DNA of 64,000 nt from a virus (taxonomy: Duplodnaviria; Heunggongvirae; Uroviricota; Caudoviricetes). The stretch lies in the IMG/VR virus record IMGVR_UViG_3300029923_000009, one strand, 5' to 3'. A program made the translations under genes and the position numbers. The notes under the pieces are model-generated. The model was not told where the DNA came from, did not search any database, and worked only from the letters and a program-made list of their open reading frames with translations. Positions 1 through 64,000 of the stretch are shown here, piece after piece. Position 1 is the first letter of the stretch, and every line of letters begins with the position of its first letter.

Positions 1-16
1 ATAAACAAATACAATT

Positions 17-259
17 ATGGAATTTAATTATAAATTTTGGAGTTGGAATAATGGAAAATATTATCAATCCTATCCTACTTTTTGGGGTAATACTGAAATT
101 CGTTGGTTTTCAACAAAAGAAGCAGAGAAAAGTTGTGGCGAACTGTGGATTGACAATGTGCTAATTAAAACAGGTGAAGACTTAGGTTTTAATAATTATC
201 ATGACGGTACAATTGGATTGCTTAAATTTGCGTTAGAAAATAACCTCTGTAAAAACTAA
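17..259 (+). CDS. hypothetical protein (80 aa)
   Basis: ATG ORF; no recognisable motif. Confidence 0.5.
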   Translation: MEFNYKFWSWNNGKYYQSYPTFWGNTEIRWFSTKEAEKSCGELWIDNVLIKTGEDLGFNNYHDGTIGLLKFALENNLCKN

Positions 260-266
260 TATCATC

Positions 267-548
267 ATGGAAGAAATAGTTGACCATTCATTTTGTAATT
301 GTGGGGCTGTAACCGTTTATTTTGAAAACGGTGAAAACAATTCGCTAAAAAGAAAGAACTTAAAGAAGTTTGGACTATCTTTGAAATATAGTAATGAAAT
401 GCATTCTACATACGCTTGTAATCATTGTGTTAATCATTACGGTTTAGATATATGCGAATGTGGAAGTGGTTTGAAACCTGAAAAATGTTGTAGAAAAGGA
501 AGTCGTGAACAATTTGGTGAAAGCGTTAAATTTAGCTGTAAATTTTAG
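267..548 (+). CDS. SEC-C-motif metal-binding protein (93 aa)
   Basis: C-terminal CECGSGLKPEKCC matches SEC-C motif (CxCGSGxKxxxCC) of SecA C-terminus/YchJ; extra CxC and CxxC pairs. Confidence 0.5.
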   Translation: MEEIVDHSFCNCGAVTVYFENGENNSLKRKNLKKFGLSLKYSNEMHSTYACNHCVNHYGLDICECGSGLKPEKCCRKGSREQFGESVKFSCKF

Positions 549-560
549 TAATATATTATT

Positions 561-761
561 ATGAAGCAGATAAAATACGACCTATTCAATGTGGATTCTT
601 ATATGTGTAGTGTGTTCTTTTGTCCAAATATCGTTGGTGTTCTTTCAAAGGATGAAGAAAATTCTATTTTGAATTTAGTTAAAAAAGAACATTTTGAAAT
701 TGTTGATGGTTTTGGTGTATTATATGGTTTAGTTATAAAAATAAATGCAGATTCATTATGA
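561..761 (+). CDS. hypothetical protein (66 aa)
   Basis: ATG ORF. Confidence 0.4.
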   Translation: MKQIKYDLFNVDSYMCSVFFCPNIVGVLSKDEENSILNLVKKEHFEIVDGFGVLYGLVIKINADSL

Positions 762-1093
762 TAAAAGATCTTATTAGTCAAATAGAAGCTATTAAAGAGC
801 AGTTATACACTAAAATAAGTGAACTACCCGACAATGCAAATATAAAGCGTTTAGATAGTGATTCTAATTGCTTTATTATTAATTCAAGTCAAATAATAGG
901 AAAGCCATTTTCTCCTGAATACCATGATTATAAACATCAATATAAACTTATCATTAAATATCTTAAAACGTGTGAAATTACCAACTTTGAAAATAGTTTA
1001 AATACTATAATTAAAACAAGTATTGTAAGGGATGGTAATAGAAGTGTTCGTTTAAACCCCGAAGTTGTTAAATATCTTAAAACAATTATTTAA
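758..1093 (+). CDS. hypothetical protein (111 aa)
   Basis: ATG ORF with ATGA overlap on upstream stop. Confidence 0.5.
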   Translation: MIKDLISQIEAIKEQLYTKISELPDNANIKRLDSDSNCFIINSSQIIGKPFSPEYHDYKHQYKLIIKYLKTCEITNFENSLNTIIKTSIVRDGNRSVRLNPEVVKYLKTII

Positions 1094-1135
1094 CAAATTC
1101 CATTTCATTATATCAAAGTTAAACCGTATCTTTGT
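1090..1135 (+). promoter_or_regulatory. early-class promoter (TTAACAAATTCCATTTC-N20-TATCTTTGT)
   Basis: The -7 box matches Bacteroidetes TAnnTTTG; the upstream box contains the stop of the gene ending at 1093. Confidence 0.55.
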
Positions 1136-1174
1136 GTATGAATTAAATTAATAAATCAATTAAAATAATATTAT

Positions 1175-1537
1175 ATGAAAAAAGAAACGCTTGTAAACTG
1201 TTTAAATTGCGGACATGAATTTGTTTTAACAAGTTGGGGATATGATAAATTAGAAGATGATTGTGCTTTTTATACCGTTTGTCCTGAATGCGAAAGCAGT
1301 TTTGATATTTCAGATGAAGATGCTGAATCAATTTTAATACCTGATGGTACAGAAATCAAATTATCAGATGGTAGTATTTGTATTGTTGATGGGAATGATT
1401 TTGAAGATGTAGATTTTGAAGATGATATACCTTTTGATAATATTAATTATCACGTTTGCCCTATTGAATTTACAAATGAAGAAATTTGGTCAGACCATTA
1501 TATTTATGTGAGAAGAGTAGAATTCGAATTAAATTAA
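1175..1537 (+). CDS. acidic zinc-ribbon protein (120 aa)
   Basis: CLNCGHEF...CPEC plus HVCP; early-class promoter 1090-1135 upstream. Confidence 0.55.
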   Translation: MKKETLVNCLNCGHEFVLTSWGYDKLEDDCAFYTVCPECESSFDISDEDAESILIPDGTEIKLSDGSICIVDGNDFEDVDFEDDIPFDNINYHVCPIEFTNEEIWSDHYIYVRRVEFELN

Positions 1538-1579
1538 CAAATTTCATTTCAGCCAATCAATTAAATTCACTACTTTTGT
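1534..1579 (+). promoter_or_regulatory. early-class promoter
   Basis: TTAACAAATTTCATTTC ... TACTTTTGT; contains the stop of the gene ending at 1537. Confidence 0.55.
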
Positions 1580-1612
1580 AATACAATTTAAAACAATAAT
1601 AATAATAATCGT

Positions 1613-1840
1613 ATGAAAACATTAATAACTGAAATGTCTCACAATATCGGACAAATTCGAGAAGAATTTGCAGATGAAGAAGTAAAACGAATGATTAAAC
1701 AAACAGGTAAAAATTGGTCAAAATCTTATGAAGACCAAATGTTTGTTATTGATGAATCAGATGATGATGTTATTAATCCTTGTATAAGAAAAGAAGGACA
1801 TTGTTTTGTATGTCAAGATAATTATGTTGAAAATTGGTAA
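1613..1840 (+). CDS. hypothetical protein (75 aa)
   Basis: ATG ORF; early promoter 1534-1579. Confidence 0.5.
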   Translation: MKTLITEMSHNIGQIREEFADEEVKRMIKQTGKNWSKSYEDQMFVIDESDDDVINPCIRKEGHCFVCQDNYVENW

Positions 1841-1863
1841 TTAAGCAAAATAAAACAATCGTT

Positions 1864-2025
1864 ATGGAAAAGAAAGTAGTAGTTGTAAGTTTTATCATTC
1901 CCGATAATGGTTTTGATATTGAACATATTGAAGCAGCAATAAAAAGAGGATTAGCTTTTGGATTAGATGTTAAACATATTTGTAACCCAAATGAAATAGA
2001 AGAAATGGTAATAACCATTGCCTAA
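1864..2025 (+). CDS. hypothetical protein (53 aa)
   Basis: ORF-track start 1834 is TTG; first in-frame ATG at 1864. Confidence 0.4.
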   Translation: MEKKVVVVSFIIPDNGFDIEHIEAAIKRGLAFGLDVKHICNPNEIEEMVITIA

Positions 2026-2037
2026 AAACTTTAATGA

Positions 2038-2238
2038 ATGAAAAAATATATTGTAATTGTTACGAGTGATGATATGTACCAACAGTTTACAACAGTTGAT
2101 TGTGATACACAGGAAGTAGTTCATCAACATTCGTGTGGATATTGTTCAAGTGATGAAGAAGAAAATAATGAAGTAAGAAAAGCTTGTATTATGAGTAATG
2201 GTATTTACAAAACAATTAAAATTAGTGGTAGTTTTTAA
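2038..2238 (+). CDS. hypothetical Cys-containing protein (66 aa)
   Basis: ATG ORF. Confidence 0.45.
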   Translation: MKKYIVIVTSDDMYQQFTTVDCDTQEVVHQHSCGYCSSDEEENNEVRKACIMSNGIYKTIKISGSF

Positions 2239-2248
2239 CTAAATAATT

Positions 2249-2512
2249 ATGGAAATAAATACACTTGGAGAGCCTTTAAATAAAGAATTTAATAAATTTA
2301 ATCCATCGTTTGATATTAATATCAAATTGAATACTAAAAATATTCAAACTATTCTATGGTGGTTACATGTTCACAATGGTGAGGTTGATATGGATGTACA
2401 GGATGTTGCAGCGTATAAAAAGATTATTAAAATGTTACCTGACAATGAGGAAAAAGGTAAAATTACAAGTCTTTATGATATTAATCATAAATTAAACAGT
2501 CAAGATTATTAA
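2249..2512 (+). CDS. hypothetical protein (87 aa)
   Basis: ATG ORF. Confidence 0.5.
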   Translation: MEINTLGEPLNKEFNKFNPSFDINIKLNTKNIQTILWWLHVHNGEVDMDVQDVAAYKKIIKMLPDNEEKGKITSLYDINHKLNSQDY

Positions 2513-2532
2513 TATAAATACATTATTATATT

Positions 2533-2889
2533 ATGAGAAAATTTCATTTGGTAAGTAGAATTGGTGATGATGTTTTTGTTTGTGAAACATTGGTTGAAAT
2601 GTGGAATTGTATTAATGATACTATTGAAGAACCTAAAAAATATGTTGTTGATGAAATGAACGGATATAGTTTTGTTGATTCTATAGGTGCTTATACTTTA
2701 ATTGATATGTATAAAACGGAAGATGATGTTCCCGAAACATTGTTCGAAGATGAAATAGCCATTAAAATAAAAAAAGAAGCAATTACATTCAAAACTTGGT
2801 GTGATGAAAATGTTTCAGACGGACGTGATTTAACAAATGAACAATTGTATGAGGAATTTATTAAACTCCATTATATAAAATGTGATTAA
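2533..2889 (+). CDS. hypothetical protein (118 aa)
   Basis: ATG ORF; followed by terminator 2964-2998. Confidence 0.5.
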   Translation: MRKFHLVSRIGDDVFVCETLVEMWNCINDTIEEPKKYVVDEMNGYSFVDSIGAYTLIDMYKTEDDVPETLFEDEIAIKIKKEAITFKTWCDENVSDGRDLTNEQLYEEFIKLHYIKCD

Positions 2890-2963
2890 GAAAGGATGCA
2901 ACAGAAATGTTAAGTACTAATTCGCTAAAATATATAATGGGGTTTTTATATTTATAAAATTAA

Positions 2964-2998
2964 CAAAAAGGGTTTGCGAAAGTGAATCCTTTTTTTTA
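2964..2998 (+). terminator. rho-independent terminator
   Basis: AAAAAGGGTTTGCGAAAGTGAATCCTTTTTTTT: GC-containing stem with GAAA-type loop and T-run. Confidence 0.5.
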
Positions 2999-3006
2999 TC
3001 TTTGTA
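2998..3006 (+). promoter_or_regulatory. -7 box TATCTTTGT
   Basis: Immediately after the terminator hairpin; 30 nt before ATG 3038. Confidence 0.4.
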
Positions 3007-3037
3007 CTATCAAATTAATTAAAAAACAAGTAAAAAT

Positions 3038-3340
3038 ATGAGCACAATTAAACCTGATTATTATACTTTTAATGAACATTATAACCCTAAACAGATGTAT
3101 TATGTTCTTTTGAATGGACAAACATTTTTAGCTGTTTATAATAGATTTAAAAAGCCAAATAAAAGGGTACACGTTGAGGATTTTGAATATACAATTGAAA
3201 TTACAACACTAAAAAGATTTAAACGAAATTGGATTGATGAAAATATTAATACAGTTGTTTATTTAAAGGTTATTGTGGGTACAAAAAAAGTAACGACTAA
3301 TTTGCAAGATGGTGTTTTAATTCAATTAGCAAAAATATAA
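3038..3340 (+). CDS. hypothetical protein (100 aa)
   Basis: ATG ORF after TATCTTTGT at 2998. Confidence 0.5.
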   Translation: MSTIKPDYYTFNEHYNPKQMYYVLLNGQTFLAVYNRFKKPNKRVHVEDFEYTIEITTLKRFKRNWIDENINTVVYLKVIVGTKKVTTNLQDGVLIQLAKI

Positions 3341-3343
3341 ATT

Positions 3344-3589
3344 ATGGAAAATGATAATGTAATTTTTTCAGTGGGTACGAAATTCGAAGTTGTTGGATGG
3401 GTTATGCTTAAAGGATTGGATGATGGGTGTAAGTACGTTGTTACTATCAGAGAGGATAATGTGGTTCAATTTGCAAGGATTTTGAAAAATGGTAAGAAAG
3501 CTAAAAAGCAGTTTGCTCACTATTTGAGTGATATGGAATCAAGTGTTAACTGTAAAGATCGTTGTTTAAATCATATAAATATTCTTTAA
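3344..3589 (+). CDS. hypothetical protein (81 aa)
   Basis: ATG ORF 3 nt after upstream stop. Confidence 0.5.
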   Translation: MENDNVIFSVGTKFEVVGWVMLKGLDDGCKYVVTIREDNVVQFARILKNGKKAKKQFAHYLSDMESSVNCKDRCLNHINIL

Positions 3590-3631
3590 TAAATTTCATT
3601 TTGATATATTAATGTTAAATAGTATCTTTGT
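3587..3631 (+). promoter_or_regulatory. early-class promoter (variant upstream box)
   Basis: TAATAAATTTCATTTTG ... TATCTTTGT. Confidence 0.5.
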
Positions 3632-3657
3632 ATTATCAATTTAATTAAAATATAATT

Positions 3658-3870
3658 ATGAAAATTAAAAGATTATGTGCAGGATATTATAAGGTTGTTG
3701 GTTTTATTGAAGATGTTAATATAGTAAGAATATACCATGAAGAAGATAATAAATATTATTGGTATGTTGAGATTGATGGTTGTGCTGATGATTTAATTGA
3801 TACAAAAAAAGAATGTATCTTAGGTCTCGATGAATTAATTAAAATGGGTAATATTCACCCAATAAAATAA
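3658..3870 (+). CDS. hypothetical protein (70 aa)
   Basis: ATG ORF; early promoter 3587-3631. Confidence 0.5.
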   Translation: MKIKRLCAGYYKVVGFIEDVNIVRIYHEEDNKYYWYVEIDGCADDLIDTKKECILGLDELIKMGNIHPIK

Positions 3871-3890
3871 CAACAAAAAAATAAATTATT

Positions 3891-4076
3891 ATGAGTAAAA
3901 AAATGAATACTTGGATTGAACAATTATTACCTATAATTGAAGAGTACAAAGATGGTTTTGAAAATGAACCTTTGGATAGTGATGCAGTGGATGATTTAAT
4001 TGAAATCATTAGAGCCAAAATCAATCTGCAAGAGGGTAATATTACCATTGAAGAATACGAAACACTAATCGGATAA
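3891..4076 (+). CDS. hypothetical acidic protein (61 aa)
   Basis: ATG ORF. Confidence 0.45.
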   Translation: MSKKMNTWIEQLLPIIEEYKDGFENEPLDSDAVDDLIEIIRAKINLQEGNITIEEYETLIG

Positions 4077-4095
4077 ACAAATAAAAATAATCATC

Positions 4096-4341
4096 ATGGA
4101 CAAAAATTTAAAAATCAACATTAAAAATTTTGTTATTAGAAATTCATATTTTAAACCAAATTCAAACGATGTTGATGAAGTGTTCTTTAGTACACGAAAA
4201 CATTCTTTTGGTGGTCATAGTGGGGATGCAGATTTTAATGAGGGCTATCGTATCAAAAAGATGTTAATCGCTGAATTTGGGAATATGGATATTGAAGTAC
4301 GTTCGTCTGATGAGTGGGTTAGTTTGAGCGTTTATAATTAA
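4096..4341 (+). CDS. hypothetical protein (81 aa)
   Basis: ATG ORF. Confidence 0.45.
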   Translation: MDKNLKINIKNFVIRNSYFKPNSNDVDEVFFSTRKHSFGGHSGDADFNEGYRIKKMLIAEFGNMDIEVRSSDEWVSLSVYN

Positions 4342-4353
4342 TTAATAATTAAT

Positions 4354-4399
4354 TTAACAAATTCCATTTCTATATATCAACGTTAAACAGTATCTTTGT
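4354..4399 (+). promoter_or_regulatory. early-class promoter
   Basis: TTAACAAATTCCATTTC ... TATCTTTGT. Confidence 0.55.
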
Positions 4400-4446
4400 A
4401 GGGTAATCAAAAATAAATAATTAAACAAATAAAACATACACACATT

Positions 4447-5037
4447 ATGAAAATGAAAGACAGAGTTGCATTGAACGAAGTTAAAAATTTAAGTAAAGAA
4501 ATGTACGAAACTTTTCTTAGATATAATAAAGGAATATCTAACTTTATGGAATATTTTTTTAAATATCATGCATTAAAATTTCCCGAAATTCAAATTTTCA
4601 GAGAAGAAAATGAAGATTTTTTAGACGATGGTAATACAAGAACTGCAGGTTTTACGTGGTCTGCATATTGGATTGTACCATTATCAGAAAATGAAGTTAG
4701 CGTTAGTGATGTTAGAAGTGGGTATGGAAATTCAGCAATTGTATTTCATATGGAAAATTACGATCAAAGACTATTTGATGGTCGTATAGGTGGTATTAAA
4801 TCTTTCTCACTATCTTTTAGTTTTGGTTCATATATTGATTTAGTTAAATTATCCGATGGTGCATTTATTCAGAATAATTCTAAAAGGTTGGATTTTCAGA
4901 ATAACAATTATAATGAATTAGCATTATTAAATAGAAAAGAAAATTATTTAAAGCTTATTATATGTTTGAATAAACTGAACGAGGTTAAAAAAATTGAGAG
5001 TTTTTTTGATAAACAAATTATTGATTTAAAATATTGA
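4447..5037 (+). CDS. hypothetical protein (196 aa)
   Basis: ATG ORF; early promoter 4354-4399. Confidence 0.55.
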   Translation: MKMKDRVALNEVKNLSKEMYETFLRYNKGISNFMEYFFKYHALKFPEIQIFREENEDFLDDGNTRTAGFTWSAYWIVPLSENEVSVSDVRSGYGNSAIVFHMENYDQRLFDGRIGGIKSFSLSFSFGSYIDLVKLSDGAFIQNNSKRLDFQNNNYNELALLNRKENYLKLIICLNKLNEVKKIESFFDKQIIDLKY

Positions 5038-5043
5038 TTAACA

Positions 5044-5057
5044 TACTCAATTGAGTA
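5044..5057. repeat. TACTCA-NN-TGAGTA palindrome (copy 1)
   Basis: TACTCAATTGAGTA; 27 nt before ATG 5084. Confidence 0.6.
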
Positions 5058-5083
5058 CTAAACAAATAATAAAATAAGTATAT

Positions 5084-5401
5084 ATGACAACAACTAAATT
5101 AAAAAAGTTTTTTGAGGAACATGAATATAATGTTGAGTTATTTAAACAGGATAATCAACAATGTGCAGAAATTGAAAGTTGGACAGATGGCGGTGTAGAT
5201 ATGATTATTACACTTCAACCATTCTCAATAGAAGAATTCATTAAATATGTTAATGATTTTAATATAGATGAAGAAATTGATTTGTACCGACAAGATAAAA
5301 GTTATAAAACTTCTTTTACTATCAGCGAAAGTGTTGCGGACTTTACAAAGTATTTAGAAGAATTGAAAAGTGTTGTAACTGAATTAGAAAATTTAAAATA
5401 A
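5084..5401 (+). CDS. hypothetical acidic protein (105 aa)
   Basis: ATG ORF; TACTCAATTGAGTA palindrome 27 nt upstream. Confidence 0.5.
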   Translation: MTTTKLKKFFEEHEYNVELFKQDNQQCAEIESWTDGGVDMIITLQPFSIEEFIKYVNDFNIDEEIDLYRQDKSYKTSFTISESVADFTKYLEELKSVVTELENLK

Positions 5402-5526
5402 ATATATGGGAACAGCAAGATTATTTCAAGTGGTAAATATGAGCGAAATAAGTAAACCCATAAACGAAATAGCATTTTGGAATAATAATGGGGATTATAT
5501 TTTTTTAAGAAAATAAGAATGATTGT

Positions 5527-5706
5527 ATGGGTGATAAAACATCAAAAGAATTTGCTAATACTACCACTATTGAGAATTTTGTTTTAACTATAGTTAATAA
5601 GGAATTACAAGATATGCTACCATCGTTTGATGTTAGTAAAAGTGGTTCACACATTTGGATTGAAGAAAAAACTTCAAAGACAAGAGTAATGTTGATAACA
5701 TTTTAA
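5527..5706 (+). CDS. hypothetical small protein (59 aa)
   Basis: ATG ORF absent from track (<60 aa); stop embedded in TTAACAAATTTC box. Confidence 0.35.
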   Translation: MGDKTSKEFANTTTIENFVLTIVNKELQDMLPSFDVSKSGSHIWIEEKTSKTRVMLITF

Positions 5707-5748
5707 CAAATTTCATTTCGGTATATCACTGTTAAGTATTATCTTTGT
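5703..5748 (+). promoter_or_regulatory. early-class promoter
   Basis: TTAACAAATTTCATTTC ... TATCTTTGT; the upstream box contains the stop of small ORF 5527-5706. Confidence 0.55.
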
Positions 5749-5785
5749 GTATCAATTAAAACAAATATTTATCCAATTAAAACAT

Positions 5786-6145
5786 ATGAATATGAAAACA
5801 GATTTAGAAATGACCCGTGAATTGAATGCGTTGGATATTCAGATTTATAAAATCAAAGGAACTGAAAGATTTGAAACGTGTACTCATGATTCTTATCGTT
5901 TGGAATTTGATTCAATCAAAGATGCTTATGATTACCATAAAGCAACTAATTTTTTGAATAAAGAACCAACAGCAAATGTAAAAAAATTCAAATTAGTAAT
6001 TACATCTGTATTTCATTTTCATGTTGAAATATTTGTTGATGATGAAATATTTTGTTGTAGTGATAGAAATATTTACAAATCGGAAATTATAAAAGCTATC
6101 AAGGAATATGAAGCCGAAGGATTTGTTTTGGTTGAATATTTTTAA
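5786..6145 (+). CDS. hypothetical protein (119 aa)
   Basis: Track start 5747 is GTG inside the -7 box; first ATG 5786 (alternative 5792). Confidence 0.5.
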   Translation: MNMKTDLEMTRELNALDIQIYKIKGTERFETCTHDSYRLEFDSIKDAYDYHKATNFLNKEPTANVKKFKLVITSVFHFHVEIFVDDEIFCCSDRNIYKSEIIKAIKEYEAEGFVLVEYF

Positions 6146-6187
6146 TAAATTCTATTTCCATATATCATAGTTAAAGCTTATCTTTAC
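6144..6187 (+). promoter_or_regulatory. early-class promoter (degenerate)
   Basis: TAATAAATTCTATTTCC ... TATCTTTAC. Confidence 0.4.
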
Positions 6188-6226
6188 ACTATCAATTAAT
6201 TATTTAATCAAATAAAAAACAGATAT

Positions 6227-6451
6227 ATGAATTCACGTGAAAATGAGATGAAGTTTTATAATTATATTATTGATAAGGCTATAGAATCAAAAGATGGTGG
6301 TGATTTAAAAGAATTACAGGAACTAATTCAATTATATTCTTTTGATGATATGTTAAGATATACTTTCCTTATGGGATTAATATATGGTGCGTTAATGCAA
6401 TTTAATAAAAAGATTGCTATTGAAGAATTACAGGAGTTTAAAAAGTTTTAA
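6227..6451 (+). CDS. hypothetical protein, paralog family A (74 aa)
   Basis: N-terminal half ~70% identical to 7026-7229 (NSxENExKFxNYIIDKxIxSxxGGDLKELQEL). Confidence 0.5.
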   Translation: MNSRENEMKFYNYIIDKAIESKDGGDLKELQELIQLYSFDDMLRYTFLMGLIYGALMQFNKKIAIEELQEFKKF

Positions 6452-6474
6452 CTTAAATAAATAAGTACATTGTT

Positions 6475-6726
6475 ATGAAGACCGAATATGAACAACTTAC
6501 AACAGCAAAGAAAAATATTGCAAAATCTTTGATTAAATACATAACTTTATCCAATAAACTTGGTCAACATGGAACACAAAGTATTGCTTTGATTGATGGT
6601 GTTTATGAAGCATATAACGTTACCAATATGAGTAGTGATGTGTTGGAGTTATTAATGAAGAGTTTAAATAATTGGCACGAGCAAAATGAGGAATTAAAAC
6701 GTATGTTCACACCACCAATTATTTAA
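6475..6726 (+). CDS. hypothetical protein (83 aa)
   Basis: ATG ORF. Confidence 0.5.
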   Translation: MKTEYEQLTTAKKNIAKSLIKYITLSNKLGQHGTQSIALIDGVYEAYNVTNMSSDVLELLMKSLNNWHEQNEELKRMFTPPII

Positions 6727-6768
6727 CAAATTTCATTTCCATATATCAGAGTTAAAGACTATCTTTGT
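6723..6768 (+). promoter_or_regulatory. early-class promoter
   Basis: TTAACAAATTTCATTTC ... TATCTTTGT. Confidence 0.55.
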
Positions 6769-6789
6769 ATTATAATTAAAACAAAATGT

Positions 6790-7029
6790 ATGATAAAAGA
6801 GGAATCAAATTATTTTAAATGTAAATCAACAGAATATTCTACATTTTTAAAAAATAGAATTTATCATAAAGATTTAATAGGTAAGTATCTAATATCAGAA
6901 CCAAATGATTGGGTATTAGTACCATCATATCCTACTTATCAAGAAATAATTGAAATAATTGAAATAGGTGATGATGTTCAAATTAAAAAATTATTGAAAT
7001 TATTAAAAATATGGAGAAAAGAATTATGA
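6790..7029 (+). CDS. hypothetical protein (79 aa)
   Basis: ATG ORF; early promoter 6723-6768. Confidence 0.5.
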   Translation: MIKEESNYFKCKSTEYSTFLKNRIYHKDLIGKYLISEPNDWVLVPSYPTYQEIIEIIEIGDDVQIKKLLKLLKIWRKEL

Positions 7030-7229
7030 ACTCATCAGAAAACGAAATAAAATTTTGTAATTATATTATTGATAAGGTTATAAAATCAAATGGCGGTGGT
7101 GATTTAAAAGAATTACAGGAACTAGTTCAGGCAGATACAGTTGGAATTTCTCCCGAATATTCAGAAGTTTACACAAAGGAAATATCAATATCTTTCGATG
7201 GTGATGAGTTGGTTAAGAATAATTTATAA
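7026..7229 (+). CDS. hypothetical protein, paralog family A (67 aa)
   Basis: Start moved to ATG 7026 (ATGA overlap), which aligns with the paralog at 6227. Confidence 0.5.
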   Translation: MNSSENEIKFCNYIIDKVIKSNGGGDLKELQELVQADTVGISPEYSEVYTKEISISFDGDELVKNNL

Positions 7230-7235
7230 ATAAAT

Positions 7236-7251
7236 ATACTCATTTGAGTAT
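7236..7251. repeat. TACTCA-NN-TGAGTA palindrome (copy 2)
   Basis: ATACTCATTTGAGTAT; 22 nt before ATG 7273. Confidence 0.6.
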
Positions 7252-7272
7252 CTAATAAATACATTTAATACA

Positions 7273-7752
7273 ATGGAAAATTCAATTAAAATATACGATG
7301 GTTTTATTGCAGATAAAAATACTGAACTACACTATGACCTTGAACGCTTAGACGAGTGGTTCGATCATTGTCCTGTTGAGGGTATAAGTAATTATCGTTC
7401 CGATAAAAGTTGTTTAAATCATTGGAGAATTATTGATAACGGAGAGTTTTTTACTATCATTAGTAAACCTAATTTTACAGAGGGTAAGTGCGATTATTAT
7501 AAACGGCTTGTGATTTGTAAACTTGTTAAAGATGATATGTGGAAGTACATAAACAAATTTAATTTAAGTCCTTGTATTTATAAGTTTGGTGAGGATGACC
7601 AATTTGAAAATTTTCCTGTAGATGAAGAAACATTAATTATATTAAGTGGATTTTCAGAAATTGTGATGGATTTGTTTGTTGAAGACAGTGAATCGTGTGA
7701 AAAATTATTAGACGTAATAAATATTAAAAATTTATATTATCATGAAAAATGA
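7273..7752 (+). CDS. hypothetical protein (159 aa)
   Basis: ATG ORF; ATACTCA-TT-TGAGTAT palindrome 22 nt upstream. Confidence 0.55.
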   Translation: MENSIKIYDGFIADKNTELHYDLERLDEWFDHCPVEGISNYRSDKSCLNHWRIIDNGEFFTIISKPNFTEGKCDYYKRLVICKLVKDDMWKYINKFNLSPCIYKFGEDDQFENFPVDEETLIILSGFSEIVMDLFVEDSESCEKLLDVINIKNLYYHEK

Positions 7753-7936
7753 ACAACAAATAAGAGATACCCGAAATGATACGGATGATAAGCTAATAAA
7801 AGTGTTAGAATATTTTTTATCATTGCATGAAGCGGATGAAATATTCAATATGATAAATGACCCACAATTTGAAGTTGATGATGTCATTGAACTATTGGAA
7901 AAATATGAAACTGATTATAAAAACGATATAGAATAA
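7742..7936 (+). CDS. hypothetical acidic protein (64 aa)
   Basis: ATG ORF overlapping upstream gene by 11 nt. Confidence 0.45.
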   Translation: MKNEQQIRDTRNDTDDKLIKVLEYFLSLHEADEIFNMINDPQFEVDDVIELLEKYETDYKNDIE

Positions 7937-7960
7937 AAATTAATTAAAATATTAAAAATT

Positions 7961-8242
7961 ATGGAAGTATTAGGATTTGTAGTGTTATTAATTATATTAG
8001 TTGGGTTGGGTTATTGGTTGGTTTATGATGGTCGTAATTTTAATACGATTACTCTTGTGTCTATAATATTTTCAATGTCAAGTTTTTGTTTATTTTTAAT
8101 ACCAAATAAATTAGGATATGAAAGAGGTCAAATTGATGCATTAAAAGGGAATATGCAATACGAGATGAAAATAAGTTATAAGATGGTTGATTCAGTATAT
8201 ATACCTATTGACACAGTTTATGTACTTAAAAATAATAAATAA
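7961..8242 (+). CDS. small membrane protein (93 aa)
   Basis: two hydrophobic helices near N-terminus. Confidence 0.5.
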   Translation: MEVLGFVVLLIILVGLGYWLVYDGRNFNTITLVSIIFSMSSFCLFLIPNKLGYERGQIDALKGNMQYEMKISYKMVDSVYIPIDTVYVLKNNK

Positions 8243-8259
8243 GTATATAATTATTTTAT

Positions 8260-8305
8260 TTAACAGATTATATTTTAGAATGTCAGTGTTAAACCATATC
8301 TTTGT
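8260..8305 (+). promoter_or_regulatory. early-class promoter
   Basis: TTAACAGATTATATTTT ... TATCTTTGT. Confidence 0.5.
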
Positions 8306-8325
8306 ATTATAAAAAATAAATAATT

Positions 8326-8715
8326 ATGGAAAAAGAATTTGTAACGTATGAAATTGCTTTACTATTAAAAGAGTTGGGTTATATAGGTGATGATTGTTTT
8401 GGGGTTTACATTAAAAGCATTATATCAAATGAGGGTGTTTTGGTTAATTTTGCTACCGATGATTTGAATGGTATAGATTTAGTTGGTGAAGTAAATGCCC
8501 CACTATGGCAACAGGTTATTAATTGGCTTAGGGAAAAGCATAATTATAATATTACATATAATGTATTGGAAGGGTATGATTGTAAAAAAATTATAAATTA
8601 TATTTTTAAGGGTGGTGATATTCAGTCACATTTTAAAATACTATCAAAAAAATCAGATTATTACGAGGCTCGTGAATCTGCTATTTTAAAAGTAATAGAT
8701 TTAATAAAAAAATAA
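8326..8715 (+). CDS. hypothetical protein, paralog family B (129 aa)
   Basis: Shares MxKxFVxYEIAxxLKELGF...APLWQQVINWLRxKHN with 16822-17172 and 52847-53236. Confidence 0.55.
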   Translation: MEKEFVTYEIALLLKELGYIGDDCFGVYIKSIISNEGVLVNFATDDLNGIDLVGEVNAPLWQQVINWLREKHNYNITYNVLEGYDCKKIINYIFKGGDIQSHFKILSKKSDYYEARESAILKVIDLIKK

Positions 8716-8991
8716 ATGAAAGAGTTAAATTTAGAAATGGCTTTAGGTAGCGGTAAAAACAGATTTAGGTTATTAGCTTCAATGAATAGCACACCGTGGA
8801 TTTTCATGTGGTGCGATGAAGAAGATAATTTTCTTGGAATGTCGGGTTCAGATATTGATGAATATAAGTTTGATTATACTTTGGAAGAGTTACCAAAAAT
8901 GATTGATAATGCGCAGGATTGGCTTAATCGAGCTAAAAATGCAGAACATCCATGTGCTAATATTTCAAATATTTATGTAATGGCAATCTAA
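8716..8991 (+). CDS. hypothetical protein (91 aa)
   Basis: ATG ORF immediately after upstream stop. Confidence 0.5.
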   Translation: MKELNLEMALGSGKNRFRLLASMNSTPWIFMWCDEEDNFLGMSGSDIDEYKFDYTLEELPKMIDNAQDWLNRAKNAEHPCANISNIYVMAI

Positions 8992-9011
8992 TTAAATACA
9001 AAAATAAATAT

Positions 9012-9057
9012 AAATGCAATCAATTAACATATTCTGTTTTGGTTGCATTTCTTTTTT
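9012..9057 (+). terminator. rho-independent terminator
   Basis: AAATGCAA ... TTGCATTT stem followed by CTTTTTT. Confidence 0.5.
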
Positions 9058-9060
9058 ATG

Positions 9061-9069
9061 TATCTTTGT
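9061..9069 (+). promoter_or_regulatory. -7 box TATCTTTGT
   Basis: Directly after terminator 9012-9057. Confidence 0.4.
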
Positions 9070-9098
9070 ATATCAAATAATTTAAAAGATAAGTGGGT

Positions 9099-9638
9099 AT
9101 GAAAACTGAATCAATGACGGCAAGTGAATTTTCTAAATTAGTTTATTGTGGATGTTTACCAAAAGAAAATTATGTTAATGATTTAAAACAAATTAAATAT
9201 TTCAGTTATGATGATTTTGGCTGTCATTTTTATGGAAGTAAAGAATATAATGATTCGTTGGTGTTCGTGGTTTGTTATGATGAAGAACATATTTATGGAG
9301 TTACCAAATTTGCCTATTTTTCAAATGAAGAACACTATTCAATTTCTTATTGTTCAACAAATAAAAACTATTTAAATAAAGGTATTTGTTCTAAAATGGT
9401 TGATTTATTCACTTCTTATTTTTCACATAAATACAGTAAAGAAATTTTATATGTTTCACAATATTCGGTAAGCGGTTGGAAGTATTTAAGACCATTATTA
9501 TTAAATTTATGTAAACAAAAAGATATTTCTTTCAGAGATAATATTATTGGATATATGGATGATGATGCAAAATATAGTGATGAGTATTATACACTAAGGG
9601 ATATATCTATTAAAATAGTAGGGGAAAGGTTTTATTAA
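9099..9638 (+). CDS. hypothetical protein (179 aa)
   Basis: Track start 9093 is GTG; ATG at 9099; terminator plus TATCTTTGT upstream. Confidence 0.55.
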   Translation: MKTESMTASEFSKLVYCGCLPKENYVNDLKQIKYFSYDDFGCHFYGSKEYNDSLVFVVCYDEEHIYGVTKFAYFSNEEHYSISYCSTNKNYLNKGICSKMVDLFTSYFSHKYSKEILYVSQYSVSGWKYLRPLLLNLCKQKDISFRDNIIGYMDDDAKYSDEYYTLRDISIKIVGERFY

Positions 9639-9644
9639 CAAATT

Positions 9645-9680
9645 ACATTTTCAAATATAATTATTTTGATATATCTTTGT
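9645..9680 (+). promoter_or_regulatory. early-class promoter
   Basis: TTAACAAATTACATTTTC ... TATCTTTGT. Confidence 0.5.
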
Positions 9681-9707
9681 AGTATGAATTTTAAATGATA
9701 AACAATT

Positions 9708-10226
9708 ATGAATGTAGAAATTAAGAATATTAAAATCAGTTTAGGCAATAGTGACGAAACTTATTGTTTCAATGCCGATATTTATGCTGACGGTAAAAAA
9801 GTTGGATATGCAAAAAACAATGGTCGTGGTGGAAATACCGATTATAATAGATACCCTAAATTTAGCTATGATGATATTCGTGATATTGAAAATTATTTTA
9901 AGTCAATGCCTTGTAAAGAATATACATTAAATAATGAAATTTTTAAAATGAATTATTCACTTGAAAATTTTATTGATGAAGCAGTTGAAAAAAAATTGGC
10001 TGAAAGGGATGCTGCGAGATTGAAAAATAGAATGGAAAAGGATTTCCAAAAATATATTTGTTACAAAGTTGAAAATGGATGGAATTCAACGGGTTGGAAA
10101 AATTATACTATAACTCAAATGTTGGGTACACCAGTTGGTATGTCATTGATTCAAAAGACCGTTGATACATTAAAAGAAAAAGGCGAAAAGATTTTAAATA
10201 ATAATTTAATTGGTATAAAATTATAA
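9708..10226 (+). CDS. hypothetical protein (172 aa)
   Basis: ATG ORF; early promoter 9645-9680. Confidence 0.55.
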   Translation: MNVEIKNIKISLGNSDETYCFNADIYADGKKVGYAKNNGRGGNTDYNRYPKFSYDDIRDIENYFKSMPCKEYTLNNEIFKMNYSLENFIDEAVEKKLAERDAARLKNRMEKDFQKYICYKVENGWNSTGWKNYTITQMLGTPVGMSLIQKTVDTLKEKGEKILNNNLIGIKL

Positions 10227-10232
10227 AATATT

Positions 10233-10430
10233 ATGGAAATTGAACAATGGATTTGTATTGGTATTATTGTATTAGCTTTATTATGTTTAATAACTAAAGT
10301 GATTTATAGGTGGATAGTTATTGGTAACCTGTTATGTGCTTTAGGTCTTCATGATTTTGGAGATTCACAAAGTGGTGTAATGTTCAGTAATATAACTTGT
10401 AACAGATGCGGGCATACAGACATTGAATAA
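10233..10430 (+). CDS. small membrane protein (65 aa)
   Basis: hydrophobic N-terminus; CNRCGH at C-terminus. Confidence 0.45.
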   Translation: MEIEQWICIGIIVLALLCLITKVIYRWIVIGNLLCALGLHDFGDSQSGVMFSNITCNRCGHTDIE

Positions 10431-10486
10431 TTAACAAATTTGATTTTGATAACCAAAAGTAAAATATTATCTTTGTATATCAATTA
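10431..10486 (+). promoter_or_regulatory. early-class promoter
   Basis: TTAACAAATTTGATTTTG ... TATCTTTGT. Confidence 0.5.
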
Positions 10487-10516
10487 AAAATTAAAACAAT
10501 TTAAATAAAAAACATT

Positions 10517-10756
10517 ATGAAAAATTTAACAGTAGAAACAGCAAAGGATTTTTTAAAATCAAACGGTTATTTTGTTGATAACCTTTGGCATATTGATGAT
10601 GTAAAAAACGTATGTAATTGCACCGATGAAGAAGCTCAAAAAATACTGTGCGATAGTTTAACAAATGAAGAGCTAATATCTCAAATAAATTGCGATATAG
10701 AGGATAATGCTTCAATGATGGGTTTTGAAATAATTGATACAAATAATGAAGATTAA
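10517..10756 (+). CDS. hypothetical acidic protein (79 aa)
   Basis: ATG ORF; early promoter 10431-10486. Confidence 0.5.
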   Translation: MKNLTVETAKDFLKSNGYFVDNLWHIDDVKNVCNCTDEEAQKILCDSLTNEELISQINCDIEDNASMMGFEIIDTNNED

Positions 10757-10964
10757 AAGAGAAAACGTTTATAAAGATACTACTTCTTGTAGCTTTTGTG
10801 ATAGAGGTAAATTAAGTGTTACAAGGTATAGTTTAGTTTATCCTTATCAGGAGGTAACAACTTTTATGCGAAGTAATGGAAACGGTATGAAAGTTTCTAT
10901 TTGTGATGACTGTTTGAAAGAATTGAACTTATTTAATGAACCACCAACTAAATTAATTGATTAA
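10746..10964 (+). CDS. zinc-ribbon protein (72 aa)
   Basis: Track start 10734 is TTG; ATG 10746; CSFC...CDDC. Confidence 0.45.
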   Translation: MKIKRENVYKDTTSCSFCDRGKLSVTRYSLVYPYQEVTTFMRSNGNGMKVSICDDCLKELNLFNEPPTKLID

Positions 10965-10967
10965 ACT

Positions 10968-11168
10968 ATGGATGCACTTGGACTAAATGCCTTATCAAAT
11001 ATTATTTACAGAATGGATGAGTTACCTGAAAGAATTGAATTTTTACATAGAATTACTGTTAGAGGTGATGTTGATTTACAGGGTTTTAATGAATTAATTA
11101 AAAAATGTAATATAGAAAGCGTTGAACAGGATGCTAAAAGAAAAAGCGGTGGGCGAAGAAGTTGGTAA
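10968..11168 (+). CDS. hypothetical protein (66 aa)
   Basis: ATG ORF. Confidence 0.45.
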   Translation: MDALGLNALSNIIYRMDELPERIEFLHRITVRGDVDLQGFNELIKKCNIESVEQDAKRKSGGRRSW

Positions 11169-11171
11169 ATT

Positions 11172-11217
11172 TTAACAAATTCCATTTTTACAATTGAAGT
11201 TAAAGCACTATCTTTGT
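11172..11217 (+). promoter_or_regulatory. early-class promoter
   Basis: TTAACAAATTCCATTTTT ... TATCTTTGT. Confidence 0.55.
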
Positions 11218-11259
11218 ATTATAATAACCAAATTAAAATAAATAAATAAAAACTGATAT

Positions 11260-11637
11260 ATGCTAATCAAAACTAAAGAAATTACACAAAAAAATACGTT
11301 ACTTTCTCATATGATTTTGAATTGCTTGACGAAAGAGGTAATCAATGATAAAATAGAAAGTAAGGCTGAAAGAACAGGAGATACTGAATATGATATAGTC
11401 TTAATGTTTGAGGGGGTAGAACTTGATATTAGACTTTTTACTGAACATTTGGATAAATCGTGGGATTCATGTGTAAGTGAAGCAACCCGACCCGAAGCAG
11501 AGAAAATGTTTGAAGAATTGAAACACACTTTTATTAGTAAAAACTCAACAAACGCAAAGCTTGAAAGCATTCGAAAACAAATGATTAAGGTTAATGAACA
11601 AATGTTGAATATTAATAACGCATTATTAAACTTGTAA
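11260..11637 (+). CDS. hypothetical protein (125 aa)
   Basis: ATG ORF; early promoter 11172-11217. Confidence 0.5.
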   Translation: MLIKTKEITQKNTLLSHMILNCLTKEVINDKIESKAERTGDTEYDIVLMFEGVELDIRLFTEHLDKSWDSCVSEATRPEAEKMFEELKHTFISKNSTNAKLESIRKQMIKVNEQMLNINNALLNL

Positions 11638-11640
11638 AGC

Positions 11641-12111
11641 ATGAAAAAGCAAATTATGTTTGAGGGTATGAGTTTCAACGAGGGAACGCCAAAATCTGTG
11701 ATGGAAATATTACACGCAACCAATGAATACGGTTGGAGAATTAGATTGTGGTACGGTGATGATGATGGAAAAAGTTGGAATGAGGAAAATGATATTATTG
11801 GTAAGGTTGGTAAATCAACAGGAACAAAATGTCCACTACTAATTAATAATAGCAGGTCATTAGGTGGCGGTATTATTTTATCAGACTGTATTGTTAAGAT
11901 TGTGGATGTGGTAACAAAGGAAGTATTATATCAACATCGTACTTTTAATCAGTCAAAATTTGAAGCGGTTGGTAATTCGGTGGTTGTTGATGGTAAGGTA
12001 TGGGGTAAAGAATTAACTGATTTGGATCAACCTAAATACGCTAATTGTAAAAACTTTCAACAGGCTTACAGATTAGCAGCATTTATGAATGGTGAGCGAA
12101 TGTCTAAATAA
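11641..12111 (+). CDS. hypothetical protein (156 aa)
   Basis: ATG ORF 3 nt after upstream stop. Confidence 0.55.
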   Translation: MKKQIMFEGMSFNEGTPKSVMEILHATNEYGWRIRLWYGDDDGKSWNEENDIIGKVGKSTGTKCPLLINNSRSLGGGIILSDCIVKIVDVVTKEVLYQHRTFNQSKFEAVGNSVVVDGKVWGKELTDLDQPKYANCKNFQQAYRLAAFMNGERMSK

Positions 12112-12112
12112 C

Positions 12113-12130
12113 AATACTCAAATGAGTATT
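12113..12130. repeat. TACTCA-NN-TGAGTA palindrome (copy 3)
   Basis: AATACTCAAATGAGTATT; 18 nt before ATG 12148. Confidence 0.6.
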
Positions 12131-12147
12131 TAAAGCTAATATGTTAT

Positions 12148-12435
12148 ATGAAAAAGAAAAAAGAATTAATAATAACAATCGATGATATTAGTAGAAGTGC
12201 TTGGCTTCAGCAGGGTTATAATTGGGATAGTATTTCTATTGAAAAAATAACTGAAAAAATATTAGCCGATGAGGATTGTTATAATTTTTCAAGAAATCTT
12301 GAGGATAATGGTGTTGTAAATGATTATATTAACACTGAATATATGGGATATTTAATATTTCATTGCCTTGTAACTTTATCAAATGAAGACTTAGTAAATG
12401 GGATTAACAACGCTTTAAAACAATTATTAAAATAA
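12148..12435 (+). CDS. hypothetical protein (95 aa)
   Basis: ATG ORF; AATACTCA-AA-TGAGTATT palindrome 18 nt upstream. Confidence 0.5.
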   Translation: MKKKKELIITIDDISRSAWLQQGYNWDSISIEKITEKILADEDCYNFSRNLEDNGVVNDYINTEYMGYLIFHCLVTLSNEDLVNGINNALKQLLK

Positions 12436-12446
12436 ATATAAATAAT

Positions 12447-12680
12447 ATGAAAAAATTAACATCGTTATTAGAAGCATTTCACGCAATGTTGAACGAAGAT
12501 ACATTTGCTTTGAGCGAAGATGTACTTAAAATAGTTGTAGAAGAACAGGGGTATCAGGTAACTGAAAATGAATTTACCATTCAATCAATTGAACGTGATG
12601 GTCGTATATCATTGTATTGTCAAAGTTGTTCGGATGTTATTTATGATTTTGAGGTTTATCAATTAGAAAAAATTAACTAA
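12447..12680 (+). CDS. hypothetical protein (77 aa)
   Basis: ATG ORF. Confidence 0.5.
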   Translation: MKKLTSLLEAFHAMLNEDTFALSEDVLKIVVEEQGYQVTENEFTIQSIERDGRISLYCQSCSDVIYDFEVYQLEKIN

Positions 12681-12718
12681 TTCCATTTTCATAAGTAAAT
12701 AATAAATATTATCTTTGT
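12672..12718 (+). promoter_or_regulatory. early-class promoter (variant)
   Basis: TTAACTAATTCCATTTTC ... TATCTTTGT. Confidence 0.5.
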
Positions 12719-12749
12719 ACTGTAATTAAAAACATAAAAAATTATTACC

Positions 12750-12962
12750 ATGATAAACATAAATGATAGAGAAAAATATTTAGAAAGCAAACTACCTAAA
12801 AATGTTGATATTGAAGCAAAGTATAGAAAAAATTTCGAAAGGTATGCTACCTATTTAGGTAATGGAATATATCAATGGAAAGGTATTACCGCTACAGATA
12901 CCGCTTTGTTATTTCTTATGGGTGTTCTAAGAAGTGAAAATATAAATTTTAAAGAAATTTAA
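12750..12962 (+). CDS. hypothetical protein (70 aa)
   Basis: ATG ORF; early promoter 12672-12718. Confidence 0.45.
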   Translation: MININDREKYLESKLPKNVDIEAKYRKNFERYATYLGNGIYQWKGITATDTALLFLMGVLRSENINFKEI

Positions 12963-12977
12963 TATATTATAATTAAT

Positions 12978-13232
12978 ATGAAAACAGAAATTAAAAAAAG
13001 AACATTTGAGGCTTCAAAATTTCCAAAAGGAAGTGATGAGAGAGCTAAACTAAATTGCGATCCTTTAACAAGTGAATACATGACAAGTTATAAATATACT
13101 TTATATATTTATAAAGAACAAACGGTTACTTCGTTACCTATAATTCACACATATAATTTTAGGACTAAATCCGATGCAATGGATAAAGAAAAGTCCATAA
13201 TTGATAACCCATCTTATTACGAAGCTAAATAA
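12978..13232 (+). CDS. hypothetical protein (84 aa)
   Basis: ATG ORF. Confidence 0.45.
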   Translation: MKTEIKKRTFEASKFPKGSDERAKLNCDPLTSEYMTSYKYTLYIYKEQTVTSLPIIHTYNFRTKSDAMDKEKSIIDNPSYYEAK

Positions 13233-13249
13233 ATAAGCTAATATAAGTT

Positions 13250-13540
13250 ATGAAAACAATACAGTTAACAAATGCTGAAAAGGTACTTTTAAATAATGTG
13301 GTTGAGTATGAATATAATGGTGAAAAGCTTCAATCTACATTAGATGATATATTAAACGATATATTGCTATGTGCTGAAATGAAAGTTATTAATAATAAAC
13401 CTTATTTCTTTGTTCCTTTAAAAGTGGAAGACATTTATCATCCGTTAGATCAAAAATATTATAACATATTAGTTGAAAATGGTATTAATCCATTTGAATA
13501 TATGTTCGGAGATTACGGTATAGGTAAAATAATTAATTAA
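13250..13540 (+). CDS. hypothetical protein (96 aa)
   Basis: ATG ORF. Confidence 0.5.
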   Translation: MKTIQLTNAEKVLLNNVVEYEYNGEKLQSTLDDILNDILLCAEMKVINNKPYFFVPLKVEDIYHPLDQKYYNILVENGINPFEYMFGDYGIGKIIN

Positions 13541-13582
13541 CTAATTACATTTTTACTATTCAATATATTTTACTATCTTTGT
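13535..13582 (+). promoter_or_regulatory. early-class promoter (variant)
   Basis: TTAACTAATTACATTTTT ... TATCTTTGT. Confidence 0.5.
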
Positions 13583-13612
13583 GTATTAAAATTAAATAAA
13601 AACATAAATATT

Positions 13613-13957
13613 ATGATGGGTGATGAAAATTTAGATAAAAATATTGCTATTGCAGAATTTATTGGTATGCAAAAAACCTCACTTGGTTGGTACGATGCAG
13701 AAGAAATTCTTTCTCTGCATTATACGACTGATAATACTTTCGATAGGTTATTATTTGATGTATCTTTTGATTGGTTAATACCTGTTGGATTAAAATGTTC
13801 AAACTTAGCATGTTTAGCTGAAATGGATGAATGGGATTATGGTATCATGAACGCAGCATCAACATTTAATATTAAAATTCTTTTTAAAGAAATATTTGAC
13901 TTTATTACCTTTTATAAGAAGAACCCCGACATTTTTGAATCAATTATTGAAAAATAA
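13613..13957 (+). CDS. hypothetical protein (114 aa)
   Basis: ATG ORF; early promoter 13535-13582. Confidence 0.5.
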   Translation: MMGDENLDKNIAIAEFIGMQKTSLGWYDAEEILSLHYTTDNTFDRLLFDVSFDWLIPVGLKCSNLACLAEMDEWDYGIMNAASTFNIKILFKEIFDFITFYKKNPDIFESIIEK

Positions 13958-14016
13958 TTTTTTAACAATTTTGATTTTAATAAGTAAATAAAAACAAAAC
14001 CAAACTTAATATTATT

Positions 14017-14373
14017 ATGACAGATAAGCAGATGAATAAAAATCATAATATTGAAAGATGTAATTCTCAATATTGGATTGATAGGAGTGGAAAAATACAT
14101 AAATATAAAGGTAGTTTGAATCGTGAATGTGTTTCAATACACTATGAAATAGTAAATACTTTATTCCCCGATGTACCCCACGCAAAACAGTATGTTGAAA
14201 AATTAGGTTGGTGTATGGTTGGAAGTACCGTTTATAGTACGCCTATTATCGAAATAAAGCCATCACAGGCACAAATAAATACGCTTGATAAATTAGGGTT
14301 ATATGATAGATTGTGCATTCCATATGAGGGATATATGATAAATTATAAAGAAAACGAAAGTAAATTTCAATAA
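14017..14373 (+). CDS. hypothetical protein (118 aa)
   Basis: ATG ORF. Confidence 0.5.
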   Translation: MTDKQMNKNHNIERCNSQYWIDRSGKIHKYKGSLNRECVSIHYEIVNTLFPDVPHAKQYVEKLGWCMVGSTVYSTPIIEIKPSQAQINTLDKLGLYDRLCIPYEGYMINYKENESKFQ

Positions 14374-14457
14374 AAAAATTGTCTAAAATAACAGATGAAA
14401 ATATTTCTAAAGTGCTATATGAAAACTTTTTATATTTAAACAAAAAATAAAAATATC

Positions 14458-15204
14458 ATGAACTTAAAAGATTTAAAAGAATACTATACAGTCAATAAAG
14501 ACTATGTTAAAGATCATTATTTACTTTTTAATCCAATTGTAGGTAGTGGTAAAAATCTTAATATTCAATATTATTGTAGAGTTGAGAGAGTTGGTGATGG
14601 ATTTAAAATTATTCCGAGTGAATATATTAAAAATCCTATTAATGAAGTGAAATATTTTTATACTTCAATATCTGTTTTAAAAGATGTTATTAAAAAATAT
14701 GTTGAATCATTACCTTATCACTCTGATTTCTATTACCCAAATAATAGACCGTTTGTTTTTCCTTATCTTGTTGTGAATGAATTTCTGAAAGATTTGGGTT
14801 TTGTATGTGGCTCGAATGAAACATATATCTTTGAGCAAAAAGATATTTATGGATGTACAACCAATAAAATGACTATGCGTATTAATGGACTTGATATGTC
14901 CGAATACGATGAAAGCGATGAAATAACTATAAACTTATTTACATCTAACAAATCATATATAACAGTTAAATCCGAAAAAGATGTTGATTCAATTATTTCA
15001 ATTTTAAGTAGTTTATTGAAACCGTTATTTTTAACGACAGGTATTCAAAATATTGAATTGGCTGATAAATTGAATTTTAATAGTTTCGAACCTATATTAA
15101 GTACAGTTGAGTGGTCTTCATTAAATATTGAACACTCATTATATAAACAAGAGCTAATAGGTAAGCTTGAAGATATGCTTAAAAAATTAAAAACCAGCAA
15201 TTAA
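14458..15204 (+). CDS. hypothetical protein (248 aa)
   Basis: long ATG ORF, no recognisable motif. Confidence 0.6.
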   Translation: MNLKDLKEYYTVNKDYVKDHYLLFNPIVGSGKNLNIQYYCRVERVGDGFKIIPSEYIKNPINEVKYFYTSISVLKDVIKKYVESLPYHSDFYYPNNRPFVFPYLVVNEFLKDLGFVCGSNETYIFEQKDIYGCTTNKMTMRINGLDMSEYDESDEITINLFTSNKSYITVKSEKDVDSIISILSSLLKPLFLTTGIQNIELADKLNFNSFEPILSTVEWSSLNIEHSLYKQELIGKLEDMLKKLKTSN

Positions 15205-15209
15205 TTAAA

Positions 15210-15255
15210 TTAACAGATTTCATTTTTATAATTGAAATAAATAATTTATCTTTGT
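15210..15255 (+). promoter_or_regulatory. early-class promoter
   Basis: TTAACAGATTTCATTTTT ... TATCTTTGT. Confidence 0.55.
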
Positions 15256-15292
15256 GTTACAATATAATAAAAAACAAAATAAACTATATAAT

Positions 15293-15607
15293 ATGAAAGT
15301 TACAAAAGTATTAGATCACAAATTTAGAACTGCGGCTACCAAAATGATATTAGTTTATAACGCTAAGGTAATCAATGAAGCAGTTAGAAATGGCAGCTAT
15401 AAGGTTGATGGGGAAATAAACAACGTGGAGATATATGTTGATGATAATATTGGAAGCGGATTATTTAGTGTTTTTTGTAGATTTGATAACTGTAATGAAT
15501 TGACAGGTTATATGAATTCAAAACATAATTTTCACACTCAATCGACTTGTGATTTAGCTTTGGTTGAATTTCAAAAATTTATACTTGAATTGGTGAAATA
15601 TTTATAA
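15293..15607 (+). CDS. hypothetical protein (104 aa)
   Basis: Track start 15254 is GTG inside the -7 box; first ATG 15293. Confidence 0.5.
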   Translation: MKVTKVLDHKFRTAATKMILVYNAKVINEAVRNGSYKVDGEINNVEIYVDDNIGSGLFSVFCRFDNCNELTGYMNSKHNFHTQSTCDLALVEFQKFILELVKYL

Positions 15608-15677
15608 TAGGGTGGAAGTGGTTTTTTACTTACAGTCATCGATAGTGAATTTAGTTTAAATCACAGATACCCTATTA

Positions 15678-15724
15678 TTTAACAAAAATCATTTTCAGTA
15701 TTAAAATTAATTTAATAATTTTGT
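15678..15724 (+). promoter_or_regulatory. early-class promoter (variant -7 TAATTTTGT)
   Basis: TTTAACAAAAATCATTTTC ... TAATTTTGT. Confidence 0.4.
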
Positions 15725-15749
15725 ATTATAATTAAAGAAGAGAAATATT

Positions 15750-15917
15750 ATGAATAAATTTGATGAAATATTAAAAATATTAGAAAATAGACTTGAAGTG
15801 TTGGAATCAGGGATGTACAATTATGATAAAGATGATTATTATTTTGAAATGGTTGGTAGAATTGATGAACTTAAAGATGCTATTACTACAATTGAAAATA
15901 TAATATTAAAAGATTAA
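15750..15917 (+). CDS. hypothetical small protein (55 aa)
   Basis: ATG ORF absent from track; variant promoter 15678-15724; fills the gap before 15923. Confidence 0.35.
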   Translation: MNKFDEILKILENRLEVLESGMYNYDKDDYYFEMVGRIDELKDAITTIENIILKD

Positions 15918-15922
15918 TCAAT

Positions 15923-16216
15923 ATGAAAACTATAAATTATGAAACGTCTGATAAAAGTATAAAAATAAGGTTAGAGTATTTAACAGGGCATCCATTGAGA
16001 ATGTATTATGTTGGTAAATCTTACCCTAAAACAACGCAATGTTTAATGTATGTAAATGGGTTTCTACGTGGAACAGGAACAGTGATTAAACACGAAAAGG
16101 ATATTGATAACGAAAATTTAGCAGTAAGACTTGCTACAAAAAAAGCATTACCATCATTAAATATAAAATTCCTAAGGGGAGAAGTTTGGAAATTAGTTTT
16201 AAAAGAAACAAAATAA
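15923..16216 (+). CDS. hypothetical protein (97 aa)
   Basis: ATG ORF. Confidence 0.5.
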   Translation: MKTINYETSDKSIKIRLEYLTGHPLRMYYVGKSYPKTTQCLMYVNGFLRGTGTVIKHEKDIDNENLAVRLATKKALPSLNIKFLRGEVWKLVLKETK

Positions 16217-16229
16217 ATAATATAATAAT

Positions 16230-16523
16230 ATGGAAGATGTAACGAAATTAGGTGATTTTTACCAATATTACGATACCACTATGAAGCGAAATATTTGGTC
16301 TTTAGGTTATTTTGGTGGTGGTTCAATCAATTGTCTTGATGCTTACGATGCTGCTTTACAATATGCTAAAATAGTAAATGTAGATGTATCTACTGTGCAA
16401 ATAGATGAGATATTAAGATCGAGTAGGTATAAGCATTTTAAAATCATATACTCTCGTGAGAAACAAGAACCTGTTGGTGACCCAATGAAACTTAAAAATG
16501 TGTATGAATTTTTAACAGATTAA
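16230..16523 (+). CDS. hypothetical protein (97 aa)
   Basis: ATG ORF; stop sits inside the downstream TTAACAGATT box. Confidence 0.5.
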   Translation: MEDVTKLGDFYQYYDTTMKRNIWSLGYFGGGSINCLDAYDAALQYAKIVNVDVSTVQIDEILRSSRYKHFKIIYSREKQEPVGDPMKLKNVYEFLTD

Positions 16524-16557
16524 ATTTTCATAAACCAATGTAAAGGTTTATCTTTGT
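16512..16557 (+). promoter_or_regulatory. early-class promoter
   Basis: TTAACAGATTAAATTTTC ... TATCTTTGT; contains the stop of 16230-16523. Confidence 0.5.
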
Positions 16558-16593
16558 ATCAGAAATTAATTAAAGCAAATAAAAAGTAAACAT

Positions 16594-16815
16594 ATGGAAA
16601 ATAAATTAACAGTATTATTTGGTAGCATGACGTTTTTAGAATATAATTTTGACGGTGTTTATAAAACTATTGTGCATCGAATTGATTCAATACAACACCT
16701 AACAGAGGATGAAGCTAATGAAGTGATTGATGCCGATGAATACGATTGTTACCTTATCCCTGAAGAATATAAAGGCGATATTGAATACGAATGTGAAAAA
16801 CCAAAATTTAATTAA
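16594..16815 (+). CDS. hypothetical acidic protein (73 aa)
   Basis: ATG ORF; early promoter 16512-16557. Confidence 0.45.
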   Translation: MENKLTVLFGSMTFLEYNFDGVYKTIVHRIDSIQHLTEDEANEVIDADEYDCYLIPEEYKGDIEYECEKPKFN

Positions 16816-16821
16816 ATCATT

Positions 16822-17172
16822 ATGGAAAAATATTTTGTTAATTACGAGATAGCATTAGAATTAAAAGAAGTTGGTTTTAATGAAACTTGTTTTAAAGTTT
16901 ATGATGAAGAAGGGTTCATTCAAGATGAAAAAATAATGGATGAATTGAAACTTACAAAAATTTTAGCTCCGCTTTGGGATCAGGTTTTTGATTGGCTTAG
17001 AATTAAACATAATGTGTTTGCTTGTCCTATTTTTAGCCACATTAATGGTAAAGGTTATTGGGTTACGTTTGGTAAAATGGGTAAAACTTGTAATTCAGAA
17101 TATAATTTTGACACTTACGAACAAGCCCGTGAATATGTTATTTTAGAAGCAATTAAATTAATTGAAATATAA
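16822..17172 (+). CDS. hypothetical protein, paralog family B (116 aa)
   Basis: MEKYFVNYEIALELKEVGF...APLWDQVFDWLRIKHN; paralog of 8326 and 52847. Confidence 0.55.
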   Translation: MEKYFVNYEIALELKEVGFNETCFKVYDEEGFIQDEKIMDELKLTKILAPLWDQVFDWLRIKHNVFACPIFSHINGKGYWVTFGKMGKTCNSEYNFDTYEQAREYVILEAIKLIEI

Positions 17173-17218
17173 TTAACAATTTACATTTTATTAAACCAAT
17201 AAAAACTATTATCTTTGT
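17173..17218 (+). promoter_or_regulatory. early-class promoter
   Basis: TTAACAATTTACATTTT ... TATCTTTGT. Confidence 0.5.
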
Positions 17219-17253
17219 GTATCAAAATTTAACTAAATAACATTTTGTAATAT

Positions 17254-17523
17254 ATGAAAACAGAAAAAGATTTTCCAAATGGATTTACGGATTGGTTGGA
17301 AGCACATTATAAAATAGTGATGGCAATAGAACAACAACTTAGTCATTCAGATGATGTTGGTAAAGCTTGGGATGTAGTAAAAACACGTGGTACTGGAGGT
17401 TTATATAATCTTTCAGAAGACTTAACAGATAAATTTGAGCTTGAATATGAGAGTGTAATGTGGGGAGAAGATTTAGAATATATTGATGAAATGGAAGCAT
17501 TTATAAAAAGAGAACTTTATTGA
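17254..17523 (+). CDS. hypothetical protein (89 aa)
   Basis: ATG ORF; early promoter 17173-17218. Confidence 0.5.
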   Translation: MKTEKDFPNGFTDWLEAHYKIVMAIEQQLSHSDDVGKAWDVVKTRGTGGLYNLSEDLTDKFELEYESVMWGEDLEYIDEMEAFIKRELY

Positions 17524-17547
17524 TGACAAAAAAATAAAATAATTATT

Positions 17548-17796
17548 ATGGAAACAAAGAAAATTAATTTACAGGAAATATTAGATGATATTGCAGTTGA
17601 AAAAGGTTGGTCAATTGCTGATAGAATGATTAAAGATGTTATAGTTCCTGCTATGTTTGAAGCTTGTAAACAAGTTCTTGAATTAGGATTTGAAAATGCT
17701 GATGCTGAATTAATAGATAGTACGGATGATAGTCGAGGATTAATTGTTATTGTTAAAGAATCAATTACCGATACAATCAAACAAGTTGTAATTTAA
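17548..17796 (+). CDS. hypothetical protein (82 aa)
   Basis: ATG ORF. Confidence 0.5.
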   Translation: METKKINLQEILDDIAVEKGWSIADRMIKDVIVPAMFEACKQVLELGFENADAELIDSTDDSRGLIVIVKESITDTIKQVVI

Positions 17797-17838
17797 CAAA
17801 TTTCATTTCTACTATTAAAATAAAACTACTATCTTTGT
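17793..17838 (+). promoter_or_regulatory. early-class promoter
   Basis: TTAACAAATTTCATTTC ... TATCTTTGT. Confidence 0.55.
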
Positions 17839-17864
17839 ATTAGAAATTAATTTAAACAAATAAT

Positions 17865-18134
17865 ATGGAAATAAAATATTTTTTACTAACAGAATCAGAT
17901 AACGTTGCAGTTGCAGTTATATCGGCTTACAATAGCACTGAATTAAATGAAAAAGCTAAAATAGCTTTGACTGAACATTTTGATTGTGAAATTCCAACTG
18001 AAATAGATTTGGATATGAATGATTATGGATTTGGACAAGAAGGTACGTTTGAAATTCTTGTGACTTTTGATAAAGATGATGAGGATGATACCGATACTAC
18101 TACCATTTATGTTCAGGAAGTTGTTGTTTATTAA
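17865..18134 (+). CDS. hypothetical acidic protein (89 aa)
   Basis: ATG ORF; early promoter 17793-17838. Confidence 0.5.
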   Translation: MEIKYFLLTESDNVAVAVISAYNSTELNEKAKIALTEHFDCEIPTEIDLDMNDYGFGQEGTFEILVTFDKDDEDDTDTTTIYVQEVVVY

Positions 18135-18157
18135 TTGAAACATTTAAAAATAAATAT

Positions 18158-18409
18158 ATGAAAGTACTACATATTACACCTGAAACCGATGGTTATGAAA
18201 TTGTTGAACTATTGGCTAATAGCGTTAATAAAACTAATCATTTGAAAGTTATTGATATAAATGGAGAACAGTTTATCACAGGTGGATTCATTTTAACTGA
18301 CAATGATAGAATAAGGCAAGTTTTAGATTCGTTTCCAAAAGATAAACAATATGGATTTGTTAAAGAATTTTTAATTTGTCCGTTTGAAAAAATGTATTTC
18401 GAAGACTAA
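18158..18409 (+). CDS. hypothetical protein (83 aa)
   Basis: ATG ORF. Confidence 0.5.
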   Translation: MKVLHITPETDGYEIVELLANSVNKTNHLKVIDINGEQFITGGFILTDNDRIRQVLDSFPKDKQYGFVKEFLICPFEKMYFED

Positions 18410-18539
18410 ATATATAAATAAAAAAATTATCATTTTTACCAATCAATTTATTATTAATTATTTGGGTTTTTATATGAAAACTTAACTGAAAACGAATTAA
18501 TATTCAAATAGTAATAACAACTAAAAAATTTATTTAATC

Positions 18540-18812
18540 ATGGGAGCAACAAATATTGATATTACAATTTTAATAAAGAAACAACAAGTTGAAAAGGTTC
18601 GTAAATACGTACCTACATTTGATAATGAATTTGATTATGAAACAGCAGCTACCCACGGATTAATTGATGGTAAGCTTTACGCAATAGTAGAACGAGGTGA
18701 GTTTTTCTTTGGTTTATCTAATCATATTTCATATCAGAAAAATAATAAAAACATTACTTGGTTGCGGTTGTATGAAATTGATTATGAAAATATAAATTTT
18801 CCGACTTGGTAA
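18540..18812 (+). CDS. hypothetical protein (90 aa)
   Basis: ATG ORF. Confidence 0.5.
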   Translation: MGATNIDITILIKKQQVEKVRKYVPTFDNEFDYETAATHGLIDGKLYAIVERGEFFFGLSNHISYQKNNKNITWLRLYEIDYENINFPTW

Positions 18813-18842
18813 AAACATTTTAAAAATAAATAAATTAAAAAT

Positions 18843-19112
18843 ATGGAAATAATTACTATTTTATGTCTAATATATTCGTTGGTGATTGGAATATTAACAT
18901 ATCTAATCGTTAAAGAGAAAAACGTATTCTTAATCTTTCTTTTTATAATATTACTTGTAATAACCGTATCAATATTAGGTTTTTTCGTTGGTACTAGAAC
19001 TGGTGAATCAAATGTGTTAAAGGGTAAACCAACTTATAAAATGGTTATAAACTATCAAAAAATTGATAATGTTGTTTCAGTAAAAGACACAACGTTCATA
19101 TTAAAAAAATAG
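18843..19112 (+). CDS. small membrane protein (89 aa)
   Basis: two hydrophobic helices at the N-terminus. Confidence 0.5.
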   Translation: MEIITILCLIYSLVIGILTYLIVKEKNVFLIFLFIILLVITVSILGFFVGTRTGESNVLKGKPTYKMVINYQKIDNVVSVKDTTFILKK

Positions 19113-19121
19113 ATATATTAT

Positions 19122-19167
19122 TTAACAAATTCCATTTTCACGGTTAAAACTATTATAGTATCTTTGC
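19122..19167 (+). promoter_or_regulatory. early-class promoter (for the SPFH lipoprotein gene)
   Basis: TTAACAAATTCCATTTTC ... TATCTTTGC. Confidence 0.5.
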
Positions 19168-19220
19168 ATATCAAAATTAATTAAAAACAAATAAATAATT
19201 ATTAAAAAAAACAAGAATTT

Positions 19221-20048
19221 ATGAAAAAAGTATTTTCGATTATTTTTCTAACTGTATTAATGTTTACAATGAACAGTTGCTATCGGGTTTCACCAAATGC
19301 AGGTGAAGAGAGTGTGTTAGTGTATAAACCTATGATTTTTGGTGATGGTGGGGTTGATACTACTCCTATCCCAACAGGTTCTATTTGGTGTGTTGTAACT
19401 ACAGATCATTATGAATTTCAGATTACACCAACTACCATTACCGAAGATTTTAAGAATATGATTCCATCGGATAATACACCTGTTTCCTTTTCAGTTTATT
19501 TGAAAGTCCAAATACAACAAGGTAAAACACCGTATTTATATCAAAATTTTGGTGCTAAGTGGTATGAACACAGCCTACAGGCAACATTTAGAACGATGGT
19601 TAGAGATAAGGCAAGTGCTTTTAAAATGTTTGACTTGGCAAGTAAACGAGACATTTCATCTAAATTAGAAAGTGATATTTTCAAAGACTTATCGGCATAC
19701 GCTAAAAAATTAAATATTCCTGTCAAAATTCTACAAGTTTCAATCGGTGCAATTACACCACCTGAACAAGTATTAACTGAAACAAAATTAACAGCAGCAC
19801 AAAATCAAAGTGTATTAACCCAAAATGCAAGGGCTACAGCCGAGCTTTCAAGAAAACAAGCCGAAATAAATAAAGCTATTGCTGATAAATCATACCAAAA
19901 TCAAATGGGTATGAGTGTTAATGAATATCTTCACCTAAGGCAACTTGAAATTGAAAAGGAAAAAGTTGAGTTAATTAAAGATCATGATAATGTTACCATT
20001 ATATTCGGTGGTGGGTCAGGAGTACCAATGACATATCCAGTAAAATAA
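19221..20048 (+). CDS. SPFH (band-7/prohibitin-like) domain lipoprotein (275 aa)
   Basis: N-terminal signal peptide ending in a lipobox-like MNSC; central/C-terminal region has SPFH-like pattern (PPEQVLTETKLTAAQNQ...ARATAELSRKQAEINKAIADK); own promoter 19122-19167 and terminator 20077-20118. Confidence 0.65.
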   Translation: MKKVFSIIFLTVLMFTMNSCYRVSPNAGEESVLVYKPMIFGDGGVDTTPIPTGSIWCVVTTDHYEFQITPTTITEDFKNMIPSDNTPVSFSVYLKVQIQQGKTPYLYQNFGAKWYEHSLQATFRTMVRDKASAFKMFDLASKRDISSKLESDIFKDLSAYAKKLNIPVKILQVSIGAITPPEQVLTETKLTAAQNQSVLTQNARATAELSRKQAEINKAIADKSYQNQMGMSVNEYLHLRQLEIEKEKVELIKDHDNVTIIFGGGSGVPMTYPVK

Positions 20049-20076
20049 TAAAATATAATTTTAATTAACATATTTT

Positions 20077-20118
20077 AGCTAAATCCATTTGTATATTACA
20101 TCGGATTTAGCTATTTTT
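20077..20118 (+). terminator. rho-independent terminator
   Basis: Perfect 10-bp stem AGCTAAATCC / GGATTTAGCT followed by ATTTTTGT. Confidence 0.6.
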
Positions 20119-20120
20119 GT
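20112..20120 (+). promoter_or_regulatory. -7 box TATTTTTGT
   Basis: Immediately after terminator 20077-20118. Confidence 0.4.
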
Positions 20121-20147
20121 ATCATAATTTTAAAAACAATAAACATA

Positions 20148-20336
20148 ATGAGCGTACTAAAAACAAATCCTGAAATGATGAGCGTTGTTATTAACATTCA
20201 AACAATGAAAAGTAAAATTAACCCTCTTTATAATTCACATTATGATTTTCAACAGTTGATTAAAAAGAGTGTTGAAGAATTATACAATGAACAAGATTCT
20301 TTAATTACTGAATATAATAAAACATTTAATAAATAA
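20148..20336 (+). CDS. hypothetical protein (62 aa)
   Basis: ATG ORF after terminator/promoter 20077-20120. Confidence 0.45.
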   Translation: MSVLKTNPEMMSVVINIQTMKSKINPLYNSHYDFQQLIKKSVEELYNEQDSLITEYNKTFNK

Positions 20337-20343
20337 ATATATT

Positions 20344-20709
20344 ATGACAACAGACGGAAAATTAGAAGAAAAAGAAATTGAAGTAGGTAGTGGGTTGATA
20401 TTAGAATTTGCTGGGTTTGTAAAATGTCTCGATGTTTATGCTTGGAGGAGTATCGAGGGTGACTATATACTACCTTTCAGGTCGGTTACATACCATTTAT
20501 CTTATGATACTTTGATGTCAATAGTTGAAAAAATAATAAAACTTAAAATTGATGGGTATACTCCATTTATTGAAATAACGAATCATGGTTCAAGTATTGA
20601 AGTTGGTAAAAAACCTATGAAATTTAGTGGTGTACGTGGTGAAAGTATGTTAATTAACACTTGGGTTGCGGTTGTTGAATTTTTGGATTGGTACTTAAAA
20701 ACAAAATAA
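20344..20709 (+). CDS. hypothetical protein (121 aa)
   Basis: ATG ORF. Confidence 0.5.
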   Translation: MTTDGKLEEKEIEVGSGLILEFAGFVKCLDVYAWRSIEGDYILPFRSVTYHLSYDTLMSIVEKIIKLKIDGYTPFIEITNHGSSIEVGKKPMKFSGVRGESMLINTWVAVVEFLDWYLKTK

Positions 20710-20712
20710 ATC

Positions 20713-20916
20713 ATGAAAAATAGATTTTGGAGTTCAGTTTTAATATTTGTAGTTACTTGGTTGATTACCTATTTGATTAGCGGTATAGTTCCATTTAATT
20801 GGGATATGAGCCGTTGGAGTGAAGATGGTAGAATAGCTTACACGGTGTTTTGTACGGGTATGGGTGCTTTATTTGTTGGTATATATTGGTTTAATTCTGT
20901 AACTGATAATAAATAA
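20713..20916 (+). CDS. small membrane protein (67 aa)
   Basis: two predicted TM helices. Confidence 0.45.
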   Translation: MKNRFWSSVLIFVVTWLITYLISGIVPFNWDMSRWSEDGRIAYTVFCTGMGALFVGIYWFNSVTDNK

Positions 20917-20927
20917 TATATGTTATT

Positions 20928-21473
20928 ATGAGAGATAAAATGAATTCAGTTGTTTACTTTGTTGAAGCAACAAGTTTTGAACAACATTCTTTGTGGAAAG
21001 AATATCATACTAAAACAGAATGGGAAGAAATACGTGATGGTTTTGGTGAAATTATTGGTGAATTTGGTGGAAAGCCTATTTTTTTAACCTTTAGTTTCAT
21101 TAATCTTTATGGTAAGTTAATATGTTTTTATAATCCAATATCTACAGTTGTTAATTATGTGATAATTGAAAACTATTTTAAAGCAAAATATGTTGGAGTT
21201 AAAACAACAGATGCTAAAAATTTTTCGGATGTAATTAACTTTTGTAAAATTATGAAAAAACAATATATAATTAATTATCAAATAAAAGATAAGTGTTTTA
21301 CTACGTGTTTAAACGTATTAATATCAGAATCAAACCCAAAAAATACATTAAATGAACTTTTGAGTGGTATTAAAAATGATTTTGATAATGACACCAATAA
21401 AAAAGGTCATAATGGTAATAACAGTATTTATCTTTCTGAAATTTTAATCACAAATATGTTTCCTTTAACATAA
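20928..21473 (+). CDS. hypothetical protein (181 aa)
   Basis: ATG ORF. Confidence 0.55.
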   Translation: MRDKMNSVVYFVEATSFEQHSLWKEYHTKTEWEEIRDGFGEIIGEFGGKPIFLTFSFINLYGKLICFYNPISTVVNYVIIENYFKAKYVGVKTTDAKNFSDVINFCKIMKKQYIINYQIKDKCFTTCLNVLISESNPKNTLNELLSGIKNDFDNDTNKKGHNGNNSIYLSEILITNMFPLT

Positions 21474-21510
21474 TTCATTTGTAACTATTGTTCAAATAAA
21501 CTATCTTTGT
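21465..21510 (+). promoter_or_regulatory. early-class promoter (degenerate upstream box)
   Basis: TTAACATAATTCATTTG ... TATCTTTGT. Confidence 0.45.
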
Positions 21511-21548
21511 ATTATAAAAATTAATAAACAATTTAAATAAATAAGGTT

Positions 21549-21749
21549 ATGGAAAAATATGAGTTAATGGGTATTGATGGTAACGCATTTAGTATAATGG
21601 GATATGTTAGTGGTGCTATGAGAAGTGAGGGTAAAAGTCAGGAAGAAATAGATGCTTACATTACAGAAGCAAAATCAGGAAACTATGATAATTTGTTATG
21701 TGTTAGTATGGATATGATTGATGAATTAAACAAAGAGTTGGAAAAATAA
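21549..21749 (+). CDS. hypothetical protein (66 aa)
   Basis: ATG ORF; promoter 21465-21510. Confidence 0.45.
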   Translation: MEKYELMGIDGNAFSIMGYVSGAMRSEGKSQEEIDAYITEAKSGNYDNLLCVSMDMIDELNKELEK

Positions 21750-21846
21750 TCTTAAACTTAAATACTATGGATTTTTTTATCAATGGAAAAAAGAAATATG
21801 TAGTTAGTAAGGGGTCAATCACGAAAACAATAGATCAAATAGTACT

Positions 21847-21892
21847 TTAACAAATTTGATTTCCAAAACAGACTAAAATAGCTTATCTTTGT
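21847..21892 (+). promoter_or_regulatory. early-class promoter
   Basis: TTAACAAATTTGATTTCC ... TATCTTTGT. Confidence 0.55.
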
Positions 21893-21923
21893 GTCATAAT
21901 TAAAACAAATAAAGAAATAGAAT

Positions 21924-22415
21924 ATGAAAAAAGAATTTGATTTTGGAAAAATTGACTACAATAGTATTGGTAAAAGAGTTAACACTGTTTTGGTTGAAGT
22001 TGAATTATTCGAAAAGAAATGCAAAAACTTTGAAACAAACGAAATAGAATTGATGTGGTGTTTTAGCTGTAGTTGTGGCGTTTGGAATGGTAGGAAAACA
22101 GATATAATTGCAGGAGGTAATTTATTTTCTGAATTAAAAACATTTATTAAAAATCCTTTGTTAGAAACTATTTCTATTTTATATAATAAATGGAATCTGA
22201 ATGATTTAAAGTCGGGTTCTAAGACACAATGCGAAGCAATTGAACTATTCCGTAAAGAAAATAATATGGGTGGTATATGGGCTTATGAACAAGAATGTAA
22301 TTATCTTAAATCAATTGGAATATATGAAGATGGCGATTTTAGATATGGTATCGGTTGGTGGTGTCAAGAGATACCAAATGAAGTAGTTGAAGAAATTAAA
22401 AACCTTTTAAAATAA
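21924..22415 (+). CDS. hypothetical Cys/Trp-rich protein (163 aa)
   Basis: ATG ORF; early promoter 21847-21892. Confidence 0.55.
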   Translation: MKKEFDFGKIDYNSIGKRVNTVLVEVELFEKKCKNFETNEIELMWCFSCSCGVWNGRKTDIIAGGNLFSELKTFIKNPLLETISILYNKWNLNDLKSGSKTQCEAIELFRKENNMGGIWAYEQECNYLKSIGIYEDGDFRYGIGWWCQEIPNEVVEEIKNLLK

Positions 22416-22428
22416 AATATAATTTAAT

Positions 22429-23226
22429 ATGGAAAAAGTATTATTAAACTCATTGAAAATAGGTGATGAATTTCGGTTATTAAGCGAAAATGATACGCTA
22501 TATACAATTCGTGTTGTTGATAATGATAATCGTGTATTTGTTGATAGCAACGTGACGGCACTTTCAGAAATAAGAACTGAATATGTGTATGTTGATAATA
22601 AAATTAAAAAAGCATTGGAGTGGTGGAGTGGAATAACTAATACTATGAAAAAAGTTAATTTACAAGAAACATATATTGGTAATTGTAGTTTATTGAGAAC
22701 ATTAACAGATGGAGAAATAGTTTACATTTGGGAATCTGAAAATAACAAAAAAATAACACCAATTATCAAAAACGAAAAAATGTTGGATAAAATGGAAGAG
22801 TTCATGAGAGATTCAACATCAGAATCCATATTGGATGATTGTAAAAAATGGGGTATTCCTGTGGAAGATGTTATCGAGGAAAAACCAAAGTCAATTAATA
22901 ATATGGTGGAAGATTTAAAAGAATATTTCAGAATAACATCAAGAGAAAAGGTTTTGGAAGATTGGGCAAAATCTGCTGAATATGATAATGTTGGTGTATC
23001 TGTAAGTGAGTTTCTTGATGTACAGGAAAGTTACCAATATAAATATGTTTGGCTTAATTTAATCACAGGTGCGTTTACTATGTCATGGACAGAAGAGATT
23101 GAAAAATTATATGGTTGTGATGCTGAACTGCAAGAAAAAGCCAACAAAGACGGAATGAAACTTATCAAATACCAATGTGTTAACGACCATGAGTTTGAAT
23201 TTTATAATCAAATGAAACTTAGATAA
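22429..23226 (+). CDS. hypothetical protein (265 aa)
   Basis: long ATG ORF. Confidence 0.6.
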   Translation: MEKVLLNSLKIGDEFRLLSENDTLYTIRVVDNDNRVFVDSNVTALSEIRTEYVYVDNKIKKALEWWSGITNTMKKVNLQETYIGNCSLLRTLTDGEIVYIWESENNKKITPIIKNEKMLDKMEEFMRDSTSESILDDCKKWGIPVEDVIEEKPKSINNMVEDLKEYFRITSREKVLEDWAKSAEYDNVGVSVSEFLDVQESYQYKYVWLNLITGAFTMSWTEEIEKLYGCDAELQEKANKDGMKLIKYQCVNDHEFEFYNQMKLR

Positions 23227-23240
23227 TTAAATAATAATAA

Positions 23241-23254
23241 TACTCAATTGAGTA
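23241..23254. repeat. TACTCA-NN-TGAGTA palindrome (copy 4)
   Basis: TACTCAATTGAGTA; 22 nt before ATG of small ORF 23276-23380. Confidence 0.55.
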
Positions 23255-23386
23255 CCTTAAAAAAACAAGCTAACTATGAATACTATAAAGTTATCAAAAA
23301 GACAAATAGAAATATTGGAATTGATTAATGATGATGGTTCAATAATTAAAATTAGTTGTATTACACCAATTAAAACAAATTAAATT

Positions 23387-23785
23387 ATGAAAACAAATTT
23401 GACCTTTTATTTGAACGATAAAGCGGAAACATGTATTACGACAATTTATGATTACCAAACAGCACCAATTTTTAAGAAAGGGTATAGGTTTTGGTTTTCA
23501 GTTTCGGATTTATACCCAAAGACAATATCAGAATTATCGAAAGAATATAAAACTACATTTGTTGATTCAATAATTGCTGATAATAAAGAAAAAATCAAAA
23601 ACTTTAATAATACTGAATTTAAGATTGTCTCAATATATTCTGAAATGAAATTTGATCAAAATTTATCTGAAAATCATCGAATGGTAATAGAATATAGATG
23701 TAAAAAAATAAAACATTTTTATTGGAGATTTTGGGATAGATATAAATTTAAACAGTTTTTTAATTTAAAAAATTATTTTAACTAA
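23387..23785 (+). CDS. hypothetical basic protein (132 aa)
   Basis: ATG ORF. Confidence 0.5.
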   Translation: MKTNLTFYLNDKAETCITTIYDYQTAPIFKKGYRFWFSVSDLYPKTISELSKEYKTTFVDSIIADNKEKIKNFNNTEFKIVSIYSEMKFDQNLSENHRMVIEYRCKKIKHFYWRFWDRYKFKQFFNLKNYFN

Positions 23786-23813
23786 ATCAACTTGCTTTAT
23801 AAATAAAATGTTA

Positions 23814-23825
23814 GTACATTTGTAC
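23814..23825 (+). promoter_or_regulatory. class-II promoter core GTACATTTGTAC
   Basis: TACATTTG fits TAnnTTTG; 21 nt before ATG 23846. Confidence 0.45.
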
Positions 23826-23845
23826 AAAAAAATTATAATTAATAT

Positions 23846-24127
23846 ATGAAAACGAATTTCAACTTTCAACTAAATAACTGGGAATTAAATTTAATTCTTG
23901 ATGTTAAATGTCAAGAAATAGTTAACGATGTTGTAGATGTAACAATAAGTATTATGGGTTGTAATTTTGAAAATAGATTAGGTATTTTGAATTTAGAAAC
24001 AAGAAAATTAATATGTAAAGAAAAGTTTTCAATTAAACCATATAAAGAAAACGAAGAAATTAAATCTACATATAATTTTATAGTCCCAAAAGATATTGTT
24101 AAACAAATAAAATCATATTTAAATTAA
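23846..24127 (+). CDS. hypothetical protein (93 aa)
   Basis: ATG ORF; class-II promoter GTACATTTGTAC at 23814. Confidence 0.5.
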   Translation: MKTNFNFQLNNWELNLILDVKCQEIVNDVVDVTISIMGCNFENRLGILNLETRKLICKEKFSIKPYKENEEIKSTYNFIVPKDIVKQIKSYLN

Positions 24128-24156
24128 AATAACCATTAAAAAATAAATGTAAGAAA

Positions 24157-24459
24157 ATGAAGAAATTATTATTAGTATTAGCCTTGGCTTTCTCCCTATC
24201 ATCTTGTTATGAGGATGTTAATAAATCAGTAACTAATCCAGCAAAGGAAACAACAAGTTATTTACAGCATTTACCAAAAGATACAACTGTAACGGTTGCA
24301 TATGAACGGCATAGTGTTTATATTTTTGATGCAAAAACTAATTTATTAAAATATAAAGCTGATTCTGAAATAGATAGTGGTTTTTCGATTGATATTTTTC
24401 TTTTTCTTTGTATTTGTGTTATGTTCTTTTTGCTTGGAGCTTTGATAGGTAGTAATTAA
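24157..24459 (+). CDS. lipoprotein with C-terminal TM helix (100 aa)
   Basis: MKKLLLVLALAFSLSSC lipobox; hydrophobic C-terminus. Confidence 0.55.
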   Translation: MKKLLLVLALAFSLSSCYEDVNKSVTNPAKETTSYLQHLPKDTTVTVAYERHSVYIFDAKTNLLKYKADSEIDSGFSIDIFLFLCICVMFFLLGALIGSN

Positions 24460-24468
24460 TGGTATTAT

Positions 24469-24588
24469 ATGAACAAAGAAATATATTTTAAAATTAAAAT
24501 AGGAATTATTAGGTTGATTGTTTTTATAGCTTATGCTGTATTAGGTGTATGTATCGGGTGCGGTTTAATTTATACATTAAAAATATGA
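24469..24588 (+). CDS. hypothetical small membrane protein (39 aa)
   Basis: ATG ORF not in track; hydrophobic; ATGA overlap with the next ORF. Confidence 0.3.
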   Translation: MNKEIYFKIKIGIIRLIVFIAYAVLGVCIGCGLIYTLKI

Positions 24589-24746
24589 TAAAAAGAGCAA
24601 TTGAAACAGAAGACGATTATATTGATAGAAAATATGAAAGTAGTAAACAGGTATTAGAAACATTTTATAAATTAATTTTTATAGTTTTATTTGGTGTTAT
24701 ACTTGGTAAAATTTTTGGTTATGTAATTTTAACCTTTTTAAATTAA
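24585..24746 (+). CDS. hypothetical small membrane protein (53 aa)
   Basis: Replaces track ORF 24549; ATG at 24585 is coupled to the upstream small ORF. Confidence 0.35.
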   Translation: MIKRAIETEDDYIDRKYESSKQVLETFYKLIFIVLFGVILGKIFGYVILTFLN

Positions 24747-24756
24747 TTATAATATA

Positions 24757-24939
24757 ATGATTAGATTTTTGAAAAGAAATTACTATAAACTATTTGATTA
24801 TGCTAGTCGAATAGATAACGATTCTAAAGGGAAATTCAGAGTTAAATATTCAGATGGTAAAACAACAACAAAAATGAGTTATTGGACTGCCAAAACATAT
24901 GCAACTACATTTAATGGGGTAATAATCGACGCATTTTAA
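24757..24939 (+). CDS. hypothetical protein (60 aa)
   Basis: ATG ORF. Confidence 0.4.
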   Translation: MIRFLKRNYYKLFDYASRIDNDSKGKFRVKYSDGKTTTKMSYWTAKTYATTFNGVIIDAF

Positions 24940-24955
24940 TTAAAATCAAAATAAT

Positions 24956-25123
24956 ATGGAATTAACATTTAGAAAAACAGAAACTGATGAAATTATCATT
25001 GAAGGACTTTTCCCTCTACCAGTAGTGTATCAGGATTTAGATACTGCCCTCACCTGTGAATTTGCTACGAAGTTGGAAGAGGCATTAAAGGAATACGGTG
25101 GGAATGTGATTGTAAAATTTTAA
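24956..25123 (+). CDS. hypothetical small protein (55 aa)
   Basis: ATG ORF absent from track. Confidence 0.35.
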   Translation: MELTFRKTETDEIIIEGLFPLPVVYQDLDTALTCEFATKLEEALKEYGGNVIVKF

Positions 25124-25283
25124 ATAATATGAGAAAAATATATATGGTACAGACTTTGAACTTTATAGCTCAAACAAATGTGGATTTTGTAAATGATATA
25201 CTTAAAAATTCAACTCAACAACAGTTGAAAGATGATACGTATTATTTTGTTATGAATTAATTAACAATCAAAATTTTATTGTT

Positions 25284-25541
25284 ATGGCGAATGATTATTT
25301 TAACTATGAACCTACAGCTATTGAATTGAACGAATTCAAAATGGTTAATTCAGGCTATATAAAGCCACCTAAACCATTTGAAATTATCAAACCTACTCAC
25401 GGTTCACTTGTATTAATAGAGGGTAATAATCGAACGATAATAAAGAATAATTTACCAATACCTTTATTACAACATATAAGAAGTAAAATGATAAAAAATT
25501 GTTATAAAAAGAAAAATTTAAAAATAGAACATATAATTTAA
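25284..25541 (+). CDS. hypothetical protein (85 aa)
   Basis: ATG ORF. Confidence 0.45.
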   Translation: MANDYFNYEPTAIELNEFKMVNSGYIKPPKPFEIIKPTHGSLVLIEGNNRTIIKNNLPIPLLQHIRSKMIKNCYKKKNLKIEHII

Positions 25542-25554
25542 AATAAATAAACAT

Positions 25555-25938
25555 ATGGAAATAATAAAAGTTATAATTTTATGGATACTTATAGATATTT
25601 CAATTATCTTAGTCATTATTGAAATTACGAATATATTGGTAAATGGCTATCATTTTATCCATGGAAATGGTGTGAATTTATTAATTGAAGAACTTGATGT
25701 TAGTACATCTTCAATTTTAAGTTCGATGATAGATTTAAAAGGAAAGTCAAGATTGAATGCGCAGTATATATCGAATTCAATGTCAACTTTAATCTTTCCT
25801 TATATTATTAGATGTGGAGAGTTAGGTGATAAAAGGACTACGTATATGATTATTAGGTGGACAAAATCTTATTATCTCATTAAGGATAAATACAAAGAGC
25901 TTTACCCGAAAAAAAAAAACAAACCAAAAATACATTAA
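25555..25938 (+). CDS. membrane protein (127 aa)
   Basis: N-terminal TM helix; followed by terminator 25953-25984. Confidence 0.5.
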   Translation: MEIIKVIILWILIDISIILVIIEITNILVNGYHFIHGNGVNLLIEELDVSTSSILSSMIDLKGKSRLNAQYISNSMSTLIFPYIIRCGELGDKRTTYMIIRWTKSYYLIKDKYKELYPKKKNKPKIH

Positions 25939-25952
25939 ATTTTAGTTGATTT

Positions 25953-25984
25953 AACCACATTATATTTTATTTTGTGGTTTTTTA
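25953..25984 (+). terminator. rho-independent terminator
   Basis: AACCACA ... TGTGGTT followed by TTTTT. Confidence 0.5.
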
Positions 25985-25991
25985 ATATATT

Positions 25992-26037
25992 TTAACAAAT
26001 TAAATTTTTACAAGTAAATGTTTTATAATATCTTTGT
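25992..26037 (+). promoter_or_regulatory. early-class promoter
   Basis: TTAACAAATTAAATTTTT ... TATCTTTGT. Confidence 0.5.
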
Positions 26038-26096
26038 TGCCTAATCAATAAATAAATAAATAAATGATTAATATTAAGTAAAAAAAATATACTGAT

Positions 26097-26444
26097 ATGG
26101 AAATAGAAATAGGTAAAAAATACAATTACTTTGATGATGGAAAAATATGGGAAAGTAGACGGTTGACTGTTGAAATTACAGAGATAATTCCATTTAAAGA
26201 TATTGATGATACAACACTTTGTATTTGGAAAAGTGAGGTTGAACAGTGTTATTGGTTATATTCTAAAGAAACAGACTATTTTGTTAAAGGACTTTTAGAA
26301 ACGGAATATATAGAAATAAAATACGAGGAAATTATTTTTGTTAGAACCTTAGATGGTGGATGGTTTAGTCTCGGATGGTGGGGTGGAAGATTAGATGTAG
26401 ATGGAAAACTTGCCATATTATCAAATAAGAACTCACAAAAATAA
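26097..26444 (+). CDS. hypothetical protein (115 aa)
   Basis: ATG ORF; early promoter 25992-26037. Confidence 0.5.
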   Translation: MEIEIGKKYNYFDDGKIWESRRLTVEITEIIPFKDIDDTTLCIWKSEVEQCYWLYSKETDYFVKGLLETEYIEIKYEEIIFVRTLDGGWFSLGWWGGRLDVDGKLAILSNKNSQK

Positions 26445-26448
26445 TATT

Positions 26449-26673
26449 ATGACGGAAGAAGAAAAATGGTGTCGGCGTTTAAAACGTGTAGTTGATAATA
26501 TGCCCGAAACTTTAGAGGTTTGTATATGTCTAGGTACTATTAATGTTTATTCAAATGGATCTATTCGTAGAAGTTTTGAACAAAGTGGTGATGCAGATGA
26601 AGTTGGTAAATATTCAGAATTTAATTTCACAATTTATGATACAGGGTTCTATGGAAACGAAGAAAGCATTTAA
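26449..26673 (+). CDS. hypothetical protein (74 aa)
   Basis: Track start 26401 overlaps the upstream gene by 44 nt; ATG 26449 is just after its stop. Confidence 0.45.
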   Translation: MTEEEKWCRRLKRVVDNMPETLEVCICLGTINVYSNGSIRRSFEQSGDADEVGKYSEFNFTIYDTGFYGNEESI

Positions 26674-26687
26674 TAAAATATATTAAT

Positions 26688-27116
26688 ATGGAAGACATTT
26701 TTAGAATAGTTACAAAAGCATTTGGTAATAAAGTTGATAAGGGTGGAAGTCCATATGTTTACCATCTAAATAGGGTTGCCGATAAAGTGATGGTCTATTA
26801 TAGCGAAGATTATGAGTTAAAAGAAGCTGCTTTTTGTTATGATCTTTTGGAAGACATAAAAGGTTGGACACCTGAAAAGTTGGGTGAATATGTAAGTCCT
26901 CGTGTTGTTAATTTAGTTAGTATTTTAACGCATAAAGAATATGAACCATATAAAGATTATATTGATAGGGTTGCAATGGATAAGGATGCTATTAAGATTA
27001 AATTAGCTGACTTAGAGGACAATATGGATATTACAAGATTACCTGAATTGACTGAAAAGGACATTGTGCGTTTAAAGAAATACCACAAGTACTACATTTA
27101 CTTAAAAAATTTATAG
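26688..27116 (+). CDS. RelA/SpoT-like HD-domain protein with degenerate HD motif (142 aa)
   Basis: GGSPYVYHLNRVA, AAFCYDLLED and IKLADLEDNM align to the (p)ppGpp-hydrolase HD-domain blocks (SGEPYIxHPLxVA / ALLHDVVED / KLADRLHNM), but the HD dyad reads YD. Confidence 0.55.
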   Translation: MEDIFRIVTKAFGNKVDKGGSPYVYHLNRVADKVMVYYSEDYELKEAAFCYDLLEDIKGWTPEKLGEYVSPRVVNLVSILTHKEYEPYKDYIDRVAMDKDAIKIKLADLEDNMDITRLPELTEKDIVRLKKYHKYYIYLKNL

Positions 27117-27119
27117 AAT

Positions 27120-27338
27120 ATGAAAGTAACACAAAACGGGCTACAGGAATTTCCAGAAGAGAGTGGTTTAATAATGGATGATATTATTAATTTAATGAAT
27201 TTAATAAATAAAAAAGATGGCCATTTGGGTGACATAGTTTCTTGTATTAGAACGACATGTTCAAGCCTGAAATTAAAAGCAGATAAATTATCAAAAATAT
27301 TTGAAGAACAAAAATATGAGACTAATAAAAATAACTAA
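27120..27338 (+). CDS. hypothetical protein (72 aa)
   Basis: ATG ORF. Confidence 0.45.
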   Translation: MKVTQNGLQEFPEESGLIMDDIINLMNLINKKDGHLGDIVSCIRTTCSSLKLKADKLSKIFEEQKYETNKNN

Positions 27339-27624
27339 ATATCTTAGTGCTAGAAGTTTTGATCACTATGTTGTTATATATGATGATTCAAAAACTGTAT
27401 CGGAAATCGATGAAATAGTGGAAGACTGGGGACAGTCCAACCCATCAGGTTCTAATAATGGATATAATCTTAATTGGTCATTTATTGAGGATGAAAAACT
27501 AATTGAAGATTCTTTTCTAAAAGAACTTAAAAGAATATTATTAGATATTGATGAATTACAGAAAAAAGAAATTGAATTGTATACGTATTTTAAATCAATA
27601 AAAGTAAAAGATGTAGAATCATGA
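27316..27624 (+). CDS. hypothetical protein (102 aa)
   Basis: Track start 27301 is TTG; ATG 27316. Confidence 0.45.
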   Translation: MRLIKITKYLSARSFDHYVVIYDDSKTVSEIDEIVEDWGQSNPSGSNNGYNLNWSFIEDEKLIEDSFLKELKRILLDIDELQKKEIELYTYFKSIKVKDVES

Positions 27625-27809
27625 AAAAGAAAGTAAACCTTAAAGATCCTGAAACGGACGAAATTATTGCACAGGTAAATTTACTGACAATTGATTGGTA
27701 TGACGACCTTATACCGACTTGGGAATATTTTTTAGAACAGGTTGGTGGAAATATTGAGGATTTTATAGAATATGTTAATGAAACTACAAACTTAAAAATA
27801 AGCAAATAA
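27621..27809 (+). CDS. hypothetical acidic protein (62 aa)
   Basis: ATGA overlap. Confidence 0.45.
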   Translation: MKKKVNLKDPETDEIIAQVNLLTIDWYDDLIPTWEYFLEQVGGNIEDFIEYVNETTNLKISK

Positions 27810-27810
27810 A

Positions 27811-28008
27811 ATGCAAAAAATAAATAATTTAATAGAAGATTATCAGAGACGAAGTTCAAATATTGAAAGTCAATTAAAATCTTCTAAATGTAAAGAAGAT
27901 AATGTTAATATTAATCGTTTGAGTGCTAAACTTCATTGTTATAAAACGTTTGTAGTTGAACTAGAACGTTTGGTTGATGAAATTAATGAGAAAAATCAAC
28001 GAATTTAA
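27811..28008 (+). CDS. hypothetical protein (65 aa)
   Basis: ATG ORF. Confidence 0.45.
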   Translation: MQKINNLIEDYQRRSSNIESQLKSSKCKEDNVNINRLSAKLHCYKTFVVELERLVDEINEKNQRI

Positions 28009-28043
28009 TTGTTAATTTATTTTGTTAATCCAATACCTTTACG

Positions 28044-28052
28044 TATCTTTGT
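28044..28052 (+). promoter_or_regulatory. -7 box TATCTTTGT
   Basis: 30 nt before ATG 28082. Confidence 0.4.
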
Positions 28053-28081
28053 ATTAGAAATTTAAAGAAGAAAATTATATT

Positions 28082-28411
28082 ATGGAAACAACATTTAGTA
28101 CGATTAATTTTATTGAACCTACGGATGAGTTCAAAAAAGAATTTTTCGATGTTTTGAATATTAAGGAATTTTTTAATATGGACTTAATTGCTTATTCTTT
28201 TTATTATAAAGATGTTTTAAAAGATAATAACCTTAAATTAGATGAACTCGAAAGATCTTTTAATGGGTATGTAAAATTTTATAATTTACAGTATTCATTA
28301 TTAGAAATCTATGAAATGTTCAAAGATTGGACTGAAAATGATTTAACTAATTTCATGGCTTATTATAGACCAATTTTTTTAAAAAATAATAAAGATACAA
28401 ATGAACAATAA
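28082..28411 (+). CDS. hypothetical protein (109 aa)
   Basis: ATG ORF; -7 box 28044-28052. Confidence 0.5.
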   Translation: METTFSTINFIEPTDEFKKEFFDVLNIKEFFNMDLIAYSFYYKDVLKDNNLKLDELERSFNGYVKFYNLQYSLLEIYEMFKDWTENDLTNFMAYYRPIFLKNNKDTNEQ

Positions 28412-28733
28412 AGAATTTATATTATGTGCAGCTATTCATTATAAAAATGGTGCTGAAACAACCGTATATGGGGTTGAAGATGGTGTAATTGTTTGTGGGA
28501 GAAGACATGGAGATTGTTATGCTATTTTGAAAGGTATATTGAATATTGGTGATGATTATAATATTGATGATTTACCCGATAGAGATGAGCAGGGATTTTT
28601 AACATCTGAAAATAGGTTTGTTTCAAGACGTGAAGCGTGGTTTATAGCTAAAAAAAATAAACAAATTAGATTTGGGTTAGAAGCAACAGAGAATGGAGAA
28701 TTTAGTGAATTAATTTCCGAAAACTTATATTAA
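28401..28733 (+). CDS. hypothetical protein (110 aa)
   Basis: ATG ORF overlapping the upstream stop. Confidence 0.5.
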   Translation: MNNKEFILCAAIHYKNGAETTVYGVEDGVIVCGRRHGDCYAILKGILNIGDDYNIDDLPDRDEQGFLTSENRFVSRREAWFIAKKNKQIRFGLEATENGEFSELISENLY

Positions 28734-28747
28734 AATACTAATATTTT

Positions 28748-29026
28748 ATGAAAACAAATATTTTAGATAGAAGATTATCAGTCGAAGATCAAAGTGAAAT
28801 TTTAGAAACGTTGTTTTCTTTTAAATGTGTAAAAACGGATGAAAATGATGATAAACATGTTATTATCTACGATGAAGAGGGTTACGAATTTTATGGTAAT
28901 GATATTAACCTGAAATATGATTTAACAAATATTCGGGGAATTATATGGTATGCCAAAGACATATCAGCTTATAATGCTATTTGGGAACATAACACCAAAA
29001 TCAAAAATCTTTTAAATATAAGATAA
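28748..29026 (+). CDS. hypothetical protein (92 aa)
   Basis: ATG ORF. Confidence 0.5.
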   Translation: MKTNILDRRLSVEDQSEILETLFSFKCVKTDENDDKHVIIYDEEGYEFYGNDINLKYDLTNIRGIIWYAKDISAYNAIWEHNTKIKNLLNIR

Positions 29027-29027
29027 G

Positions 29028-29267
29028 ATGATGGAACAACAGAATATAATAAAAGGCAATAAAGTTAAATTTTACGATTGTTTTCAAGTTTCAATTGATA
29101 AAGATGCATCTGGAACTAATCCAAAACATTACCCTATTGGTATTGTCGATAAGGTTTATATCTATCACAGTATTTTTGGTTATTCTGATCAGGTTTGTGA
29201 CATTAAAATAGGTAATAGAATATCAAGAGCGCATTTCACTAATTGTGTTACCAAAATACCCAATTGA
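29028..29267 (+). CDS. hypothetical protein (79 aa)
   Basis: ATG ORF. Confidence 0.45.
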   Translation: MMEQQNIIKGNKVKFYDCFQVSIDKDASGTNPKHYPIGIVDKVYIYHSIFGYSDQVCDIKIGNRISRAHFTNCVTKIPN

Positions 29268-29269
29268 GT

Positions 29270-29503
29270 ATGCTGAAAAAGAAAAAACTCACAGTTAAAG
29301 AAAAACTGTTTAATGATATTGATAGTGTAATATCAATTAAACTTAGTTTAACGGGGCTTAAAGAGTTCGAAAACTATTTTAGAACCGAACTATTCACTGC
29401 AGGACCCGATCAATGGAATGAGCTTGAAATAGCTATTTGTGACTATAATATGAGAATACAAACTGAATTAGAAACCGAAATAAAAAAACTACTAATAAAA
29501 TGA
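29270..29503 (+). CDS. hypothetical protein (77 aa)
   Basis: Track start 29243 is TTG; ATG 29270. Confidence 0.45.
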   Translation: MLKKKKLTVKEKLFNDIDSVISIKLSLTGLKEFENYFRTELFTAGPDQWNELEIAICDYNMRIQTELETEIKKLLIK

Positions 29504-29793
29504 AAAATATAGAGAAAAAATATACAAAAGAAGAAATTCTTTTATTTAATGAAAATGATTGGGAGTTTGGTCGTAGTAGTGGCTATGCTGGTTATTATCG
29601 GAAAGGATCAGAATATTGTGATAAGGAATCTAATTGGATCTATGAACAAGATTATATGGATCGTAAAAATCTATTGGAAAAGTATTATGAAGATTATAAA
29701 CTACTTCACAATTTCAGACTTGAACAATTAGAATTTGGAAAATACCCCGACTACATCATTCAAGATTTTTTAAACAACAAATATTTTAAATAA
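29500..29793 (+). CDS. hypothetical protein (97 aa)
   Basis: ATGA overlap. Confidence 0.5.
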   Translation: MKNIEKKYTKEEILLFNENDWEFGRSSGYAGYYRKGSEYCDKESNWIYEQDYMDRKNLLEKYYEDYKLLHNFRLEQLEFGKYPDYIIQDFLNNKYFK

Positions 29794-29803
29794 ACAATAT
29801 TAT

Positions 29804-29959
29804 ATGGTATTATTCATTTTAATTTTAGGTTTAATTCTTAATATTTTGAGTGTTTATGTTGATATTAAGAAAAAATATTACTATGTTCTTATATTAAACG
29901 CAATTGCGGTTGTTTTAATATCTTTTGCTATTATTAATCACTTCTTTAAAATTATATAA
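29804..29959 (+). CDS. hypothetical small membrane protein (51 aa)
   Basis: ATG ORF absent from track; two hydrophobic segments. Confidence 0.35.
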   Translation: MVLFILILGLILNILSVYVDIKKKYYYVLILNAIAVVLISFAIINHFFKII

Positions 29960-29963
29960 ATAT

Positions 29964-30308
29964 ATGAAACTAAGCGAAATTCACAATGGTTTAGAAAACC
30001 AAAATATTAGAGAAATGTTATCAAAAAAAATAGGTGATTTGGTTTTTAATTTACCACAAAAAATACAGGTAGATAATAAACTATATATTCTTGATTGGTC
30101 AATTAAAAATGAAGAGGCTGAAATAGCCTATCATACGGAATTATTAAATAAAACAAAAGAAAAACAAGCCTGTAGATTACTAATTAAAATGATGGGTTGG
30201 GAGGAATATGATGTTTCGGATTACACACAATTGGATTTACCTAATTGGATTAACTTTATTGGAACTGAAAACGAATATCATAACCTTTTAAAACAATTAA
30301 ACGTATGA
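29964..30308 (+). CDS. hypothetical protein (114 aa)
   Basis: Track start 29925 is TTG; ATG 29964. Confidence 0.5.
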   Translation: MKLSEIHNGLENQNIREMLSKKIGDLVFNLPQKIQVDNKLYILDWSIKNEEAEIAYHTELLNKTKEKQACRLLIKMMGWEEYDVSDYTQLDLPNWINFIGTENEYHNLLKQLNV

Positions 30309-30592
30309 TATTAATGTATATTTTCGCTGGATTAGTATTATTGTGTGCCATAGCCTCTGGTGTTATGGTTGATAACGATAACAAAAATGGTAAATATAAT
30401 ACGGCTATGATAGTATTTGTGATTATGCTTCTTTTTTCGGTAATTGTTGGTGGAATAACATCAAAAACATCATATAAGGATGGCTTTGAAAAAGGATACC
30501 AAAAAGGTCAAGTTGACTACCAAAAAGGCAAAATAGAATATAAGGTGGAAATCAAACAAGTAACCGATACAATTATATCAAAAGCTAATTAA
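30305..30592 (+). CDS. small membrane protein (95 aa)
   Basis: ATGA overlap; two TM helices. Confidence 0.5.
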   Translation: MILMYIFAGLVLLCAIASGVMVDNDNKNGKYNTAMIVFVIMLLFSVIVGGITSKTSYKDGFEKGYQKGQVDYQKGKIEYKVEIKQVTDTIISKAN

Positions 30593-30595
30593 TAA

Positions 30596-30609
30596 TACTC
30601 AAATGAGTA
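30596..30609. repeat. TACTCA-NN-TGAGTA palindrome (copy 5)
   Basis: TACTCAAATGAGTA; 18-27 nt before ATG 30627/30636. Confidence 0.6.
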
Positions 30610-30626
30610 CCTAAAATAAACTAAAA

Positions 30627-31109
30627 ATGTTGATCATGGGAAAATATAGAATAAAAATAGACTATAGTACTGGAGATAGTTTTAGTAACAGTTATGAATC
30701 TGACCTTATCGACCTTGAATGGGATGATATTGAAGTAGCTAAAAAAAATTTGGGTAGAATTAAAGAGCATTACGAAATGTATCAAAGACTAAATAGCTAT
30801 TTTAATAATATAAGTCAATTCGATATAGTAAATGAATATAAAAATAAAGATTGGTTTGTTTCTGGGGAAAATAAGTTATTAAATATAAAAAATAACTGTA
30901 TCATTACTAAAGAGGAAGCTGATAGAATTGGGGTGGACAACTTTAAGGTTGTAATAGATGTTGATATGGCCTCAAGATGTATAATATTTATTACAGATAA
31001 TAAAACACCTATGCAGATAGGGTGCTTTTGGTGTGGATGTTTTGAACATCTTGATGGTGCCGAAATTATAATTGATCAAGATGATGATATTAAATTCATA
31101 GTAAATTAA
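30627..31109 (+). CDS. hypothetical protein (160 aa)
   Basis: ATG ORF; TACTCA-AA-TGAGTA palindrome upstream. Confidence 0.55.
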   Translation: MLIMGKYRIKIDYSTGDSFSNSYESDLIDLEWDDIEVAKKNLGRIKEHYEMYQRLNSYFNNISQFDIVNEYKNKDWFVSGENKLLNIKNNCIITKEEADRIGVDNFKVVIDVDMASRCIIFITDNKTPMQIGCFWCGCFEHLDGAEIIIDQDDDIKFIVN

Positions 31110-31117
31110 ATAATATT

Positions 31118-31163
31118 TTAACAAATTTCATTTTACTAGTCCAATTAAATAAATTATCTTTGT
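31118..31163 (+). promoter_or_regulatory. early-class promoter (DUF262 operon)
   Basis: TTAACAAATTTCATTTTAC ... TATCTTTGT. Confidence 0.55.
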
Positions 31164-31194
31164 ATTATAAAATAAATTTAAATTAAAATATATT

Positions 31195-31638
31195 ATGACA
31201 AAAGAATTAGAATTAAAGAAAATAATCCGTAATGAAAAATTTTTACGTGAAAGAATTTCTATCGCTCTTGAAAAGGAGTTACAACTACAAAAAAATTCTG
31301 GTAAAAAATTTATTACAACTGAAGATGTTGATTCACTAATTAAACAAATTATAAAAGAAGAAAGTAATAAAACATTTACTTCTTGCAAGGCAAAACCAAT
31401 GAAAATTGAAGAACAGGTTGTGGAACATTTTACCCCAAATGATGAAAGTATTGGGTTTCTAACAGCAAACGAATTTTTATATTTAAGAATTCAAATTAGA
31501 AATGAATATGAGTCTGGTTGGTATCTAATGTTTGAAGGAGAAAGAATAATGATTAAGCCTAATGGCGATATCGAAAAATGGCCGAACAATTTATATAACA
31601 CAGCGACGGATCTTTTGAATGAACTTTTTGGAATTTAA
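31195..31638 (+). CDS. hypothetical protein (147 aa)
   Basis: First gene of a 3-gene unit; early promoter 31118-31163. Confidence 0.55.
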   Translation: MTKELELKKIIRNEKFLRERISIALEKELQLQKNSGKKFITTEDVDSLIKQIIKEESNKTFTSCKAKPMKIEEQVVEHFTPNDESIGFLTANEFLYLRIQIRNEYESGWYLMFEGERIMIKPNGDIEKWPNNLYNTATDLLNELFGI

Positions 31639-31652
31639 ATATAGTAAATATT

Positions 31653-32501
31653 ATGGGAAAAATTAACAGAACACAACTTGAAATTGAAAAACTACTTTTA
31701 GAACCTTTTAAAGTTGGTGAGGTAGTTAGTGTAGACGAACGTTTGGTAGGTAATAGAGGATCTTCCAAAACATCTGCTAAAATTATTGAGATTGATGGTG
31801 ATGAAGTTGTTTTGGAAGCGTTCGGTGGTTATAAAGATAAAAAAACGTATAAAGTTCACATATCCAACTTAGGAAAAAGTATTTATTACGTTGGTTATTC
31901 CCCGATGGTAAGACCATCATATCGCTTAGAAACCATTAATTTCTCACTTGAATCAATTGTTTTTGATTGTGGTTTTGATAGACGTGAAAGAAAATTTAAA
32001 CCAGATGAAAATATTGGTGAAATTACTGTACCAGAATTGAATTGGAACCCATATGTAATTCAATCTGATGGTTCAAAATTTTATTATCAACGAGAGTTTG
32101 TTTGGACATTGGAGGATAAACAATCATTTATTGATTCAATTTATAACAACATATCTTTAGGTAAGGTTATTTTAAGGGAACGTGGTTTTGAATGGAATAG
32201 ACAACAGGCATTACTTGGAAATACGGTGTTTGGTTATAAAGATATTGTTGATGGAAAACAACGTTTGAACTGCATTCTATCGTTTTTACAGGATGAATTT
32301 CCAGATTCAAAAGGATTTTATTATTCTGAATTTTCAAAAGCATCCCAAAACCAATTTTTAAATCACCAATTGCTTGGCTATGCAAAATTAGATGAAAACG
32401 CATCTGATAAAGATGTTATCGATTGTTTCCTTAGAACAAACTTTTCAGGAGTACAAATGAGTAAAGAGCACTTAGAGTATATTAAGACTATTAAATTATA
32501 A
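31653..32501 (+). CDS. protein with DUF262 (ParB/Srx-like, DGQQR-motif) domain (282 aa)
   Basis: Residues ~145-282: FYYQREFVWTLEDKQSFIDSIYNNISLGKVIL ... IVDGKQRLNCI match the DUF262 N-terminal domain of GmrSD-type proteins (QR..VW...Q...LIDSI / DGQQR); a 140-aa N-terminal extension is unassigned. Confidence 0.6.
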   Translation: MGKINRTQLEIEKLLLEPFKVGEVVSVDERLVGNRGSSKTSAKIIEIDGDEVVLEAFGGYKDKKTYKVHISNLGKSIYYVGYSPMVRPSYRLETINFSLESIVFDCGFDRRERKFKPDENIGEITVPELNWNPYVIQSDGSKFYYQREFVWTLEDKQSFIDSIYNNISLGKVILRERGFEWNRQQALLGNTVFGYKDIVDGKQRLNCILSFLQDEFPDSKGFYYSEFSKASQNQFLNHQLLGYAKLDENASDKDVIDCFLRTNFSGVQMSKEHLEYIKTIKL

Positions 32502-32505
32502 TATC

Positions 32506-33042
32506 ATGGAAAAATATAAATTACTTGAAAAGGCCTATGAAATTGACCTAAGTAAAATTGATGAACGTTATGTGTATGAACGAGAAATTGCATATGCAGA
32601 TAGCGTTGGTAAAGCTAAAACAAAATTATTAAGTACGGCAAATTATAATGGAATGCAACTTTATATCGGCGATGATCTAACATATATTAATATACCTGTT
32701 ATTAGAGCTAAGGATCATGATAAATTCGAATTTGAGGGTAAGGGAGAAACCATGTATTCAATAAATGAAATACTTCATGATCGAGAGCGAATAACGAAAT
32801 TAGACGAACTACTTAATAATGAAAATATAAAATTCTGTTACATTAAGAAAGGTAGCTACTATAAACCAGGATCATGTGGATATACGGATTTTAAACACAG
32901 GGCGGGGGTATTTACAAAAGAAGATGCTGTTCAAAGTGCTAAATCATGTGATGACCTTTGGATTATCCCAGTTATCATTGAAGAGCATAACGAGATGATA
33001 AATAAAGAGATTGAAGAACTACAAACGAGGTTATTGAATTAG
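32506..33042 (+). CDS. hypothetical protein (178 aa)
   Basis: ATG ORF 5 nt after the DUF262 gene; followed by terminator 33055-33090. Confidence 0.55.
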   Translation: MEKYKLLEKAYEIDLSKIDERYVYEREIAYADSVGKAKTKLLSTANYNGMQLYIGDDLTYINIPVIRAKDHDKFEFEGKGETMYSINEILHDRERITKLDELLNNENIKFCYIKKGSYYKPGSCGYTDFKHRAGVFTKEDAVQSAKSCDDLWIIPVIIEEHNEMINKEIEELQTRLLN

Positions 33043-33054
33043 ATTAATATAAGT

Positions 33055-33090
33055 TAAAGGATTTGCGAAAGTAAGTCCTTTTCTTTACTT
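33055..33090 (+). terminator. rho-independent terminator
   Basis: AAAGGATTTGCGAAAGTAAGTCCTTTTCTTT; same GCGAAAG loop architecture as 2964. Confidence 0.5.
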
Positions 33091-33094
33091 TTGT
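33086..33094 (+). promoter_or_regulatory. -7 box TACTTTTGT
   Basis: After terminator 33055-33090. Confidence 0.4.
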
Positions 33095-33137
33095 ATCATA
33101 ATAATTTTAATTAAAAACATCTAATAAACCAATAGTT

Positions 33138-33392
33138 ATGAAATACAACAAAACATCATTGAATAATGCTATTATAACAATGGCTGAAAATTTCAAACAA
33201 AAAGACAGTTTCGAAGCTCTAATTAAAGCATATCAAGGAACACCAAGAATTGTAGAAATGATAGTTTACCAAATATTCTTAAATAAATTTGATTCAAGGT
33301 CATGTTCTGACGAATTATATGATGCATTTGATATAATATTGAATTATGCAAGAGAATTAGAAAAAAATGGGTTTGTTGAATTTAAAGATTAA
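33138..33392 (+). CDS. hypothetical protein (84 aa)
   Basis: ATG ORF. Confidence 0.5.
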   Translation: MKYNKTSLNNAIITMAENFKQKDSFEALIKAYQGTPRIVEMIVYQIFLNKFDSRSCSDELYDAFDIILNYARELEKNGFVEFKD

Positions 33393-33398
33393 ATAAAT

Positions 33399-33995
33399 AT
33401 GATTGAAGCAAATATTACAAGCTATATTGGACAGGATAACGATGCAGTGCATTATTATTGCCACTATGATGAGGAAAATTATGAGATTCCAAAAAAATAT
33501 GGATCGGTTGGTTATGGGTGTGATGAACTATTTAGAACGATTACAGATACTATTGAAGTAATACGTTTGAATAATAAAGATAGGGCACATGGAATACGTT
33601 TAGGTGGGAAAACAAATAGATTCAATACGTTCGAAGAAATCCATAATGAATTATTAAAAAAGTTCCCTAATGAAAATATAGTTACATATCAAGATAATCA
33701 ACCATTTAGGGAAATGTTATGTTTTATTGATGGGCATGATCTTGGTTATAAGGGATTGGGTGAATTGTGGTTAAATGTTCCTCACACTTGTTGGAGAGAT
33801 TTATTACCAAACGAAGGTGAAATAATAGTTAAATGTGAACATTGTGGAACTGTTCACACATTTGAAGAAATAGTTATGGATGAATATTATCATGAAATAG
33901 AAAAAAGAACGTTAATTAAATTCGCCACTCGTGGTTATGAGATGAATGATAGATGTTGTAAATTTCCTGATTTAGTTTGGAACGTAATACTATAA
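33399..33995 (+). CDS. Cys/His-rich hypothetical protein (198 aa)
   Basis: CHYDE, CEHCGTVH, CCKFPD and multiple His; putative metal-binding. Confidence 0.55.
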   Translation: MIEANITSYIGQDNDAVHYYCHYDEENYEIPKKYGSVGYGCDELFRTITDTIEVIRLNNKDRAHGIRLGGKTNRFNTFEEIHNELLKKFPNENIVTYQDNQPFREMLCFIDGHDLGYKGLGELWLNVPHTCWRDLLPNEGEIIVKCEHCGTVHTFEEIVMDEYYHEIEKRTLIKFATRGYEMNDRCCKFPDLVWNVIL

Positions 33996-34004
33996 TATCC
34001 TATA

Positions 34005-34334
34005 ATGAGCCAAGAAGAATATGAAAAATTATTAGATCACTCAACTACTTACCGTACAAGTGAAAGGTGCTTTGAAATTCAGGGTGGTATTGATTGTTTT
34101 TTAATTAATTTTGTTAGATCAATTATAAATAGAAATTTTACTTCAAGCGATCAAAACCGTTATCGTGTGAATGTTTTTAAATCACCCGATGTTTTAGATA
34201 AACGAAATGCATCACCATATTACGAAAAAGGTGAATATGTGGGTTATAAATGGTTTTCGGAATTTTTAAATGTTTCATCGAACATGTGTTTATATGTTGA
34301 AATACACAAGGATTTAATTAAAAAAGTTTTATAA
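34005..34334 (+). CDS. hypothetical protein (109 aa)
   Basis: ATG ORF. Confidence 0.5.
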   Translation: MSQEEYEKLLDHSTTYRTSERCFEIQGGIDCFLINFVRSIINRNFTSSDQNRYRVNVFKSPDVLDKRNASPYYEKGEYVGYKWFSEFLNVSSNMCLYVEIHKDLIKKVL

Positions 34335-34337
34335 GCT

Positions 34338-34442
34338 ATGAAAAACAACGAACATTTTTTAGGTGAAGAAATATGGTTAACTTGGGTAGGTAATTGTGTT
34401 TCAAATATTCAGGAAAACCATTTAAAAGTGGTTCAAAAATAG
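34338..34442 (+). CDS. hypothetical small ORF (34 aa)
   Basis: ATG ORF filling an otherwise gene-free gap. Confidence 0.25.
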   Translation: MKNNEHFLGEEIWLTWVGNCVSNIQENHLKVVQK

Positions 34443-34456
34443 AAAAAGTTGTTAAT

Positions 34457-34558
34457 ATGATGATTAACCCATTATCTAATAAAATCGCTTTTAAAATGGA
34501 AGATGGTACATTTGTTGACTGTTTTCGTTGTTACATAACTAATTATAAAAAAAAATAA
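34457..34558 (+). CDS. hypothetical small ORF (33 aa)
   Basis: ATG ORF filling the gap. Confidence 0.25.
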   Translation: MMINPLSNKIAFKMEDGTFVDCFRCYITNYKKK

Positions 34559-34565
34559 ATATATT

Positions 34566-34754
34566 ATGAGACACCATTTAAATATTATTGCTTCGAATTA
34601 TAAATTTGATAAAGAAAAATTTACAGAATTCGCATTGAAACCACAGAATTATAATAAATATGGAATTATTAATGAAAATGGGTTTGTCACTACCAGTACG
34701 TTTTTTACCGATGCGTTAGTATTTGCGTTTAAAAAAGAATATGAACTGAAATAA
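34566..34754 (+). CDS. hypothetical protein (62 aa)
   Basis: ATG ORF. Confidence 0.45.
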   Translation: MRHHLNIIASNYKFDKEKFTEFALKPQNYNKYGIINENGFVTTSTFFTDALVFAFKKEYELK

Positions 34755-34774
34755 ATAAATAATAAAAACAAGTT

Positions 34775-35041
34775 ATGGACTACATACATAAAACTTCAAC
34801 CATCGGTTTCTTGGGAAGCTCTTACAATTCTAAATGCAAAGGTATTCTTGAAGATGGGGCTATTGAAATTGAACAACCTAAAGAATGGTGTAAAAATCTT
34901 GTATGCGTTGTTGATAATGGAGAATTTGGTGCTTCGGCATTTGTTCGTGATGAATCTGATTTTGGAAGATGTACAAATCCAAACGACATTAGACCAACAA
35001 GATGGTTTATCTGGAATAAAGTAGAATCATATATTGACTAA
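34775..35041 (+). CDS. hypothetical protein (88 aa)
   Basis: ATG ORF. Confidence 0.5.
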   Translation: MDYIHKTSTIGFLGSSYNSKCKGILEDGAIEIEQPKEWCKNLVCVVDNGEFGASAFVRDESDFGRCTNPNDIRPTRWFIWNKVESYID

Positions 35042-35059
35042 AATAACAATTAAAATATT

Positions 35060-35356
35060 ATGAAAGATAATAAAATATTAGAATTAATAGACAGTTATTG
35101 GAAATTTGATGATGATCAATACCCAGCCTCATCGTATCACGATAAACAAGATTTATTGTTAGCAATTGAAGATGAACTATATGCTCAATTAGCAGCTGTT
35201 CGTAATAAAATGAGTCCAATCAAAAATTTAATTGCTTTGGTGGAAAATTTTAATGTTAACTTAATAGCGGAAGAAACAAACGTAAGTAAACTTTTCAAAG
35301 TTGAAATAGTTAAATCGAAAAATGTAATTAAACAAATTTGTCAAACAGAAGATTAA
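35060..35356 (+). CDS. hypothetical protein (98 aa)
   Basis: ATG ORF. Confidence 0.5.
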   Translation: MKDNKILELIDSYWKFDDDQYPASSYHDKQDLLLAIEDELYAQLAAVRNKMSPIKNLIALVENFNVNLIAEETNVSKLFKVEIVKSKNVIKQICQTED

Positions 35357-35373
35357 ATTAAATAAGATATATT

Positions 35374-35649
35374 ATGGGAATGGATGAAAAATTAGCATAT
35401 GACTGTAATGATTATATTAAACGGGCAGTTAGATCGACAATATCGACAATGGTACAACCAAAAATTATAAGCACAAAAAAAGATTTACTTCTTAAAAAGA
35501 AAAAATATCTTGAGTATATGCTCGAATACTATACTAAGGAACGTGACAAAAAAGATGTAAGTAGTCTTATCACATTACCATTTACACTTGCCGTAAACAC
35601 GACAAAAGATTCACTTGATTTGGTTGATATAATGTTAATAGATTTATAA
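35374..35649 (+). CDS. hypothetical protein (91 aa)
   Basis: ATG ORF. Confidence 0.5.
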   Translation: MGMDEKLAYDCNDYIKRAVRSTISTMVQPKIISTKKDLLLKKKKYLEYMLEYYTKERDKKDVSSLITLPFTLAVNTTKDSLDLVDIMLIDL

Positions 35650-35707
35650 ATAAAAATAACAACACACATTGGAAAATAAAGAATTACTTAGTGAGATTTT
35701 GGATTCA

Positions 35708-35902
35708 ATGAAAGAATTTAAAATAATTGCTTATGGTGAGGATGAACATATTGCAAATAAAATCATGGCTGTAATTAAATCATCATTACTCACTAAAATA
35801 AATACGCTTATAGTTAGTAGTACCGATATTTGTGATTATGATGCTGGATATATTATGGCACTAGAGGGTGTTTCAAACCTCATTGATGACGAATTATCTT
35901 AA
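35708..35902 (+). CDS. hypothetical protein (64 aa)
   Basis: Track start 35669 is TTG; first ATG 35708; the start is uncertain. Confidence 0.4.
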   Translation: MKEFKIIAYGEDEHIANKIMAVIKSSLLTKINTLIVSSTDICDYDAGYIMALEGVSNLIDDELS

Positions 35903-36150
35903 AAAAGCTTAATTAATTTGTATATTTGAATTATTTATTATATTTTTACAGTCCAATTAATAGATAACCAACACAAAATTGTCTTTATTCCAAAATAATA
36001 CATAAACAATATAAAAATAACCCCTTAAATTTGTTTTAATCAATGAAATACCTTACATTTGCAAACTGTTTTTTTTAATAACAATCGGTAGGTGATTACA
36101 ACCATTAAAAACAAAATGGATTTTTCGCCTATCAAAAAATTTAACTTGAT

Positions 36151-37734
36151 ATGAAAAATTTAAATGTGAAACAAGACTTGAAAGAATTGGTTACGCAAAT
36201 TGACGTAACTCCAAATGTGAATTTTTTAACAACATTAAGAAATTCTGGTTATAATAATTATACGGCTATTGCTGATATAATTGATAACTCGTTAGATACA
36301 GATGTAAACTCTAAAAACGTTAAGGTTCAAATTAAGAGAACTAAAGATGATTACGAGTTTATTAAAATTTGTGATGATGGGTGTGGTATGAATATTGAAA
36401 CTCTTAATGAGGCCTTTAAGCTTGGTGCGTTAATGGGTAAAAATAAAGAATTTGATCTTGGTTCGTATGGGACTGGGTTAAAGGCAGCGGCTCTATCATT
36501 GGGTCGTAAATTTGTTGTTAAAACTAAAGCGTCAGATGACGATTTTTATATCGCTACATATGATTTGGATGTTATGATAATGACAAATACATTTGAAATT
36601 CCTGTTACAATAGGTAGTTGGGAAGAATATAGTGAATTTAAACGTGAGACTGGAAGTGATATAGGTACAGTTGTGATAGTATCTAAATTAGATAGAATAA
36701 CAAATGCTAATATTACTGTATTCAAGGACATATTAAAAGGTAAACTTGGATTGTTTTATAAGTACTTTATTGATGAATTAAATATTAATTTATTTGTTAA
36801 TAATGAATATATAAAAAGTGTTGATCCAATGCTTAGAAATGAACCATATACTACATGTCTAACATCGAATGAAAAATTTGAGTATAATGAGTCTGAATTT
36901 AGATTCAGCGTATTTAATATTGAGTTCGTTAGCCAATCACTTTCAAATGAAGTAAACCGAAGTTCAGCTTATTCTGGGTTGTATGTTTATAGAAACAATC
37001 GTTTAGTTGGGAGTAGCTTGGATTTAGGTATTGTTGGTAAGGTTGGTGATGGTCACTTAAATGGTCTTAGAATTGAACTATTTTGTAGTGGTGATAGTGA
37101 TAACTTATTTGGCTCAACCTTTAATAAGATTATACACGAAAAAGATAAAAATGAAATCGATCAAGGGTTCAGAGATGTATGTAAAGGTAAACTTCGTGGT
37201 TATATTAAGACAGTAAAAAACAACGAAGATTCTAAAACAACCAACGAAAAGATTAGCGATGATGTTAAAAGTGAAATGGCTGAAATAGTCAAATCAATTA
37301 ACCAAAATCCATTTATTGGAATAAAAAAGGAACGTGGGAAAAATGAGCAACATAAAGATATTATTCCAGCAACAACAGAAAAAGAAAAGAAGGAACCAGT
37401 TGACGATAGGATAAAAAACAAACTTGCTCCTCGAAAAAGAGAAGATAAATTTGCTGATTATCGGTTTACTAAGCTTGGTGAAAATGGGTTAATCTTTAAA
37501 TCGGTTAAGGAACACGGACTATATATTATAGAGATAAATCAAGAGCATCCATTTTGGATTAGATTTTTAAATAATGCAACTCTCCAAACGAAAGATGTAA
37601 TTATTAAAATGTTATTTTCGTTAGGTGTATCTTTAGAAGAAACCGAATATTATAATAACCCTGAAAAGGAAGACTTATTGAATGAGTATTTTATTAAAGT
37701 AAGTGAACGACTAAGGAAGTTTATTATATATTAA
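36151..37734 (+). CDS. GHKL-superfamily ATPase, HATPase_c_3 (MORC/MutL-like) type (527 aa)
   Basis: Bergerat-fold motifs: N box IADIIDNSLD, G1 box DDGCGM, G2 box GSYGTGLKAAALSLG; long Lys/Glu-rich C-terminal extension; monocistronic between a 250-nt gap and terminator 37768-37805. Confidence 0.75.
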   Translation: MKNLNVKQDLKELVTQIDVTPNVNFLTTLRNSGYNNYTAIADIIDNSLDTDVNSKNVKVQIKRTKDDYEFIKICDDGCGMNIETLNEAFKLGALMGKNKEFDLGSYGTGLKAAALSLGRKFVVKTKASDDDFYIATYDLDVMIMTNTFEIPVTIGSWEEYSEFKRETGSDIGTVVIVSKLDRITNANITVFKDILKGKLGLFYKYFIDELNINLFVNNEYIKSVDPMLRNEPYTTCLTSNEKFEYNESEFRFSVFNIEFVSQSLSNEVNRSSAYSGLYVYRNNRLVGSSLDLGIVGKVGDGHLNGLRIELFCSGDSDNLFGSTFNKIIHEKDKNEIDQGFRDVCKGKLRGYIKTVKNNEDSKTTNEKISDDVKSEMAEIVKSINQNPFIGIKKERGKNEQHKDIIPATTEKEKKEPVDDRIKNKLAPRKREDKFADYRFTKLGENGLIFKSVKEHGLYIIEINQEHPFWIRFLNNATLQTKDVIIKMLFSLGVSLEETEYYNNPEKEDLLNEYFIKVSERLRKFIIY

Positions 37735-37767
37735 TTAGATTAATGTAGTTTTTCAATTATTACTAAT

Positions 37768-37805
37768 AAAAAAACCCATAAGCTAAATACTTGTGGGTTT
37801 TTTAT
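37768..37805 (+). terminator. rho-independent terminator
   Basis: AAAAACCCATAAG ... CTTGTGGGTTTTTT. Confidence 0.55.
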
Positions 37806-37845
37806 TAAAATTTGTTAACCAACTTGTTTATTACTATTTTTATTA

Positions 37846-37863
37846 GTACATTTGTATCGAATT
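37846..37863 (+). promoter_or_regulatory. class-II promoter GTACATTTGTATCGAATT
   Basis: Identical 18-mer also at 41270; TTTGTTAACC lies about 21 nt upstream (the -33 TTTG). Confidence 0.55.
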
Positions 37864-37888
37864 AAAAACAAACTTAAAACTAAATTAT

Positions 37889-38290
37889 ATGGAACAACAA
37901 TTAATTGATAAAATAAATAAATTATGCCCAGAAAATCAGGGTATTTTTATTGAACCATTCGGTTGCGATGGAATAAATGAACCATTAATTTATATTCGGT
38001 GGGTTACTGGTGGGATTGGCGGTGGAGGCTATCACGAAGACGATTATCAACGACGATATGATGGCAACGGTAAACCACAATTTGAAGTATTAAATTTGGT
38101 TTTAAAAGAACTGAAACAAAATATAACGTTCTCACAATTTAAAGAAATTGAAGAATTAATCATATCAACAGAGAAAGATGAATTTCCTGACTACTATGGT
38201 AACTTCGAAGAGTATGGAATTGAATATATTAAATTAAGCCAATTAGAAGCACAAATTAATTATTTTAAAACAATTGAAAATTATGACTGA
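37889..38290 (+). CDS. hypothetical Gly-rich protein (133 aa)
   Basis: ATG ORF; class-II promoter 37846-37863; contains GGIGGGGYHEDDY. Confidence 0.5.
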   Translation: MEQQLIDKINKLCPENQGIFIEPFGCDGINEPLIYIRWVTGGIGGGGYHEDDYQRRYDGNGKPQFEVLNLVLKELKQNITFSQFKEIEELIISTEKDEFPDYYGNFEEYGIEYIKLSQLEAQINYFKTIENYD

Positions 38291-39107
38291 AGTTGAAAAA
38301 ATACATAATGAAATTGATACAGCCCAAGATCGTTTACTCAATCAGGCTATGTTATTAATTTCAATGAATGATGTTTCTCAAGAACTTAAAAGCAAAGCTG
38401 ATAGACTTCTAAAAATTGGGTTTACAAGTAACCCATTGATTAAAGATGTTTTGAATAAAACAAATAGTTTGGTAAAAACAACCGAACAAGCAAATACTAT
38501 TTCTCATTATAAAACCGAGTACCCAGGATTAAAGTTTTTAACCGAAACAGAATTTGATAGGATTTGTGATAAATACAAATTGATTTATGCACCTGTAGCT
38601 AATTATATTAAAGATATACCTGAGGTTAATTTGAAAGAAATTGAAACAGTAATAGAGTTGAACCCAAGCGACTATTTTGTTAATGTAATACAAATAAAGG
38701 TTCGTATAGACAATGAATGTATATCCTATTTAACAGATGAGGAGAAAGAGTTAATATATGTTAAAGGGTTTTATATTAATAATAAAGATTTAATTGGTTC
38801 TGGTTCTGGGATGTATGGTTATAGTCCAGATATAATTGTTTCTAAATTATTGGGTAGATCAATATTGTTTCAATTTAGTACTATTCACTGTGATATTATA
38901 GCTAGGGTAGAAAAGTCTGGTTTATTTATAGCTGCACCAAAGTCACATTTCAATTTGAATGGATTGGAAAAACAAGGAAAAGGATTTTTTAAAATCTTTA
39001 AAATAGAGCCAAAAGACCCGATTGTTTTTCGATATGTTAATGGTGGAATTCAAGTTATTACCAAATGGGGAAATGAAGCTAATGATCCGAATTTAATAAT
39101 ATTTTAA
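38283..39107 (+). CDS. hypothetical protein (274 aa)
   Basis: Track start 38274 is TTG; ATG 38283 overlaps the upstream stop (ATGACTGA). Confidence 0.55.
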   Translation: MTEVEKIHNEIDTAQDRLLNQAMLLISMNDVSQELKSKADRLLKIGFTSNPLIKDVLNKTNSLVKTTEQANTISHYKTEYPGLKFLTETEFDRICDKYKLIYAPVANYIKDIPEVNLKEIETVIELNPSDYFVNVIQIKVRIDNECISYLTDEEKELIYVKGFYINNKDLIGSGSGMYGYSPDIIVSKLLGRSILFQFSTIHCDIIARVEKSGLFIAAPKSHFNLNGLEKQGKGFFKIFKIEPKDPIVFRYVNGGIQVITKWGNEANDPNLIIF

Positions 39108-39133
39108 ACAATTGAAAACATAATATTAATAAT

Positions 39134-39457
39134 ATGAAAATACTAAGAATCTCAATTAGTTTAAATAAGGCTGGATTTACAACGGATATAGTGGAATATG
39201 ATGCTTCAGAAAAAAAGCTAATATATGTACTCACCAGATGTTCAGTTGATGGTGATACTGTAATTAGAAAAATACCCAAAGGTGAATTGACTGTTTTAAG
39301 ATCACATATGCATCACACAACTAATTTCATAGAGTACAATACCTATGCATTTCCAGAAGATGTTGATACAACCAAAGATAGATTAACAAAAGCAATTGTG
39401 GAAGTAGCTAAAAATTTTGAACAAGATCTAAACCAGTTACTTAAACACATTAAATAA
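39134..39457 (+). CDS. hypothetical protein (107 aa)
   Basis: ATG ORF. Confidence 0.5.
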   Translation: MKILRISISLNKAGFTTDIVEYDASEKKLIYVLTRCSVDGDTVIRKIPKGELTVLRSHMHHTTNFIEYNTYAFPEDVDTTKDRLTKAIVEVAKNFEQDLNQLLKHIK

Positions 39458-39468
39458 AAACCAATATA

Positions 39469-39669
39469 ATGAAAAAATTTATCACTAACACTTTTATACC
39501 GTATTTTATTTTTTTTATTGTGTGTCTATTAATTGTTCATTTTGGTGTTGGTGAAGTACTTAATATAAAATCGGAAATTTTTGTTGCAACGATTATCGCA
39601 ATGTTTTTAAACATACTCTTCGATATTTCTGAATCAATTGATAATATAAATAAAAAATTAACTAAATAA
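39469..39669 (+). CDS. small membrane protein (66 aa)
   Basis: two TM helices. Confidence 0.45.
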   Translation: MKKFITNTFIPYFIFFIVCLLIVHFGVGEVLNIKSEIFVATIIAMFLNILFDISESIDNINKKLTK

Positions 39670-39680
39670 ATCTATAAAAT

Positions 39681-40097
39681 ATGGCTTGGCAGTTCTACGC
39701 AATTATATTCGTTACGTTTTTGGGTATATCACATTTAGTTATTAATTTGGGTATTAATAAAATCAATCAACTAAAAACCTACTTTATTAAACATAAAATT
39801 CCGCTAATATTTGATGAAATATGGGTGAAAGATGACCTACTTAAAATTAAATATATTAATATCTCGGATCAAAAAATAGTCGGATTTAATATGATTATTG
39901 AAATAGAAAAAAAAGATGGCGAAAAGGAATTAATCGATTACTATGTTGATAAACTAGAATCACCAATAAAAATGTTTATTAATAAGACATTTACATTATA
40001 CGTTCCTATAAGTGAAAATGAAAAAATAATAAACACTTATACTACTAAGGTACTGTTTTTAGATGGTAGTTTTTGGAAACTTAAAAAAATAAAATAA
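39681..40097 (+). CDS. membrane-anchored protein (138 aa)
   Basis: N-terminal TM helix. Confidence 0.5.
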   Translation: MAWQFYAIIFVTFLGISHLVINLGINKINQLKTYFIKHKIPLIFDEIWVKDDLLKIKYINISDQKIVGFNMIIEIEKKDGEKELIDYYVDKLESPIKMFINKTFTLYVPISENEKIINTYTTKVLFLDGSFWKLKKIK

Positions 40098-40098
40098 T

Positions 40099-40323
40099 AT
40101 GAAAGAAAATAACGAAATTGAAATTGTTAAGGCTTTGGGTGAAACAATTGGCTATGGACATATGATGGTATTGGCATCTGCATTGTGGAGAGAGAGTTTA
40201 AAAGAGAAAAACTACCCAACATCTGGTGCATTTATTGGTGTCTGTATGTCTTCGGTGTATAAAAAATATCGAAATGAAATTGAAAATGAAAATAAATTTT
40301 ACGATAAATATATAACAAAATAA
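40099..40323 (+). CDS. hypothetical protein (74 aa)
   Basis: ATG ORF 1 nt after the upstream stop. Confidence 0.45.
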   Translation: MKENNEIEIVKALGETIGYGHMMVLASALWRESLKEKNYPTSGAFIGVCMSSVYKKYRNEIENENKFYDKYITK

Positions 40324-40329
40324 ACTTAT

Positions 40330-40887
40330 ATGGAATTAAATGAGTTTGGTAGTAAAATCAAGGGTCTTATGGGCTTAAAAGAAAATAAACAAGTAAATGG
40401 TTTTGGTTGTGTGATGTTGTATGTCTACTTTCCAGAATTTAAAGAGTTACAATCTAAAATTGATGAGAAGGATTTATATAATGATGATACAAAGTCATAT
40501 GGTTTTGAAAAATCGGAACATATTACCCTTTTATATGGTCTCCACGAAGAAGTTAAAGATCAACAAGTTAAAGATATTATGAGTAAATTTGATTTTGAAG
40601 ATGTAGAAATTAAAAATGTTTCTTTATTTAAAAATGAAACATTCGAAGTACTAAAATTTGAAGTTTATAAAGAAAAGTATTTATCTAAATGTAATAAGGA
40701 ACTTTCAAAATTACCTAATACAAACGAATATAAAATATTTAATCCTCATTTAACACTGGCGTATTTAAAATTAGGTGAAGGTGATAAATATATTGAAATG
40801 TTTAAAGACCTGAAATATGAATTACAACCAACAAAAATAGTATATTCAAAAATAGATGGTTCGGAATTAAAAATAAAAATTGATTAA
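40330..40887 (+). CDS. 2H-superfamily phosphoesterase (LigT/ThpR- or Acb1-like) (185 aa)
   Basis: Two H-x-T-x motifs (EHITLLYGL and NPHLTLAYL) about 90 residues apart; ~185 aa, the typical size for 2',3'-cyclic phosphodiesterase / 2'-5' RNA ligase family. Confidence 0.65.
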   Translation: MELNEFGSKIKGLMGLKENKQVNGFGCVMLYVYFPEFKELQSKIDEKDLYNDDTKSYGFEKSEHITLLYGLHEEVKDQQVKDIMSKFDFEDVEIKNVSLFKNETFEVLKFEVYKEKYLSKCNKELSKLPNTNEYKIFNPHLTLAYLKLGEGDKYIEMFKDLKYELQPTKIVYSKIDGSELKIKID

Positions 40888-40889
40888 TC

Positions 40890-41081
40890 ATGACAAATAA
40901 AGAATTTTACACCCATACTGGTTTTAACTTTGATGATGTAATTGAAATGTTGAAAAGTGACTCAGTATATACTGTTTTACGTTATGGTTATAAAAACCCA
41001 TCAGATAGTGGTGCTGATGAATGTGATGATTGTAAAAACATTTCACTATATGGTATTTCTCAATTATTACGTTCTATGTGA
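40890..41081 (+). CDS. hypothetical protein (63 aa)
   Basis: ATG ORF; contains CDDC. Confidence 0.45.
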   Translation: MTNKEFYTHTGFNFDDVIEMLKSDSVYTVLRYGYKNPSDSGADECDDCKNISLYGISQLLRSM

Positions 41082-41212
41082 ACTAAACCACCACCAAGCC
41101 GACAGGCTGAAGGAAGGGTATGTTTTGCTTGGATATTAAAAAATACTAATATATTATGTGGTTAATTTGTATAATTATTGCTTTTTATTTTTACTTGGAA
41201 AATGAAGAGCCT

Positions 41213-41240
41213 AACATATATTAAATATTTAATATATGTT
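41213..41240. repeat. perfect 28-bp palindrome
   Basis: AACATATATTAAAT ATTTAATATATGTT; 30 nt upstream of class-II promoter 41270. Confidence 0.6.
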
Positions 41241-41269
41241 AAAGAAATTGTTAATCACATATATTAATC

Positions 41270-41287
41270 GTACATTTGTATCGAATT
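41270..41287 (+). promoter_or_regulatory. class-II promoter GTACATTTGTATCGAATT
   Basis: Identical 18-mer to 37846; ATTGTTAATC upstream; drives the 710-aa gene. Confidence 0.55.
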
Positions 41288-41371
41288 TTAAAACAGTTAT
41301 AAATAAAATTAAACAAGTCCAATTACGAATAAAGTAGTGTTGGAAAGAAAAAAAACAAAAAATTAAAAAAA

Positions 41372-43504
41372 ATGAAAGAACTAACTAATTTAATGCAAGC
41401 ACAATTTGATAAGATGTGCGCTACTGGTAAACTTTTTAGGAGTGAAGTTACTGGTCAAAAAGTTTGGGATGTATATCTTCAAGCTTTTAATCCAGAAGAT
41501 AATCCTATTTTTCGAGATCCAAATTCAACAGTTCATAACTGTAATTTCTGTAAAAATTTTGTTCGTAGGTATGGTAATATTGTTGCTATTGGTGATGATA
41601 ATGAAATTATGTCTATTTGGGGTGTTGATGCACCTGAAGAGTATAAAAATTCAGCAAACACATTAAATAATTTAATAGCAAATTCTAAAATAGTTGAGGT
41701 ATTCTTTGAAACATATAATGAATTAAACTCATTACCTTATGAAAAGAATTGTACTAAAACACAAGCTACATTTAAATTAGGTGTTGAAAAAAATACAAAA
41801 AGGTATACGAAAGAGGAGGCTGAAATGTTCGGTGTTGTAAAGCCAAATGAAGAAATAACTTTCGACCATTTCAATTTATCTATATCAAAACAATTCGTTG
41901 ATCAAACTGGTTCTTCAGTTGAAAGTATAATTGGTAATTATAGAGATTCAAAAAATGTTTTTCAACGTGGGATGGAAGAAATTTCATTAGATACATTGAT
42001 ACTTGTAAAAGATTTAATCAATCAGGAGTCACTACTTGATGGTAAAACTCATTTATTTAAGGTTGAAAAAATGATCACGTTTAAAACAGAATATGAGTCT
42101 AAATCTCAAAAAGAGAAAGATAATTATTGCTGGGTGGCTTCATATAATAATCAGCTTGCTAAGTTCCGTAACGAACTGATTGGTGTACTTTGTAGTGAAT
42201 TGTCTGAGGGTAAGGAACTTAACGAAGCTTGTAAATCTTGGAATAAACGTGTTGATCCAATTAATTATATGAAAACAACTACCCCTATTACCAAGAAACA
42301 AATTGAGGAGGCAAAATTATTTGTAGAGGAAAATGGATTTGTCGAATCTTTTGATAGAAGGTTTGCTACCATTGATGATATAAAGGCATCCGAAATACTT
42401 CACGTTAATATGGGGGATGGATCTATTAAAAATGTTTCAATATTCGATAATGTAAAATCTACTTCGACAAGACACAAGAGGAGTGAATTCGATGGTATTG
42501 ATGAAGTTACAATTGATAAGTTTATGTCTGATATTCTACCTAATTGTACCTCTGTGGAAGCCTTTTTGTTAAGTAAACATGAGGGTAATTTGGTTTCACT
42601 TACCACTTCAAACAAGTCTGAAAGTAAGCCTATTTTTAAATGGAATAATAACTACTCTTGGACTTTTAATGGTAATTTAGCAGGTAAATCTCAAATCAAA
42701 GAAGCTGTTAAAGGACGTGGTGGAAATGTGATTGGTGATGTTAGAATAAGTTTGGCATTCCCTCTAACTACTGATGACTACGATCTTCACGTACAAGATA
42801 CTGATGGAAACCATATTTATTATTCAAATGTAAGACAAAAACACAACTCTTCTGGAATGCTAGATTTAGATGCTCAAGGTGTAGACGGTGCTCAAACCCC
42901 AGAAAAAAGAGTAGAAAACATAATATTTACAGATAAATCAAAAATAAAAAATGGAAATATAAAAATTTGGGTTGAAAATTACTCACAAAGAGGATTAAGA
43001 GTTCCATTTGATATTGAAATTGAAATTGAGGGTGATATTACAACATTAACATATGATAGGAATCATTCAGGTAATAAAGCTGAGGTCGGTAATATTGTAG
43101 TTAAAAATGGTATGTTTGAATTACATCCTGATGCTTATATGACTTTAAAGGAAAGTACAAATTTATCAAAAGAAGTTTATGGGTTGGAAACAAATAATTT
43201 TCATAAGGTTAACTTAGTATGCCTTTCACCTAACCATTGGGGTGATAATAATGTTGGTAATAAGCACTATTTATTTATGTTAGATGGTTGTAAATGTCCA
43301 ACAGATATTAGAAGTTTTCATAATGAAAACCTATTACCTGAATTGGCTGAACATAGAAAAGTATTGGAGGTACTTGGTGCGACTAATATGATTAAGCCAA
43401 CAGATAAACAGCTATCAGGTCTTGGATTTAATGCCACTGTAAGGGATGAGATAGTAGTTAGACTACAAGGTTCATTTAAAAGAGTTATCAAAATTAAATT
43501 TTAA
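41372..43504 (+). CDS. large hypothetical protein (710 aa)
   Basis: Longest ORF in the window; class-II promoter 41270-41287; no motif recognised by eye. Confidence 0.7.
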   Translation: MKELTNLMQAQFDKMCATGKLFRSEVTGQKVWDVYLQAFNPEDNPIFRDPNSTVHNCNFCKNFVRRYGNIVAIGDDNEIMSIWGVDAPEEYKNSANTLNNLIANSKIVEVFFETYNELNSLPYEKNCTKTQATFKLGVEKNTKRYTKEEAEMFGVVKPNEEITFDHFNLSISKQFVDQTGSSVESIIGNYRDSKNVFQRGMEEISLDTLILVKDLINQESLLDGKTHLFKVEKMITFKTEYESKSQKEKDNYCWVASYNNQLAKFRNELIGVLCSELSEGKELNEACKSWNKRVDPINYMKTTTPITKKQIEEAKLFVEENGFVESFDRRFATIDDIKASEILHVNMGDGSIKNVSIFDNVKSTSTRHKRSEFDGIDEVTIDKFMSDILPNCTSVEAFLLSKHEGNLVSLTTSNKSESKPIFKWNNNYSWTFNGNLAGKSQIKEAVKGRGGNVIGDVRISLAFPLTTDDYDLHVQDTDGNHIYYSNVRQKHNSSGMLDLDAQGVDGAQTPEKRVENIIFTDKSKIKNGNIKIWVENYSQRGLRVPFDIEIEIEGDITTLTYDRNHSGNKAEVGNIVVKNGMFELHPDAYMTLKESTNLSKEVYGLETNNFHKVNLVCLSPNHWGDNNVGNKHYLFMLDGCKCPTDIRSFHNENLLPELAEHRKVLEVLGATNMIKPTDKQLSGLGFNATVRDEIVVRLQGSFKRVIKIKF

Positions 43505-43541
43505 AAATTATTAACTAACAAAATTAAAACAATTAATTATT

Positions 43542-43919
43542 ATGGAAATGTACAAAGAAGCTGCAAAGCTGGGATTACGAATTGTTACTGTTAAAGGCCC
43601 TTTGTCGGTAGAACAGTTGTTTGGAACAGATAAGGAAACTCTTATTTTAGCGGAAGAGAGTTTAACTGATCAAGTTGAAAAGCTTGGTAAGGTATCAAGA
43701 AGGTCTACTGGAGTTAGAGGTAAGAATGTTGAGCTTTTAAAATTGAAATTATCAATCGTTTCAGATGTGTTAGATACTATTGAAACGGAAGAAGAAACTG
43801 CAAGAACTGAAGCTGCCAAAAGGCTTAACAATAAGAAAATTATCGAGCTTATAGCTGCTAAAAAAGAACTTCAACTTGGAGAGAAGTCTATCGAAGAACT
43901 TGAATCGATGCTTCAATAG
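43542..43919 (+). CDS. coiled-coil hypothetical protein (125 aa)
   Basis: ATG ORF; Glu/Lys/Leu-rich heptad-like C-terminal half. Confidence 0.55.
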   Translation: MEMYKEAAKLGLRIVTVKGPLSVEQLFGTDKETLILAEESLTDQVEKLGKVSRRSTGVRGKNVELLKLKLSIVSDVLDTIETEEETARTEAAKRLNNKKIIELIAAKKELQLGEKSIEELESMLQ

Positions 43920-44113
43920 TGAAAAAATACTTATTTTACCCTGAAAAGTTAAACTAAAATAATTAACAATTTAAAAACTAATCTTAGTTGTTTCTGATAT
44001 GTTTTTAATACAAAAATTCGGGGTGAAATAAGTTGTAAAATAAATTGGTTGTATTGTTTGTAATTCAAATCATATTTTACACAACTTTTACTGTTTTTTT
44101 TACACAACCAATA

Positions 44114-44151
44114 AGAATTGCCAGTTTGTGAAAATCGGTAATTCTTTTTTT
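44114..44151 (+). terminator. terminator-like hairpin
   Basis: AGAATTGCC ... GGTAATTCT followed by TTTTTT. Confidence 0.45.
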
Positions 44152-44189
44152 AATCTATTATATAATAATTAGCTATTTAAAAAACAAAT

Positions 44190-44501
44190 ATGAAAGCAGA
44201 AGAATTAATTAAAGAGGATCTTATTTCGGTGGATAAATTATCATCTTATCTTTTACCAAAATATGATAATGGGATGATTGAAGATGTTATAACAATCGTT
44301 TTGTTTAGGGATAATCTACGTTATGAAAATAGAAAAACACTTATTAAAGAGCTATCTTTAAAACATTTCTCTTTTGATAATAACCCAAGTATATCACCTC
44401 TTAGAAAACCAATGAAAGCCGAATTGGTTATTTTTGTTGATAAAGATGGCAAAACAAAAATATTAAAAAGTCGTTGGGGAAACCTTGGTATTGTCAAATA
44501 A
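44190..44501 (+). CDS. hypothetical protein (103 aa)
   Basis: ATG ORF after terminator 44114-44151. Confidence 0.5.
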   Translation: MKAEELIKEDLISVDKLSSYLLPKYDNGMIEDVITIVLFRDNLRYENRKTLIKELSLKHFSFDNNPSISPLRKPMKAELVIFVDKDGKTKILKSRWGNLGIVK

Positions 44502-44561
44502 AAAATTAATAAACTAAATCTTTTTTATTTTTCTACACTATTTATATTAAAAATATTTATA

Positions 44562-45050
44562 ATGCTAATGGAAAATAAAACATTAATAAGTCTAAATGAG
44601 AGCCAACTTACTAATTTGGTTAAAAAAATTATAACAGAGTCTTTTGGTGAGTCTAAAACACAGGCTGCTATTAATTATATTGAATATATGCGAAGGTCGC
44701 TTACACGTATTTACGGTAGGTCTAATAGGGATTTAGTAAATCGTAATTTGGATAAATATATTAAGTTGATTGAGAAAAATAACTTACAAGATACTATTGA
44801 TATATTCGGAGATAAATATAAAAATTTTGACCCCAAAGAACTCGAAAAAAATAATGTACCTAAAGAAAGTTTACCGATAATAAATCGGCCAGATGATTGG
44901 AAACAGAAAGCGCAATCTGATTTTGATAAATACTATTCTGGTATAAAAAGGTCGAGTAACAAGTTAGCTAATGAACCATATTTTGAATCAAAATTAATTG
45001 AGTCAAATATAAATTATTTATTGATGGAATATATTAAAAAGGTAATCTGA
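44562..45050 (+). CDS. hypothetical protein (162 aa)
   Basis: ATG ORF; terminator 45075-45107 downstream. Confidence 0.55.
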   Translation: MLMENKTLISLNESQLTNLVKKIITESFGESKTQAAINYIEYMRRSLTRIYGRSNRDLVNRNLDKYIKLIEKNNLQDTIDIFGDKYKNFDPKELEKNNVPKESLPIINRPDDWKQKAQSDFDKYYSGIKRSSNKLANEPYFESKLIESNINYLLMEYIKKVI

Positions 45051-45074
45051 AATAAAACATTTAATGTTAAAATA

Positions 45075-45107
45075 CCCTAAGAAACTTGTTTTTTAGGGAT
45101 TTTTTTT
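45075..45107 (+). terminator. rho-independent terminator
   Basis: CCCTAAGAAACTTGTTTTTTAGGG followed by ATTTTTTTT. Confidence 0.55.
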
Positions 45108-45120
45108 GTACATTTGTTTT
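45108..45120 (+). promoter_or_regulatory. class-II promoter core GTACATTTGTTTT
   Basis: Directly after terminator 45075-45107. Confidence 0.45.
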
Positions 45121-45140
45121 GAAATAAAAAAATATGTAAA

Positions 45141-45443
45141 ATGGATAAACGGATTACGGCTTTAAAAACCCAAATTATAAAAGAGAATATGGGTCGTTTA
45201 CTTTCTTTAAATAAAGATGGTATTGTGGATATTGATATTAACGAAAAACTTTGTATTGAGACAACCTTGGACTATGGTTTTTTCATAACAAAATTAATTT
45301 GTGAAGAAAGTACTATTTCGGTTATATCAAACCATTTTAAAGATGGTGAAAAGTGTGATACTGATATTCGTTTATTTGATTTAGAAAGCATTGACTATTT
45401 TATCACAAATATATTAGAACGTTTAATTAACAATCAAAAATAA
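45141..45443 (+). CDS. hypothetical protein (100 aa)
   Basis: ATG ORF; class-II promoter 45108-45120. Confidence 0.5.
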   Translation: MDKRITALKTQIIKENMGRLLSLNKDGIVDIDINEKLCIETTLDYGFFITKLICEESTISVISNHFKDGEKCDTDIRLFDLESIDYFITNILERLINNQK

Positions 45444-45446
45444 CGT

Positions 45447-45701
45447 ATGGTAAAAACTAAAAAAGAATTTATCATGAAGGTTCAATCTATGAAAAGGCCA
45501 TATATGTTTGAATTTGAAGAAGATTCTATGTTTAAAAATTTAAGTTTTATATGTAAGGATTTAGATAATAGTTTTAATAGATTTGAAACAAACACTATAA
45601 GATTTAATCCTGAAAATCAGATGCTGGAAGATTATAATATTAGGGTGGAAAAATATAAACAAAAAATAAATAAATGGTTTAATGAAGCAAAAAATCAATG
45701 A
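45447..45701 (+). CDS. hypothetical protein (84 aa)
   Basis: ATG ORF. Confidence 0.5.
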   Translation: MVKTKKEFIMKVQSMKRPYMFEFEEDSMFKNLSFICKDLDNSFNRFETNTIRFNPENQMLEDYNIRVEKYKQKINKWFNEAKNQ

Positions 45702-45714
45702 GAATAATTATTTT

Positions 45715-45894
45715 ATGTATTCAATAATGCGAAAAATAAAACGTTTAACCCGTAAAATAAGGTTACTGATATATATTTGTGAAAGATGGTTAAGACCTAC
45801 TTGTAGTAGATGTGGACATTATTCTTATGATGATGCCGATGGTACTATTAGTTGTCCACATTGCGGATATGTACGATACTACGAAACAAGATAA
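45715..45894 (+). CDS. zinc-ribbon protein (59 aa)
   Basis: Start moved from overlapping ATG 45682 to 45715; CSRCGH...CPHCGY. Confidence 0.4.
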   Translation: MYSIMRKIKRLTRKIRLLIYICERWLRPTCSRCGHYSYDDADGTISCPHCGYVRYYETR

Positions 45895-45917
45895 TTTTAA
45901 ATAGTAAATTCAAAAAT

Positions 45918-45932
45918 AATATATATATATAT
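45918..45932. repeat. (AT)7 dinucleotide tract
   Basis: ATATATATATATAT immediately before ATG 45933. Confidence 0.5.
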
Positions 45933-46217
45933 ATGAAAACAGCAATATTTATTAATAAACATAAACGAATACTAAAAAGATATAATGTAAATTTTGAGCC
46001 TGATTGTGATTACTACTCAATGGTGAATGGTTCATATTACTATGATATGAAAATAAGTGAAGAAATGACGGATGACTCATTTATAATCCATATAATGGGA
46101 ATAGGTATTTGTGATGGATATATTGGTGGAGATCCAGAAGGATATTTAAAATTACTATCAAAATCACTTAGAGAATATAGAAAAGACCCAATAAAATTTA
46201 AAATTGATAGTTTATGA
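45933..46217 (+). CDS. hypothetical protein (94 aa)
   Basis: Track start 45852 is TTG inside the upstream gene; ATG 45933 follows an (AT)7 tract. Confidence 0.45.
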   Translation: MKTAIFINKHKRILKRYNVNFEPDCDYYSMVNGSYYYDMKISEEMTDDSFIIHIMGIGICDGYIGGDPEGYLKLLSKSLREYRKDPIKFKIDSL

Positions 46218-46432
46218 TAATAGAAGTTAAAATGTTTACAGTACAGTGTGATAATTGTAAAAAGTTTAGTGGACAAGATTCAGATTATTCGTGTTGGAAT
46301 GACGAATCGACGGCCTGGGATGATGCATCTGAAAGTGGTTGGATAGAAGATGAAGGAAAGCATTATTGCCCTAATTGTTATACCATTGATAGTATTGATA
46401 ATATAATAATTAAACCAATAAAAATTAAATAA
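46214..46432 (+). CDS. zinc-ribbon protein (72 aa)
   Basis: ATGA overlap; CDNC...CPNC. Confidence 0.45.
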   Translation: MIIEVKMFTVQCDNCKKFSGQDSDYSCWNDESTAWDDASESGWIEDEGKHYCPNCYTIDSIDNIIIKPIKIK

Positions 46433-46996
46433 ATGAAAAAATTAAAAGAATCTTACGAGAAAATTGTTAATAAATATCTTCAACTTTTTTGTGAAAAACA
46501 CGAATTTAACATTCAAGATGGTTATTGGGTTGGTAAAGAAATTGGGGATATTATAATGATTGGTGATTATTATTTTAATTTTGATGATATACGACTTGAT
46601 ATTGATGAAAATGTTGAAGAGAAGATAATTTTTGATTGGTATGAATTTTCGGTTGAAAAAGAGAGTGATGTTAGTTATCGTTCTTGGGTTAAAGGTTATA
46701 GGCCATTAAAATGCTGGATTTCAAATTGTTTCTTTGATGAGTATTCCGAAAGAGAATTGGATGTTAAAAAATTGGGATTTGAACCTAAGTCGCTCGAACA
46801 TTTAGGATTATCGACTGGGGTTGATTCAAAATACGAATTACTACAATCCTTAGAAGCATTATCAAAATGTCAGAAATTGATGTTACCAATAGAGTGGGAA
46901 AAATATCATACTTGCAGAATTGAACGTGATTTCTTTTTAGAAGGAACGGTCAGTGATATGAATAATTATGAAAATGAAAATATAATTTATGTATAA
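46433..46996 (+). CDS. hypothetical protein (187 aa)
   Basis: ATG ORF directly abutting the upstream stop. Confidence 0.55.
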   Translation: MKKLKESYEKIVNKYLQLFCEKHEFNIQDGYWVGKEIGDIIMIGDYYFNFDDIRLDIDENVEEKIIFDWYEFSVEKESDVSYRSWVKGYRPLKCWISNCFFDEYSERELDVKKLGFEPKSLEHLGLSTGVDSKYELLQSLEALSKCQKLMLPIEWEKYHTCRIERDFFLEGTVSDMNNYENENIIYV

Positions 46997-47020
46997 TTTA
47001 ATTAATTAGCTTGCATATTT

Positions 47021-47311
47021 ATGAAAGATGCTGAAAATTATCCAGATTTATTAAAAGTTCCAGATTATGTTATTATTAAAGAATTGAGAATTGAACTAGG
47101 AAAAGCCAATGCCTATATACTGGAATTAAAACACGATTTAAATAAATTAGAAGAAAAACACTCTAAAATTGAAGATGATGTTCGAAAAAATAATCATATT
47201 AAAGGTTTGGAAAACAAAAATAACAAATTAAAAGAGAGAAATCAAATACTTACGTATGAAAACACAAGTTTAAAATTAAGAATTAACCATATACACTCAC
47301 AAAATAGATAA
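47021..47311 (+). CDS. coiled-coil hypothetical protein (96 aa)
   Basis: ATG ORF; Lys/Glu/Leu-rich. Confidence 0.5.
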   Translation: MKDAENYPDLLKVPDYVIIKELRIELGKANAYILELKHDLNKLEEKHSKIEDDVRKNNHIKGLENKNNKLKERNQILTYENTSLKLRINHIHSQNR

Positions 47312-47312
47312 T

Positions 47313-48344
47313 ATGAAAAAACTTTGCAAATTCTCGGACATAGGTCAATTTAGGGAAATTTATTCAACAATTAAACATAGAACGCAATACATTGGTAAGG
47401 ATGAAAATGGGGACTGTATGTATGATACAACAATTCCTCTTCCAATTATCAAAGTTTCAGGTACAATAAAAATTGATGGAACAAACGGAGGGATTTCAAT
47501 GAATAAAAATGGTGAAATCTGGGCTCAATCAAAAGACAATATATTGACTTTAAAGAATGATAATTATAATTTTGCTTTCACGTTAGAATCAAAAAAAGAT
47601 GTTTTTAAAGATCTACTAAATAAAATTGATTTCAAAGGATATGATTACATAACTATTTTTGGTGAATTTGCAGGAAAAGGGATACAGGCTGGAATGGCCG
47701 TATGTCAGCTTCCAAGAATATTTGTTATATATGACATTAAGCGATCATATGAAGATAATTCAAAAGGTGATAATAAATATGCGCCAATAGATCAAATTAA
47801 ACTATTGCGTTCACCTGAAAATGATATTTATAACATATATGACTTCCCAACGTTTGAAGTTGAAATTGATTTTAACGAGCCTCAGGCAGCTTTAGATAAA
47901 CTAACTGAAATAACTACCCAAGTTGGTATTAAATGCCCATTTGGTGACGCTATGGGTGTTGAAGGTAGGGGAGAAGGCATAGTTTACACTTTCTTTACTG
48001 AAACTGGTGAAAAACTTAGGTTTAAAGTAAAAGCCGAAAAAAGTAAAATTTCAAAAACGAAGGAATTGGTTGCAATCGATATAGATAGAATGAATTCAAT
48101 TAATGAATTTATTGAGTATGCTGTTACTGAAAATAGATTAAACCAAGGGCTTGAAAAAATATACGGTAACGGAGTTTTGTTTATTGAGAAGATGGGTGAT
48201 TTCTTGAGATGGTTAGCTAATGATATTATTAAAGAAGAAACAGATGTTTTGATTGGGAATAATTTGGAACCAAAAGCCGTTACAGGTGGTATATCAAAAA
48301 AAGGTAGAGATTGGTTGTTGGCTAAAATAAATAATTTCGAATAG
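47313..48344 (+). CDS. ATP-dependent RNA ligase, Rnl2-like (343 aa)
   Basis: Covalent nucleotidyltransferase motifs: I KIDGTN (cf. T4 Rnl2 KIHGTN), III IFGEFAGKG, IV GEGIVYTF, V LRFKVKAEK; length close to T4 Rnl2. Confidence 0.8.
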   Translation: MKKLCKFSDIGQFREIYSTIKHRTQYIGKDENGDCMYDTTIPLPIIKVSGTIKIDGTNGGISMNKNGEIWAQSKDNILTLKNDNYNFAFTLESKKDVFKDLLNKIDFKGYDYITIFGEFAGKGIQAGMAVCQLPRIFVIYDIKRSYEDNSKGDNKYAPIDQIKLLRSPENDIYNIYDFPTFEVEIDFNEPQAALDKLTEITTQVGIKCPFGDAMGVEGRGEGIVYTFFTETGEKLRFKVKAEKSKISKTKELVAIDIDRMNSINEFIEYAVTENRLNQGLEKIYGNGVLFIEKMGDFLRWLANDIIKEETDVLIGNNLEPKAVTGGISKKGRDWLLAKINNFE

Positions 48345-48379
48345 AAGTTAATTAATTTGGGTTATTGCGGTTTAAATAT

Positions 48380-48388
48380 TACCTTTGT
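48380..48388 (+). promoter_or_regulatory. -7 box TACCTTTGT
   Basis: 30 nt before ATG 48418. Confidence 0.35.
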
Positions 48389-48417
48389 GGCTAATTATTA
48401 AAAAAACAAAATATATA

Positions 48418-49131
48418 ATGAAAAAAGAATTAAAGCAATTTAAAATATTAAGCGAGTACGATTATAATCTAAAAAACACACAAAAAAGGTTATTTGAATC
48501 ATTTGTAACCATATCGGAAATAAATCGATATTCACATAGATTATCTGAATCGTTGTCTATGGAGTTGGATGCTACAAATTTAACCGAATCTGGTGATCAA
48601 CAAAATGTCTTGGATTTAATCGGTAGTAACCAATATGATGTTAATAATAATATTGAATTTAAGAATTCATTAAAATATGGTAATCGTGGTGAATTTTTAA
48701 GTGATTACACCGAAGATGAATATGGACAAATGAAAACATATAAACTGAAAGGTTATAATATTGGGTTTGCTATTAAGTTGGATGGTGACATAGTTTCACT
48801 TCATAATAATAGTGGTATTGGTGGGTTAGGTGGAGCTTTAGTTAAATCAGCTGTATCATTAGGTGGCACTAAAATGGATCATTTTGATGGATTTTTAACA
48901 GGATTATATTCAAAAAATGGGTTTAATGTTGTTAATTCAGATCAATGGAACGATGATTATTCCCCATCTGATTGGAAATACGTACCTGTAGACATATTTA
49001 ACCCTGATAGCTCGATTTACGCAAATACATTGAAGAAATTCCCAAGTGAAAATGAAATTACTCCAGAATTAAAACAGGAAATTAACTTATATGGTTCTGG
49101 AATGCCAGATGTTGTGTATCGCTCACTATAA
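48418..49131 (+). CDS. protein with C-terminal GNAT-like acetyltransferase fold (237 aa)
   Basis: Track start 48385 is TTG; ATG 48418; GIGGLGGALVKSAVSLG and GLYSKNGFNVV resemble GNAT motif A and the C-terminal GF motif. Confidence 0.5.
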   Translation: MKKELKQFKILSEYDYNLKNTQKRLFESFVTISEINRYSHRLSESLSMELDATNLTESGDQQNVLDLIGSNQYDVNNNIEFKNSLKYGNRGEFLSDYTEDEYGQMKTYKLKGYNIGFAIKLDGDIVSLHNNSGIGGLGGALVKSAVSLGGTKMDHFDGFLTGLYSKNGFNVVNSDQWNDDYSPSDWKYVPVDIFNPDSSIYANTLKKFPSENEITPELKQEINLYGSGMPDVVYRSL

Positions 49132-49151
49132 TATAAAAATTTAAATTTATA

Positions 49152-49853
49152 ATGTTTCAAAGCCTATTATTACACATCCCCCATTCAAGTACTTACATTC
49201 CAGATTCTTTTGGAAATATTAATGACTACACATTAATGGGAAATGTTGTTATTCAAACAGATTTATTAGTTGATGACTTATTTTACCACCCAGTAACTAC
49301 AAATGTTAAAACATTAAAATTTATTTATAGTCGGTTTTATTGTGATGTGGAAAGATATTGGGATGACAAAAAAGAACCAATGTCACTAATTGGACAGGGT
49401 GTATATTATAAACAATATTCTGATGGTTCATTAATTAATAGAACCGACTCAAAGGATGATATTAAATTAGTTTACAATGAGCATCACTCAAAATTAAACT
49501 ATATTTCCCAAAAACTTATTGCGGAAAATGGTTCTTGTTTAATCATTGATTGTCATTCTTTTACACCAACGAATGAAAATGAGCCAGATATATGTATTGG
49601 GGTTAATTATGATAAAAATGACCCAGGTCCTGAAACATTATGGTCTATTATAAATCATTTTATTGATAATGGGTATAAATTTAAGATAAATTATCCGTTT
49701 TCAGGATCAATATATCCATCAAAATATTTAAATAAAAACTTAAAATCTATTATGATTGAAGTAAATAAAAATATTTATTTGGGTAATGAGATTAAGTTTT
49801 CGAAATTAAAAAATACAATAAACGAATTATATCATAAATTGTTAAAATATTAA
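49152..49853 (+). CDS. N-formylglutamate amidohydrolase (FGase) family protein (233 aa)
   Basis: HIPHSSTYIP, SRFYCDVERY, LIIDCHSF and SIMIEVNKNIY resemble the conserved blocks of the FGase/zinc-amidohydrolase family (PHxG..P / sRlvvDvNR / DlHS / iEirqdLy). Confidence 0.5.
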   Translation: MFQSLLLHIPHSSTYIPDSFGNINDYTLMGNVVIQTDLLVDDLFYHPVTTNVKTLKFIYSRFYCDVERYWDDKKEPMSLIGQGVYYKQYSDGSLINRTDSKDDIKLVYNEHHSKLNYISQKLIAENGSCLIIDCHSFTPTNENEPDICIGVNYDKNDPGPETLWSIINHFIDNGYKFKINYPFSGSIYPSKYLNKNLKSIMIEVNKNIYLGNEIKFSKLKNTINELYHKLLKY

Positions 49854-50572
49854 TGAAAAATAAACTTTCAATTGTTGCAATTTCCGACCTTCACGGGTAT
49901 CTACCTGAAATAACCGAAGAAGCTGATATAATGATCATCGGTGGGGATATTTCTCCTTTAAATATTCAACGTAATAAACCTAAAACGAAAATTTGGCTTG
50001 AAACAACGTTTCTCGAATGGGTCAATAATTTACCAGTTAAGAAAGTATTCCTTGTGGCTGGTAATCATGATTTTGCGTTAGAGGGTTTATCTGATACTGA
50101 AAAATATTTTTTTGAAAAATTATTTGGCGGAAAACTTAAATATTTAGAAAACGAAACATTTAACCACGTTGATGATAACGGTTGTTCTTGGGTGATTTTT
50201 GGAACGCCTTATTGTCACATATTTAGTTCTGGTTGGGTATTTATGATACCAGATGATAATATGTATTTCAAATTTCTGAAAATTCCAGATGAAGTTGATA
50301 TAATTATTTCTCATGACCCGCCTTATGGTGTTGGTGAAGTTGATGTTATTTTGGAACAATATAATTTAAATGAACCAATCACGCATATTGGAAATAAACC
50401 TTTAGCAAAAAGATTGCAACAAATCAAATATAAATTTCTATGCTGTGGTCATATACATAGTGGTAGCCATATACCATATGAATTTAATGGTGGAAAATGT
50501 GTAAACGTTTCGATCAAAGATGAAGATTACCAACCAATCTATCATCCATTTTATTATACATTAGAAAAATGA
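49853..50572 (+). CDS. calcineurin-like metallophosphoesterase (239 aa)
   Basis: Motifs DLHG, GGD, GNHD, HD and GHIHSGSH in the canonical order; TAATG overlap with the upstream gene. Confidence 0.8.
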   Translation: MKNKLSIVAISDLHGYLPEITEEADIMIIGGDISPLNIQRNKPKTKIWLETTFLEWVNNLPVKKVFLVAGNHDFALEGLSDTEKYFFEKLFGGKLKYLENETFNHVDDNGCSWVIFGTPYCHIFSSGWVFMIPDDNMYFKFLKIPDEVDIIISHDPPYGVGEVDVILEQYNLNEPITHIGNKPLAKRLQQIKYKFLCCGHIHSGSHIPYEFNGGKCVNVSIKDEDYQPIYHPFYYTLEK

Positions 50573-50973
50573 TAGAACTAATAATATTTATAGGACTTAT
50601 CTTGGTGATCTCTTGGTATGGTGTTAAAGTATCAATAGGTGGTGCAAGTTTTGAAATATTTCCAATTAAACGATTTTTTACTAAATTAAATGTGATTAAA
50701 ATACAAAAAAAAGTAAACAAACAAGCTATTAGCGATGTACAAATGGGTGATTTCGGTAGATGGCTTGAAAAAAATTATGTTGGAGAATTTAATATTTATA
50801 ACACAACAATCACACCACCGAAAAAATTAGAAATATCAGATTTAATCGAAATATATAAAAAAGAAGTATTAAACTATAATGATACTTGCCCATTTTGTAA
50901 TTCAAAACACCTTCACTCATTTGTATTAAAACACACGAAATGTAAATCCTGTGACCAAATGTGGACTGATTAA
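50569..50973 (+). CDS. membrane-anchored zinc-ribbon protein (134 aa)
   Basis: N-terminal TM helix; C-terminal CPFCNSKH...CKSC; ATGA overlap. Confidence 0.5.
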   Translation: MIELIIFIGLILVISWYGVKVSIGGASFEIFPIKRFFTKLNVIKIQKKVNKQAISDVQMGDFGRWLEKNYVGEFNIYNTTITPPKKLEISDLIEIYKKEVLNYNDTCPFCNSKHLHSFVLKHTKCKSCDQMWTD

Positions 50974-51020
50974 ATTATATGATATTTGTTAAAATATTTT
51001 GATATATCAATTAAATTATT

Positions 51021-51029
51021 TACTTTTGT
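51021..51029 (+). promoter_or_regulatory. -7 box TACTTTTGT
   Basis: 33 nt before ATG 51062. Confidence 0.35.
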
Positions 51030-51061
51030 CACATAAAATAAATTATAAAAAAATAAATATT

Positions 51062-51244
51062 ATGAGCGTAAGGACGACAGCAGATGATGCATTGGAAAAT
51101 GCAAGAGAACACATATTAGATGCCTATAAGTCATTATTGGTGGTTATTAATCCAGATACTTGGGGTTCTGATTGCTATTCCGTAGAATTTAATAAAAAAA
51201 TTATGGATGCTATGAACCAATTAAATGAATTAAGAAAATTATAA
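51062..51244 (+). CDS. hypothetical protein (60 aa)
   Basis: Track start 50999 is non-ATG; ATG 51062; -7 box 51021-51029. Confidence 0.4.
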   Translation: MSVRTTADDALENAREHILDAYKSLLVVINPDTWGSDCYSVEFNKKIMDAMNQLNELRKL

Positions 51245-51246
51245 TA

Positions 51247-51468
51247 ATGAAAAATAATAATAATATTAAAACTGGAATAATCGATATTGATAATATATTA
51301 TCAAATGGGATTAATCCAACTGAATTAGAATTAATTATTGGCCCACCAACAGTTGGTATGAAACATATGTCAGTATATATGGAAAGAGCTAAAAGATTAA
51401 TGAAGGAAGCTGGTATTGGCGTTATTGAAACTAATACAGACCCAATTATAACTATCTGTAATGAATAA
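51247..51468 (+). CDS. hypothetical protein (73 aa)
   Basis: ATG ORF. Confidence 0.45.
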   Translation: MKNNNNIKTGIIDIDNILSNGINPTELELIIGPPTVGMKHMSVYMERAKRLMKEAGIGVIETNTDPIITICNE

Positions 51469-52162
51469 CGACACTATTAAAATATGTTTCATAGGGGACA
51501 TCCACGGAAAATCTGTTTGGAAAAAATTCATAAAAGATCCAACCATTAACTTTTTCGTGTTCTCTGGTGACTATGTTGATAATGATATGGGTATGGTTAT
51601 TTCTGATGAAGAAATGATTGAAAATTTTCAAGACATTATTGATTTCAAACGTAAAAATATGAATAGTGTTATTGTCCTAAAAGGGAACCACGATTTAAGT
51701 TACTGGTATTTAAACTATCCAATATTTAAATGTTCTCGTTTTAGGGAAAGTATTGCGATGGAACTAAACGACCTATATTCTTTCAATAAAGATTTATTCC
51801 AAAACGCTTGGCAATATAAAAATGTGGTTGCGACTCACGCTGGAATACAACATAATTGGTTTATAAACGAGTTTAAAGGTGATATCACACTAAACGTAGC
51901 TGATCAACTAAATAATCCGAAAGATGAAAATCAGTTAAATGCATTATATCAAGTTGGTAAAATTAGGGGTGGGTGGAAAGATGTTGGTGGTATATTTTGG
52001 GCTGATAAAAGTGAACTTAATAAATCATTAAAAGGAGTTATTCAGGTTGTTGGGCATAATAGAGTTAAAGATATTTCATATTATATAAATAAAAATTATG
52101 GTGAAATATATTTTATTGATTGCTTAGGCTATAAAGAAAACTGTCTAATATTAGAACTATAA
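51461..52162 (+). CDS. PPP-family (lambda phosphatase/ApaH-like) metallophosphatase (233 aa)
   Basis: GDIHG ... GDYVD ... GNHD motif series, spacing as in GDxHG/GDxVDRG/GNHE phosphatases. Confidence 0.75.
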   Translation: MNNDTIKICFIGDIHGKSVWKKFIKDPTINFFVFSGDYVDNDMGMVISDEEMIENFQDIIDFKRKNMNSVIVLKGNHDLSYWYLNYPIFKCSRFRESIAMELNDLYSFNKDLFQNAWQYKNVVATHAGIQHNWFINEFKGDITLNVADQLNNPKDENQLNALYQVGKIRGGWKDVGGIFWADKSELNKSLKGVIQVVGHNRVKDISYYINKNYGEIYFIDCLGYKENCLILEL

Positions 52163-52170
52163 TAATAATA

Positions 52171-52524
52171 ATGAAAAAGGAAAAATACCTTGAATATCGT
52201 AAAATATTTGAATCTAATTACCTGGGAATGATAAAATTAGGTAAACATGATTTGGGATTCGTTAATTTACATGATTTAAAAACTGGCATTTCAAGGTATA
52301 GTGAATTTGTATTTATTTATAGTTGTGATATAAATTGTAATTTTACAAATACAGTAAACTCAATTGATAGAAGAAAAAGGTTCATCACCAAATACGTTAA
52401 CCATCCAGCAATAAAAATAAAAATTGATTTTGATAACATACATCTAATTGATCGTTGGCCAGAGCGTTTTAAACAAATAACAAAATATTATAAAAATAAT
52501 AAAATAAATCATGGAATTAATTAA
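52171..52524 (+). CDS. hypothetical protein (117 aa)
   Basis: ATG ORF. Confidence 0.5.
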   Translation: MKKEKYLEYRKIFESNYLGMIKLGKHDLGFVNLHDLKTGISRYSEFVFIYSCDINCNFTNTVNSIDRRKRFITKYVNHPAIKIKIDFDNIHLIDRWPERFKQITKYYKNNKINHGIN

Positions 52525-52834
52525 AAATTATTTAGAATCATTACAGAAAATATACGATCATGTTGGGTTTGTAGAAGATTGGGTGATTTATCCTTTAGAT
52601 GATCAATTAAATAGGTATTGGGATGAGGATGGTGATAGTGTATATTATGCTGACACATATGAGGAGTTTGACTCTGAAGATGGTGGCTACTATGTTGATG
52701 AAATTTACAAGCAAAGATTTTACAACCAATGGGTTTATGTTGGTGATGATTTTACAATGATATTTTGTAACCCAGGGGTTGATGGTATGAAATACTTTAG
52801 ACTATTTGATAATTCAAAAAGAATGAAAAAATAA
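52511..52834 (+). CDS. hypothetical acidic protein (107 aa)
   Basis: ATG ORF overlapping the upstream gene by 14 nt. Confidence 0.5.
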   Translation: MELIKNYLESLQKIYDHVGFVEDWVIYPLDDQLNRYWDEDGDSVYYADTYEEFDSEDGGYYVDEIYKQRFYNQWVYVGDDFTMIFCNPGVDGMKYFRLFDNSKRMKK

Positions 52835-52846
52835 TAAAATAAATAT

Positions 52847-53236
52847 ATGAATAAAGAATTTGTCTCACTTGAAATTGCAAAGAAACTAAAAAGGCTTGGT
52901 TTTACTGAACCTTGTTTTGCTTGTTACGATAACTGCGGTATGCTATCAACGTATTCAGATATTTTTAACTCTAAAAACTATAATAGAACTGAAACTTTAA
53001 TGTGTTCAGCTCCATTACATCAACAAGTGATTAATTGGTTATACAATGAGTATAAGTTAATTGTTGGTGTTGAAACTGTTTCATTAAATGAATGGAAAGG
53101 ATTCGTATGTGTTTCAACAATGGCATTGGAAGATGTTGTTGAAATTAACGAAACTTATCCCGATGAAGATAGATATAAAGGAATGGAACAGGCTATTAAT
53201 ATCGCATTGGATATTGAAATTTTAGCATTATTTTAA
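52847..53236 (+). CDS. hypothetical protein, paralog family B (129 aa)
   Basis: MNKEFVSLEIAKKLKRLGF...APLHQQVINWLYNEY; third copy of the family. Confidence 0.55.
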   Translation: MNKEFVSLEIAKKLKRLGFTEPCFACYDNCGMLSTYSDIFNSKNYNRTETLMCSAPLHQQVINWLYNEYKLIVGVETVSLNEWKGFVCVSTMALEDVVEINETYPDEDRYKGMEQAINIALDIEILALF

Positions 53237-53274
53237 AATGTGTTTATTTATTTGGTTTATTGAGTATTTATTAA

Positions 53275-53283
53275 TAAATTTGT
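53275..53283 (+). promoter_or_regulatory. -7 box TAAATTTGT
   Basis: 33 nt before ATG 53316. Confidence 0.35.
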
Positions 53284-53315
53284 AACATTAAAAATAATAA
53301 CAAATAAAACAAACC

Positions 53316-54188
53316 ATGAAAAAAGAAACCTTAAGAGAAAACATAGCAAAACTTGTTAGAAGCGGAATTCAGGAAATAAAAGAAAAACAATTCATAACTG
53401 AAGACCTTATCACATTCGGTAGTGGAAGACCTAATTACGATCAGGTTGTTATCTTAGCTGGTGGTACGGGGGTTGGTAAAGGATTTGTATTAAATAATCT
53501 TGTTGGTATACAGGGGAAAGTTTTTGATGTAGACCAACTAAAATCTCTTGGTATAAGAAGTAAGTTGATTAAAGACAAGGTTTTAAGTTTAACAGGTAGA
53601 GATATTACTGAACTTGATTTACGTAATCCTTATGACGTTTCATTTCTACACGATGTATTCAAAGAACTACAAATTGCCGATAAGCAAGTTGAAAATTTAT
53701 TAAATGCAATGGTTGGAAGAGAAAATAAACCTAATTTGATTTTTGATGTTACCCTCGCAAATTTAGCAAAATTAGAATATGTTTCAAATCAAGTTGTTGA
53801 ATATGGTTATTCAATGGAAAATATTCATATTGTATGGATAATTAATGATATTGAGGTTGCAAGAGCTCAGAATAAAAATAGACCAAGGGTTGTATCGGAA
53901 GCTATGTTTACACAAATTCACGATCAAGTATTTCTTAGTTTAAAAAATATACTTACAGGTAGATTTCCAATCTTAGATTATATGAGCGGTGATTTTTATA
54001 TTGTTTTTAACCAAAAGAATGTCGATACTGAAATGTCTTTTTCACCAATGGGCGGAAGATATGTAAATAAAACAAACTATATTAAAATCAAAGGAAAAAA
54101 TAAACCAATGAAAACCATTGATGAAATAACCCAAGCTGTTATTGATAAAATAGTTCTTTATTCTGGAACAGACAACACACCGCTATAA
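53316..54188 (+). CDS. P-loop NTPase, possible (poly)nucleotide kinase (290 aa)
   Basis: Walker-A-like VVILAGGTGVGKGF near the N-terminus; hhhhD-like IFDVT later; which kinase family is not resolvable by eye. Confidence 0.5.
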   Translation: MKKETLRENIAKLVRSGIQEIKEKQFITEDLITFGSGRPNYDQVVILAGGTGVGKGFVLNNLVGIQGKVFDVDQLKSLGIRSKLIKDKVLSLTGRDITELDLRNPYDVSFLHDVFKELQIADKQVENLLNAMVGRENKPNLIFDVTLANLAKLEYVSNQVVEYGYSMENIHIVWIINDIEVARAQNKNRPRVVSEAMFTQIHDQVFLSLKNILTGRFPILDYMSGDFYIVFNQKNVDTEMSFSPMGGRYVNKTNYIKIKGKNKPMKTIDEITQAVIDKIVLYSGTDNTPL

Positions 54189-54227
54189 TATCATCATTAT
54201 TAAAATAAAATATTAAAATTACTTAAT

Positions 54228-54252
54228 AGACTTGCTTTTGTGAGTCTTTTTT
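54228..54252 (+). terminator. rho-independent terminator
   Basis: AGACT TGCTTTTGTG AGTCT followed by TTTTT. Confidence 0.45.
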
Positions 54253-54332
54253 ATGTGTAAAAATAGTATATAATAATTGATGATGATTTAGAAGAAAAAT
54301 AATTTTCTTACTATTTATAGTAAAAGAAAATT

Positions 54333-55319
54333 ATGGATAATCTAATAGAACAAACGCATCAAATAAAAATATATGGAAGAAATATTAGCTATTATAAAAA
54401 AATTGGGTATAATTGTGTTTATGGCGAAATTATAACTGTAACCTCAAGTAATCTAAACCCTTCAACATCTGAAAGAGTTAAGTGTGTTTGCTCTGAATGT
54501 GGAAAAATTGTGGATGTACCTTTTAAACAATATATGAACTGTAAAAAGGGATTTGTATGTTCTAGTAAATGTAAAATGAGAAAAACAAATAGAAATTTAA
54601 AAGATGAATTTGGGGTTACTAATTTCTCTCAATTAAAAGAAATTAAAGAAAAAAAGAAACAATCAGCAATAAAAAAATATGGTGTTGATAATATTTCGCA
54701 ATCTAAAGAAATTAAAGAACAGAAAAAACAATCTTCACTTAGGGTTTATGGTGTTGATAATATATCACAATCTGAGATTATTAAAAAACAGAAAATCACT
54801 ACTTGTAAATTACACTACGGTGTCGAATATGCGCTCCAGTCTACTAAGATTAAGAATAAAATAATTAAGAAATTACAATTAAAATATGGAGACAATATTA
54901 CTAATATTAGTCAAGTTGCGGAAATTATGGATAAAAAATTTTTAACTGGAATATGTGCAAAAAAATATACTCTTCCATCTGGAAGAATAGTAAGTTATCA
55001 AGGTTATGAACATTATGGGTTACAATATTTGTTAGCCAATGGATATGTAGAAGATGATATTGTGATAGGTAATAAAGAAATCGAAAATATAATAGGAAAA
55101 ATTATGTTTTACGATTTAAAAGTAAATAAGAATAGAAGATACTTTCCAGACATTTATATTAAAAGTGAGAATAAAATATACGAAGTAAAATCAACTTACA
55201 CAATAAAATTAAACGTTGATTTAATTAAAATGAAAGAAGATGCCGTTATCAGAGGTGGCTTTCCGCATGAATTTCTTATTTTTGATGCTAAAGGAAATAG
55301 AAAAGAGCATATTATTTAA
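54333..55319 (+). CDS. repeat-containing PD-(D/E)xK nuclease, candidate homing endonuclease (328 aa)
   Basis: N-terminal Cys cluster (CVCSECGK...CSSKC); three tandem ~21-aa repeats (YGVDNISQSKEIKEQKKQS); C-terminal FPDIYI...IYEVKS matches the PD-(D/E)xK core; flanked by terminator 54228-54252. Confidence 0.5.
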   Translation: MDNLIEQTHQIKIYGRNISYYKKIGYNCVYGEIITVTSSNLNPSTSERVKCVCSECGKIVDVPFKQYMNCKKGFVCSSKCKMRKTNRNLKDEFGVTNFSQLKEIKEKKKQSAIKKYGVDNISQSKEIKEQKKQSSLRVYGVDNISQSEIIKKQKITTCKLHYGVEYALQSTKIKNKIIKKLQLKYGDNITNISQVAEIMDKKFLTGICAKKYTLPSGRIVSYQGYEHYGLQYLLANGYVEDDIVIGNKEIENIIGKIMFYDLKVNKNRRYFPDIYIKSENKIYEVKSTYTIKLNVDLIKMKEDAVIRGGFPHEFLIFDAKGNRKEHII

Positions 55320-55356
55320 ATAAAGTTAATTGACTTGTTTTAACCAATAAATTAAA

Positions 55357-55370
55357 GTACATTTGTAATA
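55357..55370 (+). promoter_or_regulatory. class-II promoter core GTACATTTGTAATA
   Basis: 22 nt before ATG 55392 (HAD phosphatase). Confidence 0.45.
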
Positions 55371-55391
55371 TAATTTAAATATGTAAAATTT

Positions 55392-55949
55392 ATGAAGTAC
55401 CTATTTCTTGATTTTGATGGTGTTTTAAACGTTATACCCGAAGGATTTGATGATTTTGGTTCGATATTTCATAAACATTTTGTGTCAAATCTTAAACGAA
55501 TAATTGATGAGACTGATTGTAAGATCATAATTACATCTTCTTGGAGACAAAGTGGTTTAAAATTTATTCAAGATATGTGGGGATTTAGAAATTATCCAGG
55601 GGAAATACTTGATGTGACACCTACACTACGGTTACAAAAAGGTGGTTCTATTCAATTTTGGAATGATAAATTATCAAGGCACCCAACAGAATCAATTGGT
55701 GGATATTCAATACCAAGAGGGTGTGAAATAGAATATTGGCTCAATCACGAAAGTGAAAAATTTGGAGAAATTGAATCGTGGGCTTGTGTTGACGACGACA
55801 CAGATTTTTTATTTAACCAAAAAGATAACTATGTTCAATGTAGCGAAAACCATGATCACATAGATAAAATAGATTACGGTTACGGTTTAACAGATATATG
55901 TACACAAAAGGTAATTGATATTCTAAATAATGTTAAAATAATTGCTTAA
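55392..55949 (+). CDS. HAD-superfamily phosphatase (185 aa)
   Basis: Motif I FLDFDGVLN (DxDGV), motif II IIITSSW, motif IV CVDDDTD; class-II promoter 55357-55370. Confidence 0.7.
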   Translation: MKYLFLDFDGVLNVIPEGFDDFGSIFHKHFVSNLKRIIDETDCKIIITSSWRQSGLKFIQDMWGFRNYPGEILDVTPTLRLQKGGSIQFWNDKLSRHPTESIGGYSIPRGCEIEYWLNHESEKFGEIESWACVDDDTDFLFNQKDNYVQCSENHDHIDKIDYGYGLTDICTQKVIDILNNVKIIA

Positions 55950-55974
55950 ATCGATTATTTAAATTATCTTTGCA

Positions 55975-55983
55975 TTATAAAAT
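55975..55983 (+). promoter_or_regulatory. -7 box TATCTTTGC
   Basis: 17 nt before ATG 56000. Confidence 0.4.
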
Positions 55984-55999
55984 TAAATAATAACTTATT

Positions 56000-56248
56000 A
56001 TGGAAAAAGAAGAAATTAAATGGGTATTTGAAGAGGCTAAAATAGTTATTGAAAATAGACCAAGAACATATATTGAATGGTATGAACCTCATAATGTATT
56101 GGTTGGTGAAATGGTTCATATGAGATATGAACGAAGAGATTTTGGTGGTGGACTTATTAGCTATGTTAACACATATAATAATATAGCTACAGTTGATGAA
56201 GGTAAATTTTTCGATGCTTTAGAAAATTTATATCAATTAAACAAATAA
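56000..56248 (+). CDS. hypothetical protein (82 aa)
   Basis: ATG ORF; -7 box 55975-55983. Confidence 0.5.
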   Translation: MEKEEIKWVFEEAKIVIENRPRTYIEWYEPHNVLVGEMVHMRYERRDFGGGLISYVNTYNNIATVDEGKFFDALENLYQLNK

Positions 56249-56262
56249 AAAGTAAAAATGTT

Positions 56263-56511
56263 ATGGAACAAAAAGTATTTAAAACGGTTGAAGAAATAAA
56301 GAATTGGTGGTACACGAACGAAGGTTCTCATTATAGTTTTAGTGGTTTACTAACTTATGTAGAACGATCAATATGTGAATATCCTGTTAAGCCAAATAAA
56401 CCTACTCTTTCACAAAAACATTCAGCTAATATGGCATCAGAATATGCTAAAGAACTATTAGTATATGAGAATGAATTACTTCAATCATATCAAAGTGAAT
56501 TAAAAAAATAA
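56263..56511 (+). CDS. hypothetical protein (82 aa)
   Basis: ATG ORF. Confidence 0.5.
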   Translation: MEQKVFKTVEEIKNWWYTNEGSHYSFSGLLTYVERSICEYPVKPNKPTLSQKHSANMASEYAKELLVYENELLQSYQSELKK

Positions 56512-56519
56512 TTTATATT

Positions 56520-56933
56520 ATGGAAAAAATAGATGAAGATAAAACAGATTATTTTGTAACAAGAACATCTTTGACGGATGTGATTGCAACTACCGAATAT
56601 TTTGAAGCTGTCGAGAATGCTTTAGATACTAGGAATGAAGATTCCACATTTTTTGAAATTGATATTAACGGTGGGTTATATAAACATATTTGCCCTGTTT
56701 ATATCGATGAAATGATTAAAATACTTACCACTATTAAAGAAGATGGTTGTAATTTCGCCCAAATAGTATATCATTCTGATCATTTGTGTTGTGAGCTTAT
56801 TGGATTAGAAATTAGACGATCAACTCCTGATGAGATAGATATGCATATTAAATATGAAAAATCAGAAAAAGAGAAAGAAAAACAAATCATAGAATTAGAA
56901 AAACAAATCAGAGAAATCAAAAAGTCAATATAA
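56520..56933 (+). CDS. hypothetical protein (137 aa)
   Basis: ATG ORF; C-terminal EKEKEKQIIELEKQIREIKK coiled-coil. Confidence 0.5.
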   Translation: MEKIDEDKTDYFVTRTSLTDVIATTEYFEAVENALDTRNEDSTFFEIDINGGLYKHICPVYIDEMIKILTTIKEDGCNFAQIVYHSDHLCCELIGLEIRRSTPDEIDMHIKYEKSEKEKEKQIIELEKQIREIKKSI

Positions 56934-56975
56934 ATATATTGATATAGTATTAATTTAAAAAATAAAAAATATAGA

Positions 56976-57605
56976 ATGAATAATTTATTTATAGTTTTCA
57001 CGGTACTATGCGTACTAACAGTTTCGGTATTATACATACTTGGGTATTTTACTTTTTTAGTTAAAAAAATTTCCTTGACTAATTGGTTATTTATTGGTCT
57101 TGGTGTATTATTACTTTCAAATTTTATCTTATTAATAGGTAAAGCGAGTGAGGTGAATGAAAAATTAAATTTAGTCATAAAGGCACCTAAAGAATTTTTA
57201 ACAACAATAAAAAAAGATTCGACTATTTCGGATGCTAAACTATACCAGTATCTTCTTAAAACAAGGGTTGGAAACCCTGAAATTATATTTTGTCAAGCTA
57301 AACATGAATCATCTTCTTACAGTTCACCTTTATATTTAAGAGCAAATAACTTGTTTGGTATGAAAATATCGAATTCAAGAGTTTGTGTTGGTGGTGCAGA
57401 AAGCGGTGAATTTCAGAAATATAGTAATTGGAAAGAATCGGTAACGGACTATATTATATATGGGTTTGAAAATAATTTAAATACACTTTCACAGGCTGAA
57501 TATCTAAGATTTTTATCAACAGGTGTTTATGGTAGTGATCCACAATATACTAATAAAATCAGTAAAATGATCAAAGAAACAGATTTTAAAAAATTAGAAA
57601 ACTAA
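56976..57605 (+). CDS. membrane-anchored N-acetylglucosaminidase (FlgJ/glucosaminidase-domain) peptidoglycan hydrolase (209 aa)
   Basis: Two N-terminal TM helices; FCQAKHESSSYSSPLYLRANNLFGMK matches the glucosaminidase-domain signature (QAxxESgwg.S.La...NNlFGiK). Confidence 0.65.
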   Translation: MNNLFIVFTVLCVLTVSVLYILGYFTFLVKKISLTNWLFIGLGVLLLSNFILLIGKASEVNEKLNLVIKAPKEFLTTIKKDSTISDAKLYQYLLKTRVGNPEIIFCQAKHESSSYSSPLYLRANNLFGMKISNSRVCVGGAESGEFQKYSNWKESVTDYIIYGFENNLNTLSQAEYLRFLSTGVYGSDPQYTNKISKMIKETDFKKLEN

Positions 57606-57608
57606 AAT

Positions 57609-57794
57609 ATGGAAAGTAATTTTAAATATCATATATTCGAATATCCTTACGGTACAACCCGTTATAATCAAATATTAGAGGATAAATTAAATGAAATGGG
57701 AAATATGGGTTATAAGGTTATTTCAAGTCAATTGAAGCCTTTTAAAAATGTAACAAGTAATGCATATGAAATGATTGTAATATTTGAAAAATAA
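57609..57794 (+). CDS. hypothetical protein (61 aa)
   Basis: ATG ORF. Confidence 0.45.
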   Translation: MESNFKYHIFEYPYGTTRYNQILEDKLNEMGNMGYKVISSQLKPFKNVTSNAYEMIVIFEK

Positions 57795-57803
57795 ATAATT
57801 TTA

Positions 57804-58064
57804 ATGAAATTAATAAAGAAGAAAATAAAATCTGATAGGGTTATAACTGACTCAATTATTGGTAAGTGGATAAAGTTAACCAAAATATATTTATATGAGC
57901 ATTACTATGAAACGGATGAATTTTATATTGTTACATATAGAGTTTTACCAACTGCTGGTTTAGAATATATGATTGTTCGAAAAGATGATAATATCATAAT
58001 AAAACAAGATATGCAAGATATGAAACTACCTAAAAAAATAATTTCATTATTAGAACAATTTTAG
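57804..58064 (+). CDS. hypothetical protein (86 aa)
   Basis: ATG ORF. Confidence 0.45.
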   Translation: MKLIKKKIKSDRVITDSIIGKWIKLTKIYLYEHYYETDEFYIVTYRVLPTAGLEYMIVRKDDNIIIKQDMQDMKLPKKIISLLEQF

Positions 58065-58098
58065 GGTTAATTGTTTTGCTTAAATCAATTAATTTACT

Positions 58099-58107
58099 TA
58101 TCTTTGT
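58099..58107 (+). promoter_or_regulatory. -7 box TATCTTTGT
   Basis: 50 nt before ATG 58157. Confidence 0.45.
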
Positions 58108-58156
58108 ATTATAAAATTATTAAACAGATAAAAACAATTTAAAAAATTAAAACATT

Positions 58157-58435
58157 ATGGAGTTTGTATGTGAAGAAATCAGGAATTTGATTATTAACAA
58201 GTCATTAGAAAAATACAGTATTACCGTTAAGGACATTAAAAAGTTTAAAAATGCATCCGTCAACGGTGTTCATTGGCAAGAGAATTATACATTAACAGAA
58301 AATGAATATAAAAACTGGTTTCATTCATGTATTAACACTTTGGAAGAAAAATTTCCTGAAATGCATCCAGATATGGTTAAAACAAAATTCTTATATGAAT
58401 ATGCGTCTGTTTATGCTTTAAAAATTGAAGAATAG
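58157..58435 (+). CDS. hypothetical protein (92 aa)
   Basis: ATG ORF; early promoter -7 box 58099-58107. Confidence 0.5.
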   Translation: MEFVCEEIRNLIINKSLEKYSITVKDIKKFKNASVNGVHWQENYTLTENEYKNWFHSCINTLEEKFPEMHPDMVKTKFLYEYASVYALKIEE

Positions 58436-58587
58436 TGGGTCAGGAGAAATACTATCATAAATTTGATGAACTTACTGATATTTGTTTAATATGTGACATT
58501 TCAAAGCGAAAAATACCATATGTTGGAGACGGTATAACCGAAGAAATTACGGTAAATTTATTACTGAATATTCATTCGATAAAGTAG
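58435..58587 (+). CDS. possible small Cys-containing ORF with GTG start (50 aa)
   Basis: GTG overlaps the upstream TAG (TAGTG); CLIC plus other Cys; speculative. Confidence 0.25.
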   Translation: MGQEKYYHKFDELTDICLICDISKRKIPYVGDGITEEITVNLLLNIHSIK

Positions 58588-58631
58588 TGTATACTAAAGA
58601 ATTTATTAATTGTAAACCAAAATAATAATAT

Positions 58632-58904
58632 ATGGAGCTGAACGATTTAATAGGTAAAAACTTCAAATATATCTCCAAATATGGTGATAAGAAGGAATGT
58701 GACTGGATTGGAACTGTTGAAAATTGTATAATAATCCAAGAATGTAGAGGTTCCAAATGGGAAATGTTTAAACCAGTTATTAAAATAAAATCAGTTGCTG
58801 GACCAGTATATGAATTAAATGAATTAATATTTTTTACATTTAAACCCAAAGTAGATACTCATTTGAGTACTGAAAATAAAAATAACTTATTAATAATAAA
58901 ATAA
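58632..58904 (+). CDS. hypothetical protein (90 aa)
   Basis: ATG ORF; contains a TACTCA-TT-TGAGTA palindrome near its 3' end. Confidence 0.5.
   Translation: MELNDLIGKNFKYISKYGDKKECDWIGTVENCIIIQECRGSKWEMFKPVIKIKSVAGPVYELNELIFFTFKPKVDTHLSTENKNNLLIIK
58856..58869. repeat. TACTCA-NN-TGAGTA palindrome (copy 6, intragenic)
   Basis: TACTCATTTGAGTA inside the 3' end of ORF 58632-58904. Confidence 0.4.
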
Positions 58905-58922
58905 TAGATTATATAATATAAT

Positions 58923-59186
58923 ATGACAGAAGAAAAACTTAAAGAAATGCTCCAAAATAGATATCGCGATACAAAGTCGTATTGGAGTTTAGCACCTGTA
59001 GATTCAAAATATGCCGAAATGGTAATTGATGTTATGAAAGACGTTTATAATCAGGGCGTATCCGACGCGATAAATAATGCTAAATTAATAGATAAAAAAA
59101 TAGAATACGATGGTGTTAGGGCTGGTGGTTATCATATCGAACGTGTTATAGATGAAGATTCAATTTTAAAACTATTAATGTCATGA
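58923..59186 (+). CDS. hypothetical protein (87 aa)
   Basis: ATG ORF. Confidence 0.5.
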   Translation: MTEEKLKEMLQNRYRDTKSYWSLAPVDSKYAEMVIDVMKDVYNQGVSDAINNAKLIDKKIEYDGVRAGGYHIERVIDEDSILKLLMS

Positions 59187-59425
59187 AAAAATTAATACCA
59201 CTTATTTTTGCTATTTTACTATTTTCCTCGTGTACAAAGGATTTATCAAAAGTTTATGACTATGAGGTTATTGATACAACTTATGTCGCAAAAAATGGTT
59301 ATGGAACTATACTCGATTATATAGTTATTATTAAAATTGATACCACATATTATTCAGCTACTATAGATAATTATAGTAGATTAGTTGAAATAAATAAAAA
59401 ACTTAAAATTAAAAATCTAAAATAA
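59183..59425 (+). CDS. lipoprotein (80 aa)
   Basis: MKKLIPLIFAILLFSSC signal peptide with lipobox Cys; ATGA overlap. Confidence 0.5.
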   Translation: MKKLIPLIFAILLFSSCTKDLSKVYDYEVIDTTYVAKNGYGTILDYIVIIKIDTTYYSATIDNYSRLVEINKKLKIKNLK

Positions 59426-59429
59426 AATT

Positions 59430-59678
59430 ATGAATTCACTATCTTATTTATTACGATCTCTTATGGGATTGGATGTTCCAGCTCAAAAAAAATGTAAAAT
59501 TTGTAAAACTATTATACCATTAAATGGTGAACATTTAGATACATATAAATGCTCGGTTAAAACAATTGGTTTTGATGAAACAGGTGTACAAATTGAAACA
59601 AAAGAAGATGTTAATTATCGTATTGTGCAATGTCCTAACTGTTTAAATGAAATTAAATTATATTCACTTCAAAAATAA
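59430..59678 (+). CDS. zinc-ribbon protein (82 aa)
   Basis: CKIC ... CPNC. Confidence 0.5.
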   Translation: MNSLSYLLRSLMGLDVPAQKKCKICKTIIPLNGEHLDTYKCSVKTIGFDETGVQIETKEDVNYRIVQCPNCLNEIKLYSLQK

Positions 59679-59681
59679 TCT

Positions 59682-59921
59682 ATGGAAAACTTCATTGAAT
59701 TAACTAAATTCGTTGATCGTTTAAAAAAGATTGGTATTAATCTTAATTTATGTGCTAATTTTCCGTGGATTTATATTGATAAAATTAATAATAAAAAAGT
59801 TGTTGAAAAATTCCAAGCAAATCATGGTTTTACACTTGGTTATTATCCAATAAAACGTGATGGGGATTTTAAATTTAGTGATTTGAATGAAATATTTAAA
59901 CTAATTAGAAAATACAAATAA
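59682..59921 (+). CDS. hypothetical protein (79 aa)
   Basis: ATG ORF. Confidence 0.5.
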   Translation: MENFIELTKFVDRLKKIGINLNLCANFPWIYIDKINNKKVVEKFQANHGFTLGYYPIKRDGDFKFSDLNEIFKLIRKYK

Positions 59922-59924
59922 TAT

Positions 59925-60605
59925 ATGGAAAATTATAAGATAATCACTGACGAAGTTGCTTTGTGTAATTTTATAGATTGGTTGCCAGAGTTAGAAGATG
60001 GGGAGGGATACTATGTTACATTATTATGTCGTAATAAATATACCGATAAATTATTAAAAGATAAGGTTCAATTGAAGAGAATAACATCAAATAAAGAATT
60101 TTTATTTGATAAAATTAAACAAATGGAATGTGAACTTGGCACATATAAATACAAAGGTGAACCAATTCCTGTTGAATCAATGTGTTTATATATCACACCA
60201 AACCCAAGAAGTTACGAGAAAGCTGGTAAGAATTTAGCTAAAAAGTTAATAGATTTATGTTTTGATAAATATAGCGGATATAACCCACAAGCTGAAGCAT
60301 TAACAGCTATCCAAAAAGCTTGTAGTAGAACTGTTTTTATGGATTTTGACTTTGATAATACAACTATTGAAGAAATGAAGTCAAGTATTGTTGAAGTAAT
60401 TAACGAGAGTGCAATAACTTTTGTGCAAACTCACGGGGGATTTCACGTTCTTATTGAAGTATCAAAGATTGAAGATAAATATAAAAAGACTTATTATAAT
60501 GGTATAACTAAATTACCTAATTGTGATGCCAGGGGTGACGGATTACTGCCCATATGTGGCTGTTTTCAAGGAGGAGTAACCCCACTATTAATTAAGGCTA
60601 TTTAG
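59925..60605 (+). CDS. hypothetical protein (226 aa)
   Basis: ATG ORF. Confidence 0.55.
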   Translation: MENYKIITDEVALCNFIDWLPELEDGEGYYVTLLCRNKYTDKLLKDKVQLKRITSNKEFLFDKIKQMECELGTYKYKGEPIPVESMCLYITPNPRSYEKAGKNLAKKLIDLCFDKYSGYNPQAEALTAIQKACSRTVFMDFDFDNTTIEEMKSSIVEVINESAITFVQTHGGFHVLIEVSKIEDKYKKTYYNGITKLPNCDARGDGLLPICGCFQGGVTPLLIKAI

Positions 60606-60689
60606 AATAATTTATAAATAACAAGTTTTTGGAAATTAATTTAAATAAAAACGTGAATAAATTCCATTCCCGTATATTTATAAATAGAA

Positions 60690-60869
60690 ATGAATATGAA
60701 AAATAAAAAAACAACAATTAATTTTACGATTGATCCAGATCTAAAATATGATTTTATTAAAATTAGTGATGAATTTGGTTTTAATAGATCTAAAATGATT
60801 TCTAATTTTATTAGAAAATGGTGTGAAGAAAATAAGAGTATTAACAATTTAAAGAATGACGAAAGATGA
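60690..60869 (+). CDS. putative ribbon-helix-helix (Arc/CopG-like) DNA-binding protein (59 aa)
   Basis: ATG ORF absent from the track, which shows a minus-strand ORF here; TTINFTIDPDLKYDFIKISDEFGFNRSKMISNFIRKW fits a beta-strand + two-helix RHH pattern; its stop overlaps the start of 60856 by 14 nt. Confidence 0.4.
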   Translation: MNMKNKKTTINFTIDPDLKYDFIKISDEFGFNRSKMISNFIRKWCEENKSINNLKNDER

Positions 60870-62142
60870 ATTTATTAAAAAAGCAAAAGCAAAACATGGT
60901 GACAAATATGATTATTCACTGGTTGAATATGTAAAATCAAATATCAAAGTAATCATAATTTGTCCAGAACATGGCGAATTTTTACAATTACCAAATTCCC
61001 ATTTGGTGGGTAATGGGTGTAACAAATGTGGAATAAAATTAAAAAGTGATAAACTTAGGCACAACAATGATATTTTTATCTCTAAAGCAATTGTGATACA
61101 TGGAGATAAATATAATTATACTAAGATAGATTATAAAAATGCTCAAACTAAAGTATGTATCATTTGTCCTATACATGGTGAATTTTGGCAAACACCAAGT
61201 GATCATTTACAAGGTAGGGGATGTTCTATGTGTGGAAATGTTAATAGATCTTTAAGCAAAACTAATAATACTGAATACTTTATTAAAAAATCTAATAAAA
61301 AACATAATTTTAAATATGATTATTCCAAGACTAATTATGTAAATAGTGAGAGTGACGTATGTATAGTTTGCCCAGAACATGGGGAGTTTTATCAAAAAGC
61401 TAATTCACACATGATTGGTTATGGATGTTCTAAATGTGGCGGAAACTTTATGGATTTAGATACATTCATTGAAAAATCTAAAGAAAAACATAATAATAAA
61501 TTCACATATGAAAATGTTGATTACATAAATTCAATAATTAAAGTAGATATAACATGCCCGATTCATGGCGAATTTTGGCAAACACCAAATAGTCATTTAG
61601 ATGGTAAAGGATGCCCTAAGTGTTCAGGTAGTTATATGGATTATAATTATTTTATTGAAAAAACAAAACTAATTCATAGAGATAAATATGATTATTCAAA
61701 GGTAGAATATAAAGGAACCAATATAAAGGTTAAAATAATATGCCCTATTCACGGAGAATTTTGGCAAACACCTCATAATCATTTAAAAGGTCAGGGATGT
61801 CCTAAATGTAATGAAAGTAAAGGTGAAAAAATTGTAAATCAAACATTAACAAATTTTAAACTTAAATTTATTCGGGAACATAAATTTGATGATTGTAGAT
61901 ATAAATATTCTCTCCCATTTGATTTTTATATTCCTAAATATAATACTTGTATTGAATACGATGGGGAACAACATTATAAACAAGTAGATAGATTTGGTGG
62001 AATAGAAGGTTTTGAATCAATTCAAAGAAATGATAAAATAAAAACCCAATATTGCCTTGATAATAATATTAAGTTAATTAGAATTCCTTATACGGAATTT
62101 AATAATATAGAAGAAATATTAAATAAAGAAATTTATGATTGA
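60856..62142 (+). CDS. multi-zinc-finger protein with C-terminal Vsr/DUF559-like PD-(D/E)xK nuclease domain, candidate homing endonuclease (428 aa)
   Basis: Five tandem ~45-aa modules (CPxHGEFxQxPxxHLxGxGCxKCg); C-terminus PFDFYIPKYNTCIEYDGEQHY...QRNDKIKTQYCLDNNIKLIRIP matches the DUF559 very-short-patch-repair-like endonuclease pattern. Confidence 0.65.
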   Translation: MTKDEFIKKAKAKHGDKYDYSLVEYVKSNIKVIIICPEHGEFLQLPNSHLVGNGCNKCGIKLKSDKLRHNNDIFISKAIVIHGDKYNYTKIDYKNAQTKVCIICPIHGEFWQTPSDHLQGRGCSMCGNVNRSLSKTNNTEYFIKKSNKKHNFKYDYSKTNYVNSESDVCIVCPEHGEFYQKANSHMIGYGCSKCGGNFMDLDTFIEKSKEKHNNKFTYENVDYINSIIKVDITCPIHGEFWQTPNSHLDGKGCPKCSGSYMDYNYFIEKTKLIHRDKYDYSKVEYKGTNIKVKIICPIHGEFWQTPHNHLKGQGCPKCNESKGEKIVNQTLTNFKLKFIREHKFDDCRYKYSLPFDFYIPKYNTCIEYDGEQHYKQVDRFGGIEGFESIQRNDKIKTQYCLDNNIKLIRIPYTEFNNIEEILNKEIYD

Positions 62143-63271
62143 AAATTTAATTTTTGAAGCTATTGTTGGTAGCGTTGCTTATGGTACAAATATTGAAACC
62201 AGTGATTTAGATAAAAAGGGTATTTTTTTATGCCCTATTGATAATTTATTATCATTTGGCTATACCGAGCAAATTAATGTAACTAAAGATGAAACGTACT
62301 ATGAGGTTCGTCGATTTTTAGAATTATGTTCTGTCGGAAATCCGACCTGTTTAGAATTGCTATTTTCTGATGATGAATATATTTTACATACATCACCTCA
62401 ATTTGAACTAATACGTGAAAATAGGGATGTGTTTGTAACAAAAAAATGCGCAAATGCCTTTACTTCATATGGTTACAGTCAGATTTCAAAGGCAAATTCG
62501 TTGGGTAAAAAATTAAATTACAATGAAAATGATTATAAATTAAAGACACCTTTAGATTTTATATATTTTTATAATAATGGTAAAACATATTCTTTTAAAG
62601 AATATTTGAACGACAATGGGCTATTACAAGAAAAATGTGGCTTAGTTCGATTGGATCATATGAAAGATTGTTATGCCGTTTATTATGATTACAATAATGA
62701 TGGTTATAGAGGAATAATTGGTGAAAATAGTAATGAGGTTAGATTGTCATCTATTAAAAAAGGAGAAACGCCATTTGTGATGATATATTATAATGTTGAA
62801 GCATATTCAAAGTTCATGAAGGAGTGGAAGGAGTATAATGAATGGTTAAAAAATAGGAACACCCAAAGATATGTTGATGTTAAAAAGCACGGACAAACTC
62901 TAAGTGGTTCATTTATAGATGGTAAGAACCTATTGCATTGTCGGAGGCTCATCGATGTGGGGGTTTCGATTGCCACTACAGGCACTTTTACCGTTAAACG
63001 CCCAAATGCCGACTATTTACTTTCAATCAAACGTGGTGAAGTTCCTTTAGATAAAATAATTGAAGATGCAGAACGCGATATCGCTGGTTTACAGGAATTG
63101 TATGATAAATCAAATTTACCAGAAAAAGTTGATCCACTATTTGTAAAAGAATTATTACTTAAGATTAGGAAAATGCCAATTGATGATATTAATATAATAT
63201 CAACCAAAAGCCTTCCATTTGATTCTAATAAAATAATTGATGAAATATTAAATGAAGAAATTAAACAATGA
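62135..63271 (+). CDS. Pol-beta-superfamily nucleotidyltransferase, RlaP/PF10127-like (378 aa)
   Basis: N-terminal IVGSVAYGTNIETSDLDKKGIF (GS-x9-SDxD NTase motif) followed by RFLELCSVGNPTCLELLFS, which resembles the second conserved block of the family; ATGA overlap. Confidence 0.65.
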   Translation: MIENLIFEAIVGSVAYGTNIETSDLDKKGIFLCPIDNLLSFGYTEQINVTKDETYYEVRRFLELCSVGNPTCLELLFSDDEYILHTSPQFELIRENRDVFVTKKCANAFTSYGYSQISKANSLGKKLNYNENDYKLKTPLDFIYFYNNGKTYSFKEYLNDNGLLQEKCGLVRLDHMKDCYAVYYDYNNDGYRGIIGENSNEVRLSSIKKGETPFVMIYYNVEAYSKFMKEWKEYNEWLKNRNTQRYVDVKKHGQTLSGSFIDGKNLLHCRRLIDVGVSIATTGTFTVKRPNADYLLSIKRGEVPLDKIIEDAERDIAGLQELYDKSNLPEKVDPLFVKELLLKIRKMPIDDINIISTKSLPFDSNKIIDEILNEEIKQ

Positions 63272-63516
63272 GTAGAAAAGATTTCACCTCTTTAACAATA
63301 GAAAACCACCCCGCATGTCCAAAATGCGGAAGTGATAAAACGAGTATTGTAATTGTAAAAATAACTGATTATATACATAGAAATCAAGGATATCCTCGTT
63401 GTAATGATTGCCATTACGAAGGTTTAATGGACTATACTAAAATATATTGGGCATGTTCAGAATATAAAGGGAATATCGTATTTAATAAAGAAGATATCGA
63501 AAAAATTGTTAAGTGA
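63268..63516 (+). CDS. zinc-ribbon protein (82 aa)
   Basis: CPKCGSD ... CNDCH; ATGA overlap with the NTase gene. Confidence 0.5.
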   Translation: MSRKDFTSLTIENHPACPKCGSDKTSIVIVKITDYIHRNQGYPRCNDCHYEGLMDYTKIYWACSEYKGNIVFNKEDIEKIVK

Positions 63517-63540
63517 TTTCCATTAATAAGTAAATTACAT

Positions 63541-63549
63541 TACTTTTGT
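63541..63549 (+). promoter_or_regulatory. -7 box TACTTTTGT
   Basis: 52 nt before ATG 63601. Confidence 0.4.
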
Positions 63550-63600
63550 ACCAGAATTAAATAAAATTAATATAAACTATAAATTAAAAAAAGAAAAAGA

Positions 63601-64000
63601 ATGGGAAAAATTATTGCAGCTATTGTATTGGGTATTTTGATTTTTGGTGGTGTTATTTATACCGCAATGTATTTTAATTATAACAACCAGGATGTATCAA
63701 TTCGAAAAGAAGCTGAAGCACAACGTGGAAAAGTGGAAATTGTTTATGATAATATGTGGAAAGTTATTCACCAGACGAATGAGGTTAAAAACAGTTATTC
63801 ATCTGATTTTAAAGAAACCGTTAAAGGTATTATGGAAGGCCGATATGCTAAAGGTGATGGTAGTTTGATGAAATTGGTTGTTGAGCAAAATCCAACGTTA
63901 TCACCTCAAATGTATACTCGCGTTATGGATGCCATAAATATCGAACGTCAAGGGTTTGTGACACAGCAGACGCGTATGTTGGATATTATTCGTCAGCATG
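63601..64000 (+). CDS. N-terminally membrane-anchored protein, partial (runs off the window end)
   Basis: ATG 63601, open to the window end in this frame, absent from the track; single N-terminal TM helix, then a hydrophilic domain; -7 box TACTTTTGT at 63541. Confidence 0.5.
   Translation, partial: MGKIIAAIVLGILIFGGVIYTAMYFNYNNQDVSIRKEAEAQRGKVEIVYDNMWKVIHQTNEVKNSYSSDFKETVKGIMEGRYAKGDGSLMKLVVEQNPTLSPQMYTRVMDAINIERQGFVTQQTRMLDIIRQH

Follow-up and report, generated by a model that had tools for sequence, protein, structure and literature searches.

GNAT effectors carried by mobile elements can acetylate host or defence proteins, as exemplified by AcrVA5. N-acyltransferases also take part in acyl 'protect/deprotect' or dual-detoxification pairs, among them ArgA/ArgE, DapD/DapE, and the MccE-CTD GNAT with the MccF peptidase, the last of these acting on aminoacyl-nucleotides. 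In phages, GNATs have been described within polyvalent proteins, where a counter-defence or host-modifying role is predicted for them (Iyer, Burroughs, Anand, de Souza, & Aravind, 2017; PMC5512222), and the phiKMV-like Rac is a further phage GNAT effector (cited in PMC7824862). Two other phage strategies are relevant to the locus considered here: the T3-type SAM lyase and SAM-AMP lyase (PF23780; PMC12255297), and T4-type heal-and-seal RNA repair, which comprises Pnkp and Rnl and extends to the RlaP, HAD-SAK, and 2H repertoire of jumbo phages (PMC7824862).

In the 64-kb stretch of phage DNA analysed here (the window), an earlier note had singled out five consecutive genes as a translationally coupled block, perhaps directed at nucleic-acid or nucleotide modification. 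The + strand carries all five ORFs where that note had placed them, and from ORF1 to ORF5 the successive junctions are gaps of 73 nt and 20 nt followed by overlaps of the form TAATG and then ATGA. The coordinates, overlaps, and gaps thus stand, but the distinctiveness of the block does not: tight spacing is usual throughout the window, where 77% of + strand intergenic gaps are shorter than 80 nt (median 18 nt), and runs of + strand genes spaced this closely reach 17 genes. Promoter-like and terminator-like sites are no commoner than in shuffled sequence. As a conserved unit, a five-gene operon for RNA repair or modification is not supported, since only the GNAT and the FGase-family amidohydrolase recur together in other genomes. 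The functional unit is instead the pair of ORF2 (48418-49131) and ORF3 (49152-49853), a two-enzyme phage module that apparently has no prior description.

ORF2 (+ strand, 237 aa, counted from the ATG chosen by gene callers and shared with homologues) is a virus-specific GNAT-fold acyltransferase and one half of the core of the conserved pair. Two long N-terminal helices (residues 2-52) precede a GNAT core that runs from about residue 70 to residue 237 and displays the mixed beta-sheet, the beta4-beta5 splay, and the flanking alpha3 and alpha4 of that fold. The GNAT assignment made from the sequence at the outset therefore holds at the level of fold and fails at the level of sequence profile: no Pfam family, including Acetyltransf_1/3/7/10 and related GNAT profiles, matches at E<=0.1, there is no NCBIfam match, and the profile of the ORF2 family retrieves nothing significant from PDB sequences. 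In place of the canonical Q/R-x-x-G-x-G/A loop after beta4, ORF2 carries a variant G-x-G-[IL]-G (G136, G138) downstream of DIVSVHNN, and H129, N130, N131, D154, H155, D157, and Y164 are near-invariant in the family. Two more familiar identities were considered and discarded. A LuxI-type acyl-homoserine-lactone synthase is not indicated by an autoinducer-synthase profile or by EsaI, LasI, or TofI as the closest structural match, and for a type II GNAT toxin-antitoxin of the TacT/AtaT kind the partner is the wrong one, being an FGase enzyme, with no DUF1778/RHH match among the proteins of the block. The GNAT domain family to which ORF2 belongs is large, with 3,782 clusters, and scans for close relatives place it almost wholly in viruses. 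Pattern scans of representative genomes of 185,579 species yielded only three matches to close relatives, all on short MAG contigs, one of which has the pair.

ORF3 (+ strand, 233 aa), the other half of the pair, belongs to the FGase family (PF05013) of metal-dependent N-acyl-amino-acid amidohydrolases. The match scores 114.8 bits against a threshold of 28.9, with residues 4-210 covering profile positions 2-219 of 219, so the family assignment first made from the sequence alone is significant by HMM, and the protein has the fold of solved N-formylglutamate amidohydrolases. Across 40 homologues, D65, E67, H135, and E203 are conserved in every sequence and H11 in 39; these residues align with the motifs of PDB entry 2q7s and, by analogy with it, are predicted to have metal-binding or catalytic roles. 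ORF3 differs from HutG (PF05013; PDB 2q7s, 2odf): it reaches 21.1 bits against a TIGR02017 cut-off of 278.75, its clade has conserved cysteines (C64, C134, C148) beside the predicted metal ligands that are missing from the aligned 2q7s sequence, and its phage members have a GNAT as partner. No histidine-utilisation genes were found near it. ORF3 is accordingly an FGase-family amidohydrolase and not a HutG orthologue.

The association of the two enzymes extends over dozens of unrelated phages. An ORF2-type gene lies within 400 nt in 40 of 47 dereplicated viral FGase clusters, as FGase followed by GNAT on the same strand in 19, GNAT followed by FGase in 15, and on opposite strands in 6, and the pairing is found across several deep ORF2 clades. 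From the other side, an FGase is adjacent in 38 of 74 ORF2 clusters. Neither enzyme is strictly dependent on the other, since every second ORF2 gene has no FGase beside it and ORF2 is missing from four FGase clusters. At the ORF2 loci without an FGase, its place is not taken by a peptide deformylase or by another amidohydrolase. This asymmetry, in which a viral FGase nearly always accompanies a GNAT while the GNAT is often alone or a virion domain without an FGase, could be taken to mean that the GNAT places a mark that is harmful unless checked and that the FGase reverses it for timing or self-protection, as writer and eraser or as a toxin with an enzymatic antitoxin. The overlapping stop and start codons of many pairs, and a PT-TG pre-toxin domain in one polyvalent relative, would fit such an arrangement. 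Yet many lytic phages carry the GNAT solo with no antidote, and a typical antitoxin (RHH/DUF1778) or immunity gene is absent. We regard this explanation as distinctly unlikely, and it overlaps in part with the reversal of capping discussed below.

DNA-methylase and nucleotide-metabolism genes are prominent in a Pfam census of 149 neighbours of pairs, and the general neighbourhood includes RNR, ThyX, DHFR, TK, IMPDH, adenylosuccinate synthetase, and DnaB. The dominance of such nucleotide-metabolism genes, and the adjacency of MetK in three loci, would be expected if the two enzymes had no shared function and were auxiliary metabolic genes for amino-acid or one-carbon salvage, for example deacylating N-formyl or N-acetyl amino acids to yield glutamate or methionine, co-inherited in a nucleotide-metabolism module. 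Such a coincidence is very improbable: adjacency survives both gene orders, both orientations, and clades down to 34% identity, and the GNAT recurs in ejected polyvalent proteins, an atypical site for metabolic enzymes.

The remaining genes of the block behave differently. ORF1 (47313-48344, + strand, 343 aa) is an Rnl2-like ATP-dependent RNA ligase and ORF4 (49853-50572, + strand, 239 aa) a canonical calcineurin-like metallophosphoesterase, both as originally identified. ORF1 matches PF09414 (4.5e-11, 43.6 bits; threshold 27) and phrog_548 (1e-48) and has the KxDGxN lysine motif (KIDGTN, from K53), EGIV at 221, and FKVK at 237; with 26.9 bits against a TIGR02307 cut-off of 197.15, it is Rnl2-like only and was rejected as an Rnl2 orthologue. 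ORF4 matches PF00149 (3.6e-13, 50.8 bits; threshold 21.5), phrog_1649, and PADLOC PDC-S10 (4.6e-37), with DLHG, GGD, GNHD, SHD, and GHIH all visible; a single distant homologue lies 3.5 kb from the pair in locus L124, and there is none elsewhere in about 130 loci. ORF5 (50569-50973, + strand, 134 aa), a small protein whose N-terminus is hydrophobic and whose C-terminal part bears a CxxC...CxxC motif, has no family match in Pfam, PHROGs, NCBIfam, or PADLOC, and its homologues are confined to contigs of the same phage. Outside this phage, an ORF1-type ligase accompanies the FGase in just three lineages, directly upstream in L094, a distant phage, at 2.9 kb in L009, and at 4 kb in L111 (L111/L113), and neither a GNAT nor an FGase was found in three ligase-anchored loci. 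The check proposed in that note, whether ligase, FGase, and GNAT co-occur in other phages, is thus borne out for the last two, whereas the ligase is no regular partner. With its weak and sporadic link to the FGase, ORF1 is more plausibly part of the dispersed RNA-repair set of the window, which also includes a 2H-like protein (40330-40887), HAD_SAK_2 (at 55392), and RlaP (at 62135) and is scattered over about 23 kb. We take the ligase, both phosphoesterases, and the TM/zinc-ribbon gene to be neighbours independent of the pair, in a region where genes for accessory functions, RNA repair, and counter-defence abound.

The abundance of RNA-repair genes in the window is one of the attractions of an RNA-directed module, in which the ligase would seal, the phosphoesterase would heal, and the GNAT and FGase would attach acyl or aminoacyl groups to tRNA or another RNA or take them off again, for instance by deacylating N-acetyl- or N-formyl-aminoacyl-tRNA or by editing an amino-acid-bearing tRNA modification. 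Consistent with such a module are the ligases near the FGase in the three lineages named above, the fusion of the GNAT to 2H and AAA_33 kinase domains, both of the end-healing type, the presence, at several loci, of RlaP, HAD_SAK, or tRNA genes no more than about 5 kb from the pair, and the location of one pair (L051) inside a 16-tRNA array. However, the three ligase-anchored loci mentioned above are devoid of both enzymes, ORF4 and ORF5 are essentially restricted to this phage, and RNA_ligase, RlaP, and HAD_SAK are not among the 25 most frequent families in the neighbour census. The polyvalent-type 2H domains are not associated with RNA ligases, and signal degradation has been proposed for them instead (Iyer et al., 2017; PMC5512222). 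A link present at about 5-20% of loci is, moreover, explicable by co-location in large-phage accessory regions. Although the window resembles T4-type heal-and-seal systems in its complement of Rnl2-like ligase, RlaP, HAD_SAK_2, and 2H-like genes, these are dispersed here, the pair elsewhere is not enriched for them, and GNAT and FGase are not described as components in that literature (PMC7824862). We consider an RNA-directed module rather unlikely. Nothing points in particular to the specific proposal that the enzymes reverse an aminoacyl adduct on RNA, and RNA-repair genes are not enriched in the census. The broader idea of a nucleic-acid or nucleotide substrate retains some indirect support from the 2H and AAA_33 fusions, the SAM lyase and MetK links, and the sporadic RlaP, HAD_SAK, and tRNA genes.

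The GNAT domain is also found in an ejected-effector setting. ORF2-type domains form the C-terminus of minor capsid proteins encoded beside the portal gene (Microbacterium phage Caron and a Methanobrevibacter virus), occupy residues 1385-1513 of a 3,125-aa Limnohabitans phage protein that also contains ART-PolyVal, and appear in proteins of 800-2,950 aa with PBECR3, PT-TG/DUF7178, PcfJ, or 2H domains; one of the BFVD matches is annotated 'Large polyvalent protein associated domain-containing protein'. The domain therefore occurs both in large multidomain proteins with ART/PolyVal domains and as solo phage genes, which parallels the polyvalent-protein GNATs (PMC5512222), likewise found solo and embedded in giant virion-delivered proteins with ART-PolyVal, PBECR, and 2H, a likeness of fold and domain context. 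In contrast to the present family, no FGase partner is mentioned there (0 occurrences of 'formylglutamate' and 'amidohydrolase'), and SAM-lyase or AAA_33 fusions were not found mentioned. Other partners are linked to small molecules or nucleotides. In L128 the GNAT is fused to a SAM lyase (PF23780), which in L086 separates the two members of the pair, in L123 directly follows the GNAT, and in three further loci is found at 1-3 kb; MetK is immediately beside the pair in L009, L014/15, and L128; in L054 the FGase comes after a fusion of a 2H (Acb1/LigT-like) domain with the GNAT; and P0270 is a GNAT-AAA_33 kinase fusion. Of roughly 110 loci, SAM-related genes occur at only about 9, and this 64-kb window has no such gene, SAM lyase included.

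With AcrVA5 and Rac the pair would have in common a phage-encoded GNAT that alters a host component, but those act alone on proteins, without an amidohydrolase partner. In a protein-directed version, the GNAT would transfer an acetyl group to the N-terminus or a lysine of a host protein, be it RNA polymerase, a ribosomal protein, or a defence protein, and the FGase-like enzyme would strip an N-formyl or N-acyl block, such as that of fMet, to free the amine, or else erase the mark. Protein substrates are also what Iyer et al. predicted for the polyvalent-protein GNATs (PMC5512222), which counts against a small-molecule mechanism. Against a protein target, the only FGase activity described is on a small N-acyl amino acid; no deformylase or amidohydrolase substitute appears at FGase-less loci; the Naa and RimI structures are often retrieved by generic GNAT models; and SAM lyase, 2H, and AAA_33 act on small nucleoside compounds. 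On balance, a protein-directed effector seems rather unlikely.

We infer with moderate confidence that the two genes serve counter-defence or host takeover, and with the same confidence that the GNAT is the primary effector and the FGase an accessory dependent on it. The fuller reading is the one we favour, tentatively and at somewhat less than even confidence: a counter-defence module in which an amine is acylated and deacylated, possibly on a SAM-type metabolite. It draws on the pairing, the two folds, the restriction to viruses, the ejected-effector setting, and the small-molecule or nucleotide partners described above. In the mechanism proposed, at low confidence, the GNAT would take an acyl group from acyl-CoA and with it cap the primary (alpha-)amine of a small molecule that bears an amino acid, such as a compound of S-adenosylmethionine type or an amino acid linked to a nucleotide. 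The FGase would hydrolyse the matching N-acyl amide, and might do so before capping, to unmask a blocked amine, or later, reversing the capping so that the phage recovers the metabolite. Such a scheme resembles ArgA/ArgE, DapD/DapE, and MccE-CTD/MccF in that one enzyme N-acylates, and the other hydrolyses the amide at, the alpha-amino group of a single amino-acid-bearing small molecule, an analogy that is mechanistic only, as those hydrolases have M20 and S66 folds and those pairs serve cellular pathways or immunity and are not phage modules. In several phages the ORF2-type GNAT is fused to, or has as its neighbour, a member of the family of T3-type SAM lyase and SAM-AMP lyase (PMC12255297). 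With these lyases the pair shares a setting, in which a cofactor or signal that host defence relies on is depleted or destroyed, although the folds of ORF2 and ORF3 are unrelated to that of the lyase and a common substrate is only a conjecture.

Several observations weigh against the favoured reading: the SAM-related genes are at few loci, each of the two enzymes also occurs without the other, the CoA-binding loop of ORF2 is only a variant in a protein with no GNAT profile match, and the RNR, ThyX, DnaB, and DHFR surroundings could just mark an early or middle metabolic module. Fused polyvalent-protein domains may also be co-deployed without a common substrate (PMC5512222), which counts against shared-substrate logic. 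In its most specific form, the GNAT would N-acylate the alpha-amino group of SAM or a SAM derivative (SAM-AMP, the type III CRISPR signal, or the homoserine lactone produced by SAM lyase), and the FGase would be the matching N-acyl amidase, for a reversible 'amine-capping' of a cofactor or immune signal; this version we hold to be quite improbable. In the GNAT-SAM lyase fusions, the two halves would together carry out both LuxI-type steps, N-acylation of SAM and then lactonisation releasing MTA, so that some phages could make an AHL-like molecule.

Guilt-by-association is the main route to phage counter-defence enzymes, and the ORF2-FGase pair is a clear case. It corrects the original reading, in that the ligase and the phosphoesterases fall outside the module and the two-gene unit is the relevant object. 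An amidohydrolase family known only from histidine catabolism is, in phages, almost always beside a virus-specific acyltransferase, and that same acyltransferase is also packaged into the virion and joined in fusions to enzymes with an established anti-defence role (SAM lyase, Acb1-like 2H phosphoesterase, and ART). Were the target SAM, a SAM-derived signal, or another amino-acid-bearing nucleotide, the pair would represent a new strategy in which reversible N-acylation neutralises immunity cofactors or messengers; were it a protein, it would provide a writer/eraser pair for a family of at least 2,000 clusters that has no Pfam model.

The window is AT-rich, with a GC content of ~27%, and carries all of its ORFs of at least 150 aa on the + strand. 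Since metagenomic contigs as long as 263 kb encode identical ORF2 and ORF3 proteins, it is part of a jumbo phage, of which it covers 64 kb out of at least 263 kb. The five consecutive genes noticed earlier at 47313–50973 are all present on that strand, namely, an Rnl2-like RNA ligase (ORF1, 47313–48344), a GNAT (ORF2, 48418–49131), a protein of the N-formylglutamate amidohydrolase family (FGase; ORF3, 49152–49853), a calcineurin-like phosphoesterase (ORF4, 49853–50572), and a protein that is hydrophobic at its N-terminus and has a CxxC...CxxC tail (ORF5, 50569–50973). Their junctions are as the earlier note described: ORF1 and ORF2 are separated by 73 nt and ORF2 and ORF3 by 20 nt, and the ORF3–ORF4 and ORF4–ORF5 junctions are TAATG and ATGA overlaps, respectively. 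Such tight spacing is not distinctive within the window, where + strand intergenic gaps have a median length of 18 nt, 77% of them are shorter than 80 nt, and the longest run of closely spaced genes comprises 17. Promoter-like and terminator-like sites occur in the window at the same counts as in shuffled sequence. By megablast against 50,697 phage records the block found no match, and the phage is without a close DNA relative there.

The conserved unit within this block consists of the GNAT and the FGase. Anchored searches yielded 64 viral loci for ORF2, 49 for the FGase, and 3 for the ligase; metagenomic contigs with diverged FGase homologues were added to the locus set, and the FGase and ORF2 clusters were dereplicated at 90% identity. 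Outside the source phage, co-occurrence of the two genes was amply borne out: an ORF2-type gene lies no more than 400 nt from the FGase in 40 of 47 dereplicated FGase clusters, and beyond 400 nt but within 5 kb in three more. The 40 pairs are arranged on the same strand as FGase–GNAT (19) or GNAT–FGase (15), or on opposite strands (6). Because adjacency outlasts these changes of order and orientation at 34–60% identity, it constitutes strong evidence of a functional link. The dependence of the FGase on the GNAT far exceeds the reverse, with an FGase adjacent in 38 of 74 ORF2 clusters and absent from 33. Pairing recurs in several deep ORF2 clades and is missing from a large, mainly marine one. 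In 15 loci of this FGase-less clade (L016–L031), a conserved protein of ~95 aa (NRHxLxEP...ILxPDD), GroES/Cpn10-like by eye, is encoded immediately upstream of ORF2.

When all window proteins were searched against the ORF2 loci, no further recurrent partner emerged. No replacement acyltransferase was evident by eye in four ORF2-less FGase loci, and no substitute amidohydrolase or peptide deformylase was found in the FGase-less ORF2 loci. One ORF2-less FGase, in locus L088 (3445–10057), sits by eye between terminase-like and portal/capsid-like genes and adjoins a protein with a HELGH zincin motif, a structural-module context unlike the others. In Vibrio phage vB_VmeM-32, the gene upstream of the FGase was rejected as an ORF2 homologue for lack of similarity, and the downstream gene proved unrelated to ORF4, matching instead a protein at 53316–54188 of the window.

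The remaining three genes of the block did not hold up as conserved partners. Neither GNAT nor FGase occurs in any of the three ligase-anchored loci, and ligase-family genes lie 4 kb from the FGase in L111 and L113 and 2.9 kb away in L009; a single ORF4 homologue was seen near a pair (L124, 3.5 kb off), and no ORF5 homologue was. Assignment of ORF1 as an Rnl2-like ligase is supported by family matches (PF09414, 4.5e-11; phrog_548, 1e-48) and the motifs KIDGTN, EGIV, and FKVK, but it scores far under the Rnl2 equivalog cut-off. Other RNA-repair genes are scattered around the block: a 2H-like phosphoesterase with weak LigT/Acb1 matches (40330–40887), HAD_SAK_2 (55392–55949, 4.7e-20), a CapR/DUF723/treble-clef protein (60856–62142), and RlaP (62135–63271, 1.2e-15). 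The ORF1 ligase probably belongs with this dispersed set and not with the GNAT and FGase. Family search confirmed ORF4 as a canonical calcineurin-like phosphoesterase; its full-length match to the PADLOC defence candidate PDC-S10 (4.6e-37) is odd for a phage gene, and a second metallophosphoesterase lies less than 1 kb away at 51461–52162. No family match was obtained for ORF5. A minor mismatch concerns the 710-aa protein at 41372–43504, where the precomputed annotation PF26675 (DUF8224) was not reproduced by our own Pfam scan at E ≤ 0.01, reflecting differing Pfam versions or thresholds.

Close relatives of the ORF2 GNAT are almost confined to viruses. Scans with short peptide patterns, which therefore reach no further than the clades closest to the query, gave only three matches in a set of representative genomes covering 185,579 species; the three lie on short MAG contigs, one of which carries the pair. 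In an exhaustive profile search with clustering at 50% identity, the family came to 3,782 clusters, of which 2,176 had E ≤ 1e-10, and many members sit within proteins of 500–2,950 aa; against PDB sequences, the family profile found nothing significant. In Microbacterium phages and a Methanobrevibacter virus, the ORF2-type domain forms the C-terminus of a minor capsid protein whose gene adjoins that of the portal; it also lies together with ART-PolyVal inside a 3,125-aa protein of a Limnohabitans phage. The latter, phage DC33 (PQ492659.1; polyvalent-protein locus L078, 7243–16620), also encodes an L-alanyl-D-glutamate peptidase, and its Inoviridae label looks doubtful given a 39-kb genome with this peptidase and a polyvalent protein of such size. 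Further co-domains in giant proteins include the PBECR3 RNase, PT-TG/DUF7178, PcfJ, or a 2H domain plus a second GNAT. Structural matches to ORF2 in BFVD are likewise domains of 990–1,440-aa phage proteins, one annotated [quoted passage not shown]. These contexts, solo and inside giant virion-associated proteins, agree with those of the polyvalent-protein GNATs, which also have solo versions and are predicted to enter with the DNA and modify host targets (Iyer et al., 2017; PMC5512222). The ORF2 type was probably described in 2017, and it has repeatedly been built into ejected multidomain effectors.

ORF3 matched PDB sequences by profile only, and as a single sequence gave none. In its clade, bacterial members included, C64 (CDVER), C134 (DCHS), and C148 (DICIG) are almost invariant, whereas the HutG-like structure 2q7s lacks them at the aligned positions; judged from the alignment, these cysteines may mean that the metal site or the chemistry is different. 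Long FGase homologues include no GNAT–FGase fusion, their extra N-terminal regions being Cys-rich, and cellular FGase contexts (Saprospiraceae, Flavobacteriaceae, Parcubacteria) are heterogeneous and uninformative.

Known counter-defence enzymes recur as fusion partners of the GNAT. In L128 (3131–6699), its N-terminus carries a SAM lyase (PF23780); elsewhere this enzyme lies between FGase and GNAT (L086, 6001–7995), follows the GNAT immediately (L123, 5995–8114), or is 1–3 kb off (three further loci). The SAM synthetase MetK adjoins the pair or ORF2 in L009, L014/15, and L128; the L128 phage encodes both SAM synthetase and SAM lyase, with MetK directly upstream of the fusion. In L054 (9431–11323), an intact Acb1/LigT-like 2H domain (HxT motifs DPHITILYG and KPHMTIAYV), homologous to the 2H-like protein of the window, is fused to the GNAT in a 370-aa protein followed by the FGase; a ClpP-like protease gene lies upstream. 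A 2H domain again accompanies the GNAT in the polyvalent protein P0334, and an AAA_33 kinase is fused to it in P0270, where a relationship of the kinase to the P-loop protein of the window was rejected for lack of similarity. DNA methylases are frequent neighbours of the pair, and the bulk neighbourhood, with or without FGase, is a nucleotide-metabolism and replication module (RNR, ThyX, DHFR, TK, DnaB, Pol III alpha). As for the substrate, nucleoside-type small molecules are suggested by the smaller fusions and by the genes directly alongside.

RNA-repair and tRNA elements occur only sporadically near the pair. RlaP lies at a distance of 3–5 kb in three loci, HAD_SAK is a neighbour in two, and tRNA genes fall within ~5 kb in ~7 of 50 loci; the 64-kb window itself holds none. 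In L051 (5014–18332, on a 148-kb viral contig), an array of 16 tRNA genes encloses the pair (9226–10501), and in L105 a tRNA-Ile(tat) directly follows the FGase, and only 250 nt separate the pair from a HAD_SAK homologue. The gene immediately downstream of the Vibrio phage FGase encodes a relative (42% identity, 9e-65) of the 290-aa P-loop protein at 53316–54188 (phrog_5268, weak Zeta_toxin match), and in L056 another homologue of this protein overlaps the ORF2-type gene at that gene's start. The P-loop protein is a possible third partner, if an occasional one. A ligase profile search also found, in a distant phage lacking ORF2 (L094), a member of the ORF1 ligase family immediately upstream of the FGase. 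Together with the 2H and kinase fusions, the L094 ligase and nearby tRNA genes lend some contextual support to the earlier proposal, one of two main rivals, of an activity directed at an adduct on RNA, but that proposal fails as a five-gene operon.

Functional readings of the pair are drawn from genome context and predicted structures. The other main rival is a protein target, which the two enzymes would deformylate at its N-terminus and acetylate, or serve as writer and eraser. Both folds were known already; our literature search found no paper connecting the FGase or ORF2-type GNAT with SAM lyases, nor the GNAT–FGase pairing and its SAM lyase and MetK links. Domains fused in polyvalent proteins need not share a substrate (PMC5512222), and substrate assignments are therefore tentative. 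In the mechanism that we favour, with low confidence, the GNAT would cap the alpha-amino group of a SAM-type or nucleotide-conjugate small molecule that bears an amino acid. The FGase, as a member of a family that hydrolyses N-acyl alpha-amino acids, would either unmask a blocked amine or later reverse the cap. We infer that the pair acts as a counter-defence or host-takeover module.

Follow-up and report, generated by a model that had tools for sequence, protein, structure and literature searches.

Closest described systems

Homing endonucleases of the EDxHD or Vsr-like type have I-Bth0305I (PDB 3R3P) as their prototype and include the T4-type Hef (PMC2677866, PMC3239194). A further group comprises homing endonucleases that combine a T5orf172 domain with CapR/DUF723/DUF4397 zinc-finger arrays, described from ICP1, T5-like and Vibrio phages (Barth et al. 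2023, PMC10448857); a modular zinc-finger array has already been proposed in print for these enzymes. The DUF7487 family (PF24308) was not named in the literature searched, and its function is a prediction. Regarding the control of nuclease genes, it was reported that Arc, a ribbon-helix-helix (RHH) protein of the mobile element IS605, represses its own nuclease genes (bioRxiv 10.64898/2026.09.24.754181).

The locus analysed here lies in a 64,000-nt stretch (the window) of the Caudoviricetes record IMGVR_UViG_3300029923_000009. Its phage is large and environmental, with contigs of about 263 kb or more, a GC content of 27% and promoters of the Bacteroidota TAnnTTTG type. Two nuclease genes, ORF1 and ORF2, are both located in the accessory region of the genome, and they, together with a small RHH frame, exist where the sequence-only reading had placed them (Table 1). 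An RNA ligase, an RlaP-type gene and phosphatases are also present around ORF1 in the window. The interpretation favoured here, with reasonable though incomplete confidence, is that both genes encode predicted free-standing homing endonucleases, one of them under an RHH controller.

Table 1. Features of the two nuclease loci (window positions)
Feature	Position	Strand	Remarks
Terminator-like hairpin and T-run	54228..54255	+	Between upstream P-loop kinase-like gene and ORF1
Variable segment 1	54253..55974		Contains ORF1 and HAD_SAK_2 gene; blastn breakpoints against L019
ORF1	54333..55319	+	328 aa, DUF7487-family putative free-standing homing endonuclease
ORF1 N-terminal beta-rich domain	54333..54563	+	Cys cluster C51, C53, C56, C70, C76, C80
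ORF1 repeat array	54564..54947	+	23-aa 'YGVxNxSQxxEIKxxK' helix-loop repeats
ORF1 PD-(D/E)xK nuclease domain	54948..55316	+	E226, D273, E284, K286
HAD_SAK_2 phosphatase gene	55392..55949	+	Co-varies with ORF1
Variable segment 2	60543..62119		RHH and ORF2 cassette plus diverged 3' end of upstream 226-aa gene; blastn breakpoints
Cassette-specific element CCCGTATATTTAT(A/G)AnTATAA	60669..60689	+	8-16 nt before RHH start codon
RHH-like gene	60696..60869	+	57 aa; alternative ATG 60690
ORF2	60856..62142	+	428 aa, zinc-finger array and Vsr-like/EDxHD putative homing endonuclease
Five CapR/DUF723-type treble-clef zinc modules	60862..61812	+	Unit coordinates and invariant ligands
Zinc modules singly	60862-61032, 61066-61236, 61270-61440, 61456-61626, 61642-61812	+	
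ORF2 Vsr-like (EDxHD-type) nuclease domain	61813..62139	+	E324, D356, E367, H373, D393, K396
RlaP-type nucleotidyltransferase gene	62135..63271	+	Conserved gene, directly downstream of endonuclease slot in all relatives

Architecture of the two nucleases

ORF2 matches phrog_559 (E 3e-102), DUF723 (50.5 bits) and DUF4379 (45.3 bits), and at least 8000 homologs were found, including proteins in which the same zinc arrays are fused to a T5orf172 or a classical Vsr domain. The five tandem Cys/His modules described earlier were recovered, but not their length of about 45 aa: C[PT]xHGxF, each time followed by CxxC, occurs at aa 36, 104, 172, 234 and 296, with periods of 68, 68, 62 and 62 aa, and the conserved unit comprises 57 aa (aa 3-59, 71-127, 139-195, 201-257 and 263-319). 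The units share only 47-61% protein and 60-69% DNA identity, which indicates that the repeats are old. Across 716 units, the C/H/C/C zinc ligands are invariant, and positions 26-27, 43, 45-46, 49 and 51 are hypervariable. The T5orf172 enzymes (PMC10448857) likewise have tandem 'beads on a string' DNA-binding modules whose number varies among alleles, whereas the nuclease domain of ORF2 is Vsr-like instead of T5orf172/GIY-YIG.

The C-terminal domain proved Vsr-like, as proposed, but belongs to the Vsr/EDxHD branch of the fold and not to enzymes with the canonical PD-(D/E)xK motif. A Pfam search of ORF2 for DUF559 or Vsr gave no match at E<=1, and ORF2 resembles 3R3P in sequence only marginally (E 0.16). 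Among 27 aligned ORF2-type nuclease domains, D356, E367, G370, H373 and D393 are invariant and E324 and K396 nearly so. Like the EDxHD enzymes, ORF2 has the equivalent acidic and His residues (E324, D356, H373 and D393), an N-terminal DNA-binding region preceding the nuclease, and the status of a free-standing phage gene. Unlike them, it uses five CapR/DUF723 zinc modules as its arm instead of NUMOD/HTH motifs, lies outside any intron or intein and is preceded by an RHH gene. ORF2 is very probably a gene of the homing-endonuclease type.

ORF1 matches PF24308 over its full length (135.3 bits; Pfam cut-off 27), as well as phrog_3339 and phrog_12131, both annotated 'homing endonuclease' in PHROG, and has 510 homologs. 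In its AF2 model (pLDDT 95.2), the nuclease domain has a TnsA-like fold, and the E..PD..ExK core (E226...P272-D273...E284-x-K286) is intact and invariant family-wide. Both the Cys cluster (with six Cys) and the PD..E.K core of the sequence-only reading stood, while its three tandem 21-aa repeats had to be replaced by a 23-aa period with four clear copies (aa 93, 116, 139 and 162) and a degenerate one at 185. The predicted model shows six regularly spaced helices in this region, which is presumed to be the DNA-binding arm and whose copy number differs among homologs. The Cys-cluster domain is a probable zinc ribbon, the N-terminus giving weak profile matches to zf_Tbcl_2 (E 0.005) and CxxC-x17-CxxC (E 0.002). 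ORF1 shares its repeat and PD-(D/E)xK architecture with DUF7487 and phrog_3339/12131; it differs from the family at large in its small number of repeats and in an additional zinc-ribbon domain at the N-terminus, which only its closest homologs share. It is probably of the homing-endonuclease type as well, a reading held less firmly than for ORF2.

The ORF1 locus

Both nuclease genes had been thought to be bracketed by terminator and promoter signals in the manner of inserted cassettes, which was not borne out. Sigma-70-like sites are not enriched (93 found against 94.4 expected from shuffles), and no terminator lies on either side of ORF2, whose stop codon sits within the start of the RlaP gene (8-nt overlap). 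The sole plus-strand terminator-like hairpin near either gene (54228-54247, an 8-bp stem followed by a T-run) is part of the conserved flank and not of an ORF1 cassette, since homology with the relative L019, which has no ORF1, continues through to 54252. The Bacteroidota-type promoter motif was not found upstream of ORF1, and the adjacent HAD_SAK_2 gene has a promoter-like element of its own (TAcaTTTG, 55358-55365).

The comparison with related phages that had been proposed was positive, as L019, the closest divergent relative, lacks ORF1, ORF2 and the RHH gene, with flanking proteins 84-87% identical. At ORF1, the breakpoints (54252/55975 in the window, 3872/5014 in L019; blastn) enclose 1.1 kb of unrelated sequence in L019, which holds a divergent HAD gene (25% identity) and two further ORFs of 98 and 70 aa. 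Thus, the difference is a swap of a 1.7-kb segment including the HAD gene, and no simple insertion.

This linkage raises the question of whether ORF1 could be a non-selfish nuclease that processes RNA or other nucleic acids within a local RNA-repair set including HAD_SAK_2 and RlaP. HAD_SAK_2 adjoins ORF1 or its 54-60% identical homologs in three of the four phages examined, and RNA ligase, RlaP and phosphatase genes share this region of the window. However, the adjacent HAD genes are not mutually orthologous (25-27% identity) and each phage has several HAD paralogs, L019 retains a HAD gene without ORF1, distant DUF7487 homologs occupy unrelated contexts, one of them beside an HNH_3 gene, and the matching PHROG families are annotated as homing endonucleases. 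A role in RNA repair is consequently considered improbable.

The endonuclease slot and its RHH gene

The RHH and ORF2 cassette is positioned precisely between the 226-aa gene and the RlaP gene. In L019, about 41 nt join these flanking genes in the junction alignment, a clean empty site for the cassette; it is the one genome recovered with such a site, which fits insertion elsewhere and deletion in L019 alike. In the seven distinct haplotypes whose context was examined, the RHH gene is always followed by an overlapping homing endonuclease gene. ORF2-type occupants have about two to seven repeats (355, 428 and 502 aa, and a 201-aa frameshifted remnant); alternative occupants encode LAGLIDADG enzymes (291 and 362 aa), unrelated to ORF2 in fold and absent from the window, in the slots of L020 and L028 (LAGLIDADG_3, 28.1 and 32.5 bits; cut-off 22.5). 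Identity to the window is uneven along the slot, being 81% for RHH, 56% for the nuclease domain and 91% for RlaP in L018, where the endonuclease copy has a -1 frameshift, and 84% for RHH and 58% for RlaP in L028. Such discordance between modules is the pattern reported for phage homing endonuclease genes at exchange boundaries, and a place at such boundaries, variable presence and frameshifted alleles are likewise shared with the T5orf172 enzymes (PMC10448857).

The RHH frame is real (public gene callers give 57 or 59 aa), and its start is probably the second ATG (60696) and not 60690 as first read, since the first ATG is missing in three relatives. Its last 14 nt are shared with the start of ORF2. 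Only 11 homologs were found, all within this phage clade; the 12-sequence alignment has an invariant core, TINFTID...NRSK..SN.I, and dN/dS values of 0.09-0.36 place the gene under purifying selection. Profile matches (Arc-like phrog_582, E 1.8e-4; RelB/DinJ TIGR02384, E 0.0017) and sub-threshold matches of the 12 members to RelB, RHH_9, RHH_3, RHH_1 and RepB families lead us to call the protein RHH-like. Upstream, a candidate promoter or operator has ten bases invariant in six diverged loci, the remaining spacer not being conserved; the window holds one exact copy, with near matches at chance level.

The antitoxin-like partnership suggested earlier would make the pair an addiction module, with the RHH protein neutralising the nuclease directly in the manner of RelB/ParD-type RHH antitoxins. 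In fact, RelB/DinJ antitoxins are among its best profile matches, and a small RHH gene overlapping a larger toxic enzyme downstream is the type II toxin-antitoxin order. However, the same RHH (62-84% identical) stands beside nucleases of the Vsr-like and of the LAGLIDADG type, whose folds are unrelated, so direct protein neutralisation of both is a poor fit; moreover, the protein is just 57 aa long, its core being followed by a short tail of low conservation and no obvious toxin-binding extension, and no such partner was found beside ORF2 homologs in the other phages KE12 and KP13-7. This possibility is therefore regarded as very remote.

On the other hand, the RHH could be a resident phage regulator, for instance of the RlaP RNA-repair genes, with different endonucleases repeatedly invading the RHH-RlaP junction, where their target would lie, and the RHH itself standing outside the mobile unit. 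Its conservation exceeds that of the endonuclease, it persists while the endonuclease family changes, and free-standing homing endonuclease genes typically insert between conserved genes (PMC10448857). Nevertheless, the RHH is also missing from the sole endonuclease-free relative, none was found without an endonuclease among the copies with context examined, and homology with L018 starts just 5' of the RHH, the upstream gene being unrelated, which means that the RHH travels with the endonuclease side. A resident regulator is accordingly unlikely. The link between RHH and nuclease slot is specific, as the sequence-only reading had supposed, and favours its autoregulation option; a transcriptional controller of the cassette is what the RHH may be, with the balance of judgement about even.

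A similar standing, unlikely yet worth weighing, is given to domestication, in which the nucleases have lost homing and are kept for a benefit to the phage, such as cleavage of host DNA, satellites or rival phages. Odn of ICP1 is an endonuclease-derived gene put to such use. Domestication of such genes is documented (PMC10448857), and here all catalytic residues and zinc ligands are intact, identical copies of the ORF2 protein turn up in 35 blocks of the public assembly collection, and one locus keeps ORF2-type genes in relatives whose flanks are just 52-62% identical, the gene itself being similarly diverged. The ORF2-type gene thus looks like a case of long residence or domestication, not of recent invasion. 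Nonetheless, the absence of both genes from L019, the replacement of ORF2 by an unrelated LAGLIDADG enzyme, the frameshifted allele, the variation in repeat number and the lack of any match in a comparison with known defence systems are signatures of dispensable selfish genes.

Proposed mechanism and significance

The families annotated as homing endonucleases, the nuclease folds and the intact catalytic residues agree with the homing endonuclease assignment of the sequence-only reading; we infer DNA cleavage, target sites and homing. The five zinc modules of ORF2 would bind a long DNA site, which its C-terminal domain would cut in cassette-free genomes, on the model of I-Bth0305I and of other homing endonucleases from phages, and repair off a cassette-bearing genome would copy the gene and nearby markers. 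The reprogrammable recognition suggested in the sequence-only reading is hypothetical. ORF1 would act likewise through its zinc ribbon, helical repeats and canonical PD-(D/E)xK domain. In the two-gene cassette (conserved upstream DNA element, RHH gene, then ORF2), the RHH protein may repress the promoter of the cassette and the 11-17 nt gene overlap may couple endonuclease translation to that of the RHH, which together would keep the nuclease scarce.

A small DNA-binding gene directly upstream of, and overlapping, a nuclease gene, with a conserved DNA element before it, recalls Arc of IS605 and the C proteins of restriction-modification systems, repression by the RHH being putative here; in those units the partner is a transposase/TnpB or a restriction enzyme, in this cassette a homing endonuclease. 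Moreover, C proteins are HTH and not RHH proteins. Term searches of the T5orf172 work (PMC10448857) found no RHH partner such as the one preceding ORF2. ORF1 and ORF2 are ordinary members of already catalogued nuclease families, and the sole modestly new point is an RHH-headed slot in which the endonucleases are interchangeable.

Identity of the two nucleases

The best-supported explanation for the two nuclease genes is that ORF1 and ORF2 are free-standing homing endonucleases, with ORF2 placed in a two-gene cassette led by an RHH controller. All three ORFs claimed by the sequence-only reading are present in the window, and its homing-endonuclease interpretation appears to be backed by homology, predicted fold and polymorphism. 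As nucleases, the two simply extend known, very common and already annotated phage endonuclease families. In the case of ORF1, the match to Pfam DUF7487 is full-length (it spans positions 3-218 of the 220 in the profile and scores 135.3 bits, where the cut-off is 27), the PHROG families that match it are designated 'homing endonuclease', and 510 homologs were found. The proposed PD..E.K core is there (FPDIY...YEVKS), and ORF1 was found to have a restriction-endonuclease-like fold with E...PD...(D/E)xK. Among 58 aligned sequences of its family, G224, E226, D273, E284, K286, S287 and T290 are invariant, while the 23-aa repeats vary in copy number. The Cys cluster of ORF1 consists of C51, C53, C56, C70, C76 and C80, and tandem repeats do follow: copies begin at aa 93, 116, 139 and 162, a degenerate one lies at 185, and the period is 23 aa and not the 21 aa first suggested. 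A Foldseek search with the whole ORF1 model gave weak matches only (all E >1e-3), and DUF7487 is not named in any paper of the literature searched.

ORF1 homologs at 54-60% identity adjoin HAD_SAK_2 genes in other large phages, an association that was treated as local synteny. HAD_SAK_2 as a general target or partner of ORF1 was rejected, since these HADs are not orthologous to each other and the more distant homologs, found in unrelated gene contexts, lack the association. On contig L055 (4638-5510), a distant DUF7487 homolog adjoins an HNH_3 gene and a Dam-type methyltransferase, a locus that may represent an endonuclease island.

Regarding ORF2, the five tandem Cys/His modules were confirmed, although their size was not about 45 aa: the conserved unit measures 57 aa, with periods of 68, 68, 62 and 62 aa. 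The motif C[PT]xHGxF occurs at aa 36, 104, 172, 234 and 296, each time followed by GCxxC. The array is old, since the identity between its units is only 47-61% at the protein level and 60-69% at the DNA level. Pfam matches were obtained to DUF723 (50.5 bits in four stretches, cut-off 20.9) and to the 'treble clef' DUF4379 (45.3 bits, cut-off 24.5), and the CapR score of 22.7 bits falls just under its cut-off of 24.2. The PHROG match to phrog_559 reaches E 3e-102; tblastn detected the family in 1568 phage records, where homing or HNH endonuclease is a frequent annotation, and a protein search returned at least 8000 homologs. Across 120 homologs there are 4-11 repeats per protein, and their 716 units show hardly any variation in the scaffold or in the C/H/C/C ligands, whereas positions 26-27, 43, 45-46, 49 and 51 show an entropy of 3.0-3.7 bits. 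The five units of ORF2 differ from one another at these same positions, and such variability is compatible with modular DNA recognition by the array, an idea already published for T5orf172 homing endonuclease genes (HEGs) (PMC10448857).

At the C-terminus, aa 309-422 match phrog_9084/7140 ('homing/intron-encoded endonuclease'). In an alignment of 27 ORF2-type domains, no variation occurs at D356, E367, G370, H373 and D393, and almost none at E324 and K396. The profile of these domains matches the Vsr-like domain of AbaSI (E 3e-4) and, at E 0.16, I-Bth0305I (3r3p), whose crystal carries D196A/H213A. In the HMM alignment, LDFYL of ORF2 falls on the mutated D196A position and rDkiK on D222, the correspondence of the His being indirect because of H213A. 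ORF2 displays a Vsr-like catalytic fold with the EDxHD residues (E, D, x, H, D), and the conserved residues together with the two profile matches place it in the Vsr-like/EDxHD homing endonuclease lineage (PMC2677866, PMC3239194). However, while enzymes of that lineage carry an N-terminal NUMOD/HTH arm, ORF2 carries five DUF723/DUF4379/CapR zinc modules. Tandem CapR/DUF723/DUF4397-like zinc-finger modules are likewise found in the CapR/DUF723-array HEGs (PMC10448857), but these bear a T5orf172 (GIY-YIG) domain, to which ORF2 has no match. Allelic repeat variation and variable presence, described for those genes together with decay, are seen at the ORF2 locus, as is a frameshift that may represent decay. 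The same arrays are joined to T5orf172 in some ORF2 homologs and to a classical 'YEFHGDFWHGNP' Vsr domain in others, and the domains have therefore been shuffled. Fusions of DUF7487 repeats to DUF559 or DUF723, and of DUF723 arrays to T5orf172 or classical Vsr, were also noted in proteins P0093, P0052, P0105, P0142 and P0151. No paralogs of ORF1 or ORF2 were found elsewhere in the window.

Empty and exchanged sites in related phages

A near-identity search with 12 kb against 50,697 phage records gave no match, and IMG/VR scans with the flanking proteins returned distant, non-syntenic loci only. Proteins identical to those of the window occur on many peat/fen metagenome contigs of up to ~263 kb; these contigs correspond to the same phage and are therefore uninformative on polymorphism. 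Diverged relatives came instead from metagenomes scanned with RlaP, the protein encoded downstream. The closest of them, L019, whose flanking proteins are 84-87% identical, lacks RHH, ORF2 and ORF1, which provides the presence/absence comparison proposed for both nucleases. At site 2 (the ORF2 locus), homology with the window ends at 60542 and restarts at 62120, and the two flanking genes of L019 are separated by ~41 nt, so that the cassette of RHH and ORF2 represents a precise intergenic indel. The first bases of RlaP form the last codons and stop of ORF2. At site 1 (the ORF1 locus), L019 has, in place of window 54253-55974 with its ORF1 and HAD_SAK_2 genes, an unrelated segment holding a 98-aa ORF, a HAD only 25% identical and a 70-aa ORF; the difference is a segment swap including the HAD gene and no clean insertion. 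ORF2 would be predicted to home by site-specific double-strand cleavage of the cassette-less allele.

Identities to the window are discordant among modules: in L018 they amount to 81% for RHH, 56% for the nuclease domain and 91% for RlaP, and in L028 to 84% for RHH and 58% for RlaP. Homology of L018 to the window starts just upstream of RHH, next to an unrelated gene. On sequence comparison, such breaks represent exchange boundaries like those described near HEGs of phages (PMC10448857). Both nuclease genes have a GC content of 0.25-0.27, in agreement with the window (24-32%, no compositional break at either gene), and thus show no sign of recent foreign origin. It is unlikely that the nucleases have been domesticated; this reading keeps some weight because even relatives with flanks only 52-62% identical have retained ORF2-type genes at the locus, but no defence-system match was found, and membership in such a system was rejected on that account.

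The two endonuclease genes lie amid an RNA-repair-like gene set (window 47313-63271), in a window coding almost entirely on the + strand. Just 3' of the RlaP region, on the opposite strand and, in L014 and L016, ~4 kb past the end of the window, the phage and its relatives have a 104-aa T5orf172/MUG113 (GIY-YIG-like) gene, possibly a third, minimal endonuclease-type gene. The accessory region of the phage also encodes a GmrSD_N-like protein (31653-32501), a 527-aa HATPase_c_3 (MORC/GHKL-type) protein (36151-37734) and an SPFH/Band 7 protein (19221-20048).

Features of the nuclease region, and endonucleases following the RHH gene in the window and in related phage contigs (L-numbers)
Feature	Genome	Coordinates	Detail
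RNA ligase	window	47313-48344	
FGase	window	49152-49853	
Metallophosphatase	window	49853-50572	
Metallophosphatase	window	51461-52162	
Zeta/P-loop kinase-like gene	window	53316-54188	
ORF1	window	54333-55319 (+)	328 aa
HAD_SAK_2	window	55392-55949	
Glucosaminidase-domain protein	window	56976-57605	
RHH gene	window	60696-60869 (+)	57 aa
ORF2	window	60856-62142 (+)	428 aa; slot partner, ORF2-type
RlaP nucleotidyltransferase	window	62135-63271	
T5orf172/MUG113 gene	L014	10988-11302	
T5orf172/MUG113 gene	L016	7421-7735	~4 kb past window end
T5orf172/MUG113 gene	L028	6307-6621	
Slot partner, ORF2-type	L018		~2 repeats, -1 frameshift at G-run
Slot partner, ORF2-type	L032		355 aa
Slot partner, ORF2-type	L035		502 aa
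Slot partner, ORF2-type	L051		
Slot partner, LAGLIDADG	L020		291 aa
Slot partner, LAGLIDADG	L028-31 and L050		362 aa

Promoter and terminator signals

The proposal that terminator and promoter signals flank both nuclease genes was not sustained. Sigma-70-like sites number 93, against 94.4 in shuffles, and the only nearby hairpin on the + strand (54228-54247) lies in DNA conserved in the ORF1-less relative; no terminator was found on either side of ORF2. The terminator-containing spacer before ORF1 (window 54204-54252) has a second, 88%-identical copy at L019 2861-2909, upstream of the kinase-like gene, and is therefore a repeated intergenic element. The regular intergenic motif of the phage itself is AACAAATTTCATTT-N~20-TATCTTTGTAT, of the Bacteroidota -7 type TAnnTTTG accompanied by a conserved upstream box, which is found upstream of many genes and before neither ORF1 nor the RHH gene. 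As AACAAATTTCATTT-N~20-TATCTTTGTAT(T)AT, it precedes at least 25 small genes (e.g. 1094-1174, 3590-3657, 5707-5785, 6727-6789, 17173-17253 and 31110-31194). The motif points to a Bacteroidota host and to one large co-regulated gene class, probably early. A second promoter-like class, GTACATTTGTA (23786-23845, 37735-37888, 41082-41371, 45051-45140 and 55358-55365), precedes a different gene set, including the HAD gene after ORF1.

The RHH gene and its endonuclease slot

The overlap of an RHH ORF with the start of ORF2 was verified, but the alignment places its probable start at the second ATG, at 60696, in place of the 59-aa version from 60690. With dN/dS of 0.09-0.36, it behaves as a real gene. 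Only 11 homologs were found, all within this phage clade, sharing the invariant core KKxTINFTID..LK..F...S...NRSK..SN.I, and no match emerged when IMG/VR was scanned with the RHH profile. All Pfam and NCBIfam matches fall below their curated cut-offs, yet the profile matches are consistently of RHH type (phrog_582, E 1.8e-4; TIGR02384, E 0.0017; DinJ in the PDB, E 0.86); RelB and RHH_9 each match 7 of the 12 members below threshold.

In every context examined, RHH is followed by an endonuclease gene overlapping it by 11-17 nt and then by RlaP, and the occupant of this slot is either an ORF2-type gene, with about 2 to 7 repeats across relatives, or a LAGLIDADG gene. Such pairing makes it unlikely that RHH is the antitoxin of a type II toxin-antitoxin pair with the nuclease, because the partner changes fold, from Vsr-like to LAGLIDADG, where one cognate toxin family would be expected. 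The reading of RHH as a resident phage regulator is weakened by the fact that the sole endonuclease-free genome also lacks RHH. A dedicated controller of the cassette is the reading preferred here. In the spacer that precedes the RHH start codon, ten bases (GTATATTTAT) are invariant in six loci, the rest of the spacer being unconserved, and this element is single-copy in the window. No RHH partner was found upstream of ORF2 homologs in the two cultured phages examined.

The frameshift of L018 (9400-9420) splits the ORF2-type gene within its first zinc module and reflects either gene decay or, the assembly being an older one, a sequencing error in the homopolymer. In L029 (4194-5302), 3' of the LAGLIDADG gene, RlaP was called as pieces of 59 aa and 281 aa, and it is intact in the sister contigs L028 and L030.

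Proposed regulation and significance

A small controller beside a nuclease has a precedent in the C proteins of restriction-modification systems. RHH would repress the cassette promoter through the conserved upstream element, as Arc of IS605 does with the TnpA/TnpB promoter (bioRxiv 10.64898/2026.09.24.754181), and the gene overlap would couple translation of RHH and endonuclease, both effects limiting nuclease dosage.

It is a distinctly speculative notion that the CapR/DUF723 modules of ORF2-type enzymes read DNA modularly, a few bp per unit through the hypervariable positions 43, 45, 46, 49 and 51 beside the zinc knuckle, with recombination reshuffling the arrays and the cassette acting as a natural 'socket' that controls any nuclease plugged into it. 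If true, arrays on a small Vsr-like cutter would be re-targetable by design. The rigid scaffold with few hypervariable positions provides concrete candidate specificity determinants, testable on a small enzyme, and the empty site of L019 could serve directly as substrate when cleavage and homing are assayed.

What is modestly new is a slot headed by RHH in which endonuclease families are interchangeable. The combination of free-standing homing endonucleases with RHH partners appears in no paper of the literature searched, where no description of a dedicated transcriptional controller for phage HEGs was found either. The conserved RHH and its upstream element, heading a slot for Vsr-like or LAGLIDADG enzymes, suggest such a controller for free-standing homing endonucleases, which would be comparable to restriction-system C proteins or to Arc of IS605.
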